Shown here: in pieces, positions 1-64,000 of the stretch
Numbering within the stretch: the first letter of the stretch is position 1
Layout of the letters: every line of letters starts with the position of its first letter
IMG/VR virus record: IMGVR_UViG_3300017991_000096
Location: 15,246 to 79,245 of that record
Source: a virus
Length of the DNA: 64,000 nucleotides
Strand: one strand, 5' to 3'
Position numbers and translations under genes: made by a program
Notes under the pieces: model-generated
What the model was told of the DNA's origin: nothing
The model's input: only the letters and a program-made list of their open reading frames with translations
Databases searched by the model: none

Positions 1-1
1 C

Positions 2-115
2 TGGCACTGGGGACCAGACGCCATCGAGGGTATGCCCATCTCTGTTCGCAACCGGCTGGTGGACTCGGTCGTGGAGATCGTCTCTGCTGAGAAGCGCAAA
101 CTAACGCAGGACTAA
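2..115 (+). CDS. 3' end of probable tail assembly chaperone (partial)
   Basis: Open frame WHWGPDAIEGMPISVRNRLV...* ends 3 nt before the tape measure gene; the HW-x4-I-x2-MP-x3-R pattern and position fit pre-TMP chaperones. Confidence 0.5.
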   Translation, partial: WHWGPDAIEGMPISVRNRLVDSVVEIVSAEKRKLTQD

Positions 116-118
116 ACC

Positions 119-2368
119 ATGGACGAGACGGCCGAGTTCGGATTCATCTTCAACGTCAAGGGCAACGCCGAAAAGGCGTTCAAGCGGATGTCGGGCTACC
201 TCAAGTCCATCACCGCAGAGTCCAGGGCGTCGGCGCGCTCCTATCGTGCGCCCCGAGACGAGTTCGGCCGTTTCGTCAGCCAGGGAACCAAGGGCGCTGT
301 CGGTTTCGCGGGCAGCATCGGGCAGGTGTCCTCCGCCCTCTCCGACGCCACAGGTCAGATCACGGCGCTCACGAGTGCCGCCTCCAACTTCTTCGGCGGG
401 TTCGTGCGGCAGGGCGTCCAGACAGCCGCAGCCATCGAGGAGAGCAACGCCCGACTCGCGTTCGGTCTATCCAAGATGGGTATGCCGTTTGACGAGATCA
501 ACGACCGGATCGATGAGGTGTCCCTCAAGACCGTGCTTACTCGCGCGGACTTGCAGGACATGGTGTCCGAGCTAGCCATTCAGAGGATCAACGCTTTTGA
601 TACTGCCCTCGACAGCCTCCAGTACACGGCTACCGATGGTAGTAAGAAAACCATCTCTGCCGTGGAGTCCATCGCTGACGCCGTGGCGTTCTCAGGTAAG
701 AACGTCAACCGCGTCATGTTCTCCATCAAGGAGACGGTGTCTGAGGGCAAGATCCGCCCTGGCCGCTTCCTGTCCGACGACTTGAACCTCGCCCGTGACG
801 AGGTGAAGAAGTGGAACAAGGAACTCGACAAGGCCAAGAGCAACCAGGAGCGGTTCAACACCCTCATGGGCCTGATCACCGATCGCGTCGGCGGCACCAC
901 GGGCGCCCTCGGTGACACCCTCAACTTTACCCTCCAGCAGATTGACGACTGGGTGGACAAGATCAGCAGCGAGGCGTTCAAGGGCGTGCTGCCGGTCATC
1001 CGCGACCTTGTCCGCGAGATCGGGGAATGGTTCCTGACCGTTACCAAGGAAGGCTACATGGACAAGGTGCGCGAGGCGTTTACCGACCTTGCGAAGCAAG
1101 CCGCAGCGGTCGCGCGCTTCATGTTCAACGTCGCCACTGCCGTTTTCGAGTTCGTGCGGATGAACCCGTGGGTCATCAAGCTCGTCTCCTACCTCATCGC
1201 GGCAGGCGTCGCGCTGGGGACCATCGTCGGCGCCATCGCCAGTGTTGCCGCTGTGGTCCTCGCGTTCCAGGCCCTCTGGGCTGCGCTGCCCGCCGTCATC
1301 GCTGCCGTCCAGGCTGCCGTGGTCGCGCTGTTCACCACCGTCCTCCCGTACACGCTGCTGCTCGGTCTGGTCGTCGGCGGGCTCGTCGTCGGCTTCATGG
1401 CGCTTGCCAAGGTCATGCTCGGCGGCAAGGACTGGGCCGACACATGGGAGCGCGTCAAGCTGGTCCTCTCCGCGATCTGGGAGGGCATCAAGGGTATGAC
1501 GGGTGACTCCGCCACGCTCTCGAAAGAGACAGCCATGGCGCTACAGAAAGCCGGGTTGCTCGATTTCGTGTGGAACTTCCTGCGCGTCCTCAACCGGGTC
1601 AAGAAGATGGCGATCACCGTCTACCAGACCTTCATGGGGTATTGGCCGGCGATTCAGGAGGCGGGCGTGCGCATCTGGGGGTCCATCTCTCGCGCCGTCG
1701 AGTCCTTCGCCCGCATCTTCGGCATCAACACGAAGGGGATGCAGAAGGGTGCTGACACGACCATGGACTCGTGGGTCGAGACGGGCATCGCCATTGGCGA
1801 GGTCTTCGCCCACATCATCCTGTTCATCGTCATGCTCGTGGAGTGGATCGCCAAGGCTATCGAAGGCATGGCGAACCTGTACGAAAAGGCGACGCAGGTG
1901 GGCGAGGGCATCGCAGACTGGGCGGCCGACTGGACAGGTGTAGGCGTACAGGAGGAGGAGAGAACGTCAGTTCGCGGCGCACCGGGCTTTATGGGCCAAG
2001 GTGCTATGGCTGCGGGAGCCCCTGCCCGTGGGGCTCCAGGCTTCCTCGGACAAGGTGCCGCTGCCAGCATCGTCACGCCGCGCGAAGCTCTCCAGCAGAA
2101 AAACCAGAAAGAGGCCGCCGACGCCCTGGCGAGTATGAGCGAACTCCAGCGCAGGCGCCTGGTCGAGCTACAGGACGAGAAGCGTGCAGCACTCGCAGGT
2201 GGCGACCGCAAGAGCGCGGCCGTCATCGACGACAAGGTAATGAAGGAGTTTGGAAAGACCATCGCCAACGCCGTCGCCAAGGCCCCGCTCAAGGTCAACA
2301 TCGACGGGAAGAACGTGACTGACCTGATCGCAGAGCAGTCCCAGCAGAACAGAGAGGCAGGTGCCTGA
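119..2368 (+). CDS. tail tape measure protein
   Basis: 749 aa, helical and Ala-rich; N-terminal RDEFGRFV motif, central hydrophobic segments, periodic W/F residues, C-terminal VNIDGK motif; precedes baseplate genes. Confidence 0.85.
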   Translation: MDETAEFGFIFNVKGNAEKAFKRMSGYLKSITAESRASARSYRAPRDEFGRFVSQGTKGAVGFAGSIGQVSSALSDATGQITALTSAASNFFGGFVRQGVQTAAAIEESNARLAFGLSKMGMPFDEINDRIDEVSLKTVLTRADLQDMVSELAIQRINAFDTALDSLQYTATDGSKKTISAVESIADAVAFSGKNVNRVMFSIKETVSEGKIRPGRFLSDDLNLARDEVKKWNKELDKAKSNQERFNTLMGLITDRVGGTTGALGDTLNFTLQQIDDWVDKISSEAFKGVLPVIRDLVREIGEWFLTVTKEGYMDKVREAFTDLAKQAAAVARFMFNVATAVFEFVRMNPWVIKLVSYLIAAGVALGTIVGAIASVAAVVLAFQALWAALPAVIAAVQAAVVALFTTVLPYTLLLGLVVGGLVVGFMALAKVMLGGKDWADTWERVKLVLSAIWEGIKGMTGDSATLSKETAMALQKAGLLDFVWNFLRVLNRVKKMAITVYQTFMGYWPAIQEAGVRIWGSISRAVESFARIFGINTKGMQKGADTTMDSWVETGIAIGEVFAHIILFIVMLVEWIAKAIEGMANLYEKATQVGEGIADWAADWTGVGVQEEERTSVRGAPGFMGQGAMAAGAPARGAPGFLGQGAAASIVTPREALQQKNQKEAADALASMSELQRRRLVELQDEKRAALAGGDRKSAAVIDDKVMKEFGKTIANAVAKAPLKVNIDGKNVTDLIAEQSQQNREAGA

Positions 2369-2958
2369 TGGGATACAACCCCTCACGATTCACGAAGGGC
2401 CGGTTCGTCCAGGTCAGCACGGGCATCATCGTCCCCTTCATGTTCAACCCCACCACCGTCGCGCGCGACCACGGATGGAGTTGGTCTGAGCAGGCTATCC
2501 CTGGCCGATCTCACCCGTTCTACCAGGGTGGCACTGGCATGGCCGAGAGCATCAGTTTCACCCTGTTCCTCGACGGCGACCGCGGGCGCTCCGACCGGCG
2601 GCGCTCGCTGGCTGAGGTCGGCTTTCAGGACGTGCCCATCGACCTGTCCCCGGAGATCAACCAGCTACGCCAGTTGAAGCTGCCCCACGATGTCGAGTTC
2701 GATGGGGCCTATGGCGTGCCCGACCGCTTGCTCCTCAACCTCGGGACTTGGTTCTCTGGGCAGGTGCAACTGGACAGCGTCAACGACCGCGTCACCGAGT
2801 GGACCCCCAAGCTGGAGCCGCTGCGCGCTGAGGTGGACATCGAGGCGCATGTGATCGTTGAATCCAACGAAACCGACTGGTTGTTCTTCTCCTCGGAGCC
2901 GAGCAACGCCCTGACGGAGCGGCCAGAGGTGCTGCCCAGACCGGAGAGTGACTCGTGA
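2368..2958 (+). CDS. tail tube initiator / contractile-system tube-like baseplate protein
   Basis: FMFNPTTV...W.EQAIPG...P.YQ...G..ESISFTLFLD pattern; coupled to the TMP stop codon (TGATG). Confidence 0.65.
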   Translation: MGYNPSRFTKGRFVQVSTGIIVPFMFNPTTVARDHGWSWSEQAIPGRSHPFYQGGTGMAESISFTLFLDGDRGRSDRRRSLAEVGFQDVPIDLSPEINQLRQLKLPHDVEFDGAYGVPDRLLLNLGTWFSGQVQLDSVNDRVTEWTPKLEPLRAEVDIEAHVIVESNETDWLFFSSEPSNALTERPEVLPRPESDS

Positions 2959-3314
2959 GCGTCGGACCAGACAGCCGCTACAACCGATCCGCGATCCTCG
3001 TCGTGCAGGACCAGTTCGGCCGCCCTCAGCGCAAGCCGTACCTCGACATCTTCGAGCCGTACAGTGAGATCAACGACCCGACCAACCGGCGCTACGTGGT
3101 CAATGATATCGACCGCCCGCACACCCTCGGCTATCGCTTCCTCGGCAACAGCCGCCACTGGTGGGCTGTCGCGGACTTCAACGAGGTCATCGACCCTTTC
3201 GAGGAGTTCCAGCCCACCGCGCAGATCCAGCTACCCAGCCGCGGGACGTTCCAGTTTGACGTGCTGGACTTCGACCTCGTGGCCGAGAGAGACATCGAGG
3301 ACGGTGAGGCGTGA
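2955..3314 (+). CDS. LysM/gp53/gpX-like baseplate protein
   Basis: SRY start motif and LGYRFLGNSRHWWAVADFN...I.LP motif; position in the baseplate operon. Confidence 0.7.
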   Translation: MSVGPDSRYNRSAILVVQDQFGRPQRKPYLDIFEPYSEINDPTNRRYVVNDIDRPHTLGYRFLGNSRHWWAVADFNEVIDPFEEFQPTAQIQLPSRGTFQFDVLDFDLVAERDIEDGEA

Positions 3315-4915
3315 CTCAGGCGATCTACACGGCGCGCGTCAAGCCTGTGGTGATGATTCGCGTCAACGGGGAGCCACGCCCCGACCTGGAGGAGCGCCGC
3401 ATCGTCTTTCAGTACAACGACCGTGTGGGCAAGCGGGACACCGCGGAGCTAGTGCTGGCCGATCCTGGGCGCGAGATCTCCAACGGCGACCTTTTACAGC
3501 CTGACGACATCTTCGAGGTGACGTGGGGCTACCCCGACAACATGAGCAAGGTTCGGACCCTTCGCTTGAAGGGCTGGACGCCGAACTATGACGAAGCCTT
3601 CCCCACGGTCAAAGCTAACCTCATGGTTACCAGCGCACGTCAGAAGCTCCAGGGCAAGCGTAGGGTCACGGAGCCCCACACGACGCAGAAACCGAAGAAC
3701 TGGGGTAAGCGCGAGAGCAGCGACATCGCCAAGCGCATCGCTCGACGGCATGGGCTCAAGTTCAAGGGCGATGCCAGTGACGACATCGACGTTCCGTTCT
3801 ACCAACCGGGCAACGTCAGCGACTACGAGTTCCTTCAACAGCTAGCCGACGACATCGACTTCGAGTGCTTCATCGAGGGTGACACGCTCTACTACCGAGC
3901 GAAGCCCTACGATGAGCGGCCGAGGCGGGTGTTCTACTACTACCCACAAGGCGGCGGGCTCACCGATACCCTGCTGCTCAGCTTCACCCCCGAGGTGAAG
4001 GTCATCAAGGTAAGCGTCAAGCCTCGCGGCTCCAACACATCGACGGGCGACGCCAACGTCAAGTTGGAGGCCACGCTTTCCGGCATCAACGCCGAGTTCT
4101 CCGAGCTAGCCGGCACGAACGCCGCCAACGCCCAGACCGCCAGTAACAACGCGCAGCAGAGCGCCGCCGCTGACCTCACCGCGTCGCTGGAGGCGAGTGC
4201 CAACTTCAAGCTGAACCCCAACGCATCGACCGCCCAGCAGGCAGCGCAGAGTCGGGCTGCGGTGGAGGATGGGCTCGCCGCGCTCAAGAACGCCCGCGCC
4301 GATCTGCGCTCCTCGAAAACGCAGACGGGTAAGGCCGCCTACGCCGAGCAGACGACGCAGATCAACAGTCAAGCTCAGGGCGACAAGGGGTCCTGTGCGG
4401 GCTCGTCACCATCGAAGGCAGGCGACACGCCCACGGGCGAGCCCTCGACCCAGGAGGCGGTTGTGCTGGGTCTGGGAGACTCTCGGGACCTGACCTACCT
4501 GCCAGCCTCCAACGCCCAGTCCCTCGCCACCCCGTCCGTCTCCGAGCGCAAGCGGCAGCGCGAGGCGTGCGCCAGTTTCGCAAAGATGAAGGACCGGGCT
4601 GTGACCGCGTCCGCGGAGTTCGTTGGCGATCCGGCGCTCAGGAGCAAGGTGAACTACGAAGTTCGTGGCGTTGGCCGCCGCTTCGAGGGCTCGTGGTATA
4701 GTAAAGACACGACACATACGGTAGGAGACAACTACCGAGTGCAGATGAAGCTCAAGAAAGGCACCATCCGCAAGATCAAGAAAGGCAAGGGGACCAGTGC
4801 GAACGCCATGGACCCCAACGCAGCCAACCAGCAGACGAGCGAGGTGCTCGTGCTCGGACTCGCCAACGAACGTGTCTCCCGCATCGAAACCCGGTCGGGA
4901 GTCCCCAACACATAG
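3311..4915 (+). CDS. baseplate hub protein (late control D / gp27 / VgrG N-terminal-like)
   Basis: WGY, SDIAKRIARRHGL, Q..VSDYEFLQQLA, GDPALR and GVGRRFEGSWY...H motifs; carries an Ala/Gln-rich insertion. Confidence 0.8.
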   Translation: MTQAIYTARVKPVVMIRVNGEPRPDLEERRIVFQYNDRVGKRDTAELVLADPGREISNGDLLQPDDIFEVTWGYPDNMSKVRTLRLKGWTPNYDEAFPTVKANLMVTSARQKLQGKRRVTEPHTTQKPKNWGKRESSDIAKRIARRHGLKFKGDASDDIDVPFYQPGNVSDYEFLQQLADDIDFECFIEGDTLYYRAKPYDERPRRVFYYYPQGGGLTDTLLLSFTPEVKVIKVSVKPRGSNTSTGDANVKLEATLSGINAEFSELAGTNAANAQTASNNAQQSAAADLTASLEASANFKLNPNASTAQQAAQSRAAVEDGLAALKNARADLRSSKTQTGKAAYAEQTTQINSQAQGDKGSCAGSSPSKAGDTPTGEPSTQEAVVLGLGDSRDLTYLPASNAQSLATPSVSERKRQREACASFAKMKDRAVTASAEFVGDPALRSKVNYEVRGVGRRFEGSWYSKDTTHTVGDNYRVQMKLKKGTIRKIKKGKGTSANAMDPNAANQQTSEVLVLGLANERVSRIETRSGVPNT

Positions 4916-4924
4916 GACCCCACT

Positions 4925-5653
4925 ATGCCAGCCAAGCCCCTACCCAAAAACGCGAAGATCCTCCAGGTCAGCAACTTCACCTTCGACGGCACCGATCAGG
5001 AGGCGACGGTCACCTACGACGTGGAGCTATCCAACGGAGCCAACGTCGAGTACACGTCCACGCTCTGCCCCGAGCAGGACCGCGAGTTCGCGCTCGCGCT
5101 CACGCACGTCTGGGACGTGGTCCGCAAGCGGGCATACGAGCCCGTCAAGATCGAGCGGGAGTTGCTCTGCGACACCTGCACGTCGGCGTGCTGCTACAAC
5201 TACCACCACGTTCAGGTCACTGAGCGTGACATCGACCGGCTCTGCGAGGCCACCAAGTCGAAGGACCTTGATGACCTTCGGCGCAAAGGCATCATCGGTG
5301 GCGACGGCTCGATGGGCGGCGTCGGCTGGCTCGGCAAGGTGGCGATCGACGAGGAGACGTGGGAGGAGGTTGGCGATGTCCTCAAGCATCGCCACGTCTG
5401 CATGTTCCTTGCTTGGTCTAAGGAGGGCTTGGGTCGCTGCACCATCTACAAGCACCGACCGGACACCTGCCGCGGGTTTGAGGAGCAGAACTGCGAGGAC
5501 TACACCCCGGCCGACGAGAGCCTGGTGCAGATCCGCCGCCTCAACCGCGACGCAAGGCGCAACCCCATCAATCCCAACTTCCCCAAGGTCGATATGGACC
5601 GACTGGCAGAGACGACTGGGGTCGAGATTCGGCCCATGAAAGGACGACGATGA
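4925..5653 (+). CDS. YkgJ-family (CxxCxxCC) Zn/Fe-S cluster protein
   Basis: CDTCTSACC, CMFL and CTIYKHRPDTCRGF motifs. Confidence 0.75.
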   Translation: MPAKPLPKNAKILQVSNFTFDGTDQEATVTYDVELSNGANVEYTSTLCPEQDREFALALTHVWDVVRKRAYEPVKIERELLCDTCTSACCYNYHHVQVTERDIDRLCEATKSKDLDDLRRKGIIGGDGSMGGVGWLGKVAIDEETWEEVGDVLKHRHVCMFLAWSKEGLGRCTIYKHRPDTCRGFEEQNCEDYTPADESLVQIRRLNRDARRNPINPNFPKVDMDRLAETTGVEIRPMKGRR

Positions 5654-6099
5654 GACGAGCACTACTCGCCATGGTCGCGTGCCTCGCCCTCTCGGGCTGC
5701 GGTAGCGCGTACATCAACACCTACCGCGGAGCGGTCATCACGAAGGAACTCGTGACGGAGGCTCACGAGAGCCAGTGGAGCGAGCCCCTGCGCGAGCGGG
5801 CCGCCGAGTGCGACACGGAGGCCAACGACACCGTCGCCAAGCTGGACGAGTGCATGGCACCGTTCACGAAGGACAACAACGACAAGGTGGTCAAGGCCCT
5901 CGCCGCCTACAAGACCGCCGCGTCGGCGCTGAGTGCCATCCTCATCGCCGCCGAGAAGAACCCCGACGGGCTCGACAAAGACGCCCTCAAGCAAGCCATG
6001 AGTGACACCCTCGCCGCTGCCCGAGAGTTGATCTCCCTGTTCCCCGAGGCGGCCGAGTGGATGGAGCGCGTCGAGATGCTCTTGAAAGGACTGGTGTAG
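5650..6099 (+). CDS. lipoprotein
   Basis: MRR followed by a hydrophobic stretch and lipobox LSGC; helical body. Confidence 0.65.
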   Translation: MRRALLAMVACLALSGCGSAYINTYRGAVITKELVTEAHESQWSEPLRERAAECDTEANDTVAKLDECMAPFTKDNNDKVVKALAAYKTAASALSAILIAAEKNPDGLDKDALKQAMSDTLAAARELISLFPEAAEWMERVEMLLKGLV

Positions 6100-6101
6100 C
6101 C

Positions 6102-6290
6102 ATGAACATCCTTGGATCCCTACTGGAGAGCGCCGCCAAGGTTCTCAAGCTCAGCCGCGAGGCGTTCGCCGCCAAGCTGGAGGAGGCCGCTGCTGAGGTC
6201 AGGGCGGGCAAGCTGATCCCCGACGCCGCTTTCGAGCGGTCCATCGAGGACAAGGAACTGCTGGACGAGATCTACGGTCGCCGTAGCTAG
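6102..6290 (+). CDS. small hypothetical protein
   Basis: ATG at 6102 with AAGGA upstream; fills the gap between genes; 62 aa, amphipathic. Confidence 0.55.
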   Translation: MNILGSLLESAAKVLKLSREAFAAKLEEAAAEVRAGKLIPDAAFERSIEDKELLDEIYGRRS

Positions 6291-6295
6291 ACACC

Positions 6296-7597
6296 ATGCG
6301 ACGCCCAGAAGAACAGGTCGGCCCCAAAGACGACCGCAAATACTGGGGCTCCTACGTCGGGTTCGTCCGAGACACGAACGACCCCGAGCGGAGAGGACGT
6401 GTCCGCTTCCATGTACCCGAGGTCGCGGGTGACGAGGACAACACGGATACGTGGCTCGACTGGGCGTTGCCGAAGATGCCCCTCGCGGGTTTCGACACTG
6501 GGGCTCTCCTTGTCCCGCCGTCACCGGAAGAACAGTCCCGAGAGGACCAGGACGGTGACCGGGAGAGCCCCATCCGTCGCGTGGCGTACTGGATCGAGTT
6601 CCGGCACGGCGATCCACGCTTCCCCATCTACACCGGAGGCTTCTGGTACGGCGAGGGTGACATCCCCAACTACACGCCGCCCATTTCCGAGATCTCCAAC
6701 AACGGCGATGAGTCGTTCCTGCCGCCCAACGGCAGCGCGGCGACCCGGCTCCTCGACTTCAACTCTGACGGTGACCTGGCCGAGAGCGAGCCCGCAAGCG
6801 AGCCGCGCCCGAGTAACGAGGCGCTGTACCCTCGCAACAGGTTCTACAAGAGCCCTAGCGGGCACATCATCGAAGCCGACGACACCCCGAACCGCGAGCG
6901 CGTCAAGGTGTACCACCGGGGCGGCACCTACTGGGAGATGACCCCAGATGGTAGCCTCATCACCAAGGTTGTCGGCAAGCGCTACACCTACGTGAGCGAT
7001 GACGATCTGCGGCACGTCGTGGGCACCTGCAAGGAGGTTCTCGACCGCGACTACCACATCCAGGTTCGCGGCAACACGACCGAGGTCTACCTCCAGGCGC
7101 GGCGCATCCTAGAGGAGAGCGAGGTCACCCAGATCTCCAAGGCCAACGTCAGTCGGCAGATCAACGGCACCTACACCCTGAACGTCGCCTCGCTGCTGCT
7201 GGAGTCTCTGGCCGATGCGAACATCGCCGCCGCTGGCACGATGTCGATCGCTGGCCTGTCTACGACCGTGCTTGGTGCCACGAAGGCGGAGATCATCTCT
7301 CCGACAGGGGTGACCCTCGTGGGCTCGTCGTCTCCCGTCGCTGCCATCGAGCCCATCATGGGTGGGCTCACCTTCAACGCTGGCCTGGCTACCTTCAACG
7401 GTACGTGGGGCGGGCTCGCTGCCACGCTCGCTACTGCGACGGCGGCCTACGCCGCCACGCGACCGCCCCCACCGGCCCCCGAAGGTGTGTGGCTCGCCGC
7501 CATCGCCACCTATCTCAGTGGCCTCGCCGTAGCTATCCCGATCTGGACGGCAGCCGCGGCAGCTTCCAACACCATCCACCGAGTGACCCCCCTCTAA
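6296..7597 (+). CDS. baseplate spike (gp5/gpV/VgrG OB-fold plus beta-helix)
   Basis: DTNDPERRGRVRFHVP, WALP, IEFRHGDPRFPIYTG, YPRNR..KSPSGHIIEADDTPNRERV.VYHRGGT. Confidence 0.85.
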   Translation: MRRPEEQVGPKDDRKYWGSYVGFVRDTNDPERRGRVRFHVPEVAGDEDNTDTWLDWALPKMPLAGFDTGALLVPPSPEEQSREDQDGDRESPIRRVAYWIEFRHGDPRFPIYTGGFWYGEGDIPNYTPPISEISNNGDESFLPPNGSAATRLLDFNSDGDLAESEPASEPRPSNEALYPRNRFYKSPSGHIIEADDTPNRERVKVYHRGGTYWEMTPDGSLITKVVGKRYTYVSDDDLRHVVGTCKEVLDRDYHIQVRGNTTEVYLQARRILEESEVTQISKANVSRQINGTYTLNVASLLLESLADANIAAAGTMSIAGLSTTVLGATKAEIISPTGVTLVGSSSPVAAIEPIMGGLTFNAGLATFNGTWGGLAATLATATAAYAATRPPPPAPEGVWLAAIATYLSGLAVAIPIWTAAAAASNTIHRVTPL

Positions 7598-8793
7598 TGG
7601 CTACCTGGCTTACCATCGACGGTGACGACCTTCCGCTGATCCCTCTGCTGGAGCAGATCTTCGGTACGCTCGACCCGTTGCTGAACGCTGCGGCTGCGGC
7701 TGCTCAGACTGCCGCCACGGCACTGGAGGTCATCGAGACGCTCATCGGTGTCGTGGGCGACCCGAACGAACTGGTGCGCCAAGCTATCAATGCCCTCATC
7801 CAAGACCTGATCACGAATCAGGTCAACGTGCTGCTCATCAAGCCCACGTTCCTGACGGACCAGGGTAACCGGGGGCTCGCAGGGTTCGGGCGTATCATCC
7901 AAGACGCGCTCACTGACCAGGGTGACATCAACCGCCCCAACTTCGGAGCCAACGACACCAGCGGGGGCGTGGTCATCGCTGTTTTTGCCCCCAGCTTTCA
8001 GGACTTGGTGCCACTGGCACAGGCGTTCCAGTCCCTCTTTGGCGACGGCTGGCGCGAGTTCATCGACTACGTCAACAGCCTCCCCGGAGAGCGCCCGCCC
8101 TTCAACCTGGTCGGGGCTACTGGCACCGTCACGTCGCTGGTGGAGGGGGCCGATCCCTCCTCGACCTTCATCGACGCCGACCTGGCCGACTTGCAGAACA
8201 ACACCGGCAGCCAGTGGAACGGATACCGCATCGACGGCTTCAACGGCCGCAACGCAGGGCAGTCCGCTATCGTCAACTTTTTCAACCCCTTCGACGGTCG
8301 CTTCTTCCTCGATCCCGGCTTCTCCAACGACCTGGAGGTGGGCGATGCCTACGTCCTCAACTACATCCCGCAGAGCAAGCCTCCCGACTGGTACACGAAG
8401 CGGGTCATCGACGTGTTCCCTCCGCTCGCGCTCGCCGTCGATGCGCTCGCACGAGTCCGCGACCAGATCCCCAACGCTGGCGGTCCTCTCCAAGACGCGC
8501 TCAACGTCTTGTCTCGGCTGATCAACCTGCTCCAAGCCAAGGTCGCCCTCATCCAGAACATCATTGGTCAGATCCAAACCATCGTGGCTCTGCTCCAGCA
8601 GCTTGGTAACGTCACGAACTTGAACGTGCTTCCCATCCCACCGCAGAACTTCGGTGACGTGGGCTTCATCACCGAGTTCTTCCGCGCCCAGAACCCGCCG
8701 CCCGTGGCAGCGGACTCGGTCGCACTGGGCCTCGTGCTCTACGGCGGCAGTGGCATCTACGGCACCCTTCAACAGATCCTACCCATCCCATGA
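7597..8793 (+). CDS. virion/baseplate-associated protein of unknown function
   Basis: ATG overlaps the spike stop (TAATG); long amphipathic helices flank a beta-rich insert; lies between spike and gp25-like genes. Confidence 0.6.
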   Translation: MATWLTIDGDDLPLIPLLEQIFGTLDPLLNAAAAAAQTAATALEVIETLIGVVGDPNELVRQAINALIQDLITNQVNVLLIKPTFLTDQGNRGLAGFGRIIQDALTDQGDINRPNFGANDTSGGVVIAVFAPSFQDLVPLAQAFQSLFGDGWREFIDYVNSLPGERPPFNLVGATGTVTSLVEGADPSSTFIDADLADLQNNTGSQWNGYRIDGFNGRNAGQSAIVNFFNPFDGRFFLDPGFSNDLEVGDAYVLNYIPQSKPPDWYTKRVIDVFPPLALAVDALARVRDQIPNAGGPLQDALNVLSRLINLLQAKVALIQNIIGQIQTIVALLQQLGNVTNLNVLPIPPQNFGDVGFITEFFRAQNPPPVAADSVALGLVLYGGSGIYGTLQQILPIP

Positions 8794-9248
8794 CTGACGA
8801 GTTCCAGCCCCTCATCCCCGACTTCGACCCTGGCGAGCCTGGTGCTGCGCTCGGCAAGGGCATGGCGTGGCCGCCCCGCGAGGACCCGACGACGGGTGAC
8901 TTCAAGCGCGCTGAGGGCGAGGAGTCCATCTCGTCCTGTATCCTCAACCTCATCACGACGGTCTACGAGGAGATCCCGCTGCTGGAACTCATGGGCACCC
9001 GCATCGAGAGGTTGCTGTTCTCGAACGACCTCGACGGCTTGCTTGAGCTTTTCCGTCTGGAGGTGGGCGAGGCGCTCAAGCGGCACGAGAAGCGGGTGTT
9101 CTACCTGGGCACGACCTTCGAGGTGAGCGGCACAGACCGCAACACGCTGTCGGTCAAGGCCCGTATCCGCTACCGCGTTCGGGCGACTGGACAGCCCGAC
9201 ACGTTGGTGTTCCCCTTTTCTCTGAACGGAACCCCGGAGGGCGTCTGA
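8790..9248 (+). CDS. gpW/gp25-like baseplate wedge protein
   Basis: GKGMAWP...I...I.NLITT..EE.P....GT.I..LLF...EKRV...LVFPF. Confidence 0.85.
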   Translation: MTDEFQPLIPDFDPGEPGAALGKGMAWPPREDPTTGDFKRAEGEESISSCILNLITTVYEEIPLLELMGTRIERLLFSNDLDGLLELFRLEVGEALKRHEKRVFYLGTTFEVSGTDRNTLSVKARIRYRVRATGQPDTLVFPFSLNGTPEGV

Positions 9249-9249
9249 C

Positions 9250-11298
9250 ATGGCTATCGGAGCAGGTATTGATCTCATCAAGGACAACTCGGTTGTCATC
9301 GACTACACGAGCCTTGACGCCCCTGCGGTGGAAGCTGATCTGCGGACCTACGCGCAGACGCAGTTCCATGACCGCTGGACGAACTTCAACGACAGCGAGT
9401 TCGCCGTCGTGTTCCTCAAGATCCTGGCCTACCTCACCGATCTGATCACGTACCAGTTCAACGTGACCATCGGTGAGACGCAGCCTGCGACGGCGCGGCG
9501 TCGAAAGAACTTCATCAACATCGCCAAGGGGTACGACTACGAGTTGCCGGGGCCTGTGGCGTCGAGCGTCGATATGGAGGTCATCTCCAACGTCGCCCAG
9601 ATCCCCTACCCCCTCGACGCGGAGAGCTTCAAGGTGGGCGCCGCGAACGGGTCCGTGTTCATGCCCTCCGCTGACGTGCTCATCACCGCGAGCCCCCAGA
9701 CGGTGCCCTTCACGAACGGCGACCTACAGGACCAGGAGTTGCTCGGCACGTCGGACGGCAGCCCCGCCCAGGAGTACGAGCTTGCCCAGGCCCCTGTGAT
9801 CTGGAGTGCTGGGGCTCCTGTGCTCACCGTGACCGTAGCTGGGGTGCCTTGGAGCCGAGAGCGGGCCCGCGTCAACGCGCAGAGCACCAGCGAGGTCTAC
9901 TTTGTCGAGACGGACGAGGCCGACACCACGCGCATCGTCTTTGGTGACGGCATCAACGGCAAGATCCCATCGTTCGGCGCGGAGATCCGAGCCACCTACA
10001 AGGTCGGCGGCGGTACAGCGTCGAACATCAACCCTCGCACCATCTCCACCATCCTGACGCCTGTGCCTGGTGTGCTCTCGGTCCAGAACCCGGCGCGGGC
10101 TACGGGCGGCAAGCCGCGGCAGAGCCTCCGCGAAGCCAAGAGTGCCCTGCCCGCCTCGATCAAGACCAACGACCGGGCGGTGACTGCGGATGACTACGCC
10201 GACATCCTGTTCGCTCCCGATGCGCCTTCGGGTACGGCGAAGGCGGGGGCGGCTGCCGGATTCACGAACGTGGTGTTCGTGTGGGCTGTGCCTGCCGGGG
10301 GTCCGCCCTTGTCGAACACGCTGCGAAACGAGATCGCGGCCTACCTCGACATCAAGAAGGTTGTAGGTAAGCAACCTATCGTCCTCGACGGCGTACCGAT
10401 CAACATCCGCATGACCCTTGGTGTGTACGTCAAGCCCAACTTCCGCGAGGACGACGTTGTGGCGAAGGTCCGCTCCCTGTTCGTGACGGAGGACCCGGCG
10501 CAGACCGTGCAGCAGGGTGTGTACGACTTCAACAACGTGGGCATGGGTGCGCGCGACGACGAGAACGAACCTCAGATCACGCAGAACCGCATCCACACGC
10601 TCGCGCGGTCGCTGCTGGAGTTCGGCCTCCAGCGCATCGTCATCGAGGAGCTACGCACGACCCCGGTGACCAAACAGCCTCGCCAGCGCGTCAACGCTGG
10701 CAACGGCGGCATCTCCAACGTGGTGTACCTGACGCCCCTGCTCGTCCCCAGACGCGAGTTCAGGATCCTCTGGACCTCCGCCACTGACTTCGAGGTCTAC
10801 CGCCGCATCGTGGGCGCCTCGACGCTCATCACTGACGACTCGCTGGTGGACAACCGGCTCAACCTGGACAACGCGCCAGACTTCACCCTACCGCTCCCCG
10901 CTGGCTCTCAGTTGAACCCCAACCGGGACCAGACGCTCGCGTTCGACATCGACACGGCAGCGACAGTGGGTAACACCATCGTCAAGGATGTCTTGGTGGC
11001 CGGCTCCCTGTTCGGCAACGCAGCACCCGGAGACAACTACTACTTGGAGGTTTTCGACGGCGTGGGATCTGTCGGCGCCCCGACCAACGCGACGGTCACC
11101 TACCAGGCTGCGGCAGGCGACCTGGAGTTCAACGTGTCCTCTGGCACCACGGCGTTCACCTCTGGTGACGAGATCCTGTTCGACGTGTTCCCTCTCGTCG
11201 GTGACATCATCTTGCGCGAGGACGAGTATCCGAACTTCCAACGCGACGCCAACGGCATCGCCATCGACCTCCTGACGCCGGTTCGGGACGCGGAGTAG
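9250..11298 (+). CDS. baseplate J / gp6-like wedge protein
   Basis: IDYTSLD, WTNFNDSE, LGTSDGSPAQ, FGDGINGKIP, Y.VGGG..SN, RAVTADDY. Confidence 0.9.
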   Translation: MAIGAGIDLIKDNSVVIDYTSLDAPAVEADLRTYAQTQFHDRWTNFNDSEFAVVFLKILAYLTDLITYQFNVTIGETQPATARRRKNFINIAKGYDYELPGPVASSVDMEVISNVAQIPYPLDAESFKVGAANGSVFMPSADVLITASPQTVPFTNGDLQDQELLGTSDGSPAQEYELAQAPVIWSAGAPVLTVTVAGVPWSRERARVNAQSTSEVYFVETDEADTTRIVFGDGINGKIPSFGAEIRATYKVGGGTASNINPRTISTILTPVPGVLSVQNPARATGGKPRQSLREAKSALPASIKTNDRAVTADDYADILFAPDAPSGTAKAGAAAGFTNVVFVWAVPAGGPPLSNTLRNEIAAYLDIKKVVGKQPIVLDGVPINIRMTLGVYVKPNFREDDVVAKVRSLFVTEDPAQTVQQGVYDFNNVGMGARDDENEPQITQNRIHTLARSLLEFGLQRIVIEELRTTPVTKQPRQRVNAGNGGISNVVYLTPLLVPRREFRILWTSATDFEVYRRIVGASTLITDDSLVDNRLNLDNAPDFTLPLPAGSQLNPNRDQTLAFDIDTAATVGNTIVKDVLVAGSLFGNAAPGDNYYLEVFDGVGSVGAPTNATVTYQAAAGDLEFNVSSGTTAFTSGDEILFDVFPLVGDIILREDEYPNFQRDANGIAIDLLTPVRDAE

Positions 11299-11301
11299 TC
11301 C

Positions 11302-14300
11302 ATGCCCTTCGACAACACCCTGATCCCCACCGTAAACACCGGGCGCGTGCGTGCCTGGGGTTCCTTGTGGCGCGGCAGCGACGACCAGCAGGACCCAGGC
11401 GTCGGGGTGAACTCGCTCATCTCTGCCGTACAGCTAGGGTTCATGCCTCGCGCCTCCCCTGACTACCAGCGCTCAGGTGACGCGACCTACCTGCACGCCT
11501 CGACCCCGCTGGGGCCCGTGCTTGTGCTCGCCCGAGAGAGTCTGCTCGACAGCGCCGTGCTCGACCCGGCCATGCCTACCGCGCTCCCTCACGCTGAGTC
11601 TGCGCTCTACAGCTTCGGGTTCAGCACTCTGCCCTTCGATGAGTTGGCTCGCGCATCCGCCATCTTCGGCGGCATTGATGGAGGCACGTTTAGTATCTAC
11701 GTCCGACCCGTCAACCTCCTCGCGGCGTCGGACTACGGGGTCTACTGGAACAACGAACTCGGAGTTACCAACGATGATCTTCGCATGGTGTTCACGCCGG
11801 TCGGGCCGTTCCTCGTCATCCGGGGGCCCTCGACCTTCCGGCCAGGCACGGAGGCTATCTATCTCAAGTATCTTTGGGACGGTAGTCCTGCTGCACCAGC
11901 TTCGGAGATTCGTATTGACTGGCAACCCTCCGAGCCGTTGCTGGTGGACTTCACACGACTCCACGTCGTAGCCCTGAACGACGGGCGTCTCAACTTCTAC
12001 TACCGGGTGTTCAACTCCAACCTCGACTTCGAGGGTACAGCCGTCGTCGGCTACAACGCGGTAGCTGGCTACGGGCTCACTGGATCGCCTCCCTCACCGT
12101 TCGCGTTCGCAGGTGCGAACCTCATCACGTCCCCGCGTCTGGTGCTCCAAGGCGTTGTGCCCACCGTGAGCTACAACGGAGGCCGGCGGCACCCGGTGAC
12201 CAACCAGATCCTCCTCGCCATGGAGCCCGCAGGCTCTACGCCAGGCAAGCAGGTTCACTGGTATTTCGGGGCCGGCGCTGGGCTCCGTCTCGATTCGTCC
12301 CCTCTCGTCTGGGACGCCGACACGCACCCCAACCTGTTCGGTGGTCGGCTCGCTCAGGCTCAACCGGACAGCACCGTCAACGTGGTGAACGTGGGCTGGG
12401 CCGGCAACAGGGCAGGCACCCCGTTCAAGGTCATGGCGGGCAACGTGCTCGGTGAGACTGTCACGAGCTTCAAGGAGTTCGTGAACACCTACGACACCGC
12501 CATCGACAACGGGGCCACGGCGGTTCGACCCTGCATCGGGGAGATCGGAGTCGAGGACATTCGTGGCGAGCCCAACCTCGGCGGGCGGCACAAGCTGGTG
12601 GACATCCTGTCGGCGCCCATCTCCAACGACCCTACCGACATCGGAGGGTACAACCCTACCTTCGACTTCTTGAACGCTCGCCTAGTGTCCAGGCTCGATG
12701 AGGTGGAGGGCTCCGACGTGTTCTCGGAGCTAGGCCCCAACGGCACGCTGAACGACGTGGTGCCTGGCCTCGGCGTCGTGCAGAGCGGTCAGACATTCGC
12801 CCAAGACACCAGCGTCATCACCTACGGTCCCGACCCTGTGCTGGACGTGACCGAGTTCGTGTTCTCGGCTTGGATGTCGTTCAACGCGAACCAGCCGGCT
12901 GTGACCCGGTCCATCGCTACCAAGGATGGCGGGGCGGGCCCCAGCTTCCAGCTACAGTGGGACAACGCTGCCGCCGTGCTGCGTCTGACCTTCACCACCG
13001 TTCTGGATGGTGTGCTTTCGTTCGCCTCCAGCGTCACCCTGGAGCGTGGTGTCCCCTACTACGTCACCGCGACCTACGACGGCACGCAAGCCGCCATCTA
13101 CGTCAACGGGTGGCTGGTGGGGGCTCTCGTCGCCCCTGTCGGGGGTGCCCTCGACGTGCAGCCGACGCCCCTCCTCCTCGGAGACTCGACCGGCACCACG
13201 AACCCGCTGCTGTCCTGGTACGGCTTCATTGACGATGTCGTGTGGGGCTCTGGGGTCGGCGTCGATCACTACACCGTCTTGAAGAACTACCAGTTGGGCC
13301 TCTACATCCGAACGGACTCGGGCAAGCCTGGCGGTCCTGTGCGGACCAGCCGCGGCGCTGGAGCGAGCGACTCGGATGGCGTGGTGGCGACGGCTACGGC
13401 TACCCGACTTGGCGATCCAGCGGTGCGTGTCTACACGGCAGCCCTGCGCTACCAGAACGTCTCGGTGGACCCAAACTATGAGCAGGGCGGCGTGCTCGAC
13501 ATCTGGCAAGCACGCGAGGATGGTGTGGCTGACCCTCGCGGGCCGATTCCTCTCCCCGCCCCCGTGTTCGACTACACCCCAGGTCCGCCAGCACCCGGAG
13601 CGACAGGGGTCGAACTCAAGGATCGTCGGGTTAGCTTCGATATGACCATGCTCGACGCGGGCAACTCGACGGACCTAGTCCTCGTGATCGGCTTCCGCGT
13701 ACCGGGCGATGTCTTTCAAGTCTGGGCCTTGCGCTTCGACCCCGACAGTGTGGACGCCGTCACTCAGGCGGACTGGCGCATCGTGACGGTCATGGACTTG
13801 GCAGCGTCCGACGAGTACCCCACCGCTCTGGGGGCCACGCTCTACGCGAACGATGCCTACCCGATGGTCATGCTGTACGTGGACGAGCCAGTCGCGGCGG
13901 CGGATCGTCGGCTGTACTTCATACGAGAGGCAGACTACAGCAGCGGCGATCCTGGGTCCTCCACGGCGCCCTACGTGCCCATCGCGGATCTCATCATCAA
14001 CGCTGCGGTGACCGGCTCCTTCGGCTTTGAGAACTTCGCACCACCAGGGCGCGACCCGGTCATCACCGGCATCGTGGCGCGCGAGATCATCGTCGGGCAA
14101 GGCTGGCACCCTCAGTGGGCCAACAGTTACCTCATCATCTTCTCGTTCGGGAGCCTGCCGCTGGCGCCTGCATCGTTCGACGCCGTCGAGAACACGGTCG
14201 CCACCGTAGCCTACGAGGTGAGCCGTTCGAGCCTCGACGCTGGTGACCAGCCCATCGTCCCGCTCACCGGAGCGATTCGATCCGTCAACTCGAAGCAGAT

Positions 14301-14955
14301 CGACCAGTTCATCCTCGGAGCGCTGGAGCCGTTTCTTCCGGTGAGTATCTACTCCCTGGGTGGCGCCACGGCGGACTTCTTGGTGCTGGGGCGGCGGGGG
14401 CCTCGGCCTTGGTACGGGGAGCAGGACACCGGCAAAGAGGCCGCGCTACAGGGATCGAACGGCTACGAGGTCTACCGCTTCAAACGCGAGGGCTCGTGGT
14501 CATGCAAGCCTGTGCTCTCCGTCCCCATGACCTACCAGGGGCGGGAGGCGACGCGCACAGGGGTCAGCTTCACGTCGCCTCGGACTGCCCCCAACCTCGA
14601 CCGCGCCGAGGTCGTCATCGCCCGACCGTTCCCCTCTGGACAGGATCAGGTGTCGCCCATCTACCTGTCGTCTGAGGAGGTATCGTTGGGGTCTTGGAAC
14701 CTACCAACCCCGACGACGATCAACCCCTTGCTACGCCGCAACGATGACATGACCTCTGTGGTCTGGACTCGCCACGAGCTATCCACGAAAGCCCTGCCTG
14801 GTGAATCCACCAGCGTTCCCCCAAACAAGGGCGCACGAGAGCAGGCCACGGTCATCCTTCGCTACGACATCGACAACTTCGACGGACCCGGTGGACCCGG
14901 CGGACCCGAGGAGCCTGGTGGTCCTGGCGAGGGGCCTGGAGACGAACTGCCATGA
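11302..14955 (+). CDS. large tail fibre / receptor-binding-like protein with LamG (ConA-like) domain
   Basis: 1217 aa, beta-rich; LamG signature FVFSAW...YYVTATYDGTQAAIYVNG...GFIDDV. Confidence 0.6.
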   Translation: MPFDNTLIPTVNTGRVRAWGSLWRGSDDQQDPGVGVNSLISAVQLGFMPRASPDYQRSGDATYLHASTPLGPVLVLARESLLDSAVLDPAMPTALPHAESALYSFGFSTLPFDELARASAIFGGIDGGTFSIYVRPVNLLAASDYGVYWNNELGVTNDDLRMVFTPVGPFLVIRGPSTFRPGTEAIYLKYLWDGSPAAPASEIRIDWQPSEPLLVDFTRLHVVALNDGRLNFYYRVFNSNLDFEGTAVVGYNAVAGYGLTGSPPSPFAFAGANLITSPRLVLQGVVPTVSYNGGRRHPVTNQILLAMEPAGSTPGKQVHWYFGAGAGLRLDSSPLVWDADTHPNLFGGRLAQAQPDSTVNVVNVGWAGNRAGTPFKVMAGNVLGETVTSFKEFVNTYDTAIDNGATAVRPCIGEIGVEDIRGEPNLGGRHKLVDILSAPISNDPTDIGGYNPTFDFLNARLVSRLDEVEGSDVFSELGPNGTLNDVVPGLGVVQSGQTFAQDTSVITYGPDPVLDVTEFVFSAWMSFNANQPAVTRSIATKDGGAGPSFQLQWDNAAAVLRLTFTTVLDGVLSFASSVTLERGVPYYVTATYDGTQAAIYVNGWLVGALVAPVGGALDVQPTPLLLGDSTGTTNPLLSWYGFIDDVVWGSGVGVDHYTVLKNYQLGLYIRTDSGKPGGPVRTSRGAGASDSDGVVATATATRLGDPAVRVYTAALRYQNVSVDPNYEQGGVLDIWQAREDGVADPRGPIPLPAPVFDYTPGPPAPGATGVELKDRRVSFDMTMLDAGNSTDLVLVIGFRVPGDVFQVWALRFDPDSVDAVTQADWRIVTVMDLAASDEYPTALGATLYANDAYPMVMLYVDEPVAAADRRLYFIREADYSSGDPGSSTAPYVPIADLIINAAVTGSFGFENFAPPGRDPVITGIVAREIIVGQGWHPQWANSYLIIFSFGSLPLAPASFDAVENTVATVAYEVSRSSLDAGDQPIVPLTGAIRSVNSKQIDQFILGALEPFLPVSIYSLGGATADFLVLGRRGPRPWYGEQDTGKEAALQGSNGYEVYRFKREGSWSCKPVLSVPMTYQGREATRTGVSFTSPRTAPNLDRAEVVIARPFPSGQDQVSPIYLSSEEVSLGSWNLPTPTTINPLLRRNDDMTSVVWTRHELSTKALPGESTSVPPNKGAREQATVILRYDIDNFDGPGGPGGPEEPGGPGEGPGDELP

Positions 14956-15014
14956 AAATCACACCCGAAGATGCAACCCCCGAGGAGTCGGGCAACACCA
15001 CGGAGCACTAGCAG

Positions 15015-16754
15015 ATGTCCACCTTCCCCCTACTTCAAGGCGGTGTTTTCGACCGCACGCTCCAGCTAGGCGCCATCTGGTCGTCTGCCGAGTTTTTCGG
15101 ATCGCAGTTCTTGACGATGCGTTTCGTGAGCAAGAACGGGCGTGAGGTGGGGCAGGCTACCGGGCCCGATGCGCTGTTCGGCCCCATCCAGATCGGGTTC
15201 CTCTACGACATCAGCGAGTCGGTCCTATTCCCCCCAGCACCCGATGCTTACGTCCCCATCGGCATCATCTCGGATGAGTCCATTGGCGTCCTTAGAGGCA
15301 TCTATGGTATCTACCGAGACACACAGAGCAACGGGGAGCGGGAGCTTGTCGAGATCCGCGAGGTGGCCCTGTTCCAGCAGACGCCCTTCGCCATCCCCGA
15401 CCTGCTGGTGTGGGACATCCCCATCCCGTTGCCTCGGGGCGTAGAGCACTCGATGCGGGTGGTCACGCTCGCTCAGCTTAGTCAAGACCTCCTCGACAAT
15501 CTATTCACGGGCATCAACGACCCGCTGCCCGTGCTGGGGTTCATCTACTACGTGCTGTCGAGCGGTGACTCGTCGCGGCTCTACGTCGTGCCGATCAGCC
15601 CGCCGTCAGGGTTCATCTTTCCTGACAACTACCAGCGGGATCAGCCGCCACAGCTTGTGGCCGAGTTCGACTTCAAGATCGAAGATCGCATCTACGTGGT
15701 GCGCTCTACCGAGAACTGGGACCGGGTCATCATCTACCTCGGGGATGGCGACTCCTCGCCGCTGCGGCGCACCACGGTCCTCGTCCACGAGCCCCTGACC
15801 AACACCGTGGTCAGGCCGCCGAAGGTGCTCATCGACGGCGCTTCACCGTTCCCTCGCAGCTACGCCGCAGCGGCCGGCAGATCCGAGTGGAACCTGCCCA
15901 TGACCTCTGTGCTGCTGGAGACGGAGAACAGCCGCGACGGCGGAGGTGCTGTGGACCTGGCAAGCCGCCTCGACTCTCCGCACCGCATCAGCTACAAGTG
16001 GTTCCCTTCGGGCTCGGAGTGGCTGCTCTGCTCGTTCGTGACGGACGGGTACAACCTGCTCGACCAGCAGACCGTCGATCACACCAAGGTCGGCCCCTAC
16101 CTTGGGGGAGGACACGCCGTCAACTCTGGATCGTGGAACCGGGTGCGGGCATGGCCCACGTTCCTCGGCCGCCTCGACCTCCCGCTCGACCGCAGGTTCT
16201 TCACGAGCTTCGAGCCTGGCGACACGATCCCTGACCAGTTCTTTCGTCCAGACGTGAGCAGTGACTACATGCTCCACTGCTCCTACGGGCTCGACACGCC
16301 TGGTGATGAAGCGTCCAGCCAGTTCGTGTTCCGCAAAGCCCCTTTTCTCAGCGCTCCCAGACCTATCTTTGGTGCCAACTATAGTGAGACGCAGCTAACG
16401 GCTAACTCGACCGGGCTTCCCATGTACGTTGCGGGGTCGATCCAGCTTGCCCACGTTGGCGGGGTGAACACGGACGAGACGTACTACAACCCCATCGGGT
16501 TGGCATCGAACCGCCGCGACTCGTGGCGCCTGGACGACGACACGAACCCCTACGGGTGGCCTGGGCCTGTGCTCTCCCCCTTCGGGTCACCGCTCGATCA
16601 AAGCCTCTTCATCTACGAGGGCAACCGTAGGGACGCGGAGCACGACTGGGTGAACGGCTGCAAGGCGGCTGTTTTCGAGCCCGACCGCGTTTTCATGGTG
16701 GCTTGGTATACTCACCCGATCTCCTTTGGCGGCGGACCCGGAGGTGGCGCATGA
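15015..16754 (+). CDS. putative virion structural protein
   Basis: 579 aa, beta-rich; GGAG RBS; within the tail operon. Confidence 0.55.
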   Translation: MSTFPLLQGGVFDRTLQLGAIWSSAEFFGSQFLTMRFVSKNGREVGQATGPDALFGPIQIGFLYDISESVLFPPAPDAYVPIGIISDESIGVLRGIYGIYRDTQSNGERELVEIREVALFQQTPFAIPDLLVWDIPIPLPRGVEHSMRVVTLAQLSQDLLDNLFTGINDPLPVLGFIYYVLSSGDSSRLYVVPISPPSGFIFPDNYQRDQPPQLVAEFDFKIEDRIYVVRSTENWDRVIIYLGDGDSSPLRRTTVLVHEPLTNTVVRPPKVLIDGASPFPRSYAAAAGRSEWNLPMTSVLLETENSRDGGGAVDLASRLDSPHRISYKWFPSGSEWLLCSFVTDGYNLLDQQTVDHTKVGPYLGGGHAVNSGSWNRVRAWPTFLGRLDLPLDRRFFTSFEPGDTIPDQFFRPDVSSDYMLHCSYGLDTPGDEASSQFVFRKAPFLSAPRPIFGANYSETQLTANSTGLPMYVAGSIQLAHVGGVNTDETYYNPIGLASNRRDSWRLDDDTNPYGWPGPVLSPFGSPLDQSLFIYEGNRRDAEHDWVNGCKAAVFEPDRVFMVAWYTHPISFGGGPGGGA

Positions 16755-17950
16755 CCCAGGAACAAAAACCAGTCAACACATCGCGCTACTGGCCGGGGAC
16801 GGGGATCTGGGTGTCTCAGCTTGACGGCTACGGGCAGACGCCGACCATGCTTGGTCGATACACCATCCGAGATCCCGATACCCTCGACGGGGCCGATCTC
16901 GGATTGCCCTTGTACCAGTTCAACCTCGTCCAAGCCCCGGTCGCCAACCTGGAGGACTACTGGGCCATCATCCACGGCGTTGACGTGCTCAAGTTCGTGG
17001 CGAAGCCGCTCCAGTATGGCGTATCCCCGAACCTCACCCCGCCCCCTTTCACCATGGTCGATCAGATCGGCGCTGTCGGGCTCGGGACGGCGGCGGCGGC
17101 TGTGCTCCACACGCCCACCGATCAGGTGTGCCTCATCTGGAATGAGCCCGACCTGTTCGGGTCTGGAGATGCGCTCACGCTCCAGTTCTTCCTCTACACC
17201 GGAGTCCCCTACGTCTCGGGCGCTCCCATCGTCACCGGGCTCGACCTCGGGTTCACGCCGCAGCAGATCCAGACGAACCAATGGCTGACGTGGGTGGCCA
17301 CGCTCCTTGAGGACGGCAACATCGCAGTCCTCGGCGCGACCTGGGACTACCAGCCGCAGCAGATCGGAGAGGAGCTACAAGGTCCGCTCACCTTCCAGCC
17401 CCGCTTCCGCATGTGGCGGTTCGTGATCGACCCAACCGTGGGCGCTGGCGGAGCGGCGTCCGTCGTGGAGCAGGCTGTCGAGGTGGAGGCACCCGTGCCG
17501 TTCATGCCTCACCAGATCGCCTTTGGTAAGGATCAGCCCTTGAATGGTCAGCCTCGTCGGAACCTTGCGTTCTGCTCGGGCGTGGTGGACACCGCTTACT
17601 TCTACTACCAGACCATCTTGGTGGGCGGCTCCATCGGGGAGTACAGCGTCACCGCTCGGCAGACGCTCGCGCCGGCTATCTGGGTCAGCGACGACCCCGT
17701 CAACCTGACCAACTGGAAGCTGGTGTGGCAGAGCAGCGCCGGCCGCCCCGACAACCCAGCCTACTCCTCACCCGGAGTCTTCGGCGGGTTCCTTGGCGAT
17801 CTCCCCATCTCTCCGACTGGTGACTTCGGCCTTACCTTCGATGAGGCATGGCAAAGGCTCACCATGCACGGTGTGGACGATGACCCCTCGCAGGACCCCA
17901 TGCAGGACCGCTACGGCGGCGCTGGTGGTGGGGGGCCGGAACTGGGCTAA
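16751..17950 (+). CDS. putative virion structural protein
   Basis: ATGA overlap with the upstream stop and GGAGG RBS; beta-rich. Confidence 0.55.
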   Translation: MTQEQKPVNTSRYWPGTGIWVSQLDGYGQTPTMLGRYTIRDPDTLDGADLGLPLYQFNLVQAPVANLEDYWAIIHGVDVLKFVAKPLQYGVSPNLTPPPFTMVDQIGAVGLGTAAAAVLHTPTDQVCLIWNEPDLFGSGDALTLQFFLYTGVPYVSGAPIVTGLDLGFTPQQIQTNQWLTWVATLLEDGNIAVLGATWDYQPQQIGEELQGPLTFQPRFRMWRFVIDPTVGAGGAASVVEQAVEVEAPVPFMPHQIAFGKDQPLNGQPRRNLAFCSGVVDTAYFYYQTILVGGSIGEYSVTARQTLAPAIWVSDDPVNLTNWKLVWQSSAGRPDNPAYSSPGVFGGFLGDLPISPTGDFGLTFDEAWQRLTMHGVDDDPSQDPMQDRYGGAGGGGPELG

Positions 17951-17953
17951 GGC

Positions 17954-19924
17954 ATGGGAAGCAGTCACAACCCCACTGGAGCTAACGTCCACTCGCAGCA
18001 GTTGGCGGCCAACGTCGTCGCTGCGCAGGTTCAGACGAACTACCCCAACCAGGGCGACCCCGGCAACGGCCGGTGCCCCATCGACCTGCGCGCCGTGACC
18101 TGGCCCGAAGGCAAGAGGGTGGACCTGTTCTGGACGAACCCTCCCGGCGTGACCCGCATCGTGATCAAGCGGTCGCGGACCTTTCACTCCGCGTTCCTGA
18201 TCGACGAGGCTGAGGTCATCTACAACGGCCCTGCGGTGGAGCACTTCATCGACGGCGTGCCTGTGCCCGAGACTGTCGGGCGCCCCGGCGACCTGTTCCA
18301 GAGCCCGCCCGACCTTGAGGTTGGCGTGCCCAACACGGGTGTCGATCTGCTGGAGGACACGTTCTACTACTACACGGTCTACGTGACCGTGGCGCCGGAT
18401 CCCATCGGTATCCTCGACTTCGGCCTTGAGGCCAAGGGGCGGTGCCAGGTGACCGGGCTGTCGATCACGGACTACCTACGGACGGACCCAGACCGGCGGG
18501 GTCGAGGCGAGTACCTGTACCACCTGTTCTCGCAGGCCACGCGGGACCGTGACGCCGCGAACGCAGCCGCGGAGGGTCGGACCACCGGATACCTTCAAGA
18601 CTACGCTCGGTTCGTCCAGGGCGGCATCTCGCTCATGCGGGGCTACACGAAGGCACTGGAGCAGGTTGGCGACGCGAGCAGGGCCCCTGCTGGGCTCGTG
18701 GGGTCGGCGTTCGACCAGGCCACGATCCTCGCCAACTGGGCTCGACGGTTCGGCATCATCCCCGAGCGCCGCATCCTCGACGTGTCGATCCTCCGACGCA
18801 TCGCGGAGTCCATGATCTTCATCTACAAGGAGAAGGGTACGTGCCCTTCCATCGTGGACTTCACCAAGTTGCTGACGCTCTGGGACTCGACGTGCGCTGA
18901 GTTTGAGGGCCTGCTCTGCAACCCGTTCTACCTCGCCACCTGGGACGGGATGAGCGAGAAGGACACCTACAGTTGGCCCTCATCCCTGGTGACCATCCAG
19001 CCTGGGAGCATCGCGCTCCCCGGCGCCGTGCTCGTGCAGGATAAGTACGCGAACAGCCTGTTCAAGAGCGCGATGGGTGACGTGTTCCAGATCGCCGGCA
19101 ACACGACCAGCGTGGTCACCTTTGCGGACCCTGCTGCTGTCCCCAACGTCGAGGACTTGCTTACCATTGGCGCAGTCGTGCCTGTCGCTGGCACGATCTA
19201 CGACCTCACGGTGACCCGAACCCAGGGCGGACCCGTTGACCTGAACGACCAGGAGTACGATGGCTACCAACTCGTTGACTCGGCAAACTCCATCGGTGAT
19301 GTCGTGGCTACTACGGGCGGGCCGCCGTCTGTCGTTCGCGTTGACTCGCCAGTTCTTCCTGTCGTTGGAGCCGCGGCCGTTGCCCCGAGCTACCTTCTCG
19401 GTGCCGCCTTTGTTGACCGGAATCCGCAGTTCACGTTCGACCTCCGCACCAAGTGCCCGACGTTCCTGTACGAACCCCTCAAAGACCTCGACCTCAAGGG
19501 TGCAGACTTCGATCCGTTCGATGTGCTGTTTGGTGGCGGCTCACTCCTTGGTACTCCATTCCTTCCCGGCGATATCATCCTCACCATCGCGGCTGGTGTG
19601 GCTGACGCTGTCGGCACTTCTACCTCTATCGTTGGTAATACCCTTACTGACACGACCGCGAACTTCGGGCCGATCAACAGCCTCTCGCAGTTCGGCCTGA
19701 ACCCGAACCGGAACCAGACCGCTCTGTTCAGGGTCGTCGCCAACACGGCAACCACCCTCACGGTCAGCAGCCCTGCCCCTGGCGTCACACTGGAGAGCGT
19801 CGCCAAGGCCGGTTCCCGCTACTTTCTCCTCAACCTTCCCAACAGCCGGAAGTACGAGATCTTGGTGCGCCTCATCAAGCTCATGCTCCCGAGCAACACC
19901 CGGATCTTCATCTTCTTCCTGTAG
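17954..19924 (+). CDS. baseplate wedge protein (tail protein I / gp7-like) with FN3-like N-terminus
   Basis: VDLFWTNP...YYYTVY (FN3-like); LRRI......IYKEKGT..SI motif; C-terminal LIKLMLPSNT; shares the LNPNR.QT motif with the gpJ-like protein. Confidence 0.65.
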   Translation: MGSSHNPTGANVHSQQLAANVVAAQVQTNYPNQGDPGNGRCPIDLRAVTWPEGKRVDLFWTNPPGVTRIVIKRSRTFHSAFLIDEAEVIYNGPAVEHFIDGVPVPETVGRPGDLFQSPPDLEVGVPNTGVDLLEDTFYYYTVYVTVAPDPIGILDFGLEAKGRCQVTGLSITDYLRTDPDRRGRGEYLYHLFSQATRDRDAANAAAEGRTTGYLQDYARFVQGGISLMRGYTKALEQVGDASRAPAGLVGSAFDQATILANWARRFGIIPERRILDVSILRRIAESMIFIYKEKGTCPSIVDFTKLLTLWDSTCAEFEGLLCNPFYLATWDGMSEKDTYSWPSSLVTIQPGSIALPGAVLVQDKYANSLFKSAMGDVFQIAGNTTSVVTFADPAAVPNVEDLLTIGAVVPVAGTIYDLTVTRTQGGPVDLNDQEYDGYQLVDSANSIGDVVATTGGPPSVVRVDSPVLPVVGAAAVAPSYLLGAAFVDRNPQFTFDLRTKCPTFLYEPLKDLDLKGADFDPFDVLFGGGSLLGTPFLPGDIILTIAAGVADAVGTSTSIVGNTLTDTTANFGPINSLSQFGLNPNRNQTALFRVVANTATTLTVSSPAPGVTLESVAKAGSRYFLLNLPNSRKYEILVRLIKLMLPSNTRIFIFFL

Positions 19925-19932
19925 GAGTCGTC

Positions 19933-22149
19933 ATGGCCGAACTCAGTGTGGACTTCACCAACGACCTGTCTCGCTACGAGCAGGTTCTCTTTCAACGCGA
20001 CAAGGACGTGCTCGACGGCGAGTTGAACGAGATCGGTCGGCTCATCCGCGTCCGTCGCAAGCGCAGCAACGTCATTCAGGACAGCGACAGTGCTGCTCTC
20101 GCGGGGCGCGAGGGCTACCCTCGGTGCTCTGGCCTCCAGCTTGTCCCGAACGGCGCAGCCAACGACGAGGTGCTCCTCCAGCCCGTACCAGGACGGCGGG
20201 CGTTCGTCGAGTTCCGTGGCTACACCTTCGAGATCGCCGGTCCCATCACCTTTACGTGCGACACGACGGGTGTTGACCGCTTCCAGCAGATCTACATGAC
20301 GGTGACCGAGACGGAGATCTCGGCGGCGGGCGACCCCTCGATCGCGGTGTCCCAGCTTGGCGAGACGGCGCGGAGGATCCGGCTCACCGTCAACTTCGGC
20401 ATCGGTGCCATCAACACCAACACCGCTGGCGCCCTCAACACGGTGCAGGAGCCGTGGGAGGCCGGTGGCGTCAAGGCTGGGGTGTTCGGGCTCGTGAAGC
20501 GTGTGGCTGCGGTCACGACTGCGGTCGTCAACGACTTCGAGATCTTCACGACCTTCCGAGCCCAGCGCGAGTACGCCGACTTCATGGCGCTCTCGCAGAA
20601 GAAAACGATCCTGCGCACCGGCAACTTCGGCGCCGAGGTGGGCAGCGTTTTGGTGAAGCAGGCGGCGCCCAACGACCTCGTTTTCGATAACGTCGGTGTC
20701 ATCCTCCCGCCTGGGTTCTACGACAACGCCTCGGGCGCCATCATGCACTACGTGCTCAACGGGGTGTTCACGCTCGCCAACCCAGGCGACGTGCTCATCA
20801 TCCGCGGTATGGCGTCCTCGCGTCCTGGCCCCGGCTCATCGTTTGGTACGGACATCCAGGCTGTCGTAGGACCGGGCCCCAACGAGGTTGAGGCCGATGT
20901 CGTCTCCTGGGAGCAGTACGTCCACGGCGTCGCACAGGGCAGCGTTGACGGCTTCGAGCAGGTGTTGCCCATCGCCGTGCGCTTGAACGCCGGCCCCAAC
21001 TGGTTGCTCGCTGACGGCCGCACCATCGGTCATCTCCAGGGCTCGGTGGGCACGAACGTGGACACTGACGGCGTCCTATACTTCGATGCTGGTAACCAAC
21101 TCATCGACCACCACGACGGTCTGTTCACGCTGGGATTCGACCGCTACAAAACGCCGCGCGTCCGAGATCGCCGTCTGCCGGCCACCGGGTTCATGCAGTT
21201 GCTCACGGAGGAGATCGTGCTGCCTGCGAACTACCTCGGCGCAGGCAACCAGCCGGTCTTTCGGCGTGTCTACTCGGCCAACGCCCTAGACCGTATCGCC
21301 GATAGTGACGGGAGCCTCCGCCGCTTCACTGGGCGCGTCGAGACGGTCAACGCTCGCTACGTCGGCAACATCGGCAACGAGTGGGAGGCCGACGCGAACG
21401 GCAACGGGTTCACTGCACACGCCATCTACCACGGCATCGAGCAGAACTTCGGCATCGGTCCCATCTTCCTCCCCGTCCGCGTCGAGCGGATGCACTTCCC
21501 GTTCTCCTATGGTGACCCGTGGGGCGAGAGCGACTGGCAGATCGACGGCTCGGGTCACGGCGAGATCGAGCACTTCAACACCAACGGCACTCGCATCAAC
21601 ACGCTCCGCGGTTCCGTCAACGGCTTCGAGCAGTACAGCTACTTCGGCTTCTCTGGCTTCGGCGACCCTGGCATCGGTCCTTCCCAGACCCCCAACCAGA
21701 TGACAGCGAAGCACATGGCGAAGGCATGGTGCTTCGCCACCATCGACGCCGCCGTCTCACCTGTCGTGGTGACCCCTCACTTTGGCGTCGGCTTCTCAGG
21801 CGTGGCGTCCTATACGAGCGCTGCTGGTAACTCTCTGCTCAGTTTCTCGCTGGCGCCTGGCCTCGCATGGGCGACATCGGGCGAGTACACCGTCCACACC
21901 AGCTTCGGATCGGTGATCCCCTTCGGCGGCAACGGCAACCCGACCCGCGTGGGCACCTTCCCAGGTTCCATCGGCAACGGCTGTTTCATCAGCCGCGATG
22001 GGCTCCAGGTGACAGGGAACATCCGTCTGCGTGTGATCGACACGGTCAACTCGGACAACAACCCGATCTTCCCTGCGAGCCTCGGTGGCGGCGGCCTGTC
22101 CTTCGGCCTCTTTATCCACTGCTACGGTGCGATGACCTCGCCGCCGTGA
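19933..22149 (+). CDS. tail fibre / baseplate-attached protein
   Basis: N-terminal RYEQVLFQRDKDVLDGELNE resembles DUF4815/DUF6519-type attachment domains; AKAWC motif near the C-terminus. Confidence 0.6.
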   Translation: MAELSVDFTNDLSRYEQVLFQRDKDVLDGELNEIGRLIRVRRKRSNVIQDSDSAALAGREGYPRCSGLQLVPNGAANDEVLLQPVPGRRAFVEFRGYTFEIAGPITFTCDTTGVDRFQQIYMTVTETEISAAGDPSIAVSQLGETARRIRLTVNFGIGAINTNTAGALNTVQEPWEAGGVKAGVFGLVKRVAAVTTAVVNDFEIFTTFRAQREYADFMALSQKKTILRTGNFGAEVGSVLVKQAAPNDLVFDNVGVILPPGFYDNASGAIMHYVLNGVFTLANPGDVLIIRGMASSRPGPGSSFGTDIQAVVGPGPNEVEADVVSWEQYVHGVAQGSVDGFEQVLPIAVRLNAGPNWLLADGRTIGHLQGSVGTNVDTDGVLYFDAGNQLIDHHDGLFTLGFDRYKTPRVRDRRLPATGFMQLLTEEIVLPANYLGAGNQPVFRRVYSANALDRIADSDGSLRRFTGRVETVNARYVGNIGNEWEADANGNGFTAHAIYHGIEQNFGIGPIFLPVRVERMHFPFSYGDPWGESDWQIDGSGHGEIEHFNTNGTRINTLRGSVNGFEQYSYFGFSGFGDPGIGPSQTPNQMTAKHMAKAWCFATIDAAVSPVVVTPHFGVGFSGVASYTSAAGNSLLSFSLAPGLAWATSGEYTVHTSFGSVIPFGGNGNPTRVGTFPGSIGNGCFISRDGLQVTGNIRLRVIDTVNSDNNPIFPASLGGGGLSFGLFIHCYGAMTSPP

Positions 22150-22163
22150 GCTAAGCTAGTCCC

Positions 22164-22256
22164 ATGCCTGCACCGCGACCTGTCCAGAACTTCGACCGTG
22201 AGGGGCCTAGCAAGGTCCCCGCGCCTGTCCAGAACCCCGAAAGAACGGAGACGTAG
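22164..22256 (+). CDS. 30-aa mini-ORF with duplicated PVQN motif
   Basis: MPAPRPVQNFDREGPSKVPAPVQNPERTET*; fills the intergenic gap and ends 2 nt before the next ATG. Confidence 0.4.
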   Translation: MPAPRPVQNFDREGPSKVPAPVQNPERTET

Positions 22257-22258
22257 TC

Positions 22259-22948
22259 ATGCCTGCACGCTACACATGGGACTGCACACCGGCCAGCGAC
22301 GCGGTGATCGACTTCGACATCCAGAAGTCCACCGACAACGGCAACACCTTTGCCACGGTTGCCACCATCCTTGCCGACACGACGGACCCGCTCGTCTACG
22401 ATGCGGACGCCGACAAGTTCTTCTGGGTGGACGCCACGCCTGTCGCCAAGGAGATCGTGCGCATCGCTGCCCGCAACGCGGTGGGGCTCTCGACCTACCG
22501 CTACCTCTACCCGCCGCCCGTGCAGCCCTCGCTGGTCAACGTCTTTGGCGCCGTGCTCAACCCGCACAACGGGCGCCCCATGAAGGAGGTCGAGGTCATC
22601 ATCTACGCCATGCAGGGCCAGGCCAGCGCGTACCAAGAGAACGACGGGGTGGCCTCCCTGAACGCCGAGAGCGTCACCGTGGCGGCTCGACGCTACAGGG
22701 TGTTCACGGACGCAGAGGGGCGCTGGTCTGTGGACCTCATGCGTGACGTGCCCATGGACATCGAGATCCCTTTCGTCGGGGTCACCCGCACCTTCCGGCT
22801 GCCGAAGGACGAGACGATCCAGGCGGTGAACTTCCGCGACCTTGTCAAGTACCGCATCGCTGGGCCCATCTTTCAGGGCCCCGGCACGAAGGGTCAGCGC
22901 GCTGGCGTGGCCGATGGTCCGCTCGGCGTGGGCGCTCATTTGCCGTAG
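22259..22948 (+). CDS. FN3-like plus carboxypeptidase-regulatory-like (Ig-type) virion protein
   Basis: YTWD...IQKSTDNGNTF...VRIAARNAVGLS; V.G.VLNP.NGRP...TDAEGRWSVDL. Confidence 0.55.
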   Translation: MPARYTWDCTPASDAVIDFDIQKSTDNGNTFATVATILADTTDPLVYDADADKFFWVDATPVAKEIVRIAARNAVGLSTYRYLYPPPVQPSLVNVFGAVLNPHNGRPMKEVEVIIYAMQGQASAYQENDGVASLNAESVTVAARRYRVFTDAEGRWSVDLMRDVPMDIEIPFVGVTRTFRLPKDETIQAVNFRDLVKYRIAGPIFQGPGTKGQRAGVADGPLGVGAHLP

Positions 22949-22962
22949 CCTGGCATACCTGA

Positions 22963-22992
22963 TTGACGGAGTGAGCCCTTCGGGGCTAGGCT
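22963..22992 (+). promoter_or_regulatory. sigma70-like promoter for the replication module
   Basis: TTGACG-N18-TAGGCT; the spacer contains hairpin AGCCC-TTCG-GGGCT. Confidence 0.45.
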
Positions 22993-23001
22993 GGATTCAC
23001 C

Positions 23002-24450
23002 ATGACTCCAGCCATCCACATCGACAACGTGGTGCGCGTGCCTCTGGAGCTACTGCCGGATCCGGTGGGGCTCGTCCACGCGCTCACGCTCGAAAGCCCT
23101 ACAGGCTCGGGGTCCGATCGCTTCCACCCGCTCGCGCGCATTGACGAGAGATGGGGGGAGGTGATCGTCCCTCGCGCGTTCAACCTCCTGCCCTGGCTCA
23201 AGCCGAAGAAGCAGTATGTCATACACGACAACGTGGCGTTCTGGCCTTGGCGCCGGGTGACCCTCGGGGACCGGACCCCAGAGCTCGGCCCCAACAAGTT
23301 CATCGCCTACGACCAAGGTCCAGCCTGGGAGGCGATCAGCCGCACGCCTCACCGCCCCTACGGTCAGATCCTCGCGCTCGGCTGCGGCAAGGGCAAGACG
23401 GTCCTCGCCCTCTCGCTCGCCCGCAAGCGTGGCGTGCCGACCCTCGTGGTCTGCCACACGATCAACATGATGAATACGTGGGCGCAGACGGCAGTGGACC
23501 TGTTCGGCGTGGACCCCTCCCGCATCGGGTTCATCGGAGGCGGCAAGAAAACCTGGCCTGGCAAAGACTTGGTGTTCACCACCATGCCTGGCGTCCTTTC
23601 CGGCTCGCTGCCCCCACAGTTCTTCTCGACGTGGGGGCTCGTGATCTTCGATGAGGGTGACCTTCTCGGAGCAAAGCACCTGTCGAAGATCCTCCCCCTG
23701 TTCATGGGTGAGCGCCTGCTCGTGACCGCTACCGTTACCCGTAGCGATGGTATGGAGGCCCTGTACTTCCACCACGTCGGCAAGGTGGTGTATGAGGACA
23801 CGCGCCCTGATCTGGAGCCTCGATGCTACGTCCTCGACTCTCCGGTGCCGCCGTTCGTCTGGGTGGAGGAAGGCACGCGCAAGAAGAAGCGCAAGAAGCA
23901 AACCACGGAGCGCTACGCATGGAACAGGTTTGTGAACCGTCCAGCGCCCCACGTCCCCCGCACCGTTTCGTTCCTGGTGGATCACGTCCCCGAGCGCTTC
24001 GCCTGGGAGATGGAGGTGGTGGGCGAGCTACTGGGCGAGGGCCGCAAGGTGCTGTTCCTGGGCGAGCGTGTCGAGGATCTCAAGCGCCACCACGACGCTG
24101 CGGTCAAGCTGGACTGGGAGAGCGGGCTCGCGCTGGGCTCCTCGCACATGACCGACGATGAGGTGAAGGCTGTACTCCGCGACTGTCGAGTGATCTGGGG
24201 CATCCAGCAGATCGCCAAGCGGGGTCTGAACCAGCCCGACATCGACACCATCGTCATCCAGTTCGCCAGCTTCAAGGACGAGAACAGGCTACAGCAGACG
24301 GTTGGCCGCGCCCTCCGCTTCACGGACGGAGGCAAGGACCCGTTGGTGGTCGTGCTCAACGACTCCAATGTCGGGTGTCTCAACAACAACGCCGTCGAGA
24401 TCGTGGCGTGGCTCCAACGCCAGGGCTACGCCGTGGAGTGGTACGAATGA
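23002..24450 (+). CDS. superfamily 2 (DEAD/DEAH-like) helicase
   Basis: GCGKGKT, IFDEGD, TAT..RSDG, RGLNQPDIDT, QTVGRALR. Confidence 0.85.
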   Translation: MTPAIHIDNVVRVPLELLPDPVGLVHALTLESPTGSGSDRFHPLARIDERWGEVIVPRAFNLLPWLKPKKQYVIHDNVAFWPWRRVTLGDRTPELGPNKFIAYDQGPAWEAISRTPHRPYGQILALGCGKGKTVLALSLARKRGVPTLVVCHTINMMNTWAQTAVDLFGVDPSRIGFIGGGKKTWPGKDLVFTTMPGVLSGSLPPQFFSTWGLVIFDEGDLLGAKHLSKILPLFMGERLLVTATVTRSDGMEALYFHHVGKVVYEDTRPDLEPRCYVLDSPVPPFVWVEEGTRKKKRKKQTTERYAWNRFVNRPAPHVPRTVSFLVDHVPERFAWEMEVVGELLGEGRKVLFLGERVEDLKRHHDAAVKLDWESGLALGSSHMTDDEVKAVLRDCRVIWGIQQIAKRGLNQPDIDTIVIQFASFKDENRLQQTVGRALRFTDGGKDPLVVVLNDSNVGCLNNNAVEIVAWLQRQGYAVEWYE

Positions 24451-24857
24451 AGGAGAAGCAACTAACTAAGAAAGTGACCTTCGATGTCTACATCAAGGAG
24501 TTGGACGTGTGGGCCCCCCAGACCTTCACGGCTCGCATCTTTGAACTCGAACCCGGCCGGTTCATCCGGCTATTCCCCATCGGCACCCTCGCAAGGGTGC
24601 TGTGCCGCACCCCTCAGATGGTGACGTTCTGGGAGCGAGACGGGAAGTTCCCCGCCCCGCTGTTCGCCATCGACGGGGACAAGCGAAAGACAAGGCGCTG
24701 GTACAGCGAGGCCCAGATTCTCATGGTGTCCAAGCACCAGCGCAACATCCTCGGCGACAAGCCAACCTCAACCAACAACCAACACTCAGACCATGACCAG
24801 TTCTTTGCCGCTGTGCGGCGCGACTGGACAATCGAACTACGCGAGGAGACAGTATGA
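24447..24857 (+). CDS. MerR-like HTH DNA-binding protein
   Basis: IGTLARVLCRTPQMVTFWERDGKFP...RWYSEAQI; ATGA coupling. Confidence 0.65.
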   Translation: MKEKQLTKKVTFDVYIKELDVWAPQTFTARIFELEPGRFIRLFPIGTLARVLCRTPQMVTFWERDGKFPAPLFAIDGDKRKTRRWYSEAQILMVSKHQRNILGDKPTSTNNQHSDHDQFFAAVRRDWTIELREETV

Positions 24858-25507
24858 ATCACGACGACCTTACCAAGAAGTTGAAGGCCCAAGAGGCCGC
24901 CCGCATCGAGCACGAGCAACGCCGCAAGGCCGAAGCCGAGTCCATCTGGAGAAACATCGGGGGCCCATCTTCGCTGTCCTCAGCCCCGAAGGCTGTGAAG
25001 CTGATGCGGTCGCTCCTCGACTACATCGTCTCTGGCTGGTACGGCATCGACGCTCGCGTCAGCGGCCTCAAGCAGATCGGTGAGCGCGCTGCGGCGCTCG
25101 CCAACATGACCTGGAACACCATGAACAGCCAGTTGCGGCTCGACCAGGAGCGGTCGGCCGCCATCTACCTCAAGCTGGACGCTCTGCGGGGGCGCGTCGA
25201 GGTGCTGCTGAACGGGGAGGACGGTCGGGGCGGCGTGCTCGACCCCGAGAGCGACGCCTACAAGCTGGCCGAAGTCCTGGCCGATCTGTGCGACCCCGAC
25301 CTGTTCGGGTTCATCGACAAGGACGACTACGAGAGGATGCTCCTCCACTGGGGTGAGGTCATGTTCCACGAGGCCAAGAGCGAGGGGACTATCAGGTCCA
25401 ACCCGGCCGAAGCCCTCTCCAAGCACGTCAACAAGTTGATCCACGAGCACAAGGACGAGATCCAAGCCAACCTCGCGGACGCCTTGGTGAAGAAGGGGGA
25501 CAACTGA
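24854..25507 (+). CDS. hypothetical protein
   Basis: GAGGAG RBS, ATGA coupling, typical codon bias. Confidence 0.6.
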   Translation: MNHDDLTKKLKAQEAARIEHEQRRKAEAESIWRNIGGPSSLSSAPKAVKLMRSLLDYIVSGWYGIDARVSGLKQIGERAAALANMTWNTMNSQLRLDQERSAAIYLKLDALRGRVEVLLNGEDGRGGVLDPESDAYKLAEVLADLCDPDLFGFIDKDDYERMLLHWGEVMFHEAKSEGTIRSNPAEALSKHVNKLIHEHKDEIQANLADALVKKGDN

Positions 25508-25508
25508 C

Positions 25509-25850
25509 ATGCCTACGATCAAGGTCAAGGGAAAGACCAAGCAAGCTAAGGCTCGCATCAAGGTCAAGGCTGCGCACACCGGCAACCGCAAAGACGAGCC
25601 GGCCGTCGAGAAGGAGCGGGAGGTGGTGCTCGCTCACGAGGGAATGGAGCCGTGCTCGATGGTGGGCGTGTCTCTGGGCTACCGCATCAGTGAGAACTAC
25701 CAGAGCGTCCACATGGACGTTCACGTTTCAGTGCCCGTTGCACCTGGGCAGGAAAGGCAAGGGCTGGAGTATGCACGACGAGAAGCCGACCGATTCCTCG
25801 CAGAGTCAGGAGACGACATCCGCGAAGCTCTCGAAGGACTCGCAGAGTAG
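25509..25850 (+). CDS. hypothetical protein with basic N-terminus
   Basis: MPTIKVKGKTKQAKARIKVK; VSLGYRISENYQSVHMDV segment. Confidence 0.6.
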   Translation: MPTIKVKGKTKQAKARIKVKAAHTGNRKDEPAVEKEREVVLAHEGMEPCSMVGVSLGYRISENYQSVHMDVHVSVPVAPGQERQGLEYARREADRFLAESGDDIREALEGLAE

Positions 25851-26001
25851 CGGCGCCGTTACCATAGTTGAGATCAAGCAAGCTATAGCGCTATTGCAAG
25901 ATCCGCACTTCCATGAGACAATGCGGGCTCTCGCCGTGTTGGCCGGATGGAAGGTTGACTCCATCCGCTGTCCGCACTGCGGAAAACCGATAGGAGGGTA
26001 A
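25771..26001 (+). CDS. small CPHCG-containing protein
   Basis: Ends CPHCGKPIGG 2 nt before the next gene; overlaps the upstream gene, start uncertain. Confidence 0.35.
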   Translation: MHDEKPTDSSQSQETTSAKLSKDSQSSGAVTIVEIKQAIALLQDPHFHETMRALAVLAGWKVDSIRCPHCGKPIGG

Positions 26002-26003
26002 CG

Positions 26004-26456
26004 ATGCAGACGTTCCTACCGCTGCCGGATTTCCGGCAGTCGTTGGAGTGCCTCGACATGGCAAGGCTTGGGAAGCAGCGTGTCGAGGCTTGGCAGTGTC
26101 TCAACGGGCTCGCGCTCGGGGAGGCATACGGATGGTGGCACCATCCATGCACGCAGATGTGGGTCGGATACGACGACGCCCTGGCCCACTACTACAACCT
26201 CTCGCTCCAGGTGTTTGAGGAGCACGGAGGGCGCAACGACAAGCTCTGGTACATGCCTACCGGAGACATCATCCTCCCCGACTGGTTCGGGGACGAGCGG
26301 CTGCACTCGCGGCACCGCTCGCAACTACTGGGCAAGGCGCGCGACCACTACAGTCAGTTCGGCTGGGACGAAGATCCGGGGCTCGACTACTGGTGGCCGG
26401 GACGCGGCTACTACGACAGGGAGACACAGAGTTACTATGGCAACGATCAAACTTAG
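26004..26456 (+). CDS. pyrimidine-dimer DNA glycosylase-like protein (MSMEG_6728 / endonuclease V family)
   Basis: MQTFLP...LD..RLGKQRVEA.Q...W.HHP...MW.GY...H..HRS.LL.K...Y.WP. Confidence 0.8.
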   Translation: MQTFLPLPDFRQSLECLDMARLGKQRVEAWQCLNGLALGEAYGWWHHPCTQMWVGYDDALAHYYNLSLQVFEEHGGRNDKLWYMPTGDIILPDWFGDERLHSRHRSQLLGKARDHYSQFGWDEDPGLDYWWPGRGYYDRETQSYYGNDQT

Positions 26457-26940
26457 GCGCGGTGGCACGGACGCCGCTACGCCCTCACGGCATACCTACT
26501 CGACGGATGCAGAGTCTCCCACTACACTGCCCCCTAAAGGGGGCTTGTGTAGGGGAGGGATGGAGAGAAACACTCCCCAACCACAACCACAACCGCCAAC
26601 CAGCCACGCCACGAGCCCCTGCCCCGAGGACGAGGTGATCGAATCCTGGCGGCACCACTACGAGAAGCAGATGGGTCACCCTTGCCCGGCAGTAGGGCGA
26701 TCTGTTGCTGAGCGGGTGGTGGAGATCTACGGCGCTGACGCTGCCCGAGCAGTCAAGGCGTTCTGGACTTCCGAGAAGCTGGCGTGGGTGAACTACCTGC
26801 GCCTGGAGTGGCTGGCGAACGACGAGAACCAGCCCTACGTGTTGGCGGTCATCAAGCCCCGCCAGCAGGGCGGACGTGCCGAGTACACGAAACCCCGATC
26901 GTCAACCCCAACCGTCACACGAAAGCGAAAAGGTCTATGA
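26437..26940 (+). CDS. putative replication initiator-like protein
   Basis: Low-complexity N-half with PPKGG, helical C-half; directly upstream of the DnaC-like ATPase. Confidence 0.45.
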   Translation: MATIKLRRGGTDAATPSRHTYSTDAESPTTLPPKGGLCRGGMERNTPQPQPQPPTSHATSPCPEDEVIESWRHHYEKQMGHPCPAVGRSVAERVVEIYGADAARAVKAFWTSEKLAWVNYLRLEWLANDENQPYVLAVIKPRQQGGRAEYTKPRSSTPTVTRKRKGL

Positions 26941-27461
26941 GGCTAACTCCTCCCGAACGATACCAGGGATACATGCTCGACACTTTGGATGGTACGTTGC
27001 ATGATGTCGTCAGCGAGATCGTCAGCGACCCCCGCAAGGCGATGGCAGGCTCCAAGGTCGTGCTGTACGGGCCGGAAGGTGCCGGCAAGACGACCGCGAT
27101 GGCGACCCTGCACAACGAACTCGTGGCCCGCAGGTGGATGGCATGGTGGGTGGACTGCTTCACCTTCCCCAACGACTTCACTGTTGCGGACGAGTGGCAC
27201 CGCATTCTGGTCCCCTCGCCCGTCCTGCTGCTGGACGATCTCGGCAAGGAGCCCGACCGCATGGCCGAGAAGATGGGTCGCTTGCTCGCAGCGCGGATGC
27301 AGGTCCGCGGGCTCACCTTCATCACAACCAACCTCGCGGTGGACGAGGAGGACCCCGACGCTTGCGCCCTGTCGCAACGGTACGGGCGAAGCCTCCGAAG
27401 CCGCATCCTGGGCAACGGCGAGGTCGTCCTCGTAGACGGGCCCGACTTCCGAACCTCTTAG
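26937..27461 (+). CDS. DnaC/IstB-like AAA+ helicase loader
   Basis: GPEGAGKT, LLLDDLGKE, TFITTNL, RYG..L.SRI. Confidence 0.8.
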   Translation: MRLTPPERYQGYMLDTLDGTLHDVVSEIVSDPRKAMAGSKVVLYGPEGAGKTTAMATLHNELVARRWMAWWVDCFTFPNDFTVADEWHRILVPSPVLLLDDLGKEPDRMAEKMGRLLAARMQVRGLTFITTNLAVDEEDPDACALSQRYGRSLRSRILGNGEVVLVDGPDFRTS

Positions 27462-27569
27462 CTTAGTCACTACGCCCTTCACTCGACACGCAGATAGCCC
27501 ACGGTCGCCCGATGCCGGAATAGTCCTTCATCGGGGGCAGGGCGCTAGCAACACAAGGAAACAGCAACC

Positions 27570-28748
27570 ATGGTAATGATTCACCACAGCAACCAGGACT
27601 ACAACGTCGCTGCCAGTGAGGCGGCCAAGCACGCCCGTACCAAGTTCGAGGCGATGATCGCCAAGGGCACCGCGTCCGCGAGCAGCACGGTCAACCACAT
27701 CCTCGACACGGTGCCGGCAGACACCGTCGTCAAGGCGGCTGGCCTGGAGTTCCGGCCCTACCACCGCATCGGGGAATGGGAGCCCGAGGAGGGCCCGGGG
27801 CGCGTGTACGTTGCACGGGCACCAGACGAGGGTGGCATCCGCGCCTTCCGCCCGCTGCACCCCAACGGGCTCGCTCAAGCCGCGACGCGGTTGGGCATGA
27901 GCACGAACTACGTCAACTCGCTACTCAAGGTGGATGACCCCATGGACATCCCGTGGAAGCACGAACTGCTCACCCACAACCTCAACGAGTTGGCGCAGCA
28001 CGACGACCGGCGGTTCCTCATCCGCTCCGTGAAGCCCCGGAACCACACGCTCCACGAGGTGCGTGCCGTCCTCTCGGACAAGTACCGTCGCCTCGACTCG
28101 CGCCCGATCCTCGATGCGTTCCTGGGATCGGTCAACAACTACGGCGGCCTTCCCTGTGAGGGCACCGTGACGGACACCAAGGTGTTCCTCAAGATCGTGC
28201 TGCCGCACATCTTCGAGCCGGTGCCGAACGAACCTACGTGCTTCGGCATCCAGTTCTCCAACTCGGACTACGGCAACGGCAAGCTGTCCATCCGAGGGTT
28301 CATGCTGCGGCTCGCCTGTACCAACAAGGCGATCACCGAGGAGTCGCTGTCCCAGGTTCACCTTGGGCGGCGGCTGGATGAGAACATCCAGTTCTCCCAG
28401 CAGACCTACGAACTGGACACGGCTGCGATGGCGTCCGCGGTGGGCGACATCGTGACGCAGGTGCTTGCGCCTGGCGCCGTCAACAACCGCATGGAGCAGT
28501 TGCGTCTGGCAAACGAGAAGGGCATCGCCAGCTTCAACACGCTGGGCTCGCTCAAGAAGTCGCTGACCAAGGGCGAATGGGAAGCGGTGAAGGGCGCCTT
28601 CGAGGGCCCCGACGAGCACAACTTGCCCCCCGGCAAGACGCAGTACCGGCTCTCCAACGCGATCTCGTGGATCGCTCACACCGTCGAGGACGGTGACCGG
28701 CGACACGAGTTGGAACAGCTTGCTGGCAGCTACCTCGTGGCTGCCTGA
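27570..28748 (+). CDS. DUF932-like protein
   Basis: VRAVLSDKYRRLD, FSNSDYGNG, RLACTN, HLGR; own RBS and downstream terminator. Confidence 0.7.
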   Translation: MVMIHHSNQDYNVAASEAAKHARTKFEAMIAKGTASASSTVNHILDTVPADTVVKAAGLEFRPYHRIGEWEPEEGPGRVYVARAPDEGGIRAFRPLHPNGLAQAATRLGMSTNYVNSLLKVDDPMDIPWKHELLTHNLNELAQHDDRRFLIRSVKPRNHTLHEVRAVLSDKYRRLDSRPILDAFLGSVNNYGGLPCEGTVTDTKVFLKIVLPHIFEPVPNEPTCFGIQFSNSDYGNGKLSIRGFMLRLACTNKAITEESLSQVHLGRRLDENIQFSQQTYELDTAAMASAVGDIVTQVLAPGAVNNRMEQLRLANEKGIASFNTLGSLKKSLTKGEWEAVKGAFEGPDEHNLPPGKTQYRLSNAISWIAHTVEDGDRRHELEQLAGSYLVAA

Positions 28749-28759
28749 CCACACCCCGC

Positions 28760-28793
28760 GGGTGGGGGCGCTTCGGCGCCCCTGCCCTTTTTT
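28760..28793 (+). terminator. intrinsic terminator
   Basis: GGGTGGGGGCGC-TTCG-GCGCCCCTGCCC followed by T6. Confidence 0.8.
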
Positions 28794-28807
28794 CGTTTGG
28801 AGGCCAC

Positions 28808-30100
28808 ATGCCCGAGAATCCCGAGCGTGGTTTGATTACCACCATCATCGACAACGAAGCGGCCGACGAGGTCACTGCCTACGTCAAGACTCAATGGTTT
28901 TTCGATCCCGAGTGCCGGCAGGCGTGGAACATCATCGCCGCCCACTACCAGGATCACCGCGAGACGATCAGCCGCGCGCTCCTACGCGAGCAGTTGCCTG
29001 GCTTCACCTTCGAGCACTGGAGTGACAGCCACGAGGCGATGCTCAAGACCGTGCAGGAGAGGTACATCCGCAACCGAGCCATCGACATCGCGGAGGAGGC
29101 TGCGATCGAGCTAGAGGGTGACCCTCGCGCTGCGCTGAGCGAACTCGTGGCCGACCTGACTCGGTTGCAGGCAAGCATCGTCCGAGACGCAGGGGCGGAC
29201 ATCGCCGCGACGGTCCACGACGCCAAGGACCGCTACCACTACCGCAAGGACAACAAGGGTTCTCTCGGCCTCCCCTGGCCCTGGCCCCCGCTCCAGCGGA
29301 CCACGAACGGCGCCCACAACGGTAGCTACAACCTCATCTACGCCCGCGCTAAGCAGATGAAATCGTGGGTCGCCATGGTCATCCTCAAGCACTGGATCTA
29401 CCACCACCATCGACGGGTCATCGCCGTCAGCCGGGAGATGGGCAAGGATCAGATCCAAGATCGGTGGCTCTGCCTTTGGGCGGGCGTGGACTACAACCGC
29501 TTTCGCAGCGGTGACCTGGAGCCCACGGAGGAGGAGATGATGTCCGACGCCGCGGACGCCATCGAGGAGGTGGGATCGTTCTACGTCGAGAGCATCGAGG
29601 GCTACGGTGCTGCGGCGGCGGCCGAACTCGACGCGCTCTGCGAGCAGTATGAGCTAGAGGAGGGCGACGTTGTCTGGGTGGACGGCGCCTACTTCTTCGC
29701 TGAGGACTCCAACTGGCAGTCCTTCCGTTCGTTCTCGCAGGGCTTCAAGCAGGTGCTCCTGCGCCGCAACCTTGTCGGGCTCATCACGAGCCAAGGCAAC
29801 CGACAGGTGAGTAGCAAGCTAGACAGCGACGCAGGCGCCGAGATGGGGCTAGGTGACGCCCCGATCCAAGACTGCGACCTTGCCATGAAGCTCAAGTTGT
29901 TCCCCGAGGAGAAGCACCTACTGGTGCTCGTCAATACGCTCCGAGAGGGCGTCCCCTGCCAGTTCACCATCCACGCCCGACCGTGCGTAGACTTTGGCTT
30001 GAAGTTCAGCGAGGCCCCTGACCTTGACGATCAACCAAAACGGAAAGGACGGGTTGTCGGGGCACCCGTCGTCGGAAAGAAGCGCAACGAAGATGAGTGA
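28808..30100 (+). CDS. DnaB-like replicative helicase
   Basis: GLPWPW..L...TNG, variant Walker A YARAKQMKS, SREM, VWVDGAY, TSQ.NR, D..IQDCD. Confidence 0.75.
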   Translation: MPENPERGLITTIIDNEAADEVTAYVKTQWFFDPECRQAWNIIAAHYQDHRETISRALLREQLPGFTFEHWSDSHEAMLKTVQERYIRNRAIDIAEEAAIELEGDPRAALSELVADLTRLQASIVRDAGADIAATVHDAKDRYHYRKDNKGSLGLPWPWPPLQRTTNGAHNGSYNLIYARAKQMKSWVAMVILKHWIYHHHRRVIAVSREMGKDQIQDRWLCLWAGVDYNRFRSGDLEPTEEEMMSDAADAIEEVGSFYVESIEGYGAAAAAELDALCEQYELEEGDVVWVDGAYFFAEDSNWQSFRSFSQGFKQVLLRRNLVGLITSQGNRQVSSKLDSDAGAEMGLGDAPIQDCDLAMKLKLFPEEKHLLVLVNTLREGVPCQFTIHARPCVDFGLKFSEAPDLDDQPKRKGRVVGAPVVGKKRNEDE

Positions 30101-31133
30101 CATCGTACTCGCAACCTCCAAGGACATCGCTCTGCTCAACCAGTCGCAGGCGGTGACATCGTCCACGTCGAACCATCTCGCCATGCTGGCGATGGATTTC
30201 CACGACGCTGGTGTCCAGCAGCACATCAACTACCTCGCCTCACTTCTCTTTGAGGAGTCGTGCCATCTGCGATCCATCGCGGAGGGCAAGTTGCTGACCC
30301 TCAAGGAGCAGCAGGACAAGGAGAGCGGCGAGTCGGAGGACGCCTCGCATGACTTCCTGTTCGCCCACTACGACCAGCGCGAGGTGCAGGACCGCGGCGC
30401 CGACAACATCAAGTGGTACAACCCCCACACTGAGATCGGAGACACGACCGGATCGACCAGGCTTACCAAGAAGCGTGGTATCTGCTTCCACCACACCGCC
30501 GTCAAGGGTGGCTTCGGCACGCACTCCAGCCGCCGAGACTACTGGGCGAATCAAGGGCTGTCCTGGTCACCGGCTGTGCCCCAGCCCAACGGCAAGACGG
30601 CTCCAGGCATCTGGCGGTCGCAGCCCTCTGGGAACATGAACGGGGTCCGCTGGCAGGACTTGAACGAACAGCAGCAGACCGACGCATGGGTGCGGGCGAT
30701 GGCGCTGGCCGACCGCTACCGCGGGTACGTTCCGCAGGACTACAACAACGGCGTCCCGTATCAAGTCATCAGCGGCCCGAACTCGGTGCTGTACTACAAC
30801 CTGCCCTTCGACTGGGTCACCTACCATGGCAACGGGGCGAACACGCACTACCTCGGGTACGCCTGGGACGCCAAGAGCACGGTGGACACGTTCAACCCCG
30901 ACGATCTCCTCCGCGACATCAAGCAAACCATCCATGATGGTAAGGAGGAGGGGCACTTTCAAGACGGGCTGGAGTTCACCATGCACTGCGTCTACACGAA
31001 CAAACCGGACGACGTGGGCAAGGTCTTTGCCGAGTTCCTCGTGGACATCGCTGAGGAGTGCGACGCCACGATCCGCATGGACTACAAGGCCCACCCCTCC
31101 TACAAGTCCTTCAACGAGGTGCTGGCGGCGTGA
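30093..31133 (+). CDS. N-acetylmuramoyl-L-alanine amidase-like protein (possible endolysin)
   Basis: ICFHHTA, VPYQVI, TYHGNGAN, late H...K..D motif of Amidase_2-type enzymes. Confidence 0.6.
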   Translation: MSDIVLATSKDIALLNQSQAVTSSTSNHLAMLAMDFHDAGVQQHINYLASLLFEESCHLRSIAEGKLLTLKEQQDKESGESEDASHDFLFAHYDQREVQDRGADNIKWYNPHTEIGDTTGSTRLTKKRGICFHHTAVKGGFGTHSSRRDYWANQGLSWSPAVPQPNGKTAPGIWRSQPSGNMNGVRWQDLNEQQQTDAWVRAMALADRYRGYVPQDYNNGVPYQVISGPNSVLYYNLPFDWVTYHGNGANTHYLGYAWDAKSTVDTFNPDDLLRDIKQTIHDGKEEGHFQDGLEFTMHCVYTNKPDDVGKVFAEFLVDIAEECDATIRMDYKAHPSYKSFNEVLAA

Positions 31134-31468
31134 GGACTTCACCTGGAGAGCTACTCCGCCAAGACAAGGCCGAGTACATGGAGCTACTGGATCGCCTCGC
31201 CAGCCTGGACGAGCGCGAGGTGGCTCGCTACACCATCTTGGAGTATCTGCGCCTCGTGGCGCAGAGCATCGAGCAGGGTGCCAAGGCCACGGGCGGCCAC
31301 ACTGACCGCTCCAGGGCGACCATCTCAGTCATCCTCGCGCTCTGTTCCCAACTGAACCAGCCCAGCGACGCCGAGAGGAGCATGGTCATCACCGCCATCC
31401 TCCGTGGTAAGCAAGGGGCTTACCATGACGCCCTCAACGCACTAGGAGTGCCAACGGACGACACATGA
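31130..31468 (+). CDS. hypothetical protein
   Basis: Coupled on both sides (GTGA / ATGA); helical. Confidence 0.5.
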   Translation: MRTSPGELLRQDKAEYMELLDRLASLDEREVARYTILEYLRLVAQSIEQGAKATGGHTDRSRATISVILALCSQLNQPSDAERSMVITAILRGKQGAYHDALNALGVPTDDT

Positions 31469-32358
31469 ACCCCATCGAATCGACCCTCACTCGCCTGGGT
31501 GCGAAGGACCTTCGCCCCACACCCGAGGGATTCGAGTCGCGCTGCCCCGTTTGCAAGAGCAAGCGGCGCAGCTTCCGAGTAGCCCACGTCGGCAAGAACG
31601 GTCGCGTGGGCGCTTTCTTCTGTCACCGCTGTGGAGTGACAGGCGATCTCGTGTCCCTGCTCATGCAAGCCTACAGGATGAGTCGGAGCGAAGCGGAGAG
31701 CACCGCTACCGACACCGCCGGATGGGTCAAGCACCATCGACCTGACATCCCTGACGACCCCATGGGCCCGTGGGAGATCGAGCCGTACCGTGAGGTGCTG
31801 TCCGACTACCTCGTGGGCCGCGGCTTCGACCCCGAGTGGATCTGGCACTACCGGATCGGGATGGACCTGTTCACGAACGAGGTGGTCATCCCCAACTACG
31901 ATGCGGAGGGCAAGCTGGTGGGCATCACCCGCCGCGTTGCCGAGGACGGGGCGCTCTACGTCCACTCGAAGTTCTCCAAGAGTGACCACGTCTGGGGCCT
32001 CGACCTTGTGCCCAAGGATGCGAAGATGGTTGCTATCGTAGAGGGCCAGCTTGACTGCCTCGGTCTGGCCCCTCACATGGACATCCCCGTGTGCTCAACC
32101 AACGGTTCGTGGATGAGCAAGGCGCAGGCCAAGCTACTCTCCAACTACCTCGTGGTGCTCGCCTACGACAACGACCGCGAGGGCATCAAAGGTACGCAGC
32201 GAGCGATCCGCTTACTTCGGGATGCTGGCTCGACCGAAACCAGGGTCCTATCTTATCCTACAGACGATCCGGGCGATCTCGCCCAGAACCCCAACCCCAA
32301 CCTAAGCCTAGTCACTTCGATACGGTGGCTAGCTACCCGGAACAGGAACACGGAATGA
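31465..32358 (+). CDS. DnaG-like primase (Zn-binding plus TOPRIM)
   Basis: CPVC...FFCHRCG..GD, YL..RG, VEGQLD, YDNDREG, DPGDL. Confidence 0.85.
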   Translation: MNPIESTLTRLGAKDLRPTPEGFESRCPVCKSKRRSFRVAHVGKNGRVGAFFCHRCGVTGDLVSLLMQAYRMSRSEAESTATDTAGWVKHHRPDIPDDPMGPWEIEPYREVLSDYLVGRGFDPEWIWHYRIGMDLFTNEVVIPNYDAEGKLVGITRRVAEDGALYVHSKFSKSDHVWGLDLVPKDAKMVAIVEGQLDCLGLAPHMDIPVCSTNGSWMSKAQAKLLSNYLVVLAYDNDREGIKGTQRAIRLLRDAGSTETRVLSYPTDDPGDLAQNPNPNLSLVTSIRWLATRNRNTE

Positions 32359-33641
32359 CACTCAGAGGAGTAAAGACTGCCAAGGCCGCCAAGGCTGCGG
32401 CGAAGGACCGCGGCTCTCGCGGTGGACGCTTCAACCGCCGAATCCAGGCCAAGACCGACGAGCCGTTCATCGGTCGCTTTCGCGGGCTGACCGAGCCCCC
32501 GACGCGCGTCTGGGAGGAGGGCGAGTTGAACAAGCTCGACACTGACGACTTGGTGGAGATCTGTAGCGAGATCCAGGCGGTGTTCAAGGAGGACATGGAG
32601 AAGTCCGAACTCGTTGACGCCATCCTCGACCGCTACAAGAGTCTGGAGCCGGCGTTGAACGCACGCCACTACGTCGATCGCAACAAGGGTCGCAAGGGCG
32701 CCTTCACCTACATGAACTGCGGAGACTCCGAGGCGGCTGTGCTTGGTGACATCCGTACCAAGACGGACTGCGAGATCTGCAAGGCCAGGCTCAGCGGTGA
32801 CAAGGGCGTCGGCTGGCCGCAGACGACCAACTGGTTCTCGTTCTATGACTACCGCAAGGTCCACCGCATCCCGAGCGGCGACGAGGAGAAGGACGAGTAC
32901 GTGCCCTGCACGATGGAGGAGAAGGGCCACTGCAAGCAGTGCTCTCGCAACAAGAAGATCCTCGACCGCGAAGGCATGGACGAGGGCGACTTGAAGTTCG
33001 AGGACAACGACGCCTTCAACGAGTGGTGTGCCAAGACCGGCTATGCGCGGACCTACGCCAACGGTATGCGCATGTTCAACCTTGCCAACAAGTTCGCTGA
33101 TCTCGTGCTGGACCTCTCGGCTCGCATCAGCCGACACTGCCGATCCTGCGGCACCGGCAAGGTGAAGCCCACGGGCGCGTGCTGCCCCCACTGCGGGGAG
33201 GAGTACGACTGGGACGAACTCATCGAGGCAGGGTGGAATCCCGAGGAGATGCAGAACGTCGAATGTCCAGAGTGCGGCGAGGAGGGCGTGCCCGAGCCCA
33301 TGTACGAGTGCTCCAACTGCGACGACGCCAAGCCGGCGCGGCTGTGCGACGTGGACGTGCGGTGCGTGATGACGGGCGAGGGCACGAGCAAGAACTGGAC
33401 GTTCACGGAGCAGTTGCCTGTGCGACCCCTCGACTACACGGACGAGGAGGACGCGGTGATCCTGAGCACGCCCCTCCCCGACTACGACCGCGAACTGGCG
33501 CCCCCGAGTGTGGAGGAGCAACTCAAGTTCATTGGCAAGGCACCCGCTCGCGGCCCGACCCCTTCCGCCCCCGTCGTCGGCGGCAAGAAAAAGAAGAAGG
33601 GTGGCAAGGGCGGGAAGGGCATGTTCTCGAAACGAGGCTGA
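32355..33641 (+). CDS. multi-Zn-ribbon protein, possibly ssDNA-binding (gp32-like position)
   Basis: At least six CxxC pairs, an HeH-like insert and a Lys-rich tail; lies between primase and polymerase. Confidence 0.5.
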   Translation: MTLRGVKTAKAAKAAAKDRGSRGGRFNRRIQAKTDEPFIGRFRGLTEPPTRVWEEGELNKLDTDDLVEICSEIQAVFKEDMEKSELVDAILDRYKSLEPALNARHYVDRNKGRKGAFTYMNCGDSEAAVLGDIRTKTDCEICKARLSGDKGVGWPQTTNWFSFYDYRKVHRIPSGDEEKDEYVPCTMEEKGHCKQCSRNKKILDREGMDEGDLKFEDNDAFNEWCAKTGYARTYANGMRMFNLANKFADLVLDLSARISRHCRSCGTGKVKPTGACCPHCGEEYDWDELIEAGWNPEEMQNVECPECGEEGVPEPMYECSNCDDAKPARLCDVDVRCVMTGEGTSKNWTFTEQLPVRPLDYTDEEDAVILSTPLPDYDRELAPPSVEEQLKFIGKAPARGPTPSAPVVGGKKKKKGGKGGKGMFSKRG

Positions 33642-33644
33642 GTC

Positions 33645-35855
33645 ATGCTCCCTGCGCTCTACAGAGAGGGGCAGTACCCCTACGACGTAGACGCCGAGGT
33701 CGCAGCCATCTGGACCGTGGAGACGCCCTCCGAGCTAGCCGAAGTGCTGGACTACTTGGAGGGCGTCTCGTCCGTGGTGGCCGTTGATACCGAGGCGGAC
33801 GACATCGACCCGAGCAGCGAGAGCGCGGCCGGGAAGGGTCGGCTCGTGACCACGCAGCTAGCGTGGATCGAGGACATCGAGCAGTACGCCGACGTGGACG
33901 CCATCGTCGCCGCCATCCGCCGCGACGAGGTCACCATCGAGCGTGTGTGGATCGACTGCCGCGACCCCGAGATGGTGCGCCTCCTCAAGCCCTGGCTTGA
34001 AGATGACCACCCCAAGGTTCTGCACAACGTCGATTTCGATAAGCACATCTTCCGCAACCACGGTATCTGCCTCGATGGTATCGTTGGGGATACGCTATAC
34101 ATGAGCCGTCTGGAGTACCCAGAGCGGATCAGCCACGCGCTCGACGGTGGCATGGGGCTCGTGTCCAAGCTGCTGGGTGAGAAGCGGCTCACAACCAAGC
34201 AAGCGCTCGCCGTCAACAAGTTCAAGAAGGACGGCTCGCTGGGCAAGGCTGTCGAGTGGTACGGGATGCTCAACTGCGTCGAGGACGAGGAGATGCGCCC
34301 GTTCCAGCAGGTGTACTCGACCTTCGACGTGCTCGACACCGTGCGGCTCTACTACGTGCTGGTGAGCAAGCTGGGCGACTGGGAGTGGGCTGGGGACTCT
34401 CGTGGCCTCCTCGGATACTGGGAGGACACGGGGTGCTCCTACGCCGTCAACACTCTGCACGACATGGAGCGCCAAGGGGTCTGCGTTGACCCTGGCATCG
34501 TGGAGATGCTCATCGAGGAGTACGAGGCGTACCGCGACTCTCTCGACGCAAGGCTGTGGCGCTGGGCTGGGTGCCAGATCAACTGGAACAGCCCGAAGCA
34601 GAAGTCCTACCTGCTGTTCGGGCCAGAGGGCGAGGCACGAGAGTTCAAGGACACAAAGCGACGCACTGACATCGTCATCGTCGGCAAGGAGTTGCCGTTC
34701 AACGAGGACCCGCCCGAGGACGGCGATGTCGAGTTCTTCCCGAGCACGGACCAGAGCGCCCTACAGTACATCCTTCGATGCTATGTCGAGGAGGACGGCT
34801 GGGTGTCGGAGGAGGACGCGACGGCGATCAAGCTGCTACAGGAACGGCAGAAGGTCGAGAAGCTGATCAGCGGCACCCTCTACCCGCTCCAGCGGAACAT
34901 GCGGTCACGCCACGCTTCGGGCCTCCGCGACCAGGGTCCGTACACCTACGTCCACTCCAACTTCTCGGTGGGCACGAGGACAGGTCGCCTCGCATCGAAC
35001 AGCCCCAACCTCCAGAACATCCCCGCACGGTCCCGCATGGGCCGGCGTATCCGCCACGCATTCATCTGCGAGAAGGGTGAGGTCATGCTCGTCTGCGACT
35101 ACTCGCAGCTAGAGCTACGCATCCTCGCCTACTACGCGATGGTGCTGTTCAACGACCCGTCGTTCTGGAACGTGCTCAAGTCTGGCGACGTTCACCAGGC
35201 GACGGCGGACAGCCTTGGTATCAAGCGCTCCGCAGCCAAGGCGATCAACTTCGGTCTGGCTTACGGCATGTCGGCCTTCAAGCTAGCCAACGACCTGGGT
35301 ATCACCGAAGCCGAAGCCAACGACATCCTCGACAGGTTCTTCCGCCTCTACCCTGGCGTGAAGCGGTACATGGACTGGGCCAAGGCATACGCCCACGAGA
35401 ACGGGGCAGCGCGCACCATCCTGGGTCGCTACCGCCAACTGCCCGACATCAACAGCCGCAACCGCAAGTACCGGAGCGCCGCAGAGCGCCGCGCCATGAA
35501 CACCCCGATCCAGGGTAGCGCCCAGGACATCGTCGGCACGGCGATGGTGGCGTTGGAGAACGACCTAGAGCTTGCCAGGTACGGCTTCATCATGCGGCTC
35601 CAGGTTCACGACGAGATCGTGGCGACCTGCAAGCTGGAGCACCGCGAGGCCGCGCTGGCCCGCATGATTGAGGTGATGGAGAACGCCATGCCCGCAGAAA
35701 CCATGGCAGGGGTTCACTTCCGCGTTGACGGCCACTGGGGCCACTCATGGGCGGAAGCCAAAGAAGGTGGCATGTTTACGTGCCCCAAGTGTCGCGGCAA
35801 GGGCTGCGACTTCTGCGAAGATGGAGAACTGCACGACTGGAAGGTAGCAGCATGA
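33645..35855 (+). CDS. polA: family A DNA polymerase with 3'-5' exonuclease
   Basis: Exo motifs DTE, HNVDFD, YSTFD; TGRLASNSPNLQNIP, DYSQLELR, R..AKAINFGLAYG, NTPIQGSA, QVHDE. Confidence 0.95.
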   Translation: MLPALYREGQYPYDVDAEVAAIWTVETPSELAEVLDYLEGVSSVVAVDTEADDIDPSSESAAGKGRLVTTQLAWIEDIEQYADVDAIVAAIRRDEVTIERVWIDCRDPEMVRLLKPWLEDDHPKVLHNVDFDKHIFRNHGICLDGIVGDTLYMSRLEYPERISHALDGGMGLVSKLLGEKRLTTKQALAVNKFKKDGSLGKAVEWYGMLNCVEDEEMRPFQQVYSTFDVLDTVRLYYVLVSKLGDWEWAGDSRGLLGYWEDTGCSYAVNTLHDMERQGVCVDPGIVEMLIEEYEAYRDSLDARLWRWAGCQINWNSPKQKSYLLFGPEGEAREFKDTKRRTDIVIVGKELPFNEDPPEDGDVEFFPSTDQSALQYILRCYVEEDGWVSEEDATAIKLLQERQKVEKLISGTLYPLQRNMRSRHASGLRDQGPYTYVHSNFSVGTRTGRLASNSPNLQNIPARSRMGRRIRHAFICEKGEVMLVCDYSQLELRILAYYAMVLFNDPSFWNVLKSGDVHQATADSLGIKRSAAKAINFGLAYGMSAFKLANDLGITEAEANDILDRFFRLYPGVKRYMDWAKAYAHENGAARTILGRYRQLPDINSRNRKYRSAAERRAMNTPIQGSAQDIVGTAMVALENDLELARYGFIMRLQVHDEIVATCKLEHREAALARMIEVMENAMPAETMAGVHFRVDGHWGHSWAEAKEGGMFTCPKCRGKGCDFCEDGELHDWKVAA

Positions 35856-36067
35856 CTGACGACAAGGAACAGAGACTCAAGAGTCTGCGCCGACGGGCGC
35901 ACAACATCGAGACGAGCCGGCTCGACGGGGTGATCGACAGCGTCGTGAAGTCCAAAGGCCACGAACTGTGGAGCAGCGAGCAGGAGTGGCAGGAGTGGCT
36001 CGACGTGCTCAAGGCCGAGAAGCAGCGCCGAGAGGAGGGGACCAATGGGGTGGAAGCGGACAGCTAA
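35852..36067 (+). CDS. hypothetical protein
   Basis: ATGA coupling to the polymerase gene; 71 aa. Confidence 0.5.
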   Translation: MTDDKEQRLKSLRRRAHNIETSRLDGVIDSVVKSKGHELWSSEQEWQEWLDVLKAEKQRREEGTNGVEADS

Positions 36068-36278
36068 GCGCATCATCATCGCCCTGTACTGGGAGTTCTG
36101 CCAGGACGAGGATGACTTCATGCAGTCTGTCGCCGTGGCGCACTTCGACGGCAACACCGCTGACGACGTTGTGGTCGCCCTCCTCGACCAGACCTTCGAG
36201 GGCACCGGCAAGAAGGCAGTCCGCATCCAGCGGACCCGGATCGGAAGGGGGCGGCCCCATGCCACGCAAGTCCGATAA
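36045..36278 (+). CDS. hypothetical protein
   Basis: GGAGG RBS; overlaps both neighbours; 77 aa. Confidence 0.5.
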   Translation: MGWKRTAKRIIIALYWEFCQDEDDFMQSVAVAHFDGNTADDVVVALLDQTFEGTGKKAVRIQRTRIGRGRPHATQVR

Positions 36279-37548
36279 GCCGAAGCTGAAAGGCGGCAAG
36301 CAGAAAGGTAAGGCTAAGGCCAAGCCTGACGCGAAGCTGGCGAAGGTCCGCGACATCGCCAACACCATCAACAAGAAGCTGGGTGGGAAGGGCACCGTGC
36401 TCGTGGGCGCGGACATCGAGGAGCTAGAGTTCCAGAAGGTCCGTACCAACAACCCAGCCATCGACTACGTGACGAACGGCGGCATCATCCGTGGTCGCAT
36501 CACGCAGTTCTGGGGCCCAGAGGGCTGCGCCAAGACGACGAGCCTAGCCGCGGTGATTCGACACTTCCAGAGCCTTGGACTCGTCTGCGGCTTCGCTCCC
36601 GTCGAGGGCTTCGACAAGGGGTGGTGGCGCAACGTCGGCGTGTTCATCCCCTACGGCTCCAAGGAGTTGGAGCGCATGGACAAGGCCAAGCGGAGGCAGG
36701 CAGAGCGGTACAACCTGTTCTACCAGGACGCAGGGTACTCGCCCCTCGTGCTCGTCCAGCACCGGGCAGGCGACGAGGTGCTCCAGATGATCTACGACCT
36801 GACGAAGTCCAACGCCTTCGACTTCCTGGGGCTCGACTCGCTCGGTGCCATCACGTCGTCCCGCATCCTAGACGACAAGGACGTGAGCGACCCGTCCGAG
36901 TATGGCGGTGAGGCCAAGCTGTTCAACACCTTCCAGCGCTTCATGCAGTCGGCGTTCAACACCTACTACGACGACGATGGCAACGCCGACGCCAGTGGCC
37001 GCAACCTGAATCAAACCATGGTTGTCGCCATCAATCAGGCTCGTGTGGCGATCGGTGTACGAGCCATGCGCCGCGAAAAGCAGTTCTACCCGACCGGCGG
37101 GCAGGGGCTCAAACACTTCTGGTCCCAGAGCGTGTTCTTCGACCACATCGCGTCCGACGAGCAGAGCGACACGGTGTCCTACGACGGGCACCAGCGGCGG
37201 GACGTGTACGCCAAGACTTTCAGGGTCTTCGGCCACAAGATGCGCGGCGGGCCTCCCGACCGCGACGCCAGGTTCACCCTTCATGTCAAGAACCACACGC
37301 ACGACGGACAGTCGTGGCGTGCAGGGCAGATCGACACCGTCAGCACGGTGCGAGCGCTGGGCGTCATGCTCGGCGTCATCGACAGATCGGGCGCTCACTA
37401 CAGCTACGGTGGCACCCGCATTCACGGCAAGGCGAACTTTGACGCAGCCCTTTGGAACGACCCCAGCCTCTACCAAGAGGTCTACGACGCAGTCATCGAC
37501 AAGGCGATCGAACAGAGCGGTGCGCACAGCGTACCGGGCACGGAGTAA
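36259..37548 (+). CDS. recA: RecA-like recombinase with Lys-rich N-terminus
   Basis: GGIIRGRITQFWGPEGCAKTT, LDSLGA, INQAR, PTGGQGLKHF, I.RSGA.YSY. Confidence 0.9.
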   Translation: MPRKSDKPKLKGGKQKGKAKAKPDAKLAKVRDIANTINKKLGGKGTVLVGADIEELEFQKVRTNNPAIDYVTNGGIIRGRITQFWGPEGCAKTTSLAAVIRHFQSLGLVCGFAPVEGFDKGWWRNVGVFIPYGSKELERMDKAKRRQAERYNLFYQDAGYSPLVLVQHRAGDEVLQMIYDLTKSNAFDFLGLDSLGAITSSRILDDKDVSDPSEYGGEAKLFNTFQRFMQSAFNTYYDDDGNADASGRNLNQTMVVAINQARVAIGVRAMRREKQFYPTGGQGLKHFWSQSVFFDHIASDEQSDTVSYDGHQRRDVYAKTFRVFGHKMRGGPPDRDARFTLHVKNHTHDGQSWRAGQIDTVSTVRALGVMLGVIDRSGAHYSYGGTRIHGKANFDAALWNDPSLYQEVYDAVIDKAIEQSGAHSVPGTE

Positions 37549-37552
37549 GGAA

Positions 37553-38059
37553 ATGACCAAGCAAGAGATCAAAGAAGCCATCGAGGATATCAAAGAGTCA
37601 ATCTCGGCCGCAGCCTCAGACGCAGCATCCGCCGTGTCTGAGGCACAGGACGCCGAGAACAACGCTGACAGGGCGTACAGGTATCTGGAGTCGCTGGAGA
37701 AGGAGTTGCAGGAGATGACGGAGGACATGCCGCTGCACGACAGCGTGGTGCTCCTTCTCCACGCGCTGCTGCCCTTGAACGACGACCTGGCCGAGATGAC
37801 GCAGGAAGATCTGGAGTGCGAGGGCTCCGAGTTCGTCCCCAGGATCGGCGTAGCGCAGCGCAGGGCCCGTGAGGTGCTCAAGGAGATTCACGAGCAACCA
37901 GGCTCGCCCTCTATCGTGTCTGCCGGCTCTGAGCAGGCGCGGATCATGGTGAAGGTCGTGAAGGAGGAGTGCGAGGATGCGCTTCCTGATCACGTCGTGG
38001 CGCTACTCAAGAGTCTGTTTCACGCCACCTACATCGCGGGGACGAGTCACCGTGGATAG
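37553..38059 (+). CDS. hypothetical coiled-coil protein
   Basis: GGAG/AAGG RBS; acidic, helical. Confidence 0.55.
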   Translation: MTKQEIKEAIEDIKESISAAASDAASAVSEAQDAENNADRAYRYLESLEKELQEMTEDMPLHDSVVLLLHALLPLNDDLAEMTQEDLECEGSEFVPRIGVAQRRAREVLKEIHEQPGSPSIVSAGSEQARIMVKVVKEECEDALPDHVVALLKSLFHATYIAGTSHRG

Positions 38060-38249
38060 CACCGAACCCATCGAGGTTTTCTTCGAGAAGGAGATCAGCA
38101 CCTCGGACAAGTCCGTGCTGTTCCGCTTCACATGCGGCACGGAGGCATGGATCCCGCGCTCGCAGATCAAGCGGCAGGTGATGTACGACGACGGCAGCGG
38201 GGCGATCTCCATCCCTGAGTGGCTCGCCCTGGACAGGGGCGTTAGTTGA
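38052..38249 (+). CDS. small phage protein (WIPxSQI motif)
   Basis: TSDKSVLF....EAWIPRSQI...I.IPEWLA. Confidence 0.6.
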   Translation: MDSTEPIEVFFEKEISTSDKSVLFRFTCGTEAWIPRSQIKRQVMYDDGSGAISIPEWLALDRGVS

Positions 38250-38563
38250 AGCGTCGCAAGCGCTGGAAAGTGCAGGAGGCTCGCTTGGGCCGGGAGGGCG
38301 CACGTCGTGTTCCCGGTTCAGGCGCAGGCTTTCTCAAGGGCGACAACAAGGGTGAGACTTTCCTCATCCAAGCCAAGACCACGGGCAAGAAGCAGTACAC
38401 GCTGACCATCAAGGATCTTCGCAAGATGGTGGACGATGCCAACGTGGAGGATCGCATCCCTGTTATGCAAATAGAGTTCCATACCAACGATGGGGAGCAG
38501 TATGCTGTGCTTCGCTGGGCGGACTTCACTGCTATACTGGAGGACTCGGATCTGGACCTATGA
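38246..38563 (+). CDS. PD-(D/E)xK nuclease / Holliday junction resolvase-like
   Basis: QE..L....RVPGSGA...KGD......IQAKTT. Confidence 0.7.
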   Translation: MKRRKRWKVQEARLGREGARRVPGSGAGFLKGDNKGETFLIQAKTTGKKQYTLTIKDLRKMVDDANVEDRIPVMQIEFHTNDGEQYAVLRWADFTAILEDSDLDL

Positions 38564-39048
38564 AAGCAGTAACTACACTCCTGGTCATCCTTTCCCTAGC
38601 TCTACCCATCCAGGTGCCCCCTCGGATGGCGGCTCACATCGTGACCGCGGCTGTTGGTCGTCCTGACCTTGCCGACGATCTCATCGCCATCTGCCGCCGC
38701 GAGTCTCGATGCCAAGCCATCGGAGCGCACAGCGGTGACGCCCACATCTCTCCCCGTGAATACTGGGGGCAGGTGAGGCTCGGGCACTTGAACCGAACCT
38801 GTCAGCCCTACGTGCCGAACGGGTGGGCTACTCGCGGCGCGTTCGGGCTCTCCGCTGGCGCGCACTGGAAGTACATGCCCCTCTGCTACCGCCCCGAGTG
38901 GTTCGACTATCCACTCGTCTCCGCAGCCATCTCGCTCAAGAAGTACCTCGGCTGCGAGGCCCGCCGCCACCACCGTGGATGGTGCAGAACCCCCACTGCG
39001 GTGCGTAAAAACAACATCAGACGCCGAACTAGACGCCAGGCAAGCTAG
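38560..39048 (+). CDS. secreted lytic transglycosylase-like protein
   Basis: N-terminal signal or anchor; AICRRESR (catalytic Glu context) and GAFGL. Confidence 0.45.
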   Translation: MKAVTTLLVILSLALPIQVPPRMAAHIVTAAVGRPDLADDLIAICRRESRCQAIGAHSGDAHISPREYWGQVRLGHLNRTCQPYVPNGWATRGAFGLSAGAHWKYMPLCYRPEWFDYPLVSAAISLKKYLGCEARRHHRGWCRTPTAVRKNNIRRRTRRQAS

Positions 39049-39104
39049 CCGGTAACCTTGACCCACTCACCATTCGCCCGGTGCTCCGCACCACACCCGA
39101 CCCC

Positions 39105-39944
39105 ATGAAGCTGACCAAGATCAAAGTCAAGAAGCCGTCGCACCGTCGCGTCCCGTTCGACTACGCCAAGGCTCGCAACTACGAGGTCATCGACCCGCCC
39201 GACGAGCCTCCGCCTTTCATCGCGCTGGAGTCCGAGATCGGCCCCGCCCTTGCCAAGTGCATGTACGAAGGGTGGAAGCCGTTTCGGACCCAGCCGCGAC
39301 CGCAAGAGCCCCGAGCAAAGTTCGTCATCCACCCCTCGTCAGCCGGGGGCTGCCCACGTCGTGCGGTGTTCTCGACCGTCGAGGCTCCCGACGATGGTGG
39401 GGCTCCAGACTCGAAGCTACAGCGCATCTTCGACGTGGGCCATTTCGGCCACGAGCGCATCCAGGGTTACCTGTTTGAGTGCTGGAGGCAGGGCCGCTTC
39501 CATCAGGTCTGGGAGGACGTGCGGCTCACCATCCCAGGGCTCCACGTCAGCGGTGAGCTAGACGCCATCGTCGCCACGAACCCGCACCACCGCTATCTGG
39601 TGGAGATCAAGACCGCCAGCCGCAAGAGCTTCGATGGTTTGGCAGGCCCCAAGGATGAGTGGCTCGTTCAGAGCTACCTCTACATGGCCGCGACCAACCT
39701 ACGCGCTGCGATCATCCTCGTGGAGTGCAAGGACTCTCAGCGCTTCAAGGAGTTCTACCTGCCCTGGGATCCGCTCATCTGGGCGGACATCGAGCAGCGG
39801 TTGCAGAACATCATCTACGCGATCGAGTGGGAGGAGCTACCCCAGGGTGACACCGACCACTGCTACTTCTGTCCCTACCACAACGTCTGCGAAGATGAGT
39901 CGTTGCTGGACTGGGATACTATCCATGATGCCATGGGTTTCTAA
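39105..39944 (+). CDS. Cas4-like (RecB-family) exonuclease
   Basis: HPSS.G.CPR, G...H, SGELD, VEIKT, Q.YLY, terminal C.FCPY...C. Confidence 0.85.
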   Translation: MKLTKIKVKKPSHRRVPFDYAKARNYEVIDPPDEPPPFIALESEIGPALAKCMYEGWKPFRTQPRPQEPRAKFVIHPSSAGGCPRRAVFSTVEAPDDGGAPDSKLQRIFDVGHFGHERIQGYLFECWRQGRFHQVWEDVRLTIPGLHVSGELDAIVATNPHHRYLVEIKTASRKSFDGLAGPKDEWLVQSYLYMAATNLRAAIILVECKDSQRFKEFYLPWDPLIWADIEQRLQNIIYAIEWEELPQGDTDHCYFCPYHNVCEDESLLDWDTIHDAMGF

Positions 39945-39970
39945 CGACCCCACTACGCCCCCACACGACC

Positions 39971-40498
39971 ATGCCGAGAATCAAAGTCAAGACCAAGGCC
40001 AAGAGTGAGAAACCCTCCCCTCACTCCCTCGCCCAACGGGTGCTGGAACACCAGCGCAAGAAGTTACGGCTATCCGACCCCAAACGTCCTCTCGACTCAG
40101 ACGGCCAAGAGTTCATCCCTGCCCTGCCTCCCGACATCACCGAGCTAGACGACTCCTACCTGGGTCGCCTGCACGGACAGTTCGTCGCGTTCGCCAACTA
40201 CGTGGAGCACTGCCTCGCGGTGGCCGACGTGGACGAACTGGAAGCCGAGGAGGACGAGAAGGTCACCGCAGCAGAGGAGATTCTGCGGGTGTCCGACGAG
40301 GGACCGAACGCAGCATGGAGGAACGCGAGTGCGTTCCTTGAACCACGGGCCAAAGCCACGCGCAAAACCAAGCGGGAGCGCAAGGCGATGGTGAAGCTGT
40401 TGCAGGCACGACTGCACGGGTGTGAGCGCGCCATCAAGGTGCTCTCGCGCGAGCAGACGCGGAGGGAGACTGAGCGAGAGTGGAGAGATGCCGACTGA
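39971..40498 (+). CDS. hypothetical helical protein (possible recombination mediator)
   Basis: LP.DITEL...L..L...F..Y and LSREQTRR; lies next to the exonuclease. Confidence 0.55.
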   Translation: MPRIKVKTKAKSEKPSPHSLAQRVLEHQRKKLRLSDPKRPLDSDGQEFIPALPPDITELDDSYLGRLHGQFVAFANYVEHCLAVADVDELEAEEDEKVTAAEEILRVSDEGPNAAWRNASAFLEPRAKATRKTKRERKAMVKLLQARLHGCERAIKVLSREQTRRETEREWRDAD

Positions 40499-40802
40499 CA
40501 CAATGGAAATACCCGTTTCGGGGAGCACAAACGCGAAACAACTAGCGGGTGCCATCAGGGCTCGCTACAAGGAGAACCGCGACCTGTCCATCCATCTGGT
40601 AGCGATGGGGATCTCGGCCGTGAGCGCCTGCGTCAAGGGCGTGGTCGAGCTCAACAAGCTGATGTCCAGCATGGGGTACTACGTCACGACGTTGCCAGCC
40701 ATGGAGGACCGCATGGTGTCCGACCGCCGCAACCCTGACGGGGCCAGGGTGGAGCGCACCGTCACGATCCTCTACCTCACCTTGAACCGGCTCGGAGGTT
40801 GA
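40488..40802 (+). CDS. SpoVS-like (Alba-fold) protein
   Basis: Aligns by eye with SpoVS: VS.STN...LAGAI...A.G..AV...VK......G......PA..D.....ERT. Confidence 0.7.
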   Translation: MPTDTMEIPVSGSTNAKQLAGAIRARYKENRDLSIHLVAMGISAVSACVKGVVELNKLMSSMGYYVTTLPAMEDRMVSDRRNPDGARVERTVTILYLTLNRLGG

Positions 40803-40803
40803 C

Positions 40804-41217
40804 GTGAGCGCGAGCGCACGAGGCCGCAACTCTCAACGCAAGGGCAAGCAGTTGCAGCACATCGTTGCGCGGATGCTTGGCTACGTCACAGGTCTGCCTG
40901 ACGACTTCCTATCCAACCACGGCGGCAAGCAAGGTGAGGAGGACATCCGCCAGAGCACTGAGGCTCGGAAGCGGTGGCCGTTCCGCACCGAAACCAAGAA
41001 CGCCAAGACACTAGGGTTACCAGCATGGATACGCAAACTCGACCAAGACGCAAAGGAAGCTGGGTCCTCCGAACCTGGCGTCATCATCTACAAGCTGTTT
41101 GGAACGAGTCGGCTCCGCGTGGACTTGGACTTCGAGGTCTTTCTCGACCTCATGTACGGTCCACTCTCATCAAAACAGAAAGACAGGTTGAAGGACCTTG
41201 CGAGAGGAAAGAAGTGA
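40804..41217 (+). CDS. second Holliday junction resolvase-like nuclease
   Basis: RNSQRKGKQLQ..VA...DI.....ETKN...W. Confidence 0.65.
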   Translation: MSASARGRNSQRKGKQLQHIVARMLGYVTGLPDDFLSNHGGKQGEEDIRQSTEARKRWPFRTETKNAKTLGLPAWIRKLDQDAKEAGSSEPGVIIYKLFGTSRLRVDLDFEVFLDLMYGPLSSKQKDRLKDLARGKK

Positions 41218-41885
41218 TGACCAAAGACACACGTAGCGAAATCATGGAGAAGGTGGGATCCCAGGGTGACCTGACCAACCTGTCCGACCCCGAGGTGCGC
41301 AAGCTGTTCGACCCGGACGAGAAGCTGTCCGATGAGGAGGTGCGCGAGCGGGCCGACAGGTTCCAGCAGGAGCGCAACAAGCAATCCATGGACACCCCGT
41401 TGACGGTGAGCGCACGCATGGGCATGGACGGTGGGGACATGCGCACCATCGGCCCCGGCGAGGGCCTGGACGACAAGGGTCAGATCATCCTGCTCGACCC
41501 CGCCAAGGCCGAGGCAGCAGCCGAGCGGTTCACCAACGCCGACCCACGCACTGCCAAGCAGTCCATGCGTCGCAGCGCCGCGCTACAGGACTTGGTGAAC
41601 CATCTGTTCATCCGCGAGGAGCCTGGCCCCTCCGTCGTCCATCTGCCGCTGGAGAAGTGCCGCCAGCTTCACGAGGAGTACCAGCAAGCCAAGGCGGAAG
41701 GTTACCAAGACAACCAACTCGACTTCATCCCGCTGTCGGTCTACGCCGCCAAGCTCCAGCCCGAAGGCAAGAAGCCGATCCGCCACCTGATGCGCCACGA
41801 GTTCGGGGTCTTTCAGATGGCGTCGAACCCTGGCAGCCCCCTCGCCGGTCGCATCGTCTGCGTCTCGGATAAGGATCTCGGCTGA
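41217..41885 (+). CDS. hypothetical protein
   Basis: TGATG coupling; typical codon bias. Confidence 0.6.
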   Translation: MTKDTRSEIMEKVGSQGDLTNLSDPEVRKLFDPDEKLSDEEVRERADRFQQERNKQSMDTPLTVSARMGMDGGDMRTIGPGEGLDDKGQIILLDPAKAEAAAERFTNADPRTAKQSMRRSAALQDLVNHLFIREEPGPSVVHLPLEKCRQLHEEYQQAKAEGYQDNQLDFIPLSVYAAKLQPEGKKPIRHLMRHEFGVFQMASNPGSPLAGRIVCVSDKDLG

Positions 41886-42280
41886 TGGCTCGACCGAAGC
41901 GCAGGAGTCGCCACGACTACGAACGCCAGCACTTCACGCACCGTCGAGGTCCGTTGGTGCTGGATGACAACTTCATCCGCCTCGAAACCATGATGGACGC
42001 CTTGCAGCAGTTCCTCGTGGAAGCTGGCGATGAGAAGTCTGTTTTCAACCTCGCCACCCCCATCGACAACATCGAGGTACACTTCGCGCCCGACCCTCGG
42101 CAGGTGACCCTTGTGGTCAAATGTGAGCGTGGGCGCGGACAGCGGTTCGTTCACAATGCCCCAGAGATCGAAGATGACGCCGACGAAGTGGATCTTGGAG
42201 AAGATGAACGGGAGTTCCCTGACGCTGGAGCCGAGTCAGGACAAGCTGTTCAGCCTGACCCTGACGGCGACGACCGCTGA
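41885..42280 (+). CDS. hypothetical protein with acidic tail
   Basis: TGATG coupling; 131 aa. Confidence 0.55.
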   Translation: MARPKRRSRHDYERQHFTHRRGPLVLDDNFIRLETMMDALQQFLVEAGDEKSVFNLATPIDNIEVHFAPDPRQVTLVVKCERGRGQRFVHNAPEIEDDADEVDLGEDEREFPDAGAESGQAVQPDPDGDDR

Positions 42281-42355
42281 TGGGGTAAGCGTTACCATCG
42301 AGTTGAGCGAGGCGCAGAGGGAGCTACTGCGCCTCGCCTTGAAGGAGGTTCAGCC

Positions 42356-42904
42356 ATGACGGATGCGAACTACACCCTGATCTTCACCCGCCGGTTTGAG
42401 GCGGCGCATCGGTTTCTCATGGCCGACGCCCCGCGCTGCCGCAGCATCCACGGGCACACATGGTCGATCACTGCCAGGATCCACCACCGTCTCGAAGTGC
42501 AGCCGCCCCTGTACCCGTCCTCCATGGTGGCCGAGTTCTCCAAGACGAAGAAGGCATGGCACCGTTGGGTGGATCAACACCTCGACCACACGCTCATGCT
42601 CAACGAATCGGACCCGCTCATCTGGTGGTTCCAATCCAACGCGCCCTACCAGCGCCTCGTGACCTGCCCAGGTGACCCGACGACTGAGCTACTGGCTGCG
42701 CTGCTGCTCTGCAAGGTCAACGCCTTCCTGAGAGCCAGCGACGAGGACGGTCTGATGTGCCACGAGCTCCAGATCCAAGAGACGCCCACGAACGCGGTGA
42801 GCATCATCTGCCCCTGGGTTCCTGCGGGCCTCGACAAGACCGACGCCGTCTGGTGGAACCGCGCCGACGACAGCACGCACGATCTCGCCAAGTCTGATGA
42901 CTGA
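42356..42904 (+). CDS. queD: 6-carboxytetrahydropterin synthase
   Basis: FEAAHR...C..IHGHTW, LDH, PTTE, ETP. Confidence 0.9.
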
Positions 42905-43646
42905 CCTACGCATCGTCAAAGACGGTCTGTTTGAGACTGTCCAGGGAGAGGGGTTCCTCGCTGGCACCCCCTCCCTGTTCCTTCGCACTGCCGGCTGCAA
43001 CCTTCGATGCGCGTGGTGTGACACGCCCGAGAGCCTGCCCGACTACGATCTGCGGCTCCGGGTCTTTCAGCCCAAGCCCACGTTCAACGCCATCGAGGTG
43101 GATACTGAGATGCTGAGCCTCGCCATCGAGGCATCCATCGGCAGGGGTTTCCACCACGTCGTCGTGACCGGCGGAGAGCCGACACTACAGCAGGGTGCTC
43201 TGCTGCGTCTGTTCGGGCCCCTGCGGAAGCACGGGCACATGCACGTCACCATGGAGACGAACTGCGAGGTGCCTCCGAGCCCCGAGCTACGTCAGGTCGT
43301 GGACCTTGCCAGCCTCAGCCCGAAGCTGCATCGGTGGAAAACCACACAAGGAGCCGAGCGCATCGTCAGCGCCTACGAGGAGTGGGCTGCCATCCAGCAC
43401 GTACAACTCAAGGTCGTCGCCGGCAGCATCGAGGAGGTTCGCAACGCCGTCGAACTGATCCGCGCACTCCGTAAGGTTGGGCGTATCAAGCCCATCTGGG
43501 CCGCTGTCCAGCTAGAGGACTCATGGGTCGAGAAGGGCGCGTTCTTCGACGCGGACGAAGAGGTCGTGCGCAGCATATCCAGCTACCTCGGACGGCACAA
43601 CATCCGTCTGGTCGTCCAACAGCACAAGGTGATGAGGATTCTCTGA
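42897..43646 (+). CDS. queE: 7-carboxy-7-deazaguanine synthase (radical SAM)
   Basis: [37 protein letters not shown]. Confidence 0.92.
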
Positions 43647-44290
43647 TGGCACGTACAGGTAGACCACCCATCCCGCCCGAGGAGAAGGCGCAGCGCAAGA
43701 TCGAGGAGTACATGGGCAAGGTCATCGACCTGCTCATGGAACTGGGCAACGTGAGCGAGGAGGAGCGCGAGTTCCTCGACCTGACCGAGACGCCTCGCCG
43801 CGTGGCGAAGATGTGGGTCCGAGAGACGCTCAGCTACCCGGATCAGCCAGAGGTCCACCTGACCGAGATGGACAAGGAAGGCGACGTGGTGTGCCTTGGC
43901 CCCATCGGCTTCGCCTCGACGTGCGCGCACCATCTCATGCCCTTCACGGGTCACGTCTGGATCGCCTACCTGGCCGACACGAAGTTGCTCGGGCTATCGA
44001 AGTTCACTCGCATCGTCAAGGCCCATAGCAAGCGGCTGCACCTGCAAGAGAAGTTGACCAGAGACGTTCTGGACACGCTGGTGGAGCATCTGGAGCCTCG
44101 CGCCATGCTCGTGGTCATGCGGGCTGGGCACGGCTGCGTGGCTTGTCGGGGCGTAGAGGATGCGACCCAGCGCACGGTGACGGCTGCCGTCCACCTGCCC
44201 GACAGTGATATAGTGAACAACGGCCGCCTGACCGAAGAACTGTACCGAGTCGTGGGCATGGCGGGCGGCCCGTCTGTCGCTTCTTACTAA
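43646..44290 (+). CDS. folE: GTP cyclohydrolase I
   Basis: TPRRVAKMW, STCAHHLMPF.G, GLSK..RIV, LQEKLT, H.C...RGV. Confidence 0.92.
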   Translation: MARTGRPPIPPEEKAQRKIEEYMGKVIDLLMELGNVSEEEREFLDLTETPRRVAKMWVRETLSYPDQPEVHLTEMDKEGDVVCLGPIGFASTCAHHLMPFTGHVWIAYLADTKLLGLSKFTRIVKAHSKRLHLQEKLTRDVLDTLVEHLEPRAMLVVMRAGHGCVACRGVEDATQRTVTAAVHLPDSDIVNNGRLTEELYRVVGMAGGPSVASY

Positions 44291-44301
44291 CCCATACTGG
44301 C

Positions 44302-44330
44302 TTGATGGTCCTACGGGACCGTGAGAGAAT
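44302..44330 (+). promoter_or_regulatory. possible sigma70-like promoter
   Basis: TTGATG-N17-GAGAAT with extended TGn; overlaps hairpin GGTCC-TACG-GGACC. Confidence 0.35.
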
Positions 44331-44374
44331 GGCTATCCACGAGGAGCGCCGCGCTCTCGCCCCACCTTCAACCA

Positions 44375-44409
44375 GGGGTCCTCAGCGAAAGTGCTGAGGG
44401 CCTCTTTTT
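44375..44409 (+). terminator. intrinsic terminator or attenuator
   Basis: GGGGTCCTCAGC-GAAAGT-GCTGAGGGCCTC followed by T5. Confidence 0.7.
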
Positions 44410-44427
44410 CGTCCCCAGGAGAACACA

Positions 44428-44961
44428 GTGGCAAAGAACGACCAAATCAACATCACCCTGTCCAAGTCCGCCCTTCTCGCCCGAGCCAAGGAGTTGCGCC
44501 AGCAAGCCAACGACGCCATCGGGCTCGCCGTCAGGCTGGAGGAGTGGGCCCAGAAGGGCAAGGCAGCCGAGCCCGAGGCTAAGGCCAAGGGTAAGAAAAC
44601 CAAGGGCTCGAAGGGCAAGCCGGCCAAGGCACCCGAGCCGGAAGTGACCACCCCCGAAGGTGGCTACAGCCCCGACGATCTCAAGGGCATGGCCCGCAAG
44701 GAGTTGGCCGCCGTCTACAAGGCTCTCGGTGGCGACCCGAAGGGCCTGCTCATGCCCGACCTTCGCACCCGCATCATGGAGGCCCAGGAGAGCGGTGGCT
44801 ACGAGCGCTCCGACGCCGAGGAGTGCGACATCACTGGCGAGGAAGGCCCTACGTGGTCTGTCGAGCACGACGGTGAGACGTGGAGCGTGGGCGCCGACAT
44901 CATCGAAGCACTCAAGGATGGTCACGCCATGGCGGACCTGATCGAGAACGGCGGCGTCTAG
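44428..44961 (+). CDS. Lys-rich protein with Rho-N/HeH-like motif
   Basis: AGGAG RBS with GTG start; DDLKGMARKELAAVYKALGG..KGL..PDLRTRIMEAQ. Confidence 0.65.
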   Translation: MAKNDQINITLSKSALLARAKELRQQANDAIGLAVRLEEWAQKGKAAEPEAKAKGKKTKGSKGKPAKAPEPEVTTPEGGYSPDDLKGMARKELAAVYKALGGDPKGLLMPDLRTRIMEAQESGGYERSDAEECDITGEEGPTWSVEHDGETWSVGADIIEALKDGHAMADLIENGGV

Positions 44962-45023
44962 CTGCGCAGAGCCCAGAACGCCAGATCGGCCCTACGCCGT
45001 CAATATCGGCCATTTACGGGCAC

Positions 45024-45053
45024 TTGACAGGGCCGGCATACTATGATAGTATG
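45024..45053 (+). promoter_or_regulatory. sigma70-like promoter with palindromic operator
   Basis: TTGACA-N17-TAGTAT (extended TGn); perfect palindrome CATACTAT-G-ATAGTATG at 45037-45053. Confidence 0.7.
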
Positions 45054-45108
45054 TTGCCCCTCTCGAAAAACGCCCCAAACGGGGCTAGGAAGGCAAAAGA
45101 GTAGAACA

Positions 45109-45957
45109 ATGAGTCAAGCAGCACAGCTACGCGACGCCATCAGGGAAGGCAATCAGCCCTTGGTGTCCGCCATTCACGATCTGATCGCCCACATGAAGAA
45201 CGGGGTCAACGGCAAGGCGCACAGCACTGTCGAGCGCCCCGCCTGGAAGCCCAACGAGTGCGACGCCGAGTGCGAACTCACCGGCTGGCCTGTCCCCTCC
45301 GCGTCCCTGGAGGACGTGGACGGGTGGCAGCTTCACCCCGGAGCGGCGCGCTACCTCCGAGAGCACGGGCACAAGCCCGAGGAGGAGCCCGAGGTCCCCG
45401 AGAAGTACAACAGCATCCCGCGGATCCTCGTCCCCGCGGCCAAGGCCAAGAAGGGTGCCAAGCTGCGCTGGGAGTTGGAGGATCTCCCGCACATGACCCG
45501 GCCCGAGCTATACATGGCGGCGGCCGACGTGTCCCTCAACAAGCAGGCCAAGGCGGTCGGCATCGACTACCGCATGGAGAAGTCGGAATGGCTCGTCGCT
45601 GCCATCGCCAGCGTCCACCAGGGCAACGGGGTGCCTGCGCCCGCGGATGAGCGGAACATCGGCCGGTACAAGCCCGACGACGCGCTGCCTGCCGAGCCGA
45701 AGGCCGAGGAGGTCGCCAAGCCGAAGAAGGGCAAGCCGAAGAAGGCGGCCAAGAAGTCGAAGCCGGCTCTGTCGCCCAAGGCAGAGAAGGCCAAGGCCAA
45801 CATCGAGGGTCTGCCTGACGGGCAGTTCAGGGCCCTGCAAGCCATCAACGCTGGCGAGAGTGCCCGCAAGCGCGATGTCGAGCGGCTCATGGAGAAGGGT
45901 CTGCTCACCAGCACTGGCAAGGTGCCGAAGCACGTTGCGGAGGCGTTGGGGGCGTAG
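45109..45957 (+). CDS. Lys-rich protein with HeH-like motif and possible C-terminal winged helix
   Basis: EDLPHMTRPELY..A; KPKKGKPKKAAKKSK; GQFRALQAI...VERLMEKGLL. Confidence 0.6.
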   Translation: MSQAAQLRDAIREGNQPLVSAIHDLIAHMKNGVNGKAHSTVERPAWKPNECDAECELTGWPVPSASLEDVDGWQLHPGAARYLREHGHKPEEEPEVPEKYNSIPRILVPAAKAKKGAKLRWELEDLPHMTRPELYMAAADVSLNKQAKAVGIDYRMEKSEWLVAAIASVHQGNGVPAPADERNIGRYKPDDALPAEPKAEEVAKPKKGKPKKAAKKSKPALSPKAEKAKANIEGLPDGQFRALQAINAGESARKRDVERLMEKGLLTSTGKVPKHVAEALGA

Positions 45958-45960
45958 ATA

Positions 45961-46290
45961 GTGGCGCTCAAAGGGAAGCCGAAGCCAGGCAAGCGTCCTG
46001 GTATGAAGGGTAAGCCCAAGCCGAAGCGCAAGGGCAACCCCAAAGGCAAGTCCAAGCCACCTACACCGAAGCGGGCCGAGCCCGTGGATAAGCCTTGGCA
46101 CGACAACGCGGACGAGTACATCAAGTCCCTTCTCGCCAAGGCGACACTAGAGGAGCTATCCGCCCTGGAGTACGTGATTCAGGACCGGAGCGCTCTGGAC
46201 CCTCGCAGGGGTCGCAACCGCATCACATGGCACATCGTCACAACGCAGATCGCAAGGGAGCAAGTCAAGCGTGACCCCTTCCAAACGTGA
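45961..46290 (+). CDS. small basic protein (K/G/P-rich N-terminus)
   Basis: MALKGKPKPGKRPGMKGKPKPKRKGNPKGKSK. Confidence 0.55.
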   Translation: MALKGKPKPGKRPGMKGKPKPKRKGNPKGKSKPPTPKRAEPVDKPWHDNADEYIKSLLAKATLEELSALEYVIQDRSALDPRRGRNRITWHIVTTQIAREQVKRDPFQT

Positions 46291-46591
46291 GCGTCTGCAC
46301 CTGGCCGAAGTCAACGACAACGGGGGCCCATGGTTCCTCTGCGTCAGCGCCCGCTACCAAGTGCATCATCTGAACGCCATGTTTTCCCGTGGAGAAATGC
46401 CGCGGGCGCTCGTGGACACCGTAGGAGGCATCCTTGGTGACACCACGATCTACCGAGGAGCGAGGCGCCTGTATATGCAGGTCCACCTCGCCCTGTCACA
46501 CCACAAACTCTGGCAGGTCGAAGCGGCTCTGTCAGATCTTCACATCACAACGATCGAGTGTCTCTACACTCGCCCAACCCGGAACATCTGA
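46271..46591 (+). CDS. hypothetical protein
   Basis: Fills the gap in the operon; GGGAG upstream. Confidence 0.45.
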   Translation: MTPSKRERLHLAEVNDNGGPWFLCVSARYQVHHLNAMFSRGEMPRALVDTVGGILGDTTIYRGARRLYMQVHLALSHHKLWQVEAALSDLHITTIECLYTRPTRNI

Positions 46592-46603
46592 ACGGAAAAG
46601 TAC

Positions 46604-47062
46604 ATGGCAAAGACCAAGGGAAGCCCCAAGCAGGGCAAGTTGAAGAAGGCGCTCGCGCGCTACGAGGCAGCCTCCGCTGCGCTCACGGAGTTCAAGGCCA
46701 AGCACAAGAAGGTGCTCGCTGCGCTCCGCGAACTGGAGGCCGAACAGGGCGACGCTCTCGATGAGGTCAAGACGGAGGCCCAGGCAGCTAGCTCTCTCAA
46801 GAAGTTGGGCGAGCAGTCGCTCATCACGGGGGAGCGCTTCCTCGTGACCAACATCATCACCCGCCCGCGGGAGGTGGATTTCAAGGCCCTCACCGAAGCC
46901 TGCCCCGAGGTCATCACCTGGCCCGACATCGCCAGGGTGAACCTCAAGCACTTCGATGCTGCTGTCTCTGCCGGCATCGTCGATCCCGACACGGCAGGCC
47001 AGGTCGTCACGCCTGGCAAGCCCCGTCACAAGGTCGTCCTCAAGCCCCTCGCAGACGCATGA
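46604..47062 (+). CDS. hypothetical coiled-coil protein
   Basis: Strong codon bias; 152 aa. Confidence 0.6.
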   Translation: MAKTKGSPKQGKLKKALARYEAASAALTEFKAKHKKVLAALRELEAEQGDALDEVKTEAQAASSLKKLGEQSLITGERFLVTNIITRPREVDFKALTEACPEVITWPDIARVNLKHFDAAVSAGIVDPDTAGQVVTPGKPRHKVVLKPLADA

Positions 47063-47574
47063 AAACGGCACTCACGGTTTTCGGCGTCGCCCGTGACATC
47101 TACGGGCGCGAGTGGGAGGAGCATCGCCTGTTCTTCTATGACGACCAGGCGCTTGGTCCCAACCCCATCACCCGCTATTCCCCCATCCGGGGGATGATGC
47201 GGATCGCCAAGCGAGGTACTGACCTTGCTATGCCCTACGTCCGCCTCGTGGCAGCACTGGGTCCGAAGGGCAAGGACATTCCCGTTCGCAAGTTGTATAG
47301 CTTTGTGAACGCCTACGGCGACAGCGTCGATGTCTACAAGGTGGACGGCTACGAGGTCCACGACGTTGGCAACGGCCACAACCGCCAAATGTTCATTCAC
47401 GACCGCGATGGTGGCGTCGCGGGCTACTACTACTCCGCCGATCACCAGGCGGTCTACGAAGCACTCGACCGGGCTTGCAGCGCCCTGGTTCGCGTAGAAG
47501 ATGATCTGATCGCTGCGTTCCTGGCCCATGCGGCCGAAGTCATCAACCTCAACACCAACAGCAACAACGAGTAG
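47059..47574 (+). CDS. hypothetical protein
   Basis: ATGA coupling; 171 aa. Confidence 0.55.
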   Translation: MKTALTVFGVARDIYGREWEEHRLFFYDDQALGPNPITRYSPIRGMMRIAKRGTDLAMPYVRLVAALGPKGKDIPVRKLYSFVNAYGDSVDVYKVDGYEVHDVGNGHNRQMFIHDRDGGVAGYYYSADHQAVYEALDRACSALVRVEDDLIAAFLAHAAEVINLNTNSNNE

Positions 47575-47584
47575 GAAACACATC

Positions 47585-48562
47585 ATGGCAAATCTGAGTG
47601 AGAAGAAGATCAAGGGGATGTCCGCTGCCGAAGTGCGCCAGGCGTGCAAGAAGGCCGGTATCGAAACCAAGGGCAAGAAGCTGCCGCAGTTGCGCGAGGC
47701 GCTGATCGCTGCACAGGGCGAGGGCGAGAAGTCGAGCAAGAAGCCCGGCAAGAAGAAGGCCCCGCCGAAGGCCGAGGCAGCCGCCAAGGGTGGGGGCAAG
47801 GGCAAGAAGTCGAAGGGCAAGAGCAAGGCCGAGCCCGAGCCCGAGCCCGAGCCCGAGGAGCAGACCGAGTCCGTCGATCTGGAGGCTCTGGAGAAGTCCG
47901 TGTTCGACAAGATCATCGCCGTGCTGACCCCGAAGATGCGCGACATCGAGAAGCGGGTGAAGGCGCTGGAGGAGTCCTCGACCGATGCGCCCGACGACGA
48001 CGCCGACGACGGGGGCGATGATGCACCCGCCGAGATCCCCGAGAGCCTGAGCGAGTTCGTGGACGAGGACGGCGATCTCAACCTCGACCCCGACGACGTG
48101 GACGGCATGAAGGGTAAGACCCTCAACGACCTGGCCGCCGTGCTGGGCGTCGAGTTCCCCGACGACGCCAAGAACGTCCGCGCCAAGCGGTCGTTCCTCA
48201 AGGAGACGCTGGAGGAGCGCAACGGGGGCGATGACGAGGACGAAGGTGGGGAGGATGAGGATGAGGATGAGGATGAGGATGAGGAGGACATCGAACTGAT
48301 CGAAGGTCCTGACGGGGAGACGGCGCAGAAGTGCAACGACTACTCCGACGTGTCCGTCGAGGACGAGGTCTACATCGCCACTGACGGCGAGTGGTTCCGC
48401 GGCACCGTCGTGAGCAGGGACAAGGACGACGACGGCGACGAGTACATCCACGTCAAGTGCGACGACGGCGACGACGCCCACGTCTACGCTCCCGAGGTCA
48501 ACGACGACCCCGTGATCGTGGGCTGGACCTACGACGAGGAGGACGAGGACGAGGACGAGTAG
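47585..48562 (+). CDS. bipartite basic/acidic protein with two HeH-like motifs and a Tudor/SH3-like C-terminal barrel
   Basis: IKGMSAAEVRQACKKAGI..KGKK..QLREALI; Lys-rich linker; (EP)n; (DE)n; VYIATDGEWFRGTVV...YIHVKCDDGD. Confidence 0.65.
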   Translation: MANLSEKKIKGMSAAEVRQACKKAGIETKGKKLPQLREALIAAQGEGEKSSKKPGKKKAPPKAEAAAKGGGKGKKSKGKSKAEPEPEPEPEEQTESVDLEALEKSVFDKIIAVLTPKMRDIEKRVKALEESSTDAPDDDADDGGDDAPAEIPESLSEFVDEDGDLNLDPDDVDGMKGKTLNDLAAVLGVEFPDDAKNVRAKRSFLKETLEERNGGDDEDEGGEDEDEDEDEDEEDIELIEGPDGETAQKCNDYSDVSVEDEVYIATDGEWFRGTVVSRDKDDDGDEYIHVKCDDGDDAHVYAPEVNDDPVIVGWTYDEEDEDEDE

Positions 48563-48592
48563 TAGCTCCCTCGACCATCTAGCCACTGGAAA

Positions 48593-48626
48593 GGGCGGCT
48601 CCGTTGACGCGGGGTCGCCCTTTCTT
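48593..48626 (+). terminator. intrinsic terminator
   Basis: GGGCGGCTCCGT-TGAC-GCGGGGTCGCCC followed by TTTCTT. Confidence 0.7.
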
Positions 48627-48650
48627 CATGCTGTACCTACAGGAGATCCA

Positions 48651-49082
48651 GTGAACGACAACAAGCCCAACCTATTCGACACGGACAAGCAAGCCGCGAA
48701 GTCCCCACTCGTCCCCACGCGCCACCTGTCCCGCTACGCCGGCAAGAGGTTCCGCCTCGACTACATCGAAGGCCGGAAGCATGGCACGGTCATCGGACGC
48801 ATCGCTGACCTACAGCCTGCGATGGACAACGACAAGGTCGTCGGGGTCACCATCCGCTACTGGCCTGGCTCCTTCAAGCCGAGCGGCAAGGGCAGCTTCG
48901 AGTGGGCCCAGGAGCAGAACCCCGTCACGCACACCGTGGGTCCGTTCACGAGCATCACCCTGCTCAAGTACGAGCTACGCCTGGACAAGAGCCAGAAGGA
49001 CGCCGACATCGTCGAGTGGGGTCACGACAGCTTCGAGCTTACCGGCCCTACCCGTCGTGGAGAGTTCAAGCTGCTGGACTAG
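48651..49082 (+). CDS. hypothetical protein
   Basis: AGGAG RBS with GTG start; beta-rich, 143 aa. Confidence 0.6.
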   Translation: MNDNKPNLFDTDKQAAKSPLVPTRHLSRYAGKRFRLDYIEGRKHGTVIGRIADLQPAMDNDKVVGVTIRYWPGSFKPSGKGSFEWAQEQNPVTHTVGPFTSITLLKYELRLDKSQKDADIVEWGHDSFELTGPTRRGEFKLLD

Positions 49083-49135
49083 ACCATGACGTACATCGTT
49101 GAAGGTATGCTTCTCATCCTGTTGGGAGTCGCGCT

Positions 49136-49402
49136 ATGGACGGAACTACGAAAGTAACCGAACTGAATCTCAACCGACCTGACCCCGAGGTCATCGCTTC
49201 GCTCAAGCAAGCCTTGGCCGATGCGGAGAGCGGGAGACTGCAAGGGTTCGTTCTTGTCGGGTCACTCCTTGGGGGCAGATCGCTCTCTCTCCGCGAGGGC
49301 TCGATCAACAGGCCCGAGGTCGTGGCCTTCGCTGCCCGCATCCAGCACGAGGCTATGATGGAGTGGACTGAGGACGCCGTTGACGAGGAGGAGGACGACT
49401 AG
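49136..49402 (+). CDS. hypothetical protein
   Basis: GGGAG RBS; VIASLKQALADAESGRLQGFVLVG pattern seen in small phage proteins. Confidence 0.55.
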   Translation: MDGTTKVTELNLNRPDPEVIASLKQALADAESGRLQGFVLVGSLLGGRSLSLREGSINRPEVVAFAARIQHEAMMEWTEDAVDEEEDD

Positions 49403-50115
49403 TGCCCGTCACTCTGGAGTTCGCGCCCTTCATGGGGCCCGAGCCCAACGACCTGTCAGACGTGGAGCGGCTCGGTCCCTCGATCTTCCGCTTCCCTGTC
49501 TGGACCCCGGTGGCCTGCGAGGGCTTCATCGACGTGCTGGAGTCTCCGATGCACCGTGGCTGCTGGGCTACGCCCGAGACGGCGGAGAAGGTGGCGGCGC
49601 TGCCCGAGGTCAAGGCAGCGTTCCCCAGCGACTTCGACATCGTGGAGCTAATCCAACGCAGGAAGGTGCGGGAGTTTCCGCTCTACACCATCGAAGGCTT
49701 CAAGGAGGCGTGGGAGTCCTACTCCCTCGACCACATCATCCCCATCCTCGACAGGCTATGGGGTCGTAACCATACCAAGGTCATCGCGCCGTTCGTGTTC
49801 TGCTACCAGCGGCGGAAGGGCCTCAAGTCGCATCTTAGTGACCACTACGATGCGTTCAACACGTTCGTCCTGCCGCTGTCGAGTCCCATGGACTACGAAG
49901 GTGGCGGCACCTACATCCCAGACCTCGACCTGACCATCGAGGACGAACAGGGTCACGCGCATGTGTTCCCTGGCCTCACTCACTACGTCGCTCCCGGTCG
50001 TGACGCCCTCGAAGATGAGGACGACCAGGAGGTCACTCTCCACCCTGAACTGTGGCACCGTACCCATGCACTCAAGCGTGGTAAGCGGTACTGCCTGATC
50101 GGATTCTACGCATGA
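49402..50115 (+). CDS. 2OG-Fe(II) oxygenase, PLOD/P4Hc-like
   Basis: IFRFPVWTP..C, FVFCY, HYD, DYEGGGT, FPG.TH, H......GKRY.LIGF (HxD...H triad and 2OG-binding Arg). Confidence 0.75.
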   Translation: MPVTLEFAPFMGPEPNDLSDVERLGPSIFRFPVWTPVACEGFIDVLESPMHRGCWATPETAEKVAALPEVKAAFPSDFDIVELIQRRKVREFPLYTIEGFKEAWESYSLDHIIPILDRLWGRNHTKVIAPFVFCYQRRKGLKSHLSDHYDAFNTFVLPLSSPMDYEGGGTYIPDLDLTIEDEQGHAHVFPGLTHYVAPGRDALEDEDDQEVTLHPELWHRTHALKRGKRYCLIGFYA

Positions 50116-50774
50116 TTCTCAACAAACGAAGCTCATGGTCCTACTTCGCACCTGGCGTCTTCCAGCGGAAGGTGATGACGCCCAAGCAGTGCGACAACCT
50201 CCTCGACTACTGCATCAGCAACGCGAACGGCTGGATCGGTCCTGAGAACGCGGAGGACATCCACGGATGCCCGAGGGTCTTGTCGGGCTATCCTGACTAC
50301 TTCTCGCCCGAGGACGTGGAGTGGGCCATTCGCAACTACAAGAGGTTCCGCGAGTTCCCCACGGAGAACATGGCGCCCCAGCTACAGCTAGCCATGCTGA
50401 GGTTCGCTGAGGAACTCATGCCCAGTGTTGCTGCCATCCATGGTATCGACCTGCGCCGGCCCCTCGATCCGTTCGTCGCCTGCTATGAGGCGCGAGAGGG
50501 TCACAACGCTTTCCTGTCGCCCCACGTAGACAAGCAACGGGCGGCTGTGGTCGTGCAACTGAACAGCCCCAGGGACTACCAGGGCGGCGGCACCCGGTAC
50601 ACGAATCTCGGCGTGACCGCGCCAGAGAAGGTCGGCATGGGCGTGACGCACACGGGGGCCAAGGCATACGAGGCCGACCCGGAGGAGGCCGAGGAGTTGT
50701 ACCCCCACCTTGTCCACGAGGCGCTGGAGGTCACCGAGGGCGCTCGGTACACCCTCTGCCTGTTCTACCTGTAG
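50112..50774 (+). CDS. 2OG-Fe(II) oxygenase, PLOD/P4Hc-like (paralogue of the upstream gene)
   Basis: FVACY, LSPHVD, DYQGGGTRY, HEALEVTEGARY.L..F. Confidence 0.8.
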   Translation: MILNKRSSWSYFAPGVFQRKVMTPKQCDNLLDYCISNANGWIGPENAEDIHGCPRVLSGYPDYFSPEDVEWAIRNYKRFREFPTENMAPQLQLAMLRFAEELMPSVAAIHGIDLRRPLDPFVACYEAREGHNAFLSPHVDKQRAAVVVQLNSPRDYQGGGTRYTNLGVTAPEKVGMGVTHTGAKAYEADPEEAEELYPHLVHEALEVTEGARYTLCLFYL

Positions 50775-50784
50775 GGGGCCGACG

Positions 50785-52971
50785 ATGATTCTGTACCTCG
50801 CAGGTGGCGAGACGTGGTGGCGATACTTCGACCGCTACGGCATCCGAAACGTGCTGCTGTCGTATCACTACCTGCGAGGTCAGACGGACTTCGCCGAGAT
50901 GGTGGCGTGGATGGAGCGGAGCAAGGCGGAGAAGCAGCCCCGAAGGTTCTTCCTCGACTCCGGTGCGTTCACCTACATGCACGGCGGCCACGACACGCTC
51001 GAAGATCTGAACGAGTACGCCGACGAGTACATCCGCTTCCTGAACACGGACCCAGCCGTCAAGCTGTTCGACGTGGTGGCTGAACTCGACGTGTACCAGC
51101 AGATCGGGGACGAGTCTGAGGACGACGTGTATCGAAGGGTCCAACGTCACCAGGAGAAGATCTACGAGGCGGTAGGTGACAAGATCCTGCCTACCTACCA
51201 GACGGACTGGCTGACGCTCAAGGACTGGGAGAAGGTCTGCGCTGATCCTCGTTTCAAGCAGGTGGGCATCGGCTCGTCGGGCGAGAGCGGCAGCGCTCAG
51301 TTCATCTCGCTGCACAAGAAGCTGATCGCCATCGCCCACAGGCATGGAAAGGTCATCCATGGTTTCGGCCAGACGCGGCTGCAAACCGACATGAAGTACC
51401 TCCGCAACTACGACTCCGTGGACTCGACCACCTGGCTGCGCGCGGATAAGTACGGAGGTACGTTCATCTACCAGAACGGGCACCTGCGCATCCTCAACCA
51501 CGAGCAGAAAGAGCGGCGCGCATGGTTCAAGGGTTACTTCAAGCGCATCGGCCTCGACCCTGAGCGCATCCTAGGAACCCACAAGGACCACGCCCCGCAC
51601 TGCGACGGTCCCAACAGCCAAACCAAGGACTGCGAAGCCTGCAAGGATCAGTTGGAGGAGCTTCGAGCGTCGAGCCTCATCGCTTGGCGGGAGCTTGCCA
51701 AGAAGTTCGAGCGCACTGGTCAACGCCTCGTACAGCATCGGTCCACGCGCACGCTTGACGTTCAACAAACCCAAGGAGTCACCATGACACCAGGACCCAA
51801 GCTGGGTCGAAAGAAGGGCTGGAAGGGCCCACCCGGCACCAAACCCACCTACGATGACTTTGGGGGCAAGAAGTGCCCTCACTACCGGCGGCGCCCAAGA
51901 GAGGTGGCTCGAAACCTCAACTGCTCAGCCTGCCACAACCTCCCGATCTGCCAGGAAGTAGAACGCCATGAGTACCAAGCCCTCCTCGATGACCACACCG
52001 CAACTACTCACCCGGAGATGGGTGCTCCTGATCCACGGCAAGATGGCGACGGAGGAGTTCCGTTCGCTGACGCTGGAACTACTCAAGCGGCAGGCACCGG
52101 AACCTGGAGCGCGGGAACAAGTGATGGCGGAGAGACGAGCACGCCAGATAGCAGCACTGGCGGAGGCCAAGGCGAGAGCAACCGAAGCGCGCGAGAAGGG
52201 TCGGCTGTAGCTCCCGATACCACTACGGGAAGCACTACCCCAGAGGGGGAGGGGGGCGGGAGGTCCTTGGATTCTCGTGAATCCCCCCTAGAAGACTCCA
52301 ACTCCCCACTACAGTCTCAGGATTCTCGTGAATCCTCCCCAAATCCCCCCAATCCTCCACCAGTTTCTCCGAACGGTGCCCCACCTCCGCATAGTCCTCA
52401 GTCATCCCTTGTCCCCACGTCAGCCCTACGGCGTAGAGACAACAGGGAGCTACTGACAACAGGGGGTCTGAACCTGGGTGCCTGGAGACGGGATATCCCA
52501 CGCAACCACTGCGACGTGTGCAACCTGGCGGATGAGTGCCCCAAGTACCAACCCGCATCCGTCTGCGCCTACAACGAGGTCTTCGACCAGTTCGACACGC
52601 GCAACAGCGACGACGTGATGGCGCTACAGCAGGCCCTCGTGGAAGTGGATAAGGACCGGACCATGGCGGCGATTCTCCAAGAGAGGTTGACCACGGGCGG
52701 GCAGATCGATCCCCGCGTGACGCAGCAGATGAACAGCTTTCAGAACCGCATACAGGTGCTTGACGAGATGATGCAGGCACGGAACGCACCACGACCAAGC
52801 GGATTCAACGTCCAGGTCCAGGTCCCTAGTCCTAGCGCACCAGATGGGCGCCCAGGAGTCCTCTCGATGCTCTTTGGCTCAGCCCCGGCTCAGTCCCATG
52901 GGGAACCCACGGAGAAAGAGGAGGAGGGTCAAGGTGCGGTCATCGACACCACTGCAACAGGGCCAGAGTGA
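50785..52971 (+). CDS. TGT/DpdA-like guanine transglycosylase with long C-terminal extension
   Basis: N-terminal ~310 aa: LLSYHY, FFLDSGAFT, ELD, IHGFG, DSVDSTTW; then a low-complexity linker, a C-x2-C-x5-C-x8-C cluster and a helical domain. Confidence 0.75.
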   Translation: MILYLAGGETWWRYFDRYGIRNVLLSYHYLRGQTDFAEMVAWMERSKAEKQPRRFFLDSGAFTYMHGGHDTLEDLNEYADEYIRFLNTDPAVKLFDVVAELDVYQQIGDESEDDVYRRVQRHQEKIYEAVGDKILPTYQTDWLTLKDWEKVCADPRFKQVGIGSSGESGSAQFISLHKKLIAIAHRHGKVIHGFGQTRLQTDMKYLRNYDSVDSTTWLRADKYGGTFIYQNGHLRILNHEQKERRAWFKGYFKRIGLDPERILGTHKDHAPHCDGPNSQTKDCEACKDQLEELRASSLIAWRELAKKFERTGQRLVQHRSTRTLDVQQTQGVTMTPGPKLGRKKGWKGPPGTKPTYDDFGGKKCPHYRRRPREVARNLNCSACHNLPICQEVERHEYQALLDDHTATTHPEMGAPDPRQDGDGGVPFADAGTTQAAGTGTWSAGTSDGGETSTPDSSTGGGQGESNRSAREGSAVAPDTTTGSTTPEGEGGGRSLDSRESPLEDSNSPLQSQDSRESSPNPPNPPPVSPNGAPPPHSPQSSLVPTSALRRRDNRELLTTGGLNLGAWRRDIPRNHCDVCNLADECPKYQPASVCAYNEVFDQFDTRNSDDVMALQQALVEVDKDRTMAAILQERLTTGGQIDPRVTQQMNSFQNRIQVLDEMMQARNAPRPSGFNVQVQVPSPSAPDGRPGVLSMLFGSAPAQSHGEPTEKEEEGQGAVIDTTATGPE
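51968..52210 (+). CDS. nested out-of-frame ORF inside the DpdA-like gene
   Basis: 80 aa, protein-like and helical, exactly where the host frame is low-complexity G/S/T. Confidence 0.35.
   Translation: MSTKPSSMTTPQLLTRRWVLLIHGKMATEEFRSLTLELLKRQAPEPGAREQVMAERRARQIAALAEAKARATEAREKGRL
52269..52335. repeat. two copies of quasi-palindrome GGATTC-TCGT-GAATCC, 51 bp apart
   Basis: Copies at 52269-52284 and 52320-52335. Confidence 0.85.
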
Positions 52972-53039
52972 CCCCCACCCCTTTAGTGCGATGCCTTCGA
53001 GCGAGGGGACGGCTACCAAACTTCCCAGAGTGACCCCCA
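52963..53039. repeat. 15-bp direct repeat CCAGAGTGACCCCCA
   Basis: Copies at 52963-52977 and 53025-53039. Confidence 0.8.
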
Positions 53040-53120
53040 GAGTATAGGGGGGAAATCCCCTGTACCTACAACGTACATACACAACACAAGCAGTTTGAGA
53101 GGGAAAGAAGGAGAGACATC

Positions 53121-53897
53121 ATGCCCATCATCGTCAGTGTGAAGAACATCGTGGTAGACGAGGGACCGCCGGCTGTTGTGCGCTACCAGCTAGAGGTGGC
53201 GGACACCGTGAGCGACGCGGAGTACCAGACGGACATCGACATCACGCCGGCCGTGCCTTTGGCGTTCCCGAACTACGGGGTGGCGATCTTCGAGGTGGAG
53301 GAGGGCGTGGACTGGGATCCGTTCGACGCGGCGTTGTTGGCTGCGGGTTGGGAGAACCTGAACACGGGGGAGCCGATTGGGGGGTTCATCGAGCGTGTTT
53401 ACGCGGGCCCGTACACGACGGGTTTCTTCAACACGACCGTGACCATCGAGGAGGCGGAAACTGGGGCTACGCTGGTGCTGACTGGCTCTGTCGCTGCGAC
53501 GACGCCCCAAGCTGCGTTGCTCGTGACGCGGGAGAGGTTGTGTTCGGGGCTGTTCACGGCTTCCGCGTCTCCACCCGAGCCGGTGCTTCCCGTGACGATC
53601 ACCGAGTTCGTACCTCCGGTCATCACCGACCCCATCGACGGGCCGCCTGCGACCGTGTCCGTGCAGGGGTCGGGCTTCACTTCGATCTCGGGCGTCGCGG
53701 AGATTCGGTTTGAAGCGGAGGACCCTGATGGCGGGCTCATCACTGCTACCTGGCCGCTCACGGTGCTGGACGACAGCAACGCTGAGTTCGACTGGGCCGA
53801 TCCGTGGCCTGACGCCATCTGGAACGTGACGGTGCTGGAGGACTCTGTCCCCGTGTCGTCTGTGCTGGTCGGCGGCTTCCAAACCCAGCTATCCTAG
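53121..53897 (+). CDS. acidic Ig/IPT-like protein (possible virion decoration)
   Basis: AAGGAG RBS; PPVIT....PPATVSVQGSGF IPT/TIG-like motif. Confidence 0.55.
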   Translation: MPIIVSVKNIVVDEGPPAVVRYQLEVADTVSDAEYQTDIDITPAVPLAFPNYGVAIFEVEEGVDWDPFDAALLAAGWENLNTGEPIGGFIERVYAGPYTTGFFNTTVTIEEAETGATLVLTGSVAATTPQAALLVTRERLCSGLFTASASPPEPVLPVTITEFVPPVITDPIDGPPATVSVQGSGFTSISGVAEIRFEAEDPDGGLITATWPLTVLDDSNAEFDWADPWPDAIWNVTVLEDSVPVSSVLVGGFQTQLS

Positions 53898-53957
53898 CCA
53901 TACCTACGGCATACATACGAGACAGATTCGGTGGGGGCCTGATAGGCTTTGCCTACC

Positions 53958-54593
53958 ATGCGCAACCATGCCGAGTTCTGTGTCTACGACAACTTTTTCA
54001 CCGCCGCGGAGTGCAACCGTCTCGTCAGATGGGCACTCCGCGACGGGTTCCGTGAACCGGAGGACATCACGGGCTATCGAAGCCCTGGGTATCCCATGCC
54101 AGAGCTACGCGAGCGCGTGGCTGATGCTTTCGGTTTGTACCCCGACCCGAATACGTGGCTCGACGATCCCGAGGAGATGCACAACAACGGGAACGGGGTC
54201 GTCTACTTCGGGCTCTCGGAGGGGCCGAAGGCTGAGGTGTGTGGCGTTCACTGGGACGAGCCCGTGGAGCGCTACACCATGCTGGTGTACCTCGTGGACG
54301 GGCCTGCTGACGCGGGCACGGGGTGGTATCGGCACAAGCCAACCGGGCTCGTGCGCGCGCCGATCTCCGCGGACGCGCGGCGGCTCAAGACGACGGTGGA
54401 GAGCCTTCGGGAACAGGTCTACCGCGACTCCCAGAAGCCGGGACAGTGGGACGTGCTCGCCACCGCTGGGCTCGTGAAGGGCCGCGCCGTCCTGTACCCG
54501 AGTGACATCCTGCATCGCGCCTGCCAGCACTTCGGTGACCGCCCGGAAAACGGCAGGCTCTACTACACCCTGCGGTTCTACAAGGAGGACTGA
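53958..54593 (+). CDS. 2OG-Fe(II) oxygenase-like protein (DUF6445-like)
   Basis: VYDNFF, VHWD, LVYL, GT.WYRHK.TG, RAVLYPS..LH.....FG.....GRL. Confidence 0.7.
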   Translation: MRNHAEFCVYDNFFTAAECNRLVRWALRDGFREPEDITGYRSPGYPMPELRERVADAFGLYPDPNTWLDDPEEMHNNGNGVVYFGLSEGPKAEVCGVHWDEPVERYTMLVYLVDGPADAGTGWYRHKPTGLVRAPISADARRLKTTVESLREQVYRDSQKPGQWDVLATAGLVKGRAVLYPSDILHRACQHFGDRPENGRLYYTLRFYKED

Positions 54594-54596
54594 GAC

Positions 54597-54734
54597 GTGA
54601 CGGTTGACGAAATCAAGAGGGCGATCTCCAAGCTGGAGCGCGCTAACCGTAAGTTTGGCTACGACCAAGCAAGGGCTATGAAGTTGAAGAAGCTCAAGCG
54701 CGCGCTAGAGGCCCGCGAGAAGGAAGGTGCATGA
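54597..54734 (+). CDS. 45-aa hypothetical protein
   Basis: AGGAGG RBS with GTG start; ATGA-coupled to the next gene. Confidence 0.45.
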   Translation: MTVDEIKRAISKLERANRKFGYDQARAMKLKKLKRALEAREKEGA

Positions 54735-55132
54735 TGACCAAGGACCAGTTGAACGATCTGCTGGGCGATCTCGACGTGGAGATGATCGCAGAATGGGTGA
54801 ACGAACAAGACTGTGGGTACATGCTCATGGACTGGACCCGCAAAGACGAGGAGATGAGCGCGATGCAAGAGGGTGACAGGCTCAGCCTCATCAAGTTCGG
54901 CTGTGCGCTCCACATCATGCAGGGGCTACTCGCTCTGCGCCTCGCAGAAGTGACCGGGAGGGAGGATATGTCCGTGTGGGAGTCTGGGGAGTGGCTGATC
55001 CTCCTGGCCGGCTATGTCGGGGCTCGCGCGTCGCAGGACCCCGAGTTTGAACGCGAGGCGCTCAACGTGGCCCAAGACGTGCTCATGCTCTCGGCCAGTG
55101 GCATCCAGACCACGAGAGAGCCGCAGGCGTAG
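54731..55132 (+). CDS. hypothetical protein
   Basis: Coupled start; 133 aa. Confidence 0.55.
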   Translation: MMTKDQLNDLLGDLDVEMIAEWVNEQDCGYMLMDWTRKDEEMSAMQEGDRLSLIKFGCALHIMQGLLALRLAEVTGREDMSVWESGEWLILLAGYVGARASQDPEFEREALNVAQDVLMLSASGIQTTREPQA

Positions 55133-55134
55133 GG

Positions 55135-55773
55135 ATGGGTAGCGCTCCAGCGACGCAAGCCAACCTGACACCCCTTCCAGTGGTCAGACAGGGGCTCGTC
55201 TGGTGGCAGAAACAACGGATGTACCCGGACCCGCGGCGCATCCTCGACCCTGCCGCGGGCTCTGGTGCGTTCGGCGTCGTGCTGCGCGAGCTATTCCCGC
55301 GCGCGCACATCACCGCGATGGAAGCGAGGGTGGAGGAGCACGGGCATCTCCGCTCGATCTACGATGAGGTGCTGGGCTCGTTTCCCGAAAACCTGCCCGA
55401 CGACGCGCCGCCCTTCCGCCCCTACGATCTCGTGGTGACGAACCCGCCGTTCGTGCTGTGGGAGGACTACGTGGAGTTCAGCCTCGACTACGTCACGCAG
55501 GGAGGTGACGTGCTCATGCTCGGACTGAACGACTGGGGCCAGCGGAACATGAGCACGGGGTACGATTTCTTCCGCACGTACACCCCGGTGTACCAGGCTC
55601 GGATCTCTGGATCGCTCGGTTTCCGTGGACCTGGCGAGAGCGCGGACACGAGGTGCTACTCGTGGTGGCTGTGGAGGGAGGGGAGCAGCATCAGCCCGAC
55701 GCAGTGGCTCACGACGACCCTGCCACCGCTCGACAGCGACGGCAGGAGGTGGACGACCCCACCGGGGCGGTGA
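55135..55773 (+). CDS. amino-methyltransferase, probable N6-adenine DNA MTase
   Basis: Motif I ILDPAAGSGAF precedes motif IV DLVVTNPPF. Confidence 0.8.
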   Translation: MGSAPATQANLTPLPVVRQGLVWWQKQRMYPDPRRILDPAAGSGAFGVVLRELFPRAHITAMEARVEEHGHLRSIYDEVLGSFPENLPDDAPPFRPYDLVVTNPPFVLWEDYVEFSLDYVTQGGDVLMLGLNDWGQRNMSTGYDFFRTYTPVYQARISGSLGFRGPGESADTRCYSWWLWREGSSISPTQWLTTTLPPLDSDGRRWTTPPGR

Positions 55774-55786
55774 CATCCGCCATTCG

Positions 55787-55813
55787 ACCGGCCCATGCGG
55801 CCGGTTTTCTTTT
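55787..55813 (+). terminator. intrinsic terminator
   Basis: ACCGGCC-CATGC-GGCCGGT followed by TTTCTTTT. Confidence 0.75.
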
Positions 55814-55966
55814 GCCCTGGGCCTGCGCGGAACGCGCACATATGCTTAGGGTAAGCATGGCAAGGCGCCCCATCGGCGCCACCGAAAACGCGCGGAACGC
55901 GCAAACCCCCCTCTATTCCCTGCCCTAGCTGTAGCTACAGCGTAAATAAAATATGTAGGTGACCCC

Positions 55967-55995
55967 TTGACCTCCCATGGTATCCATACTACATT
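55967..55995 (+). promoter_or_regulatory. sigma70-like (probable early) promoter
   Basis: TTGACC-N17-TACATT with upstream AT tract TAAATAAAATAT in a GC-rich genome. Confidence 0.7.
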
Positions 55996-56075
55996 GTATA
56001 TCCCTTCGGGGCGCCTCGCAGGGCGGGGTCGGAAACTCAACCAACCAACAGAGAAAGTACCAAGGAGTAATCATC

Positions 56076-56678
56076 ATGGCCAAGAACACCAAGAAGTCCA
56101 CCGCCAAGTCCACCACCAAGAACGCCGGCAGCAAGAAGTCCACCAAGAAGTCCGCTCCCAAGAAGGTCACCGCGGCCAAGGGCGGTAAGAGCAAGGGCGG
56201 CAAGAGCGGCAAGAAGAAGGCGCCGCCCAAGGCGGGTGAGGCTGCCAAGCAGTTGAGCGGCGAGGCGTTCCGAAAGTGGAACCACGTCGCTGCCATGCAG
56301 GAGGTCTGGCCGAACGCCCAGCGCGGTCACGTCATCAACGTCCCCAGCGCCACGGTCGAGGGCCGCACCGACATCGCGGTTGTCCTCTACCCAAGCAACG
56401 CGGAGTCGGACGGGTCCGCACTCATCATCCGCAACAGCGGAAAGTACAGCGCCCAGAAGTCGGCCAAGCTGGCCGAGCAGTTCTCCAAGCTGGTCGGGAT
56501 GCTGGCCGACCCTGGCGACGACTGCGACGCGCACCAGAGTGAAGCCGGCGACTGGCTCCACTTCATCGACATGGTCGTCCCTCCCGCCGTCCAGCGGGTC
56601 CTCGACAACCAGACGGCGGCACCCGCCAAGAAGTCCAAGGCGAAGGCCAAGGGCAAGCGCGGCAAGAAGGCCGCCTAG
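56076..56678 (+). CDS. protein with histone H1-like K/S/T/A-rich tails at both ends
   Basis: AAGGAG RBS; MAKNTKKSTAKSTTK...KKSAPKKVTAAKGGKSKGGKSGKKK and C-terminal PAKKSKAKAKGKRGKKAA. Confidence 0.7.
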   Translation: MAKNTKKSTAKSTTKNAGSKKSTKKSAPKKVTAAKGGKSKGGKSGKKKAPPKAGEAAKQLSGEAFRKWNHVAAMQEVWPNAQRGHVINVPSATVEGRTDIAVVLYPSNAESDGSALIIRNSGKYSAQKSAKLAEQFSKLVGMLADPGDDCDAHQSEAGDWLHFIDMVVPPAVQRVLDNQTAAPAKKSKAKAKGKRGKKAA

Positions 56679-56745
56679 TCGAAACGCCCCCGCTTCGGCG
56701 GGGGTGTCTACCGGACCCGGCCCCCCGGTACTGATGAGACAGGCC
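56673..56745 (+). ncRNA. type II hammerhead ribozyme (HHR1)
   Basis: Stem II GTC/GAC; GAAA 56681-84; stem III CGCCCCCGC-TTCG-GCGGGGGTG; GUC cleavage triplet 56706-08; stem I TACCGG/CCGGTA; CTGATGA 56731-37. Confidence 0.92.
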
Positions 56746-56762
56746 AGAAAGAGTCACCCACC

Positions 56763-56951
56763 ATGCAAACCAACATCGAAGTCGTCCCCTCCCAAGGCTC
56801 CAACGGTATCCGCTTCATCGCTCTCATCCTCTGCCCCGGTCAGCCCCTCAAGCTGTACCTCGGTCGCAACGGCAAGCCCACCGCGGCCCGTCACCTTGCC
56901 CGAGAGTGGAAAACCGAGCGCGGTGCCAAGACCGCTGTCGCCAGCATCTAA
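56763..56951 (+). CDS. small hypothetical protein
   Basis: 62 aa directly after HHR1; WKTERGAK motif. Confidence 0.55.
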   Translation: MQTNIEVVPSQGSNGIRFIALILCPGQPLKLYLGRNGKPTAARHLAREWKTERGAKTAVASI

Positions 56952-56991
56952 CCCGCAACCTCAACAACCCAAGCACCAAGGAGTGAGAGTC

Positions 56992-57768
56992 ATGTTCAAG
57001 AAAAACGATACGGTCAACTTCAAGCGCAACGCCATCAAGGGCTCCCCGGTCGTGTGCATCGTCCGCCACGTATCCGCCGATGGTAAGACCATCCGCCTTC
57101 GCCCCTACATCGGGTCGGAGTCGGATGCTTTCGTTGTCAATCTCACCCGCAAGGGGTGGGCCATCGGCAGCACCGGCAGCCGGTGCTTCATCACCCCGAC
57201 CGACAGCAGTCCCAAAGACAAATGCGAGAACTGCGGTGGCACCGGCTGCATCACCGCTAGGGTGCGGCGCGTCGAGACGGGCAAGTTCTCCCGCGCCTTC
57301 GAGGCGGTCTGCCCCGTCTGCTGCGGCACTGGGTTCGCCCCCGAGGAGCCCGAGGAGGAGCCCGAGGTCGAGGACATGGGCCCGCTCGATCAGATGGTCC
57401 GCGCTGCCGCAAAGTACCGCCACGGGCACGACTACATGGAGAGCGTGGTCGAGCCTGCCCTGGAGTACATCGCCAGCCAGACCCCGACGCACGACAGGTG
57501 GCGTCACTACTACGCCGAGGTGACGGACGTGCTCGACCGTAACGTCAACTGCCATGGCAAGGGTGCCGCCATCTCCGAACTCACGGAGTGGATCGAGGGC
57601 GAGTGCCGCAAGCGTCGCGCCGCGTACAAGGCCGGTCTAAGCATCAAATGGGACACGCTCAGGAAGCGGGTCCAGACCGTCGTGGAGAACACGGGTCGCA
57701 AGCCCTACAAGCGCAGCCGCCGGTCGCTCGCTGCGTTCTACGCTTCCAACCTTCCCCTTACCCAGTAG
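56992..57768 (+). CDS. hypothetical protein with DnaJ-type zinc finger
   Basis: AAGGAG RBS; CENCGGTG and CPVCCGTG repeats. Confidence 0.65.
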   Translation: MFKKNDTVNFKRNAIKGSPVVCIVRHVSADGKTIRLRPYIGSESDAFVVNLTRKGWAIGSTGSRCFITPTDSSPKDKCENCGGTGCITARVRRVETGKFSRAFEAVCPVCCGTGFAPEEPEEEPEVEDMGPLDQMVRAAAKYRHGHDYMESVVEPALEYIASQTPTHDRWRHYYAEVTDVLDRNVNCHGKGAAISELTEWIEGECRKRRAAYKAGLSIKWDTLRKRVQTVVENTGRKPYKRSRRSLAAFYASNLPLTQ

Positions 57769-57808
57769 CCCCAACCATCAACCCATCGAAAGTAAAGGAC
57801 AAAGAGTC

Positions 57809-59287
57809 ATGCGCATCAACACGAACATCATCGCCCTCACCGCCAACCGCTTCCACGGGTCGGGTATCGACGCCGACTGGACAGTCACGGAAACCGATAG
57901 CCTCACCTGGGAGGTCAGCAACGATTTTCACTGCATGGACGAGAACGGGTACTACTGCGGGTGGCTGCCCTTCACCATCATCCTCGACTCCGAGGGTCGC
58001 GTGGACGAGGTCGAGATCGCTGAGGAGGATGAGGAAACCTTCGGTGACGACATCGACGTGGAGGGGCTCAAGGAGTACCTGGCCGATGGGTGGAACGCCA
58101 TGCTCGACTCCACGGTCGAGGGCCTCTCGGACGACCCCGACAGTTGCGACATCTGGGAGGACGACGACATCACGGTCGAGACTGACCCCGATTTCGACAC
58201 CTGCTACGTCAAGGCGGTCGATCGTCTGCCCACGCCCGAGCCCGACTTCGAGTCCACGGAGGAGTGCTTGCAAGCCATGCTCACAGAGAACACCGGGCGG
58301 CACATGCTCGACAGCGGCGGCGCCTACGGTCGCCACTGGGAGCGCAACCAGGGGGTTGACTTCTCCAAGACCCCCACGGGGCACATCGAGTTCCACCGTC
58401 CCGACGACTGGTACGTGATCGTGTCCATCTATCACTTCCTGGTCAACAACCTCGACTACTGCGGGGAGCTTGACGCCGAGTTCCAGCGCTTCGCCACGAG
58501 CACCGAGTACGCAGACGAGCCGTGGGGCTCATGCGTCCACGACTGGGTCTGGCGCCGCTTCGGTCACAAGGAGGACGCCGCCACTGGGCCCTACGGTGAG
58601 AACCCCATGACCAAGGACGATCCGACGTGGGGCGGGTACACGTACAACGAGGAGAACTCCTTGAGTCAGGATTTCATCTGGGCTCAATGGACCGTGGACG
58701 GTGAGACTTTCATCGCCATCCAGATCCACGGTGGCTGCGACGCTCGCGGTGGCTTCACCCGCCCCCGCATCTTCTCGGACAGCGGCAACAGCGAACTGGG
58801 GTGGCTCGACTGGAACCGGGTCGGCATGGGCTGCGACAAGTGCCGCTGCCACGCCTACGGCGACGGGGGCGGCTGGGAGTGGTACGACGAGGACGGGCAC
58901 AGCCTCGACGTGACGGTGGCCGGCGACGGTGAGGACGATGACCGGGATGAGGAGGACAACGCCCCCGACCCCGCCGACGCGCCGCGTCTCAAGGGCAAGA
59001 AGTGCGCCGTGATCTTCGACGCGGTCACCGAACGCTGCACGGAGGAGGTCTACACGATCGAGCGCGTGTACCCTGCCCGTGGCGGCCTGTGGGTTGACCT
59101 GGACCGCCTCGTGGAGACTGGGGTCCACACGGCGTCGATGACCGTGACGCTGGATCAGGTCCGACTCCTCGAAGGTGAACTCAGCCAGGACGAGGACGGG
59201 CACGGCATCGCCCGGTGGGACGATGAGGCCAAGACCCTCCGGTGCCCGTGCTGCGAGAGCGGGCACATGAGCGCTGGCCCCTTCTAG
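57809..59287 (+). CDS. acidic hypothetical phage protein
   Basis: 492 aa; HMLDSGGAYGRHWERNQ, TYNEENSLSQ, IQIHGGCDARGGFTRP; terminal CPCC. Confidence 0.7.
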   Translation: MRINTNIIALTANRFHGSGIDADWTVTETDSLTWEVSNDFHCMDENGYYCGWLPFTIILDSEGRVDEVEIAEEDEETFGDDIDVEGLKEYLADGWNAMLDSTVEGLSDDPDSCDIWEDDDITVETDPDFDTCYVKAVDRLPTPEPDFESTEECLQAMLTENTGRHMLDSGGAYGRHWERNQGVDFSKTPTGHIEFHRPDDWYVIVSIYHFLVNNLDYCGELDAEFQRFATSTEYADEPWGSCVHDWVWRRFGHKEDAATGPYGENPMTKDDPTWGGYTYNEENSLSQDFIWAQWTVDGETFIAIQIHGGCDARGGFTRPRIFSDSGNSELGWLDWNRVGMGCDKCRCHAYGDGGGWEWYDEDGHSLDVTVAGDGEDDDRDEEDNAPDPADAPRLKGKKCAVIFDAVTERCTEEVYTIERVYPARGGLWVDLDRLVETGVHTASMTVTLDQVRLLEGELSQDEDGHGIARWDDEAKTLRCPCCESGHMSAGPF

Positions 59288-59356
59288 TCGAAACGTCCCC
59301 GCCGAGGCGGGGGCGTCCGTGGGAGGTAGCCTACCCACGCTGAATGAGACAGGCTA
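59287..59356 (+). ncRNA. type II hammerhead ribozyme (HHR2), core variant CUGAAUGA
   Basis: GTC/GAC stem II; GAAA 59290-93; stem III CGTCCCCGC-CGAG-GCGGGGGCG; GUC 59315-17; stem I CGTGGG/CCCACG; loop TAGCCT complementary to 3' tail AGGCTA. Confidence 0.85.
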
Positions 59357-59394
59357 ACCAAACAACCAAGCTAAGGTCCAAGGAGACAAGACAG

Positions 59395-59805
59395 ATGGCA
59401 AACTCAAAAGGTAAGAACCCCCGTGACAAGCAAGGCATCAGCGCTACCAAGTGGTCGGCAGACATGCGGGCCCGCTTCCCGGTCCCCGAAGGCTGCAAGG
59501 TGCTTGTCAGCTTCCCACACGGGCCCGATGGCGGGACGTGGGATCAGAGCACGGTGAACCTCGCCACCTTCTACGCCGAGGAGCGGATCGGCACCTACCA
59601 CTCATGGTCGGAGGCGCTCGCTGCCCTCGAAGCCGTGGACCGGGGTGAGGACCCGCCCAAACCTCGCCCCGCTCGCCGCGGTGCCCAGCATGAGCCCTTG
59701 AAGGCAGTGCTGCTCGCCAAGGCCGACGCGCTCGACGCTGAGGCGAAGCGGTTGATCGACAAGGCCGCCACCATCCGCGACCTTGTGCGAGAGGGGGTGA
59801 TCTGA
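59395..59805 (+). CDS. hypothetical protein
   Basis: AAGGAG RBS after HHR2. Confidence 0.6.
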   Translation: MANSKGKNPRDKQGISATKWSADMRARFPVPEGCKVLVSFPHGPDGGTWDQSTVNLATFYAEERIGTYHSWSEALAALEAVDRGEDPPKPRPARRGAQHEPLKAVLLAKADALDAEAKRLIDKAATIRDLVREGVI

Positions 59806-60002
59806 TGGACACCTACAAGGTCATTCGCTTCTACCAGAACGTCAACAAGTCGCGCCGGACCATCGCACGAGGTCTGACTCTTGAGGAGGCGCAGGAGCAC
59901 TGCTCCGATCCCGAGACGAGTTCTCGGACCTGCACTACCGCGGCAGGCAAGCGACGCACCGCGCAACACGGACCCTGGTTCGACGGATACGAGAAGGAGT
60001 AG
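59805..60002 (+). CDS. small phage protein
   Basis: YKVIRFY...RTI.RGLTLEEAQ.HC.DPETSS...PWFDGY; TGATG coupling. Confidence 0.65.
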   Translation: MDTYKVIRFYQNVNKSRRTIARGLTLEEAQEHCSDPETSSRTCTTAAGKRRTAQHGPWFDGYEKE

Positions 60003-60006
60003 AACG

Positions 60007-60261
60007 ATGCTGCAAGAGTACCAACGCCTCAACTTCACCACCATGCTGCGCGCCGCCGAGGACGGGAACCTCTGCATCATGGAGTGCCTCGACAAGACCA
60101 CCAACGAGGTCGTCGCCGTCGTCTGTGCCGCCGGCTATGACCCCGTCAACGGCGAGGTCGCTATCACCCCCTTCGCCGTGATGGCCGATGATGGGTACGA
60201 GCGCTTCTCACCCCCCAACCCCGATGGCGGGTTCTGCCAGGAGGAGGACGACAATGGGTAA
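60007..60261 (+). CDS. DUF6117-like small protein
   Basis: NF.T.LRAA.DGNL..MEC.D..T.E...V.CA.....G....TPF......YE...PP. Confidence 0.6.
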   Translation: MLQEYQRLNFTTMLRAAEDGNLCIMECLDKTTNEVVAVVCAAGYDPVNGEVAITPFAVMADDGYERFSPPNPDGGFCQEEDDNG

Positions 60262-60802
60262 GAGCTTTCGATGGCTCTCCGGTGATACCAACTGGAGCGA
60301 GCAAGGCGGCCGATGGTTCCGCCGCGTCAGCGAGTACCGCTATCACGTCATGGAACTCATGCCCAAGAGGTTCGTAGGCTTCGCTGGCGGCGACCCCTAC
60401 ACCGTCAACCTCATCATGGTGGACCTGGACGAGCTAGCGACTGTCGGCGCCGCGGCGCACAGCCGAGGATGGTATCTCCAAGGCAGCGGATGGGACGGCA
60501 CGAAGTGTCGCTTCCAGATCTACGATGTGAAGGCACGCACCCTCATCGCCACTGGTGACGCTGCTGTCCGAGCGACCTTGGTTGACGCTATCGCTGATAT
60601 GCCTGCCCCCTACTCGCACCCGATCGCGTCGTGGCGAGGTGAGAACCACACCGCCCTTCGCAGGATGGCACGCGAGCGCAGCGTGGCCGAAGGTGACCGG
60701 GATCCTCCCGCCACTTGGAGGGACAAGGCAGAGCACGACGGCACCCGGTGCCCTGACTGCTCGCAGACGAGGTGCCCACCCGACTGCCCCAGCAACGCAT
60801 AG
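60254..60802 (+). CDS. hypothetical protein
   Basis: GGAGG RBS; Cys-rich C-terminus. Confidence 0.55.
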   Translation: MGKSFRWLSGDTNWSEQGGRWFRRVSEYRYHVMELMPKRFVGFAGGDPYTVNLIMVDLDELATVGAAAHSRGWYLQGSGWDGTKCRFQIYDVKARTLIATGDAAVRATLVDAIADMPAPYSHPIASWRGENHTALRRMARERSVAEGDRDPPATWRDKAEHDGTRCPDCSQTRCPPDCPSNA

Positions 60803-60821
60803 AAGGTCGATACCAACCACG

Positions 60822-60854
60822 AGCCCGCTGGTGACCCCAGCGGGCTTTCTTTTT
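60822..60854 (+). terminator. intrinsic terminator closing the 56-61 kb cassette
   Basis: AGCCCGCTGG-TGACC-CCAGCGGGCT followed by TTCTTTTT. Confidence 0.8.
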
Positions 60855-60983
60855 GGTCCCCTCCACACCTACATCGTCTCACATGAACGGATGTTCAGGG
60901 CCCCAGCGGGGGGCCTGGCAACGGGCCGCGCGGGCCCTACTTCGGGACCGCGTCAAACCGGCCTAGCGCCCACGCTACGGGCC

Positions 60984-61062
60984 AGCGGGGCACGGGCCGC
61001 GGGCACCCTAGCGGGGCACGGGCCGCGGCCTTGTAGGGACGCCGTAGGGACGCCGTAGGGAC
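60984..61062. repeat. 19-bp direct repeat plus 11-bp tandem repeat in non-coding DNA
   Basis: AGCGGGGCACGGGCCGCGG at 60984 and 61010; GTAGGGACGCC x2.7 at 61033-61062. Confidence 0.85.
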
Positions 61063-61139
61063 TGTGCGCTAGCTCACAAACTGCCCTGCGCACCTAGCGC
61101 ACGCGCAAATGGCGCAGTCTGAGCCGTATGGGCGCACGC

Positions 61140-61167
61140 TTGACGGCGTGGTGACGGCGTGTATATG
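61140..61167 (+). promoter_or_regulatory. promoter with tandem operator-like repeats
   Basis: TTGACG -35 box; TGACGGCGTG repeated at 61141 and 61152; TATATG just upstream of the RHH gene. Confidence 0.5.
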
Positions 61168-61174
61168 AGTAAGC

Positions 61175-61495
61175 ATGGCACGCATGGTCAACTTCCGCCT
61201 CGCACAGCACACCGAGGACCAACTGGTAGATGCTGTCGAGACTCTGGGGCTGGCCGACAGAACGCAAGCGGTGAAGATCGCTATCGCCATGCTCCACGAG
61301 GCCGCGAGCGCCGACGCTAGCGCAGTGGACGTGAACAAGTACATGCGCCAGATCCGACGGGCAGAGCGCGAGGAGAAACGCAACGATGGAGCTAAGCAAA
61401 GTAGTGTTCGTGGAACTGGGAGTCCCAAACCCGCTTCAAAGGGAGTTCGCGTGCGGACAAGAAAGTCAGCCAGGCGCTCTACCCGTCAGGGGTGA
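61175..61495 (+). CDS. ribbon-helix-helix (CopG/Arc-like) regulator with basic tail
   Basis: MVNFRL......L......LG...RTQAVKIAI. Confidence 0.6.
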   Translation: MARMVNFRLAQHTEDQLVDAVETLGLADRTQAVKIAIAMLHEAASADASAVDVNKYMRQIRRAEREEKRNDGAKQSSVRGTGSPKPASKGVRVRTRKSARRSTRQG

Positions 61496-61813
61496 TGTCT
61501 GGTCCTTCAACGAGAAGGGCGACGACCTCACACGCTTCCACGTCGAGAGCCGAGAGTTTGAGGAGACGGCGGGCGGGACCTTCGAGTGCGTCCTGGGCGT
61601 CCGTAGGCTCAAGGCACCGCCTCGTGGGTGACAGACGCTACGTGTTCGTGACGGCGAAGCCGCCGCGCGTCTACGGGCCCCGAGGTGAGCCGCGTCAGCT
61701 ACGTTGGTTGCCCATCACCCCCGACGTGAGAGATGAGCAGATCTGGCAGGCTCATCCTGGCGAGTACGCCATCCACCCCGACCTCGATAGGGTCTACATA
61801 CTGGCGCAGAAGG

Positions 61814-62014
61814 ATGTTCAAGGTCGTTGACGCTGTGCAGGTGAACGACCTGCTGATCGCTGAACTGCTGGAGCTAGACACCGGCAAGCGGCGGCTCAGG
61901 CTGCGCCCCGTCAACCCTTCGGTTTACTTCCGAACCCACACCAAGGTCGATTTGACCTTACGCGAGCTTGACCTGATCGTTACTATGGTGCATAGGAACC
62001 CCAAGGAGAACTGA
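61814..62014 (+). CDS. hypothetical protein
   Basis: ATG at 61814; 66 aa; abuts the next gene. Confidence 0.45.
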   Translation: MFKVVDAVQVNDLLIAELLELDTGKRRLRLRPVNPSVYFRTHTKVDLTLRELDLIVTMVHRNPKEN

Positions 62015-62017
62015 ACC

Positions 62018-62389
62018 ATGCCCAGTGAGAACCCGTCCGTATCTTTCGTTGGTGAGCTTCGCTACGCAGACTGCTACGGCGAGGCACCACGCAGCGTGGC
62101 GGCTGGGCTCCAAGAGGTTTCGTCCTTCGACCCCCACACTGCGAAACTCGACCCCAACGCCAGCGCCGTGATCACGCCGGCTGAGTCCCCGGCGAATCTG
62201 GTGCAGATCCAGACACCGAAAGCGATCCGCGTCCGCCTCAACGGCGGCGTCGAGGACATCACGGTGAACCGCGCTCTCATCCTGTTCGGGGAGGGCATCA
62301 CCCAAGTCGAGATCTTCAACGACCAACTCGCCACACCGAAGCAACAGACGGTGTCGGTGACGTTCGCAACTGGGGGGCCCTACACATGA
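62018..62389 (+). CDS. hypothetical beta-rich protein
   Basis: AAGGAG RBS; 123 aa. Confidence 0.6.
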   Translation: MPSENPSVSFVGELRYADCYGEAPRSVAAGLQEVSSFDPHTAKLDPNASAVITPAESPANLVQIQTPKAIRVRLNGGVEDITVNRALILFGEGITQVEIFNDQLATPKQQTVSVTFATGGPYT

Positions 62390-62703
62390 ATGACCTGATC
62401 CGACCTGTCACCGTCCGCGTCTCGGACGAGATCCGAGTCCATGGGCGCAACGGACGACCCCGAACCCGCGGCATCAACCCGTGGTCCCACTACGCGGGGA
62501 GCGAGGACGGCAAGAGCCGCCCGCGTTGCAAGGCCCCAGGCTGCGACAAGTTCCTGCGCGTGACCCAGGTGGCTACGTGCTCGGATGAGTGCCGGCGAAA
62601 GCTGCGTCTGCACGCTACGATCCTGCTGGAGAGTTGTGAGCACGATGAAAAAACCGCTGACGCCGAGACACTGGAACGAACTGGTCGAATCGACCCGCTT
62701 TGA
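62386..62703 (+). CDS. Zn-ribbon protein
   Basis: CKAPGC...TCSDECR. Confidence 0.55.
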   Translation: MNDLIRPVTVRVSDEIRVHGRNGRPRTRGINPWSHYAGSEDGKSRPRCKAPGCDKFLRVTQVATCSDECRRKLRLHATILLESCEHDEKTADAETLERTGRIDPL

Positions 62704-63055
62704 GCGAGCCGAGACGCGCCAGCAGGACGCGGCAGTCACCCGTGGCATCGAGCGGGTGGCTGCCATCTTCCCTCACGACACCGTGAGCATCGGTCCCCTC
62801 GCGGACCTTGCCAACGCCTACGCGACCATCGAGCGCAACCGGACGGCGGACACTGACCCCGACACGGGGATGGTGGCGCCGCAACCCATGACCCAGAGCG
62901 TCCTCCAGGGTGGAGCCGTTGACGGAAGCGTCGCGGACCTCCCGAGGCGCCCTGGGTCTTTTCGTCTCGACTTCGCCCACCGATGCAACGGTGACGAGCC
63001 CCTCTACGAGTGGAACGACAAGGACCAGAGATGGTATCCAAGGGAGCAAAGCTAG
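62645..63055 (+). CDS. hypothetical protein
   Basis: 136 aa; overlaps both neighbours. Confidence 0.5.
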   Translation: MKKPLTPRHWNELVESTRFERAETRQQDAAVTRGIERVAAIFPHDTVSIGPLADLANAYATIERNRTADTDPDTGMVAPQPMTQSVLQGGAVDGSVADLPRRPGSFRLDFAHRCNGDEPLYEWNDKDQRWYPREQS

Positions 63056-63708
63056 TATGCAGAGATGCCCTCGTCCTGCTGAGCGCAGGGCTCGACTCCA
63101 CGGTGACCCTTGCACTCGCGGATGCGATGGGCTTTCGCTGTGAGACGGTGACCTTCGACTACGGGCAAGCCAACCGCGTCGAGCTTGAGGTCGCTCGGCA
63201 CAACGCCGAGCGCTACGGCAGCCGGAAGCACCACGAGGTGACGCTGCCGACTGAGGCTTTCGCAGGGAAGGGCGCGGCAGGTGACGACGCTCGCAAGGGA
63301 TCGGGCTACGTCCCACTACGCAACGTGGTGTTCATGTCGTATGCCGCCGCGCTCGCAGAGGCTCACACCCTCCGGTATCTGTTCGTCGGCATCGTCTCGC
63401 TCGACGGGAGACGGCTTGGGCCTAAAGGTTTCAACGGCTTTGGCGATACGAGCTTAGAGTTCCTCACCGCGTTCTCTGACGTGCTCGAAGCAACCTGCAC
63501 GCACCCCACATCGGTGATGGCTCCGCTCGCGGATACGACCAAAGCCGGTGTCATCAAGCTGGCGCGGAAGCTGGGCGTGGACCCGGAGTTGACGATGTCG
63601 TGCTACCAGCCGGACGGCTACACCCCTTGCGGGGTCTGCCTCCCGTGCCAACAGCGAAAGTGGGCGTTTCGAGATCTCAAACGCGAGGAGCTAGAAGGTC
63701 TTGGATAG
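63031..63708 (+). CDS. queC: QueC-like 7-cyano-7-deazaguanine synthase (divergent)
   Basis: VLLSAGLDS (PP-loop), TFDYGQ...EL, YVPLRN.VF, APL...KA.VI, T.SCY, CG.C.PC..R. Confidence 0.85.
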   Translation: MVSKGAKLVCRDALVLLSAGLDSTVTLALADAMGFRCETVTFDYGQANRVELEVARHNAERYGSRKHHEVTLPTEAFAGKGAAGDDARKGSGYVPLRNVVFMSYAAALAEAHTLRYLFVGIVSLDGRRLGPKGFNGFGDTSLEFLTAFSDVLEATCTHPTSVMAPLADTTKAGVIKLARKLGVDPELTMSCYQPDGYTPCGVCLPCQQRKWAFRDLKREELEGLG

Positions 63709-63730
63709 CCAAAGGCATACTTTCGGTGTG

Positions 63731-63759
63731 TTGCAAGGGCGCGTTTTGCTCGCTACCAT
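63731..63759 (+). promoter_or_regulatory. sigma70-like promoter
   Basis: TTGCAA-N17-TACCAT upstream of an AAGGAG RBS. Confidence 0.55.
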
Positions 63760-63809
63760 GGAAGTGCGCTCTGCTACTGTGAAGCGAGAGCACGAAGGAG
63801 ATTCAGACC

Positions 63810-64000: not shown

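Follow-up and report, generated by a model that had tools for sequence, protein, structure and literature searches.

What does a phage protein do that joins two HeH motifs, a lysine-rich segment, acidic tracts and a Tudor-like barrel, and that is encoded among genes for replication and DNA modification? We addressed this question in a window of 64,000 nucleotides (the whole stretch analysed, in whose positions all coordinates are given), which makes up most of the 79-kb genome of an uncultured phage, the record being about 90% complete. The phage encodes PolA, DnaB, a primase and a RecA-like protein and carries 7-deazaguanine DNA-modification genes, with FolE at 43523-44290 and DpdA, fused here to a terminase-like domain, at 50785-52971. 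The gene at 47585-48562 (+ strand) is located in this replication and modification module, outside any obvious early anti-defence region, and two 2OG-oxygenase genes (PLOD-like, lysyl-hydroxylase-like, 49402-50774) lie near it. We propose, tentatively and at somewhat below an even chance, that its product and that of gene 47059 serve the replication, recombination and DNA-modification module as an acidic docking hub anchored on DNA.

Layout and predicted structure of the 47585 protein

The gene encodes a protein of 325 aa (30% Asp+Glu, pI 4.2) with the module order HeH1, Lys-rich segment, helix, acidic tract, HeH2, acidic tract and Tudor-like barrel, and its AF2 model contains four confident modules with disordered charged linkers between them. 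HeH1 (residues 1-45, 47585..47719, net charge +6) gave a Pfam SAP match (E 8.8e-4, 19.3 bits, under the 23.9-bit cut-off), and its model (pLDDT 84-95) resembles the Rho N-terminal domain 1a62 (Z 5.6, rmsd 1.6, 45 aa). It is followed by a basic segment, rich in Lys and Gly and containing KKKAPPKA, and then an (EP)4 tract (together residues 46-96, 47720..47872, predicted disordered, pLDDT <50), the DNA of the (EP)4 tract being a perfect CCGAGC repeat, and by a long helix (residues 97-133, 99-132 in the model, 47873..47983), which ends in (K/E)RVxALE, conserved in the family alignment. Acidic linker 1 (residues 134-152, 47984..48040, net charge -9) leads to the HeH2 module (residues 153-214, 48041..48226, net charge -9), which has a conserved EF.DEDG.L stretch ahead of it; HeH2 (pLDDT about 90) matches the CDNF C-terminal domain 9i5y, which we take to be SAP-like (Z 5.4, rmsd 1.4, 42 aa). 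Acidic linker 2 (residues 215-237, 48227..48295, net charge -19, with a perfect GAGGAT x5.8 repeat at 48251-48285) precedes the Tudor/SH3-like beta-barrel (residues 238-316, net charge -18), the acidic tail (residues 317-325) and the stop codon, together at 48296..48562; all these features are on the + strand. The barrel (residues 238-315, pLDDT 84-91) matches mostly Tudor, chromo-barrel and SH3 domains, with Z 5.3-6.6 for the Tudor and chromo-barrel folds. All fold matches of these modules have Z<8, middling by the tool's own scale, and the Pfam matches of the protein to SAP, Agenet and Tudor each fall below their cut-offs. The sequence-only reading, which had described HeH motifs, a Lys-rich segment, (DE)n tracts and a Tudor/SH3-like end, was right on the layout and on the barrel; part of the DNA encoding the acidic tracts consists of perfect 6-nt repeats, yet the acidity of the tracts is conserved across the family.

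The same reading had also suggested a possible reader of modified lysines. Positions 270, 292 and 296 are those that we presume to be structurally equivalent to the Tudor aromatic cage. Only W270 has a conserved aromatic (10/12 family members), whereas position 292 is aromatic in 2/12 and position 296 in 0/12 members of the 12-member alignment. By these positions the aromatic cage is absent from the 47585 barrel, and a methyl-lysine or modified-lysine reader is not supported.

Charge pattern of the family and the proposed docking role

The family is rare, with 11 proteins (clusters) at E<=1e-3 among 1.84e9 representatives in a profile search, and the module order is identical in all 12 aligned members. 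Net charge is positive for the basic segment in 12/12 members and for HeH1 in 10/12, and the regions downstream of the basic segment are net negative in all 12 with the exception of HeH2 of P0011 (+3); HeH2 has a net charge of -2 to -10 in 11/12 and the barrel of -9 to -26 in 12/12. Given their strong acidity, HeH2 and the barrel are more likely protein-docking than DNA-binding modules, and non-specific DNA binding by the basic HeH head is plausible. In the hub that we propose, HeH1 and the disordered Lys-rich segment would bind DNA sequence-nonspecifically, and the acidic remainder (helix, HeH2, cage-less barrel and poly-Asp/Glu linkers) would form a protein-docking tail, for which the acidic C-terminal tails of SSBs serve as the model. 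This tail would either fold back onto its own basic head or recruit basic partners, candidates being the Lys-rich tails of neighbouring phage proteins and the replication, recombination or DpdA enzymes.

The same acidity may be read differently, in that the acidic half would mimic DNA and trap DNA-binding proteins of the host, either nucleoid proteins or restriction/defence nucleases, with the basic head staying on phage DNA. Anti-restriction DNA mimics are typically highly acidic, as is this protein in its Asp+Glu content and pI, the acidic layout is conserved in the family, and the small neighbour 49136 is also acidic-tailed. However, known DNA mimics are compact, folded and patterned in their charge, whereas here disordered poly-D/E linkers connect folded HeH and barrel modules; part of the acidity arose by recent repeat expansion, and the gene's position is not one of an obvious early anti-defence region, so we give such an anti-defence or host-takeover decoy little credence.

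In a relative, P0006, two RGRP AT-hooks replace the Lys-rich segment, a finding that bears on a CarD-like architectural transcription factor, whose barrel would bind host RNAP beta and whose HeH/Lys-rich head would tether it to DNA, transcription being redirected or shut off. Going by the title of García-Heras 2009, a histone-H1-like domain can reportedly stand in for the AT-hook domain of CarD. Myxococcus CarD is built from the same parts, described in PMC4374960 as a Tudor-like domain, an acidic segment and a basic domain with AT-hooks, and P0006 has true AT-hooks. Structural matches of the barrel include CarD 4l5g (Z 5.4, rmsd 2.6, 56 aa) and the RNAP-lobe-bound UvrD C-terminal domain 7egs (Z 5.4), but Tudor and chromo-barrel domains of eukaryotes reach equal or better scores (Z up to 6.6), CarD_CdnL_TRCF is absent among the best 25 of the 29 Pfam families matched by the 12 members at E<=1, and the domain order is reversed relative to CarD; this reading seems quite improbable.

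Other HeH copies and the genes at 44428-46591

Five HeH-like stretches had been cited, and all five were located on the + strand at or near the expected places: at about 32510 (in an ORF with likely start 32355), at 44662-44796, at 45478-45618, and as HeH1 and HeH2 of the 47585 protein, the last two of which fold as predicted. The pattern as written is a loose consensus, as a relaxed regular expression in six frames of the whole 79-kb genome matched 1/5 stretches (44680). A search of 1142 six-frame segments with an HMM of the five gave no further copy (next best E 0.15). Support for the 44428 HeH is modest: it was found by a family HeH2 HMM built without 44428 (E 5.4e-4, the sole non-self match <0.1) and by hhalign (E 6e-4, probability 29%). 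For the 45109 HeH it is weak (hhalign E 1.3e-3, probability 18%; missed by the HMMs), and the 32510 motif found no support in the hhalign or HMM comparisons.

Gene 44428 (44428..44961, + strand, 177 aa, pI 5.0) encodes an N-terminal helix region, a Lys-rich segment (residues 43-70, 44554-44637), the HeH (residues 79-123) and a C-terminal ECDITG module (residues 132-166, 44821-44925), and its protein was assigned to no Pfam or PHROG family. Gene 45109 (45109..45957, + strand, 282 aa, pI 9.0), whose start codon was set by the N-terminus of the homologue P0004, encodes an ECELTG module (residues 54-88, 45268-45372), the HeH-like stretch (residues about 124-170), a Lys-rich segment (residues 197-229, 45697-45795) and a C-terminal helical region. 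The EC[DE][IL]TG motif said to be common to both proteins does exist, and P0004, the single 45109 homologue, retains it as ECDLSG; the similarity between the two modules is weak (BLASTP 12/36 identities, E 0.026). We regard the two proteins, both near-orphans, as probable auxiliary DNA binders. Downstream are gene 45961 (45961..46290, + strand, 109 aa, pI 10.4), with an N-terminal K/P/G-rich tract (residues 2-38) and no family in Pfam or PHROG searches, and the hypothetical ORF 46271 (46271..46591, + strand, 106 aa), of the weakest coding status in the block (GC3 0.70). A consensus scan placed a terminator-like hairpin with a 14-bp stem and a T run at 44374..44405 (+ strand), between FolE and gene 44428 (12 such sites versus 8.1 expected in shuffles), and a promoter-like site (TTGACA, 17-nt spacer, TAGTAT, with TG, 10/12 matches) lies at 45024..45052 (+ strand), 5' of gene 45109, the count in the region (2 versus 1.6) being not above shuffles. 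K/G-rich tracts are widespread in the phage proteins, being present in 44428, 45109, 45961, 46604, 47585, 56076, the RecA-like protein and the 32355 tail.

The HeH proteins had been grouped with three others in a chromatin-like or condensate toolkit. In such a system, Lys-rich proteins would coat the phage DNA and the barrel would read modified lysines, e.g. those hydroxylated by the adjacent PLOD-like oxygenases. The SpoVS-like member was confirmed (40422-40802, Pfam 32.3 bits against a 24-bit cut-off), and the (GK)n ORF at 63810 does exist, extending past the end of the record. The K/G-rich tracts in many proteins and the two oxygenase genes agree with the toolkit, a block-charged protein with folded interaction modules such as the 47585 protein is of a kind able to drive coacervation, and its acidic barrel could bind basic tails. 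Against this, the barrel has no aromatic cage and is the single one in the genome by profile search, the supposedly H1-like 56076 protein (no Pfam match at E<=10) and the (GK)n protein are lysine-rich in composition only, and the 32510 motif is unsupported. Moreover, in the related phage L002 no oxygenase gene lies between the family gene and DpdA, and no oxygenase homologue was detected in G002, which has a family member, an empty result that proves little at 69 kb and 75% completeness. A coherent toolkit is not supported, and we consider it very improbable.

Conserved gene order and a cultured analogue

Gene 47059 (47059..47574, + strand, 171 aa) encodes a beta-sheet domain of eight strands and, C-terminally, a long helix (AF2 pLDDT 83.3, pTM 0.74). 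The family members P0009 and P0013 (with P0016, of the same cluster as P0013) have an N-terminal domain homologous to it (BLASTP E 4e-5 for P0013 and 2e-5 for P0009), and the alignment contains an invariant F.D.DGG..G motif; no 47059 homologue was detected in G002. No known fold clearly matches its model, the top scores being those of a levivirus coat protein (Z 5.5) and Pur-alpha (Z 5.3). As these are at noise level, a nucleic-acid-binding role is a guess; in the proposed hub, the 47059 and 47585 proteins would form one working unit of which 47059 is possibly the nucleic-acid-binding part.

Upstream, gene 46604 (46604..47062, + strand, 152 aa) encodes a Lys-rich N-terminus, a coiled coil and a C-terminal alpha/beta domain, and is kept upstream of the family gene in L002 (ORF 66-491, BLASTP E 1.3e-8). 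In the ESM Atlas it neighbours phage clusters in which Phage_Mu_Gam, Sipho_Gp157, DUF7173 and DUF3164 hold minority shares, which we note as a lead only. Gene 48651 (48651..49082, + strand, 143 aa) is a conserved downstream neighbour (L002 ORF 1966-2358, BLASTP E 5e-5), and gene 49136 (49136..49402, + strand, 88 aa) lies between the family gene and the oxygenase and DpdA genes; L002 ORF 2355-2711, at the same position, also ends in a poly-Asp tail, with no BLASTP match between the two at E<=1. The order in L002 is 46604-like, 47059-like, family, 48651-like and DpdA-like (E 1e-8, 2e-9, 5e-28, 5e-5 and 2e-153), the family gene being two ORFs upstream of DpdA, and in L004 QueD, QueE and FolE come first, followed after several intervening ORFs by the family member, then a single ORF and DpdA.

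The family gene is thus just upstream of a DpdA-like gene, a few genes apart, in 3/3 contexts (window, L002, L004), which would suit an accessory of 7-deazaguanine modification whose HeH/Lys-rich head sits on phage DNA and whose acidic barrel end recruits or positions DpdA or preQ0 enzymes on new DNA. In its favour, the proteins common to the three contexts are only 25-40% identical and the intervening genes differ. However, the three phages are one lineage, so that the order may be inherited and may reflect shared descent only, and the sample is biased to DpdA phages (a DpdA motif served to find L003 and L004, and the DpdA fusion is common to the window and L002). Further, the family profile matched nothing at E<=10 in the phage BCD7, which has the Que-DpdA cluster, and Serratia phage Serbin, which is without a queuosine cluster per its authors (PMC6509536), has an analogous protein. 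A dedicated modification accessory appears unlikely.

The analogue in Serbin, gp045, belongs to phrog_3724 (E 1.7e-37), to which the 47585 protein has no match at E<=0.1. It is arranged as an N-terminal domain, acidic, HeH, acidic, HeH, acidic, basic and barrel; it matches the 47585 model (Foldseek E 3.1e-5) and is collinear with the family profile from HeH2 through the acidic linker to the barrel (hhalign E 4.5e-4, probability 33%). Its N-terminal domain, with no similarity to 47059 by hhalign, matches proteins annotated as 'DUF669 protein' and 'SBB protein' and is likely a DUF669-type single-strand-DNA-binding domain, a link drawn from the annotations of other records, with no DUF669 call by Pfam on gp045. 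DUF669 proteins are described in PMC4889955 and PMC13687109 as SSBs with acidic tails. Both proteins thus have the HeH, acidic and barrel module, and that of Serbin likely has the DUF669-type domain in addition. No SSB was matched in our phage with PF00436, PF05037, PF10991 or PF08804 at E<=1, weak evidence at this completeness of the record. The gp045 gene of Serbin adjoins genes for PolA, a PD-(D/E)XK nuclease and an NTP-binding protein.

Setting of the block in the phage genome

The full record of this phage comprises 79,245 bases with an estimated completeness of 90%, of which the window covers bases 15246-79245; the window has ~63% G+C, and the convincing genes all lie on the plus strand. 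The gene layout, drawn from Pfam and PHROG scans, consists of genes for tail and baseplate, which extend to ~22 kb, a block of replication genes (helicase, DenV, DnaB, primase, PolA, RecA-like protein and PD-(D/E)XK nuclease), a SpoVS-like gene at 40422-40802 (Pfam PF04232), QueD at 42356, QueE at 42897 and FolE at 43523, the block under study at 44428-48562 between FolE and the oxygenases, the two 2OG oxygenases at 49402-50774, DpdA (a DpdA-like gene carrying a fused terminase-like domain) at 50785-52971, and QueC at 63010. The Que, FolE and DpdA genes mark it as a phage that modifies its own DNA with a 7-deazaguanine. Its PolA shares at most 35% identity with that of any GenBank phage and no close cultured relative was found; a DNA search with positions 44000-49000 against 50,697 GenBank phages returned one match of 98 bases, which is at chance level. 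The whole 79-kb record had no match at E<=1 to the SSB families PF00436, PF05037 (DUF669), PF10991 and PF08804, though it encodes PolA, DnaB, primase and a RecA-like protein; judged from these profiles, the SSB of this phage is unrecognised or missing.

A strong terminator-like hairpin (44374-44405, a 14-bp stem followed by a T run) is located between FolE and the 44428 gene, and therefore the HeH block may form a transcription unit apart from QueD-QueE-FolE. The minus-strand ORF 47026-48336 (436 aa, Ser-rich), which is antisense to both 47059 and 47585, was rejected as a gene because the plus frame has a GC3 of 0.88 and homologues, and was regarded as a mirror ORF of the GC-rich coding strand.

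Folds and charge layout of the 47585 protein family

The start of the 47585 gene was set by the N-termini of its homologues. Pfam profiles matched the protein below threshold in every case, namely SAP (E 8.8e-4, 19.3 bits against a gathering score of 23.9 bits, HeH1 only), Agenet (E 0.022, 15.7 bits against 27 bits) and BAHCC1-like Tudor (E 0.16); across the 12 family members, SAP was matched in two (best E 8.8e-4) and Rho_N also in two (best E 0.024). The AlphaFold2 model, built on the 12-sequence family alignment, has four confident modules, which are residues 1-45 (pLDDT 84-95), a helix at 99-132, residues 153-214 (pLDDT ~90) and residues 238-315 (pLDDT 84-91), with disordered linkers at 47-96, 136-147 and 216-234. 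In an exhaustive structural comparison, where every Z value was below 8 and thus places the fold class and nothing further, residues 4-48 (HeH1) aligned with the Rho N-terminal domain (1a62; Z 5.6, rmsd 1.6, 45 aa) and residues 171-213 (HeH2) with the C-terminal domain of CDNF (9i5y; Z 5.4, rmsd 1.4, 42 aa), which we take to be SAP-like. Both modules of the model have the helix-extended loop-helix fold of ~35-45 residues. HeH1 shares it with Rho N-terminal and eukaryotic SAP/HeH domains (PF07498, PF02037), with Pfam scores that are all under the cut-offs, whereas HeH2 is net acidic, unlike DNA-binding SAP domains.

The Tudor/SH3-like end that had been proposed from the sequence was recovered in the model as a predicted five-stranded barrel (strands 261-266, 269-280, 286-292, 297-301 and 310-315). 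At the level of fold class, Tudor, chromo-barrel and SH3 folds dominate both the Foldseek and the VIA lists (Z 5.3-6.6), and SAWADEE and BAH folds occur among the barrel matches in the same range. The barrel resembles those of the eukaryotic Royal family readers (Tudor, chromo-barrel, Agenet, SAWADEE), with TbTudor (6if4; Z 6.3, rmsd 2.1, 56 aa), RDM15 (7de9; Z 6.2), ERCC6L2 (6hq9; Z 6.1), and SMN and 53BP1 (Z 5.3-6.0). Against the PDB, Foldseek with the whole model gave no match at E<=1e-3, its top rows being SH3 and Tudor domains; phmmer with the barrel alone gave 0 matches at E<=10, and the family profile gave none that was significant (best E 0.013 for a histone-fold protein, matched through acidic low complexity, then E 0.034 for the SAP domain of Hcc-1).

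The further suggestion that this barrel reads modified lysines is not supported by the alignment columns, in which the aromatic cage of three to four residues that binds methyl-lysine or methyl-arginine in Tudor domains is absent. The aromatics conserved in the family are Y263, W270, Y287 and Y301, and the positions that we equate with the Tudor cage, by assumed equivalences to SMN and 53BP1 that are not coordinate-derived, hold I264/A265, F271 (variable), C292 (aromatic in 2/12 members) and D296 (aromatic in 0/12). In place of the cage loops of Royal family readers, the barrel has conserved acidic turns (D281-x-D-G284-D285 and D293-D-G295), and its surface is very acidic. The rival explanations for this protein differ mainly in what its acidic half binds, and modified lysine tails are one of them. 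In a full version of this idea, the two oxygenases, which are PLOD-like, would hydroxylate K-G-rich tracts of the 44428, 45109, 45961, 47585, 56076 and other proteins, and the barrel would bind those tails and so cross-link the proteins, which would form a condensate or a chromatin-like coat round the 7-deazaguanine-modified DNA (writer-substrate-reader); we consider this highly improbable. In a milder form, the barrel would represent a new reader class, one that recognises polybasic tails.

A word-index search with the 47585 protein found one homologue, P0002 (45% identity), and a profile search of all 1.84 billion representative proteins found 11 at E<=1e-3, five of those at E<=1e-10. The ten clusters looked up have one or two members each, nine of them come from Logan assemblies only, and the contigs are up to 90 kb long. 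In the 50,697 GenBank phages, tblastn with the 47585 protein matched nothing, whether the limit was E<=0.01 or E<=10, and no IMG/VR relatives were found with the 47585 protein, the homologues P0013 and P0005, the DpdA protein or the DpdA alignment; a first metagenome scan (query A1) yielded nothing, and a second one (query P0005) yielded a contig, L002. The 12 aligned sequences are 23-54% identical to the window protein and have one common module order and charge layout; conservation of the folded modules at this identity ruled out that the block is a low-complexity artefact.

The basic segment is net positive in 12/12 members and HeH1 in 10/12; net charge is negative in 12/12 for the helix, for each of the two linkers and for the barrel (-9 to -26), and in 11/12 for HeH2. 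The net positive charge in every member suggests that the head, consisting of HeH1 and the basic segment, binds DNA or RNA. In the homologue P0006 the basic segment has two RGRP AT-hooks (Pfam AT_hook in 1/12 members, E 0.0054), a core motif that is absent from the window protein and present in P0006 only among the 12 members; these AT-hooks argue for a DNA-binding role of the segment that does not depend on its precise sequence. The (EP)4 tract (47829-47857, CCGAGC x4.8) and the (ED)6 tract (48251-48285, GAGGAT x5.8) are perfect hexanucleotide tandem repeats (100% match each), and are therefore recent slippage expansions at sites of conserved charge.

The reading that fits best, which we propose tentatively, is that the 47585 protein is a DNA-anchored docking hub and 47059, encoded directly upstream, its partner subunit. 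The basic head (HeH1 and the Lys-rich tract) would sit on DNA, and the long acidic tail with its two folded docking modules would either fold back on the head or recruit basic partners; DNA binding and partner docking are presumed activities here, as would be any SSB-like role of 47059. As an alternative, the acidic half could be a decoy that traps host DNA-binding proteins. The acidic C-terminal tails of E. coli SSB, T7 gp2.5 and T4 gp32 recruit partners. The window protein resembles the SSBs with such tails (for the DUF669/N4-type, PMC4889955 and PMC13687109) in the acidic tail on a putative DNA-binding unit and in the proposed partner recruitment, and the phage itself has no SSB recognisable from the four families searched. 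It is unlike them in that the acidic tail is ~230 residues long with two folded modules inside, and in that the putative DNA-binding head is an HeH and a Lys-rich segment, not an OB fold.

The CarD barrel binds RNAP beta, and the AT-hooks that take the place of the Lys-rich tract in P0006 parallel the interchange of AT-hook and H1-like domains in CarD that García-Heras reportedly described in 2009. Another rival explanation is that the acidic half of the 47585 protein binds host RNA polymerase, as CarD does (PMC4374960). Myxococcus xanthus CarD, a prokaryotic protein, is comparable to the window protein in that a single chain carries a Tudor-like barrel along with an acidic tract and a disordered basic tract, which in CarD is DNA-binding (PMC4374960), but its CarD_CdnL_TRCF Tudor-like domain, acidic segment and AT-hook HMGA-like domain stand in the reverse order, it is without HeH domains, and it has no sequence relationship to the window protein. 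CarD_CdnL_TRCF was not among the best 25 of the 29 Pfam families matched at E<=1 over the 12 members, and the likeness of the barrel to CarD (4l5g), as to the C-terminal domain of UvrD (7egs), is one of fold class (Z 5.4 for both).

The HeH-acidic-barrel module recurs in distant phage lineages

Two homologues, P0009 and P0013 (and also P0016, in the cluster of P0013), have an N-terminal extension homologous to 47059 (BLASTP E 2e-5 and 4e-5, respectively), and an invariant F.D.DGG..G motif is found in 47059 and in the extensions of P0009 and P0013. The model of 47059 is confident (pLDDT 83.3, pTM 0.74) and has an eight-strand sheet and a long C-terminal helix; it has no clear structural relative, with no Foldseek match at E<=1e-3 and a best VIA Z of 5.5, the best fold matches being the levivirus coat dimer (Z 5.5) and Pur-alpha (Z 5.3), and the ESM Atlas gave no usable match. 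Complex prediction of 47585 (family alignment) with 47059 (its own alignment) scored 0.00, which counts neither for nor against binding.

Genomic contexts were read for three loci, which are the window, L002 and L004; a further virus record, G001, ends just upstream of its DpdA and was left out of the count. L002, a 6.1-kb contig holding P0005, has the order 46604-like (E 1.3e-8), 47059-like (1.7e-9), family member (4.7e-28), 48651-like (5e-5), acidic-tail protein and DpdA fusion (1.8e-153), with no oxygenases between the family gene and DpdA. L004, from a 69-kb IMG/VR record reached through a DpdA motif, has the order QueD, QueE, FolE, several unrelated ORFs, family member, one ORF and DpdA; this family member, 426 aa long, is divergent (hhalign probability 90%, E 1.4e-6; HMM E 7e-10). 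Homologues of 47059 and of the oxygenases were not detected in G001, nor in the virus record G002. DpdA and the terminase-like C-terminal domain are fused in the window and in L002, and in L004 they are encoded by two ORFs ~3 kb apart (7535-8509 and 3243-4433, minus strand).

The position of the family gene by DpdA in 3/3 contexts favours a further rival explanation, in which the partner of the acidic half is DpdA or the modification machinery. However, the sample is skewed to phages with DpdA, and Bacillus phage BCD7 has a Que-DpdA cluster, yet the family profile has no match in it. A cultured analogue, gp045 of Serratia phage Serbin, also weighs against this explanation, since Serbin, unlike the window phage, is without a queuosine/DpdA cluster according to its authors (PMC6509536).

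Among predicted viral structures, the 47585 model had two Foldseek matches at E<=1e-3, one of which is this uncharacterised Serbin protein (E 3.1e-5; QBQ72961.1, MK608336 28821-29792, 323 aa), whose gene neighbours are PolA, a PD-(D/E)XK nuclease and an NTP-binding protein (replication module). At its N terminus gp045 has a beta-rich domain and then an acidic tract; two HeH-like repeats come next, with an acidic tract after each, and a short basic patch precedes the Tudor/SH3-like end. It is like the window protein in its Rho-N/HeH-type helix pairs, poly-acidic linkers and C-terminal Tudor/SH3-like barrel, and like the fused relatives P0009 and P0013 in its beta-rich N-terminal domain; it is unlike the window protein in being without the N-terminal HeH and Lys-rich head and in having its basic patch just before the barrel. 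In an hhalign comparison (E 4.5e-4, probability 33%), gp045 is collinear with the family profile over HeH2, the barrel and the acidic linker between these two. It falls in phrog_3724 (E 1.7e-37), which is listed as 'unknown function' and whose profile did not match the window protein, the L004 member or P0013 at E<=0.1.

By tblastn, the N-terminal domain of gp045 matched proteins annotated as 'DUF669 protein' and 'SBB protein' in other records; it is DUF669-like by the annotation of these matches and unrelated to 47059 by hhalign, and Pfam did not call DUF669 on gp045. Matches to gp045 occurred in 33 records, with full-length homologues in 12 of the 33, including Pseudomonas phages PMBT14, Almagne and Lebethron. 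PMC4889955 describes DUF669 proteins as predicted phage SSBs with acidic C-terminal tails, and PMC13687109 reports one DUF669 protein which was shown to bind ssDNA and works with an adjacent AAA protein. The N-terminal domain of gp045 is probably an SSB.

The HeH-acidic-barrel module was joined to a beta-rich N-terminal domain twice, in unrelated lineages. It recurs in distant phage lineages, it is attached to a likely ssDNA-binding domain or another beta-rich N-terminal domain wherever such a domain is present, and it adjoins the DpdA gene in one uncultured lineage. The component folds are of known kinds, and the family and its architecture are absent from Pfam and PHROGs save for the distant analogue phrog_3724, the sole curated family with HeH, poly-acidic linkers and a Tudor-like barrel; no published account of such HeH and Tudor-like phage proteins was found in the full-text literature searched. 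If the docking hub model is true, the module would correspond, in a more elaborate form, to the short acidic tails with which SSBs organise replisomes, and would open to experiment the question of how replication, recombination and DNA hypermodification are coupled in phages. The phrog_3724 homologues in phages of non-pathogenic Pseudomonas, such as PMBT14 of Pseudomonas fluorescens, make the module experimentally tractable.

Other HeH candidates and lysine-rich proteins

The five Rho-N/SAP-like stretches cited in the sequence-only reading are all present, but the pattern written for them is a loose consensus, a relaxed regex of which, run over the genome translated in six frames, caught 1/5 stretches; among 1142 six-frame segments, an HMM of all five found no sixth copy (next best E 0.15). 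As for repeated HeH modules, the claim holds by fold for both modules of 47585 and has modest HMM support for 44428, which the family HeH2 HMM built without 44428 found at E 5.4e-4 as its sole non-self match below 0.1 (hhalign E 6e-4, probability 29%). The copy in 45109 resembled HeH1 weakly by hhalign (E 1.3e-3, probability 18%), and the 32510 copy found no support from HMMs or hhalign. The 44428 and 45109 proteins and the ORF 32091-33638, which holds the 32510 motif, had no SAP or Rho_N match in Pfam at E<=10. The EC[DE][IL]TG similarity between 44428 and 45109 is weak by BLASTP (12/36 identities, E 0.026), and the motif is kept in P0004, the single homologue of 45109.

The same reading had joined these proteins with an H1-like protein, an Alba-fold protein and a (GK)n protein into one chromatin-like toolkit, and such a system was not borne out, as 56076 is without a linker-histone domain and SpoVS is tied to the block by its position only. 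Within 55977-56675, no Pfam family, including Linker_histone, was matched at E<=10, and the supposed H1-like protein has K-rich tracts only. The SpoVS family match at 40422-40802 stands (PF04232, 32.3 against 24 bits, E 8.5e-8), and we take the fold of SpoVS to be Alba-like, but its tie to the block does not stand, position aside. The (GK)n ORF runs off the end of the record, and K/G-rich tracts are common among the proteins of this phage.

The RecA-like protein (35968-37548) has a Lys-rich insertion at residues 97-129 of the ORF as called, a further example in this phage of a K-rich tract on a protein that handles DNA. The string KKKAPPKA in the basic segment of 47585 (47750-47773) recurs as GKKKAPPKAG in the Lys-rich 56076 protein (56076-56678); it is invariant in P0002, the closest homologue, and similar K-K-x-A-P-P-K strings are present in several other family members, so that it may be a short linear motif rather than mere composition.

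The gene at 46604-47062 encodes a 152-aa protein with a coiled coil and an alpha/beta domain, which is conserved in L002. In the ESM Atlas its neighbours are phage clusters in which Phage_Mu_Gam, Sipho_Gp157, DUF7173 and DUF3164 make up minority shares, and it may act as an accessory at DNA ends or in recombination, in the manner of Gam/Gp157. The SpoVS-family gene precedes the QueD of the window by ~1.5 kb, and in BCD7 a gene annotated 'sporulation protein' (4794-5066 of the locus read) precedes QueD by ~0.7 kb; genes of the SpoVS type may recur beside the Que-DpdA clusters of phages.

Follow-up and report, generated by a model that had tools for sequence, protein, structure and literature searches.

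Tandem lysyl-hydroxylase-like dioxygenases in an uncultured phage and their possible non-collagen protein targets

Two adjacent genes in the window analysed here (64,000 nt, positions 15,246 to 79,245 of IMG/VR record IMGVR_UViG_3300017991_000096) encode a pair of Fe(II)/2-oxoglutarate (2OG) dioxygenases, Ox1 and Ox2, whose membership in the lysyl-hydroxylase (LH) structural clade is supported by structure modelling. Our preferred reading, a tentative one, is that they may hydroxylate peptidyl-lysine in proteins other than collagen. The initial annotation had reported a tandem PLOD-like pair here, and two plus-strand open reading frames indeed lie exactly at the positions it gave:

49402-50115, + strand: Ox1, 237-aa Fe(II)/2OG dioxygenase, lysyl-hydroxylase clade
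50112-50774, + strand: Ox2, 220-aa single-domain paralogue of Ox1

Ox1 starts with GTG, preceded by the Shine-Dalgarno sequence GGAGGAGGA, and its stop codon overlaps the start codon of Ox2 in ATGA; judging by their sequence, the two genes are translationally coupled. The proteins share 30% identity (E = 2e-27) and are thus paralogues. Both have the features of the Fe(II)/2OG superfamily, namely the DSBH fold, the HxD...H triad, and the Arg and Tyr for the 2OG C5 carboxylate. According to the alignment, the catalytic set of Ox1 (Y135, H148, D150, H219, and R229) is conserved in Ox2 and all relatives, with the Ox2 set being complete (Y125, H138, D140, H202, and R212), and both enzymes look catalytically intact. 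The PLOD likeness of the motif pattern noticed earlier is real, although the spacing of its last motif has to be corrected to H-x7-G-x-RY, and the N-terminal F.FP motif ascribed to both paralogues is matched by Ox2 only in part.

Regarding family placement, the top 15 Foldseek matches of the Ox1 AF2 model (pLDDT 88) are all lysyl hydroxylases (E from 3e-13 to 3e-11), with the next match at 2e-7. A structural comparison of the kind proposed along with the initial annotation (there against PLOD, OGFOD2, AlkB, and TET) points the same way: the highest VIA-align Z scores belong to Mimivirus L230 (20.5) and human LH3 (20.3), followed by OGFOD1 and P4H (both 14.4), ALKBH6 (12.2), and NgTET1 (10.7). 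The best viral match is a Megavirus procollagen-lysine dioxygenase. The Ox1 sequence alone matches the LH3 hydroxylase domain with E = 5e-4, and a profile built from the phage clade only (A5) matches LH3, L230, and P4H with 6.5e-13, 1.3e-11, and 4e-3, respectively. This profile spans L230 positions 56-212, the LH-specific N-terminal segment included, and the corresponding extension (the CPDVYWFP-L-x3-C segment) is present in Ox1, where residues 15-54 correspond to LH3 chain positions 530-568. As for another profile, A3, its match to the PDB (E = 1e-54) was dropped as circular because A3 includes genuine PLOD-like sequences, and the clade-only profile was used instead.

The LH3/PLOD3 domain (PDB 6fxk, 8zgc) shares with Ox1 the DSBH fold (194 residues superposed with an rmsd of 2.6 Å), the Tyr, HxD, His, and Arg set (including the His-to-Arg spacing of 10), an N-terminal segment ahead of the core, and the DY-GGG and PG-LTHY motifs. 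The identity to the phage enzymes, however, is only about 20%; the phage enzymes lack glycosyltransferase and accessory domains, and no collagen gene accompanies them in the genome. Ox1 also differs from LH3 in that its distal His is preceded by an acidic insertion of 23 aa and the conserved dimer-pocket Tyr is replaced. The best structural match is the LH domain of L230 (PDB 6ax6, 9nev; rmsd 2.0 Å over 169 residues), a viral enzyme that accepts short K-G peptides as substrates in vitro and was assayed on ETGLKGII (PMC5802723). In contrast to Ox1 and Ox2, L230 is part of a fusion with a glycosyltransferase, and it comes from a virus that encodes collagens. Every characterised near neighbour is a peptide hydroxylase. 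PLOD enzymes hydroxylate Lys in X-Lys-Gly sequences, and lysyl hydroxylases of this fold have, to our knowledge, been described solely in collagen modification by animals and giant viruses.

No relatives of Ox1 or Ox2 were found in IMG/VR, JGI metagenome contigs, GTDB genomes, or GenBank phages (the last by tblastn), and NCBIfam gives no match for Ox1, Ox2, or the neighbouring DpdA. The only relatives (P0002, P0003, and P0005-7) sit on contigs of 1.5-3 kb, and the clade is extremely rare. Searches with DpdA and PolA for close relatives of the phage returned nothing useful. A C-terminal extension of P0005 that looked SET-like by eye was rejected, as it has no match in Pfam (E up to 1) or the PDB.

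The target of the oxygenases may instead be a small molecule, or a host or phage protein that has nothing to do with the K/G tails (a ribosomal protein or translation factor, for instance), which we regard as possible but doubtful. The pair would then resemble the many P4H/LH/OGFOD-like 2OG oxygenases of marine phages that are still uncharacterised. Precedents are a bacterial P4H that acts on EF-Tu and OGFOD1, which acts on uS12; both are among the next-best structural matches, but the LH match exceeds them by 6 Z units. The Atlas clusters nearest to Ox1 and Ox2, viral 2OG-FeII_Oxy_3 and OGFOD2-like families of unassigned function, would fit such a target, as would the BFVD neighbours, which are oxygenases of cyanophages and uncultured phages. 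Cyanophages also carry tandem arrays of classical 2OG-Fe(II) dioxygenases, with peptide modification proposed and substrates unassigned (Iyer et al. 2010, PMC2938197); these arrays, however, mix unrelated families, whereas Ox1 and Ox2 are a recent pair of LH-clade paralogues in a high-GC sediment phage. A third oxygenase of the phage has a small-molecule type of fold, but no metabolite pathway is evident beside Ox1 and Ox2. The peptidyl-lysine reading itself has to reckon with the fact that 2OG oxygenases often switch substrate.

As for collagen, a six-frame scan of 79 kb found a single (GXY)5 that lies in a real gene, and PF01391 has no match in the record or in a 6.2-kb extension of it. No glycosyltransferase appeared in a GT2 profile search of the record, which was insensitive, or in Pfam/PHROG scans of about 60 ORFs; such family-search negatives are weak, since a PF13640 search of the record missed Ox2 itself. 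That the enzymes are conventional collagen-type lysyl hydroxylases, serving a collagen-like fibre encoded in the remaining ~3 kb of the genome or in the host, is very improbable. Room for such a gene is left because an identical protein also occurs on longer contigs of 88.7-88.8 kb, of which about 85.4 kb were covered by the collagen search. Against this, collagen repeats are absent across 85 kb, no partner glycosyltransferase was detected, the tail and baseplate module already lies inside the window, and Ox1 and Ox2 are surrounded by early and DNA-metabolism genes, away from fibre genes. Intact Ox1 and Ox2 in a phage with neither collagen nor a detected glycosyltransferase imply a different acceptor. 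Under our preferred reading, the pair would represent a rare divergent branch of the LH/PLOD family in which the glycosyltransferase domains and collagen substrate were lost or never present, and the co-translated enzymes would hydroxylate the side chains of lysines in unstructured parts of proteins other than collagen.

Candidate segments of this kind occur in the phage. All K/G tracts listed in the initial annotation are present, and 6 proteins contain 9 or more K/G residues within some stretch of 12 aa; when residues were shuffled within proteins 500 times, the mean number of such proteins was 0.85 and the highest 2. Lys-rich low-complexity tails occur in 8 proteins of the window, and 2 more Lys-rich proteins are found in the head region outside it. 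The tracts in the window are as follows:

33564-33632, + strand: C-terminal tail GGKKKKKGGKGGKG of a Cys-rich protein (32091-33641)
36277-36336, + strand: N-terminal tail KLKGGKQKGKAKAK of the RecA homologue
44554-44637, + strand: K/G-rich tract (KGKKTKGSKGKP...), in a 177-aa protein (44428-44961); candidate acceptor
45709-45795, + strand: Lys-rich tract KPKKGKPKKAAKKSKP, in a 304-aa protein (45043-45957)
45970-46062, + strand: KGKP-type N-terminal tract, in a 109-aa protein (45961-46290)
47717-47842, + strand: K/G tract KGGGKGKKSKGKSK, in a 344-aa protein (47528-48562)
56118-56240, + strand: K/G tract KGGKSKGGKSGKKK, in a basic 233-aa protein (55977-56678)
63870-64000, + strand: (GK)9 and a KA/KG tail, in a small protein truncated where the contig ends

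Besides its tract, the 344-aa protein contains a SAP-like domain and an acidic region and ends in a Tudor/Agenet-like part, and the 233-aa protein has a second Lys-rich tail at its C-terminus. On an overlapping contig (L083) the (GK)n protein is complete, with 82 aa and a (GK)8 repeat. The best candidate acceptors would be the X-Lys-Gly-rich basic tails of about ten phage proteins, among them RecA, the SAP-domain protein, small H1-like proteins, and the 82-aa (GK)n protein. That the K-G tails specifically are the target is nevertheless rather unlikely in our estimate: DNA-binding proteins commonly bear Lys-rich tails, with or without a hydroxylase. If the Lys-Gly tails were the acceptor, hydroxylysine chemistry would extend to DNA-associated proteins of a bacterial virus.

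Several of the candidate acceptors share a transcription unit with Ox1 and Ox2. It is delimited by two terminator-like hairpins, between which lie five K/G-tract proteins (starting at 44428, 45043, 45961, 46604, and 47528; the one at 46604 has a short Lys-rich N-terminus). The hairpins and further genes between them are as follows:

44374-44405, + strand: strong terminator-like hairpin upstream of the Ox1/Ox2 unit
50785-52971, + strand: DpdA-like DNA transglycosylase with a long C-terminal extension, starting 10 nt past the Ox2 stop
53949-54593, + strand: third oxygenase (DUF6445), with H101, D103, H189, and R203 invariant in the family
55135-55773, + strand: NPPF-motif amino-methyltransferase, ambiguous between DNA and protein methyltransferase
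55786-55806, + strand: strong terminator-like hairpin at the end of the unit

By position, Ox1 and Ox2 with DpdA, the third oxygenase, and the amino-methyltransferase fit a DNA-modification module equally well, which weighs against our preferred reading. A 7-deazaguanine base could be oxidised further by Ox1 and Ox2, perhaps with the help of the DUF6445 oxygenase and the NPPF methyltransferase, before or after its insertion by DpdA, yielding a new hypermodified DNA base; this seems quite unlikely. The phage does encode the full preQ0 pathway (QueD, QueE, FolE, and QueC). However, the deazaguanine genes are scattered across 21 kb, and the adjacency of Ox2 and DpdA may therefore be incidental. 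Among 80 viral loci (1.31 Mb) that carry a relative of DpdA, none has an HMM match to the LH/P4H-like set, the phage clade, or DUF6445, while the phage's own genome, used as a control, gives all three matches; by sequence, then, the DpdA-oxygenase adjacency is not conserved. TET/JBP and AlkB share with Ox1 and Ox2 the general DSBH fold and cofactors, and phage TET enzymes do take part in DNA hypermodification, but the structural similarity of TET/JBP and AlkB to Ox1 is far weaker (Z 10-12) with no sequence-level match, and nucleic-acid oxygenases are absent from the close structural neighbours. The acidity of Ox1 and Ox2 (pI 5.2 and 5.4) also speaks against a DNA substrate. Two central papers about 7-deazaguanines in phages make no mention of an oxygenase, and a literature search turned up no paper that connects 2OG oxygenases with these bases. 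Should a 7-deazaguanine base be the target, a DNA-modification pathway that at present lacks an oxidative step would gain one.

Returning to peptidyl-lysine hydroxylation, the acidic insertion of Ox1 (residues 196-218, with 8 acidic residues in 23) is disordered in the AF2 model and lies just before the distal His; the insertion of Ox2 is also acidic but shorter. This clade-specific loop might form a lid that attracts basic peptides. The more distant clade members P0006 and P0007, however, are basic (pI about 10), and the argument from acidic enzymes therefore fails across the whole clade. The dimer pocket may count against the preferred reading as well. LH homodimers associate tail-to-tail, with the Leu that precedes the distal His by four residues entering a pocket of three aromatic residues (PMC5802723), an arrangement also present in L230. 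According to the alignment, the pocket is partial in Ox1, in which the Leu (L192) is retained along with two aromatics, W120 and F155, and Asn stands at the conserved Tyr, and absent in Ox2, with Ala, His, Asp, and Val at the four positions. The insertion of Ox1 sits between L192 and the distal His. A complex prediction for Ox1 with Ox2 scored 0.00, gave no verdict, and counts neither way.

The initial annotation had suggested a post-translational modification system for basic, histone-tail-like peptides. This is supported in part, by the LH placement and apparent catalytic integrity of both proteins, the peptide-hydroxylase neighbours, the missing collagen and undetected glycosyltransferase, the tails encoded in the same unit, the acidity of the two enzymes, and the unconserved DpdA adjacency; a specific tie to the K/G tails is not supported, and the system as such is something we infer. 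In its most developed form, such a system would be chromatin-like, with LH-type enzymes writing hydroxylysine on the Lys-Gly tails of the phage's own DNA-binding and packaged basic proteins and thereby altering DNA binding, turnover, or recognition. We consider this unlikely; if true, the LH fold would gain its first class of substrates other than collagen, and a bacterial virus would for the first time be seen to use hydroxylysine as a "tail mark". A literature search did not link hydroxylysine to bacteriophages.

Regarding the source, the phage is uncultured, comes from sediment and seawater, and has a high GC content. The GC3 values of Ox1 and Ox2 (0.81 and 0.84, respectively) are similar to those of its other genes.

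The genes of Ox1 and Ox2, two tandem Fe(II)/2-oxoglutarate (2OG) dioxygenases, lie exactly where the initial annotation had placed them:

49402-50115, + strand: Ox1, 237 aa
50112-50774, + strand: Ox2, 220 aa

The start codon of Ox1 is a GTG overlapping the stop of the gene upstream, with GGAGGAGGA in front of it; this start is supported by the orthologue P0002, which keeps the same N-terminus. An ATGA overlap joins the two ORFs, and the ATG of the adjoining gene, encoding a protein similar to DpdA (7-deazaguanine DNA transglycosylase), begins 10 nt after the end of Ox2. The products are paralogues (30% identity, E = 2e-27). Both copies and all the relatives retain Tyr135, His148, Asp150, His219, and Arg229, and the His-to-Arg spacing equals 10, the same as in human LH3 (PLOD3).

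According to Pfam, only Ox2 has a match, below threshold, to 2OG-FeII_Oxy_3, and PHROGs assigns Ox1 to phrog_61, a generic 2OG oxygenase. As a single query, Ox1 matches the LH3 hydroxylase domain (E = 5e-4) and mimivirus L230 (0.026). The A5 profile, built from the seven clade members only, reports 6.5e-13 for LH3 and 1.3e-11 for L230, followed by bacterial P4H (4e-3), and also aligns the N-terminal segment preceding the core in collagen lysyl hydroxylases (LH). The much stronger E-value of the A3 profile was disregarded because its alignment includes genuine PLOD-like sequences. Regarding structure, the AF2 model of Ox1 (50-row alignment) has pLDDT 88.1 and pTM 0.85, and its top 15 Foldseek matches in the PDB are all L230 or LH3 (3e-13 to 3e-11), followed by a viral collagen P4H (2e-7). 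A Foldseek-independent aligner gives Z-scores of 20.5 for L230 (rmsd 2.0 Å over 169 residues) and 20.3 for LH3 (2.6 Å over 194 residues), with lower values for OGFOD1 and algal P4H (14.4), ALKBH6 (12.2), and NgTET1 (10.7); in the viral structure library the top match is a Megavirus procollagen-lysine dioxygenase. Since profile and structural matches rank LH and L230 first, the PLOD-like call made earlier by eye is correct and robust, and the structural comparison with PLOD, AlkB, and TET proposed alongside it comes out for LH. Ox1 and Ox2 are almost certainly real, intact, LH-like enzymes.

Unlike LH, both are single-domain proteins. Each carries an insertion (23 residues in Ox1, about 14 in Ox2) that LH and the other stand-alone relatives lack, placed precisely after the LTHY strand and before the distal His. 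It is the sole low-confidence internal segment of the Ox1 model (pLDDT <50 at residues 203-212) and is acidic in Ox1 (8 of 23 residues D/E), Ox2, and the relatives P0002, P0003, and P0005. The pI values of Ox1 and Ox2 are 5.2 and 5.4, respectively; P0006 and P0007, which belong to the clade as distant members, are basic. In L230, the LH dimer is locked by L873, which inserts into a pocket formed by the aromatic residues Y798, Y801, and Y831 (PMC5802723). Ox1 keeps part of this lock, namely L192, W120, and F155, and has Asn instead of the conserved Tyr; Ox2 does not keep it.

A HMMER search over 1.84 billion cluster representatives returns 6 proteins at E ≤1e-10, the two queries included, and the relatives are all singletons on contigs of 1.5-3 kb. 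Weaker matches are 2OG-FeII_Oxy_3, OGFOD2-like, and GT25- or PLOD-GT-fused proteins; in the Atlas, the neighbouring families are viral oxygenases that have no known function. P0005 (401 aa, 2.8-kb ENA contig), the nearest of the more distant clade members, is extended at its C-terminus by 160 aa that match nothing in Pfam or the PDB.

The IMG/VR record (79,245 bp, estimated 90% complete; the window is bases 15246-79245) has all its credible genes on the + strand, with GC3 about 0.8, a baseplate-type tail module, and replication and recombination genes for DnaB, primase, PolA, RecA, and a Cas4-like exonuclease. The phage DNA is also present in sediment and seawater metagenomes, and no close relatives were found among GenBank phages or in IMG/VR. 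The overlapping metagenome contig L083 lengthens the genome by 6.2 kb. This extension carries an 88-aa Prp-like protein (L083:903-1169; E = 2.5e-4 for the Prp cysteine protease family, below threshold), directly followed by a 601-aa ORF (L083:1169-2971) that matches no Pfam family, as well as structural-looking ORFs. A collagen substrate encoded in unseen DNA is very improbable: a six-frame scan of the record detects no collagen-like gene (the sole (GXY)5 within a real ORF is at 284-328), the Collagen profile matches nothing, and the extension contains neither collagen nor a glycosyltransferase (GT), record and extension together covering all but about 3 kb of the genome as judged from 88.7-88.8 kb contigs that carry the identical protein. 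Ox1 and Ox2 are LH-type enzymes with no collagen and no detected GT in the 79-kb record and the 6.2-kb extension.

As for DNA, the location of Ox1 and Ox2 next to DpdA suggests that they have a part in hypermodification with 7-deazaguanines. The relevant genes are:

42356-44290: preQ0 pathway genes QueD (42356), QueE (42897), and FolE (43523)
50785-52971: DpdA-like transglycosylase
53949-54593: third 2OG oxygenase, Pfam DUF6445 (above threshold)
55135-55773: NPPF-motif amino-methyltransferase
63010-63708: preQ0 pathway gene QueC (63010)

The preQ0 pathway is complete yet dispersed, with QueC 19 kb from the other three genes, and dPreQ0 is the predicted DNA base because QueF, ArcS, and a Gat domain were not detected. 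The DpdA-like domain (about 300 aa; phrog_887, E = 9e-39) is fused to an extension of about 430 aa, comprising a linker rich in Ser, Pro, and Gly and a C-terminal region that matches the small-terminase PHROG phrog_6902 (4.5e-5); each of the 44 homologues found stands alone, at about 320 aa. With a GC3 of 0.72, this ORF is below its neighbours. Although Ox2 adjoins DpdA, a DNA-base substrate is unlikely, as the linkage is absent from related loci: across 80 viral loci obtained with a 27-sequence alignment of DpdA relatives (≤10 kb flank, 1.31 Mb in total), there are 0 matches at E ≤1e-3 to HMMs for DUF6445, for the phage clade, and for a broad set of LH/P4H-like proteins, and these HMMs recover 3 of 3 oxygenases of this genome. 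Two central papers on 7-deazaguanines in phages do not mention any oxygenase, and a broader search of the literature turned up none.

In the third oxygenase, H101, D103, H189, and R203 are invariant across 12 homologues. Its model (pLDDT 84) weakly resembles the small-molecule enzymes HygX, SnoN, WelO5, and EctD, with no resemblance to TET or AlkB, and the PHROGs label of its family, "minor coat protein", looks like a misnomer. For the NPPF methyltransferase, the hits are a DNA-methyltransferase PHROG and, scoring well under threshold, models of ribosomal L3 and release-factor (protein) N5-glutamine methyltransferases; the class of its target is ambiguous, and it does not help to choose between the DNA and the protein reading. 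Between DpdA and the third oxygenase, a 258-aa protein (53121-53897) without family match has pI 4.05 and net charge -32.

The Lys-Gly-rich (K/G) tracts that the initial annotation proposed as substrate are present, every one. A 12-residue window with ≥9 K/G occurs in 6 proteins against 0.85 expected (maximum 2 in 500 within-protein shuffles), and 8 window proteins have Lys-rich low-complexity tails, which are common on DNA-binding proteins. X-Lys-Gly is the LH acceptor motif, and the K/G tails contain many such sites. One unit, delimited on either side by a strong hairpin of terminator type (44374-44405 and 55786-55806), encodes, in order, five proteins with Lys-rich tails, Ox1, Ox2, DpdA, the acidic 258-aa protein, the DUF6445 oxygenase, and the NPPF methyltransferase. 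The L230 assay peptide is ETGLKGII (PMC5802723). The tracts, the X-Lys-Gly sites, and the shared unit are compatible with tail modification and do not by themselves demonstrate an enzyme-tail link. A peptide substrate, be it the K/G tails or a protein unrelated to them, is slightly favoured because of the fold neighbourhood, the acidic enzymes, and a DpdA linkage that is not conserved; of the candidates, the most concrete are the K/G tails, which are tentative.

The (GK)n protein, completed on L083 (569-817; window 63810-64000), has 82 aa. L083, which overlaps the window, is 99.2% identical to it and has one Gly-Lys unit fewer, a between-sample repeat-length polymorphism. The 344-aa protein at 47528-48562 combines a SAP-like motif (E = 1e-3), a K/G tract, and long Asp/Glu runs (99 D+E, pI 4.3) with a weak Agenet/Tudor-like C-terminus (E = 0.02-0.17). 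Two proteins encoded in the head-gene region, before the window (genome bases 1358-1843 and 2222-3193), each contain 16% Lys and 7 K-G dipeptides; they are possible packaged basic proteins.

Follow-up and report, generated by a model that had tools for sequence, protein, structure and literature searches.

A DpdA-type DNA guanine transglycosylase and a terminase small subunit-like module encoded in one viral gene

Gene and protein at the locus

The window analysed here is a 64,000-nt stretch of viral DNA taken from IMG/VR record IMGVR_UViG_3300017991_000096. Positions 50785–52971 of its plus strand form a single stop-free open reading frame (ORF), translated into a protein of 728 aa (P0001). 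Both the open frame and an architecture shared with homologues define three consecutive parts: a DpdA domain, a linker and a C-terminal module that resembles terminase small subunits (terS). The presence of the two modules in one gene is confirmed. The ATG at 50785 agrees with the N-termini of homologues in alignment. All motifs named in a preliminary description of this DNA were located in the translation, namely DSGAF (residues 58–62; 50956–50970), HGFG (residues 192–195; 51358–51369) and DSVDS (residues 210–214; 51412–51426), all on the plus strand, the cysteine cluster C576-x2-C579-x5-C585-x8-C594, FNVQVQV (residues 674–680) and GVLSMLFG (residues 691–698). Across seven homologues of 20–45% identity, the residues D58, S59, G60, D102, H192, G193, D213 and S214 of the N-terminal domain are invariant, as are the four cysteines, R606, R625, E633 and G639 of the C-terminal module. 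The lengths of barrel and linker, given in that description as ~310 and ~250 aa, are 329 and ~230 aa here. By composition, the linker (residues 330–560; 51772–52464, plus strand) is of low complexity and rich in G, P, S and T. Its beginning is marked by a drop in the AF2 confidence of the DpdA domain from ~95 to 53–62 over residues 320–345. A second cysteine cluster, C364-x15-C380-x2-C383-x5-C389 (51874–51951, plus strand), lies inside the linker and is common to P0002 and P0003.

Neighbouring genes could appear fused through a frameshift or misassembly, and the modules are indeed separate genes in several related genomes and loci (G001, G002, G004, G005, L007 and L009). Such an artefact is nevertheless hardly credible in this case. 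Contigs from four runs in four studies carry an identical ORF with zero indels where it is covered. In two of these runs, single contigs span 50600–53200 without differences or gaps, while the other two runs provide partial pieces. The succession of DpdA domain, linker and module recurs in P0002, P0003, P0005, P0010, P0011, P0013, L005, L029 and gp021 of phage BCD7; fused homologues that are independent of one another number in the dozens and include this cultured phage. A megablast search with 20 kb of the sequence against phage records gave no match. A gap at 52166–52339 was seen in run X7; the run data are contigs only, and it is without significance.

The DpdA domain and preQ0 synthesis

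Residues 1–329 (50785–51771, plus strand) constitute the DpdA-type DNA guanine transglycosylase domain. The TGT/DpdA barrel first proposed for this part of the protein is upheld by a match to phrog_887, labelled 'queuine tRNA-ribosyltransferase' (E 8.8e-39), by the AF2 model (pLDDT 92, pTM 0.87) and by Foldseek, for which the top 19 matches in the PDB are tRNA-guanine or archaeosine transglycosylases (E 5e-6 to 5e-5, probability 1.00, TM ~0.5). Searches with the whole protein matched no family in Pfam-A at E <= 1, the Pfam TGT family included, and none in NCBIfam, nor did the family profile match any PDB sequence. P0001 has in common with tRNA-guanine transglycosylases and with stand-alone phage and bacterial DpdA proteins the TGT barrel, the invariant Asp, Ser and His motifs and the association with preQ0 synthesis genes. 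It differs from them in the addition of a module predicted to oligomerize and in evading both the Pfam TGT family and PDB sequence matches. D58, D102 and D213/S214, which are invariant or nearly so in homologues, are candidate catalytic residues. A possible Zn site of the domain is suggested by an H-x2-H-C-x9-C-x2-C cluster (residues 269–286; 51589–51642, plus strand), which among the homologues only P0002 and P0003, the closest ones, possess; P0005, P0010, P0011 and P0013 lack it.

All four genes for preQ0 synthesis (FolE, QueD, QueE and QueC) were found on the contig, each through a PHROGs profile match and each on the plus strand. QueD (42281–42904) matches phrog_2389 (E 2e-27) and QueE (42801–43646) matches phrog_2076 (E 2.1e-34). 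FolE (43523–44290) is recognized as a GTP cyclohydrolase by phrog_2197 and by tblastn with the FolE of BCD7 (E 1.3e-21). QueC (63010–63708; phrog_1550, E 4.2e-41) is followed by no further complete gene before the contig breaks off. The preQ0 required by DpdA would come from these genes of the phage itself. Fold, family and context together show the first module to be an active-looking DpdA, a TGT-fold enzyme of the kind that exchanges guanine for preQ0 in double-stranded DNA. We infer that the substrate of the domain is DNA.

The C-terminal module

The module occupies residues ~565–700 and runs from a Cys4 knuckle through a hairpin of two helices and a short strand to the GVLSMLFG motif. The knuckle is C-x2-C-x5-CP-x7-C (residues 576–594; 52510–52566, plus strand); its four cysteines are invariant or nearly so among 58–112 homologues. 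The hairpin (residues 608–637 and 643–667; 52606–52785, plus strand) is predicted by AF2, and the corresponding helices of the module model, H64–93 and H99–123, have pLDDT > 90. Strand and tail motif lie at 52804–52878 of the plus strand, with FNVQVQV at 52804–52824 and GVLSMLFG at 52855–52878. With the module alone as query, 300 representative proteins were detected at E <= 1e-3, and for 82 the E value was <= 1e-10. On the evidence of these sequence searches, it is a widespread, always C-terminal and unnamed domain. Pfam searches of 112 module proteins that are apparently free of DpdA yielded a single match, DUF1804.

The tail motif has the family consensus GILSxLFG. Being short, conserved, hydrophobic and preceded by a poorly ordered stretch, it has the look of a docking peptide, and its L-S-x-L-F pattern is one that we take to be loosely like clamp-binding peptides. 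A partner other than the large terminase (terL), such as a sliding clamp or another component of replisome or capsid, would recruit DpdA either to DNA in replication or into the particle. Docking of this kind is improbable. No clamp was identified on the contig, on which two candidate ORFs have no PDB match; the motif departs from the exact QL[SD]LF consensus; and the homologous actinophage proteins described below occupy the terS slot. The tail would dock most plausibly on the large terminase.

The preliminary description had also looked to Foldseek for the fold of this domain. Run against the PDB, the search returned nothing at E <= 0.001 and no match that singles out a terS fold. A wide VIA-align comparison found generic hairpins only. 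The T4-type gp16 of phage 44RR (PDB 3TXS), in which a long helical hairpin likewise forms the oligomerization core, is among the ties (3txs_A; Z 7.7, rmsd 3.5, 77 aligned residues); since this match does not rise above unrelated hairpins (top Z 8.8), it is only compatible with a terS-like fold. In contrast to the module, 44RR gp16 has no Cys4 knuckle, and the two have no detectable sequence relation. Matches in BFVD are mostly uncharacterized homologues, with a weak match to the 'terS' of Gordonia phage Jumbo (E 0.013). In the protein atlas all scores lie below 0.9, and T5_Terminase_small reaches 0.84.

Four copies of the module modelled together score 0.72 for self-association, compared with 0.00 for the best of three controls. 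Of 30 proteins solved as one-chain pairs, 20 reach the mark used, as does 1 of 23 single-chain structures; these counts apply only approximately because the module was run with its own alignment and as four copies, unlike the calibration set. Contact agreement between runs is at least 67% and partner pLDDT at least 62. The predicted contacts run along both hairpin helices, and one copy contacts two neighbours. The module is thus predicted to self-associate with its hairpins side by side. Both the long hairpin and this packing fit the earlier suggestion that the helices recall an oligomerization core, for which multimer prediction had been proposed as a check.

Kinship with actinophage proteins

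The resemblance of the C-terminal domain to terminase small subunits, noted at the outset, is substantiated by several searches. A match to phrog_6902 'terminase small subunit' (E 4.5e-5) is confined to profile positions 297–388 of 469, and tblastn connects the module with Orf1 of TIN3/TIN4 (E 9e-6). Alignment by hhalign with Orf1 of Tsukamurella phage TIN4 has a probability of 97.2% and E 2.9e-11 over 120 columns, covering TIN4 residues 306–430. Judged by these profile alignments, the module is shown to share homology with the C-terminal half of a protein that is presumed to act as small terminase in actinophages of the siphophage type. This family of ~480-aa proteins has a match in 117 phage records of Gordonia, Tsukamurella and Rhodococcus; most of the matches listed extend into the gene annotated as terminase. 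Followed gene by gene in TIN4 and Eggsie, the ~480-aa protein overlaps the start of terL, and the portal gene is next. Many actinophage records annotate the protein as hypothetical; its terS label is positional only. Genes for Que enzymes or DpdA are missing from the annotation of Eggsie.

The actinophage proteins (phrog_6902 and phrog_16015; TIN4 Orf1, Eggsie gp9) possess a homologous Cys4 knuckle, two helices and VQ-strand. They differ from P0001 in having their own ~300-aa N-terminal region, which is unrelated and not DpdA, and no full-length match exists between them and P0001. The knuckle of the actinophage proteins carries a 5-residue insert, and of the C-terminal end only the VQIN strand is kept, without a GILSxLFG tail. 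Their genes overlap terL, whereas the window gene lies away from it.

Distribution in relatives

Each of the 10 genomes searched as a whole contains exactly one gene for the module. Of the eight closest DpdA loci, two carry it fused to DpdA and six encode it within ~5 kb downstream of dpdA; it was found in 0 of the 72 remaining DpdA loci that were fetched. The DpdA tree implies at least three changes between fused and unfused states, with split forms nested among fused ones. In the split forms, the N-terminus of the module protein is K-rich and disordered only. A search for the module with a degenerate DNA pattern found one contig, and a narrower module alignment added three viral loci and twelve short metagenome loci, in whose flanks there was no terL.

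DpdA enzymes are already known, and so is a carrier of the same architecture in culture: gp021 of Bacillus phage BCD7 is listed as DpdA in Supplementary Data 1 of Hutinet 2019 (PMC6884629). This protein (YP_007005872, 757 aa) is annotated as queuine tRNA-ribosyltransferase. It has the layout of P0001, with DpdA domain, linker and a Cys4-hairpin-GILSRLF module, and its gene closes a FolE/QueD/QueE/QueC cluster. The phage is a myovirus with an overall gene order as in the window and without an annotated terS. The two proteins are only 25–28% identical. BCD7, a phage of Bacillus, has a low-GC genome with its Que genes side by side; in the window, by contrast, QueC stands by the terL position.

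The packaging region

With its start inside the portal gene and its end short of terL, the contig leaves the packaging region partly unseen. The window gene ends at 52971, ~10.8 kb upstream of the expected terL, and does not adjoin it; in relatives the distance from module gene to terL ranges from 4.7 to ~30 kb. QueC of the window has homologues in the gene directly upstream of QueF–terL in G002 and G004 and in a QueC-like gene of G007 that lies 636 nt upstream of its terL. QueF, itself preceded by QueC, stands close upstream of terL in G002 and G004; in G003 this place is taken by a QueC-like paralogue, and in G007 by QueC after an ORF of 107 aa. In one relative QueF is fused to terL.

Small terminase genes adjoin or overlap terL, as do those of the homologous actinophage proteins; the window gene does not. 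The N-terminal helix-turn-helix of small terminases is also absent from P0001, in which a TGT barrel forms the N-terminus. Whether the genome encodes another terS had been raised in the preliminary description. None besides the module was recognized when ~90 contig ORFs were scanned against PHROGs, and the Pfam terS families Terminase_2 and Terminase_4 had no match in five genomes. PF11053 gave no match here, yet its control was silent everywhere too, which makes this search uninformative. Small terminases are highly diverse, and negative profile searches carry little weight. The contig is without the terL region, and because it ends before this gene a second terS is possible. A rival candidate is the 3'-open ORF at the contig end (63810–64000, plus strand), the translation of which is K/G/A-rich and could represent a small basic DNA-binding packaging factor. 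At the same place before terL, BCD7 encodes gp105, which combines a Zn ribbon with a K-rich tail. Either of these small basic proteins could be the real terS. An ORF of 492 aa at 57809–59284 was weighed as a terL candidate and dismissed: its PDB matches are GOLD-domain-like, and no terminase family matches it.

Possible roles of the module

From the homology with proteins of the terS slot we infer a role for the module in P0001. The best explanation, adopted tentatively and with slightly less than an even chance of being correct, is a DpdA joined to an oligomerizing terS-like module that serves as, or in, the small terminase. Side-by-side packing of the hairpins would build an oligomer that, on the model of small terminases, is probably a ring, and several DpdA domains would be displayed on flexible 230-aa linkers around the DNA bound by the oligomer. 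In the BCD7-like clade of myoviruses, the fusion would be the small terminase or part thereof. Base exchange would act on DNA engaged for packaging.

The predicted self-association, with its approximate calibration (0.72 against 0.00), is also in keeping with a module that is only a scaffold for oligomerization and for holding DNA. DpdA would then be multimeric, for example as a DNA-scanning ring or arc that raises the local enzyme concentration after replication, without a role in the motor, and the actinophage terS would share an ancient assembly module. This is a real but doubtful possibility. The module goes along with dpdA rather than terL in all myovirus relatives that were examined; its tail motif is unlike that of the terS-slot proteins; and the K-rich disordered N-terminus of the split forms could bind DNA non-specifically. 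The DpdA literature, moreover, treats modification as post-replicative and never mentions packaging. A pure scaffold leaves unexplained, however, both the absence of a recognizable terS in these genomes and the Que genes abutting terL. In split genomes, the separate module protein would need a function of its own or a hypothetical non-covalent link to DpdA.

If the module instead belongs to the small terminase, a more specific arrangement can be envisaged for BCD7-like myoviruses, although it is rather unlikely. DpdA would be the DNA-engaging arm of the terS oligomer, with QueC and QueF expressed together with terL, and guanine exchange would take place on the concatemer during its selection and entry into the capsid. 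Modification would be coupled to packaging and not carried out by a free enzyme. The two main DpdA papers mention neither the C-terminal module nor a kinship with terminase, and a full-text literature search found no paper linking DpdA and terminase.

A tie between DpdA and an oligomeric DNA-handling ring or packaging motor would offer a mechanism for efficient and selective modification of the phage's own genome. If the terminase reading is true, the small terminase that seems to be lacking in a sizeable group of myoviruses would also be identified. The searches also define an unnamed, widespread domain (300 representative clusters), the proteins of which are now labelled by pipelines as 'queuine tRNA-ribosyltransferase' or hypothetical. 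With BCD7 in culture, the idea is directly testable.

A possible internal start

The boundary between DpdA domain and linker contains an in-frame AAGGAG (51773–51778) that is followed after 5 nt by an ATG (51784–51786, M334), the whole element spanning 51773–51786 of the plus strand. M334 is a possible internal start for a 395-aa protein that carries the C-terminal module. Initiation at this codon could supply subunits free of DpdA to the same oligomer. A 395-aa gene call in the protein collection (P0015) starts exactly at the position of M334.

The DpdA-type barrel and the phage's preQ0 pathway genes

The fusion gene is a 728-aa frame without interruption (window 50785–52971, + strand), and a sequence check located every member of the motif set named in the preliminary description, each at its stated position. 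The source is a single virus contig (79,245 bp, 63% G+C, of which the window is bases 15246–79245). All of its genes lie on the + strand, and its completeness is 90% (CheckV). Gene order runs from a partial portal-like gene at the start through head, sheath, tube and baseplate genes to replication and the fusion-gene region. The contig ends in a K/G/A-rich open frame and lacks the large terminase gene (terL). The same DNA is also present in sediment and seawater metagenomes. An assembly error is ruled out as the origin of the fusion, because contigs of two runs cover the whole ORF with zero differences and fragments from two further studies match it exactly over the part they cover.

Residues 1–245 match phrog_887 (queuine tRNA-ribosyltransferase, E 8.8e-39); Pfam, NCBIfam and PDB sequence searches returned no match for the protein. 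The AlphaFold2 model (41 homologues) shows a beta/alpha barrel (pLDDT 92) that leads into a long helix (residues 284–329). The best solved structural matches of the barrel are tRNA-guanine transglycosylases of mouse, human, archaea and Zymomonas (E 5e-6, probability 1.00). Family and fold matches thus bear out the TGT/DpdA barrel proposed earlier for the N-terminal part. The nearest cultured relative is gp021 of Bacillus phage BCD7. This protein stands in the DpdA column of Supplementary Data 1 of Hutinet et al. 2019 (PMC6884629), which places FolE, QueD, QueE and QueC of BCD7 beside it. The window's phage encodes QueD, QueE, FolE and QueC, so its DpdA-type barrel is accompanied by a complete preQ0 pathway. 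QueF was looked for on the contig and not found. With these four genes present and no sign of QueF, dPreQ0 would be the expected product.

Two tandem ORFs directly upstream of the fusion gene (window 49384–50771) are weakly 2OG-Fe(II) oxygenase-like. Downstream (53946–55770) lie a DUF6445 protein and a methyltransferase-like ORF. These neighbours could serve further base modification. In P0004, a closely related 753-aa DpdA homologue, the DpdA domain contains intein and LAGLIDADG domains (PF14528, PF14890).

The C-terminal module and its relatives

Residues ~565–700 comprise C-x2-C-x5-CP-x7-C, two long helices, a short strand and GVLSMLFG. A search with this module alone (1.84 billion representatives) returned 300 proteins at E ≤ 1e-3. 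The module is C-terminal in every one listed; these proteins are 86 to 1,152 aa long, and the smallest are probably fragments. Simple phmmer detects a DpdA domain in about a quarter of the fetched proteins; with a family HMM, the count across pooled proteins and locus ORFs is at least 55. Members without this domain have disordered, K-rich N-termini in which no Pfam family was found.

Among PHROGs the module hits phrog_6902, ‘terminase small subunit’ (E 4.5e-5), and tblastn pairs it with Orf1 of Tsukamurella phages TIN3 and TIN4. Profile comparison with Orf1 aligned 120 columns (probability 97.2%, E 2.9e-11) and nothing in its N-terminal 300 aa. The Orf1 family was matched in 117 phage records (Gordonia, Tsukamurella, Rhodococcus), the match extending into the annotated terminase gene in most listed rows. 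Eggsie gp9 is the first gene of a rightward structural operon; it overlaps terL (gp10), and the portal gene (gp11) comes next. TIN4 has the same order. As the Eggsie annotation includes no Que or DpdA gene, the module is not inherently an accessory of DpdA. In the actinophage proteins the knuckle, helices and strand are retained, but the GILSxLFG tail of the fusion protein's family is missing. The small-terminase (terS) likeness described earlier holds as homology to the core of terS-slot proteins (phrog_6902, Orf1); their terS name is positional, and many records label the same protein hypothetical.

Predicted self-association

The modelled module consists of the Cys knuckle and a two-helix hairpin (pLDDT above 90) with a poorly ordered tail, helical for a short stretch across GVLSMLFG. 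Foldseek found no solved relative. An exhaustive structure aligner returned many unrelated hairpins (Z 7.6–8.8), and its matches included the core of the 44RR small terminase gp16 (77 residues at Z 7.7 and rmsd 3.5). The model is compatible with a terS core, not diagnostic of one. Co-folding of four copies gave a score of 0.72, whereas the best-scoring of three controls had 0.00. Of 30 proteins solved as pairs of one chain, 20 attained that mark in calibration, as did 1 of 23 single-chain structures; these counts apply only roughly, since the co-fold departed from the calibration in using its own alignment and four copies. Contact agreement between runs was at least 67% and partner pLDDT at least 62. 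Contacts follow both hairpin helices and one copy contacts two neighbours, a lateral packing expected for a ring or arc. The module is thus predicted to self-associate via its hairpin. The oligomerisation core suggested in the preliminary description gains from this prediction but not from fold comparison, where gp16 did not rise above unrelated hairpins.

Fused and split forms

All eight of the closest DpdA loci, on viral contigs, contain the module. It is fused to DpdA in L005 and L029; L003, L004, L006, L007, L008 and L009 encode it separately, no more than about 5 kb downstream of dpdA. It is absent from 72 of 72 remoter DpdA loci. Exactly one module gene occurs per genome in 10 of 10 genomes searched whole. 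Fusion or tight linkage of DpdA with a module homologous to the terS-slot protein core is conserved, with a single such module per genome. In the DpdA tree split forms are nested in fused ones, requiring at least three state changes; frequencies of the two forms mean little, because fused rows were partly collected by searching with the module. The two principal papers on DpdA mention neither terminase, packaging nor a C-terminal extension; full-text literature searches on DpdA or deazaguanine with terminase yielded genome descriptions only.

The linker has features of its own. A good Shine-Dalgarno-like AAGGAG lies 5 nt upstream of an in-frame ATG (M334; window 51773–51786), exactly at the DpdA domain end, and P0015 in the protein collection is a 395-aa call starting there. 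Possible initiation at M334 would yield a DpdA-free module protein resembling the split relatives. Two copies of a 16-nt near-palindrome, GGATTCTCGTGAATCC, lie 51 nt apart (52269–52369) and encode a repeated DSRES. A second Cys cluster, CPHY...C-x2-C-x5-C (51874–51951), resembles the module knuckle in permuted form. The linkers of L005, BCD7 and L003 give weak additional module-HMM matches.

The terL neighbourhood and a possible role in packaging

In relatives, terL lies 4.7 to about 30 kb beyond the module gene, in the same transcription direction. In G004, QueF (PDB 4F8B, E 3.9e-25; L088:4830–5258, − strand) lies 8 nt upstream of terL and is preceded by QueC. In G002, on a single metagenomic contig, the QueF domain and terL share one uninterrupted 809-aa ORF (L089:6588–9017), a possible QueF–terL fusion, with QueC before it. 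Close upstream of terL, G003 has a QueC-like paralogue, and G007 a QueC-like gene after a 107-aa ORF. QueC placement near terL is common to G002, G004 and G007. The window's QueC (63010–63708), ~19 kb from QueD/QueE/FolE, is the last complete gene before the contig break, in the slot of the relatives' last pre-terL gene.

In this DpdA clade the module's oligomer may act as the small terminase or as one component of it, and base exchange would thereby be delivered to DNA undergoing packaging. The main rival explanation is that the module serves simply as a scaffold for oligomerisation, through which DpdA becomes multivalent on DNA. A terS role is weakened by the distance of the module gene from terL, and by the positional actinophage annotation and different tail motif. 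As to another terS, a point raised in the preliminary description, no terS PHROG besides the module's own match was recognised in about 90 contig ORFs, but the missing terL region lies off the contig, which also weakens the terS reading. Terminase_2 and Terminase_4 gave nothing in five genomes, and BCD7 has no annotated terS. A further weakness is that the real terS could be one of the small basic ORFs at the terL position: a highly basic KG/KA-repeat ORF occupies the expected pre-terL place in the window (63810–64000), and BCD7 gp105 (L085:29510–29833, − strand), a Zn ribbon with a K-rich tail, lies directly before terL. The proposed terS role is testable in cultured phage BCD7.

Elsewhere in the window, a 492-aa ORF (57809–59284) belongs to phrog_11344 (unknown function) and has weak PDB sequence matches to ACBD3/GCP60 GOLD domains (E 1.4e-4).
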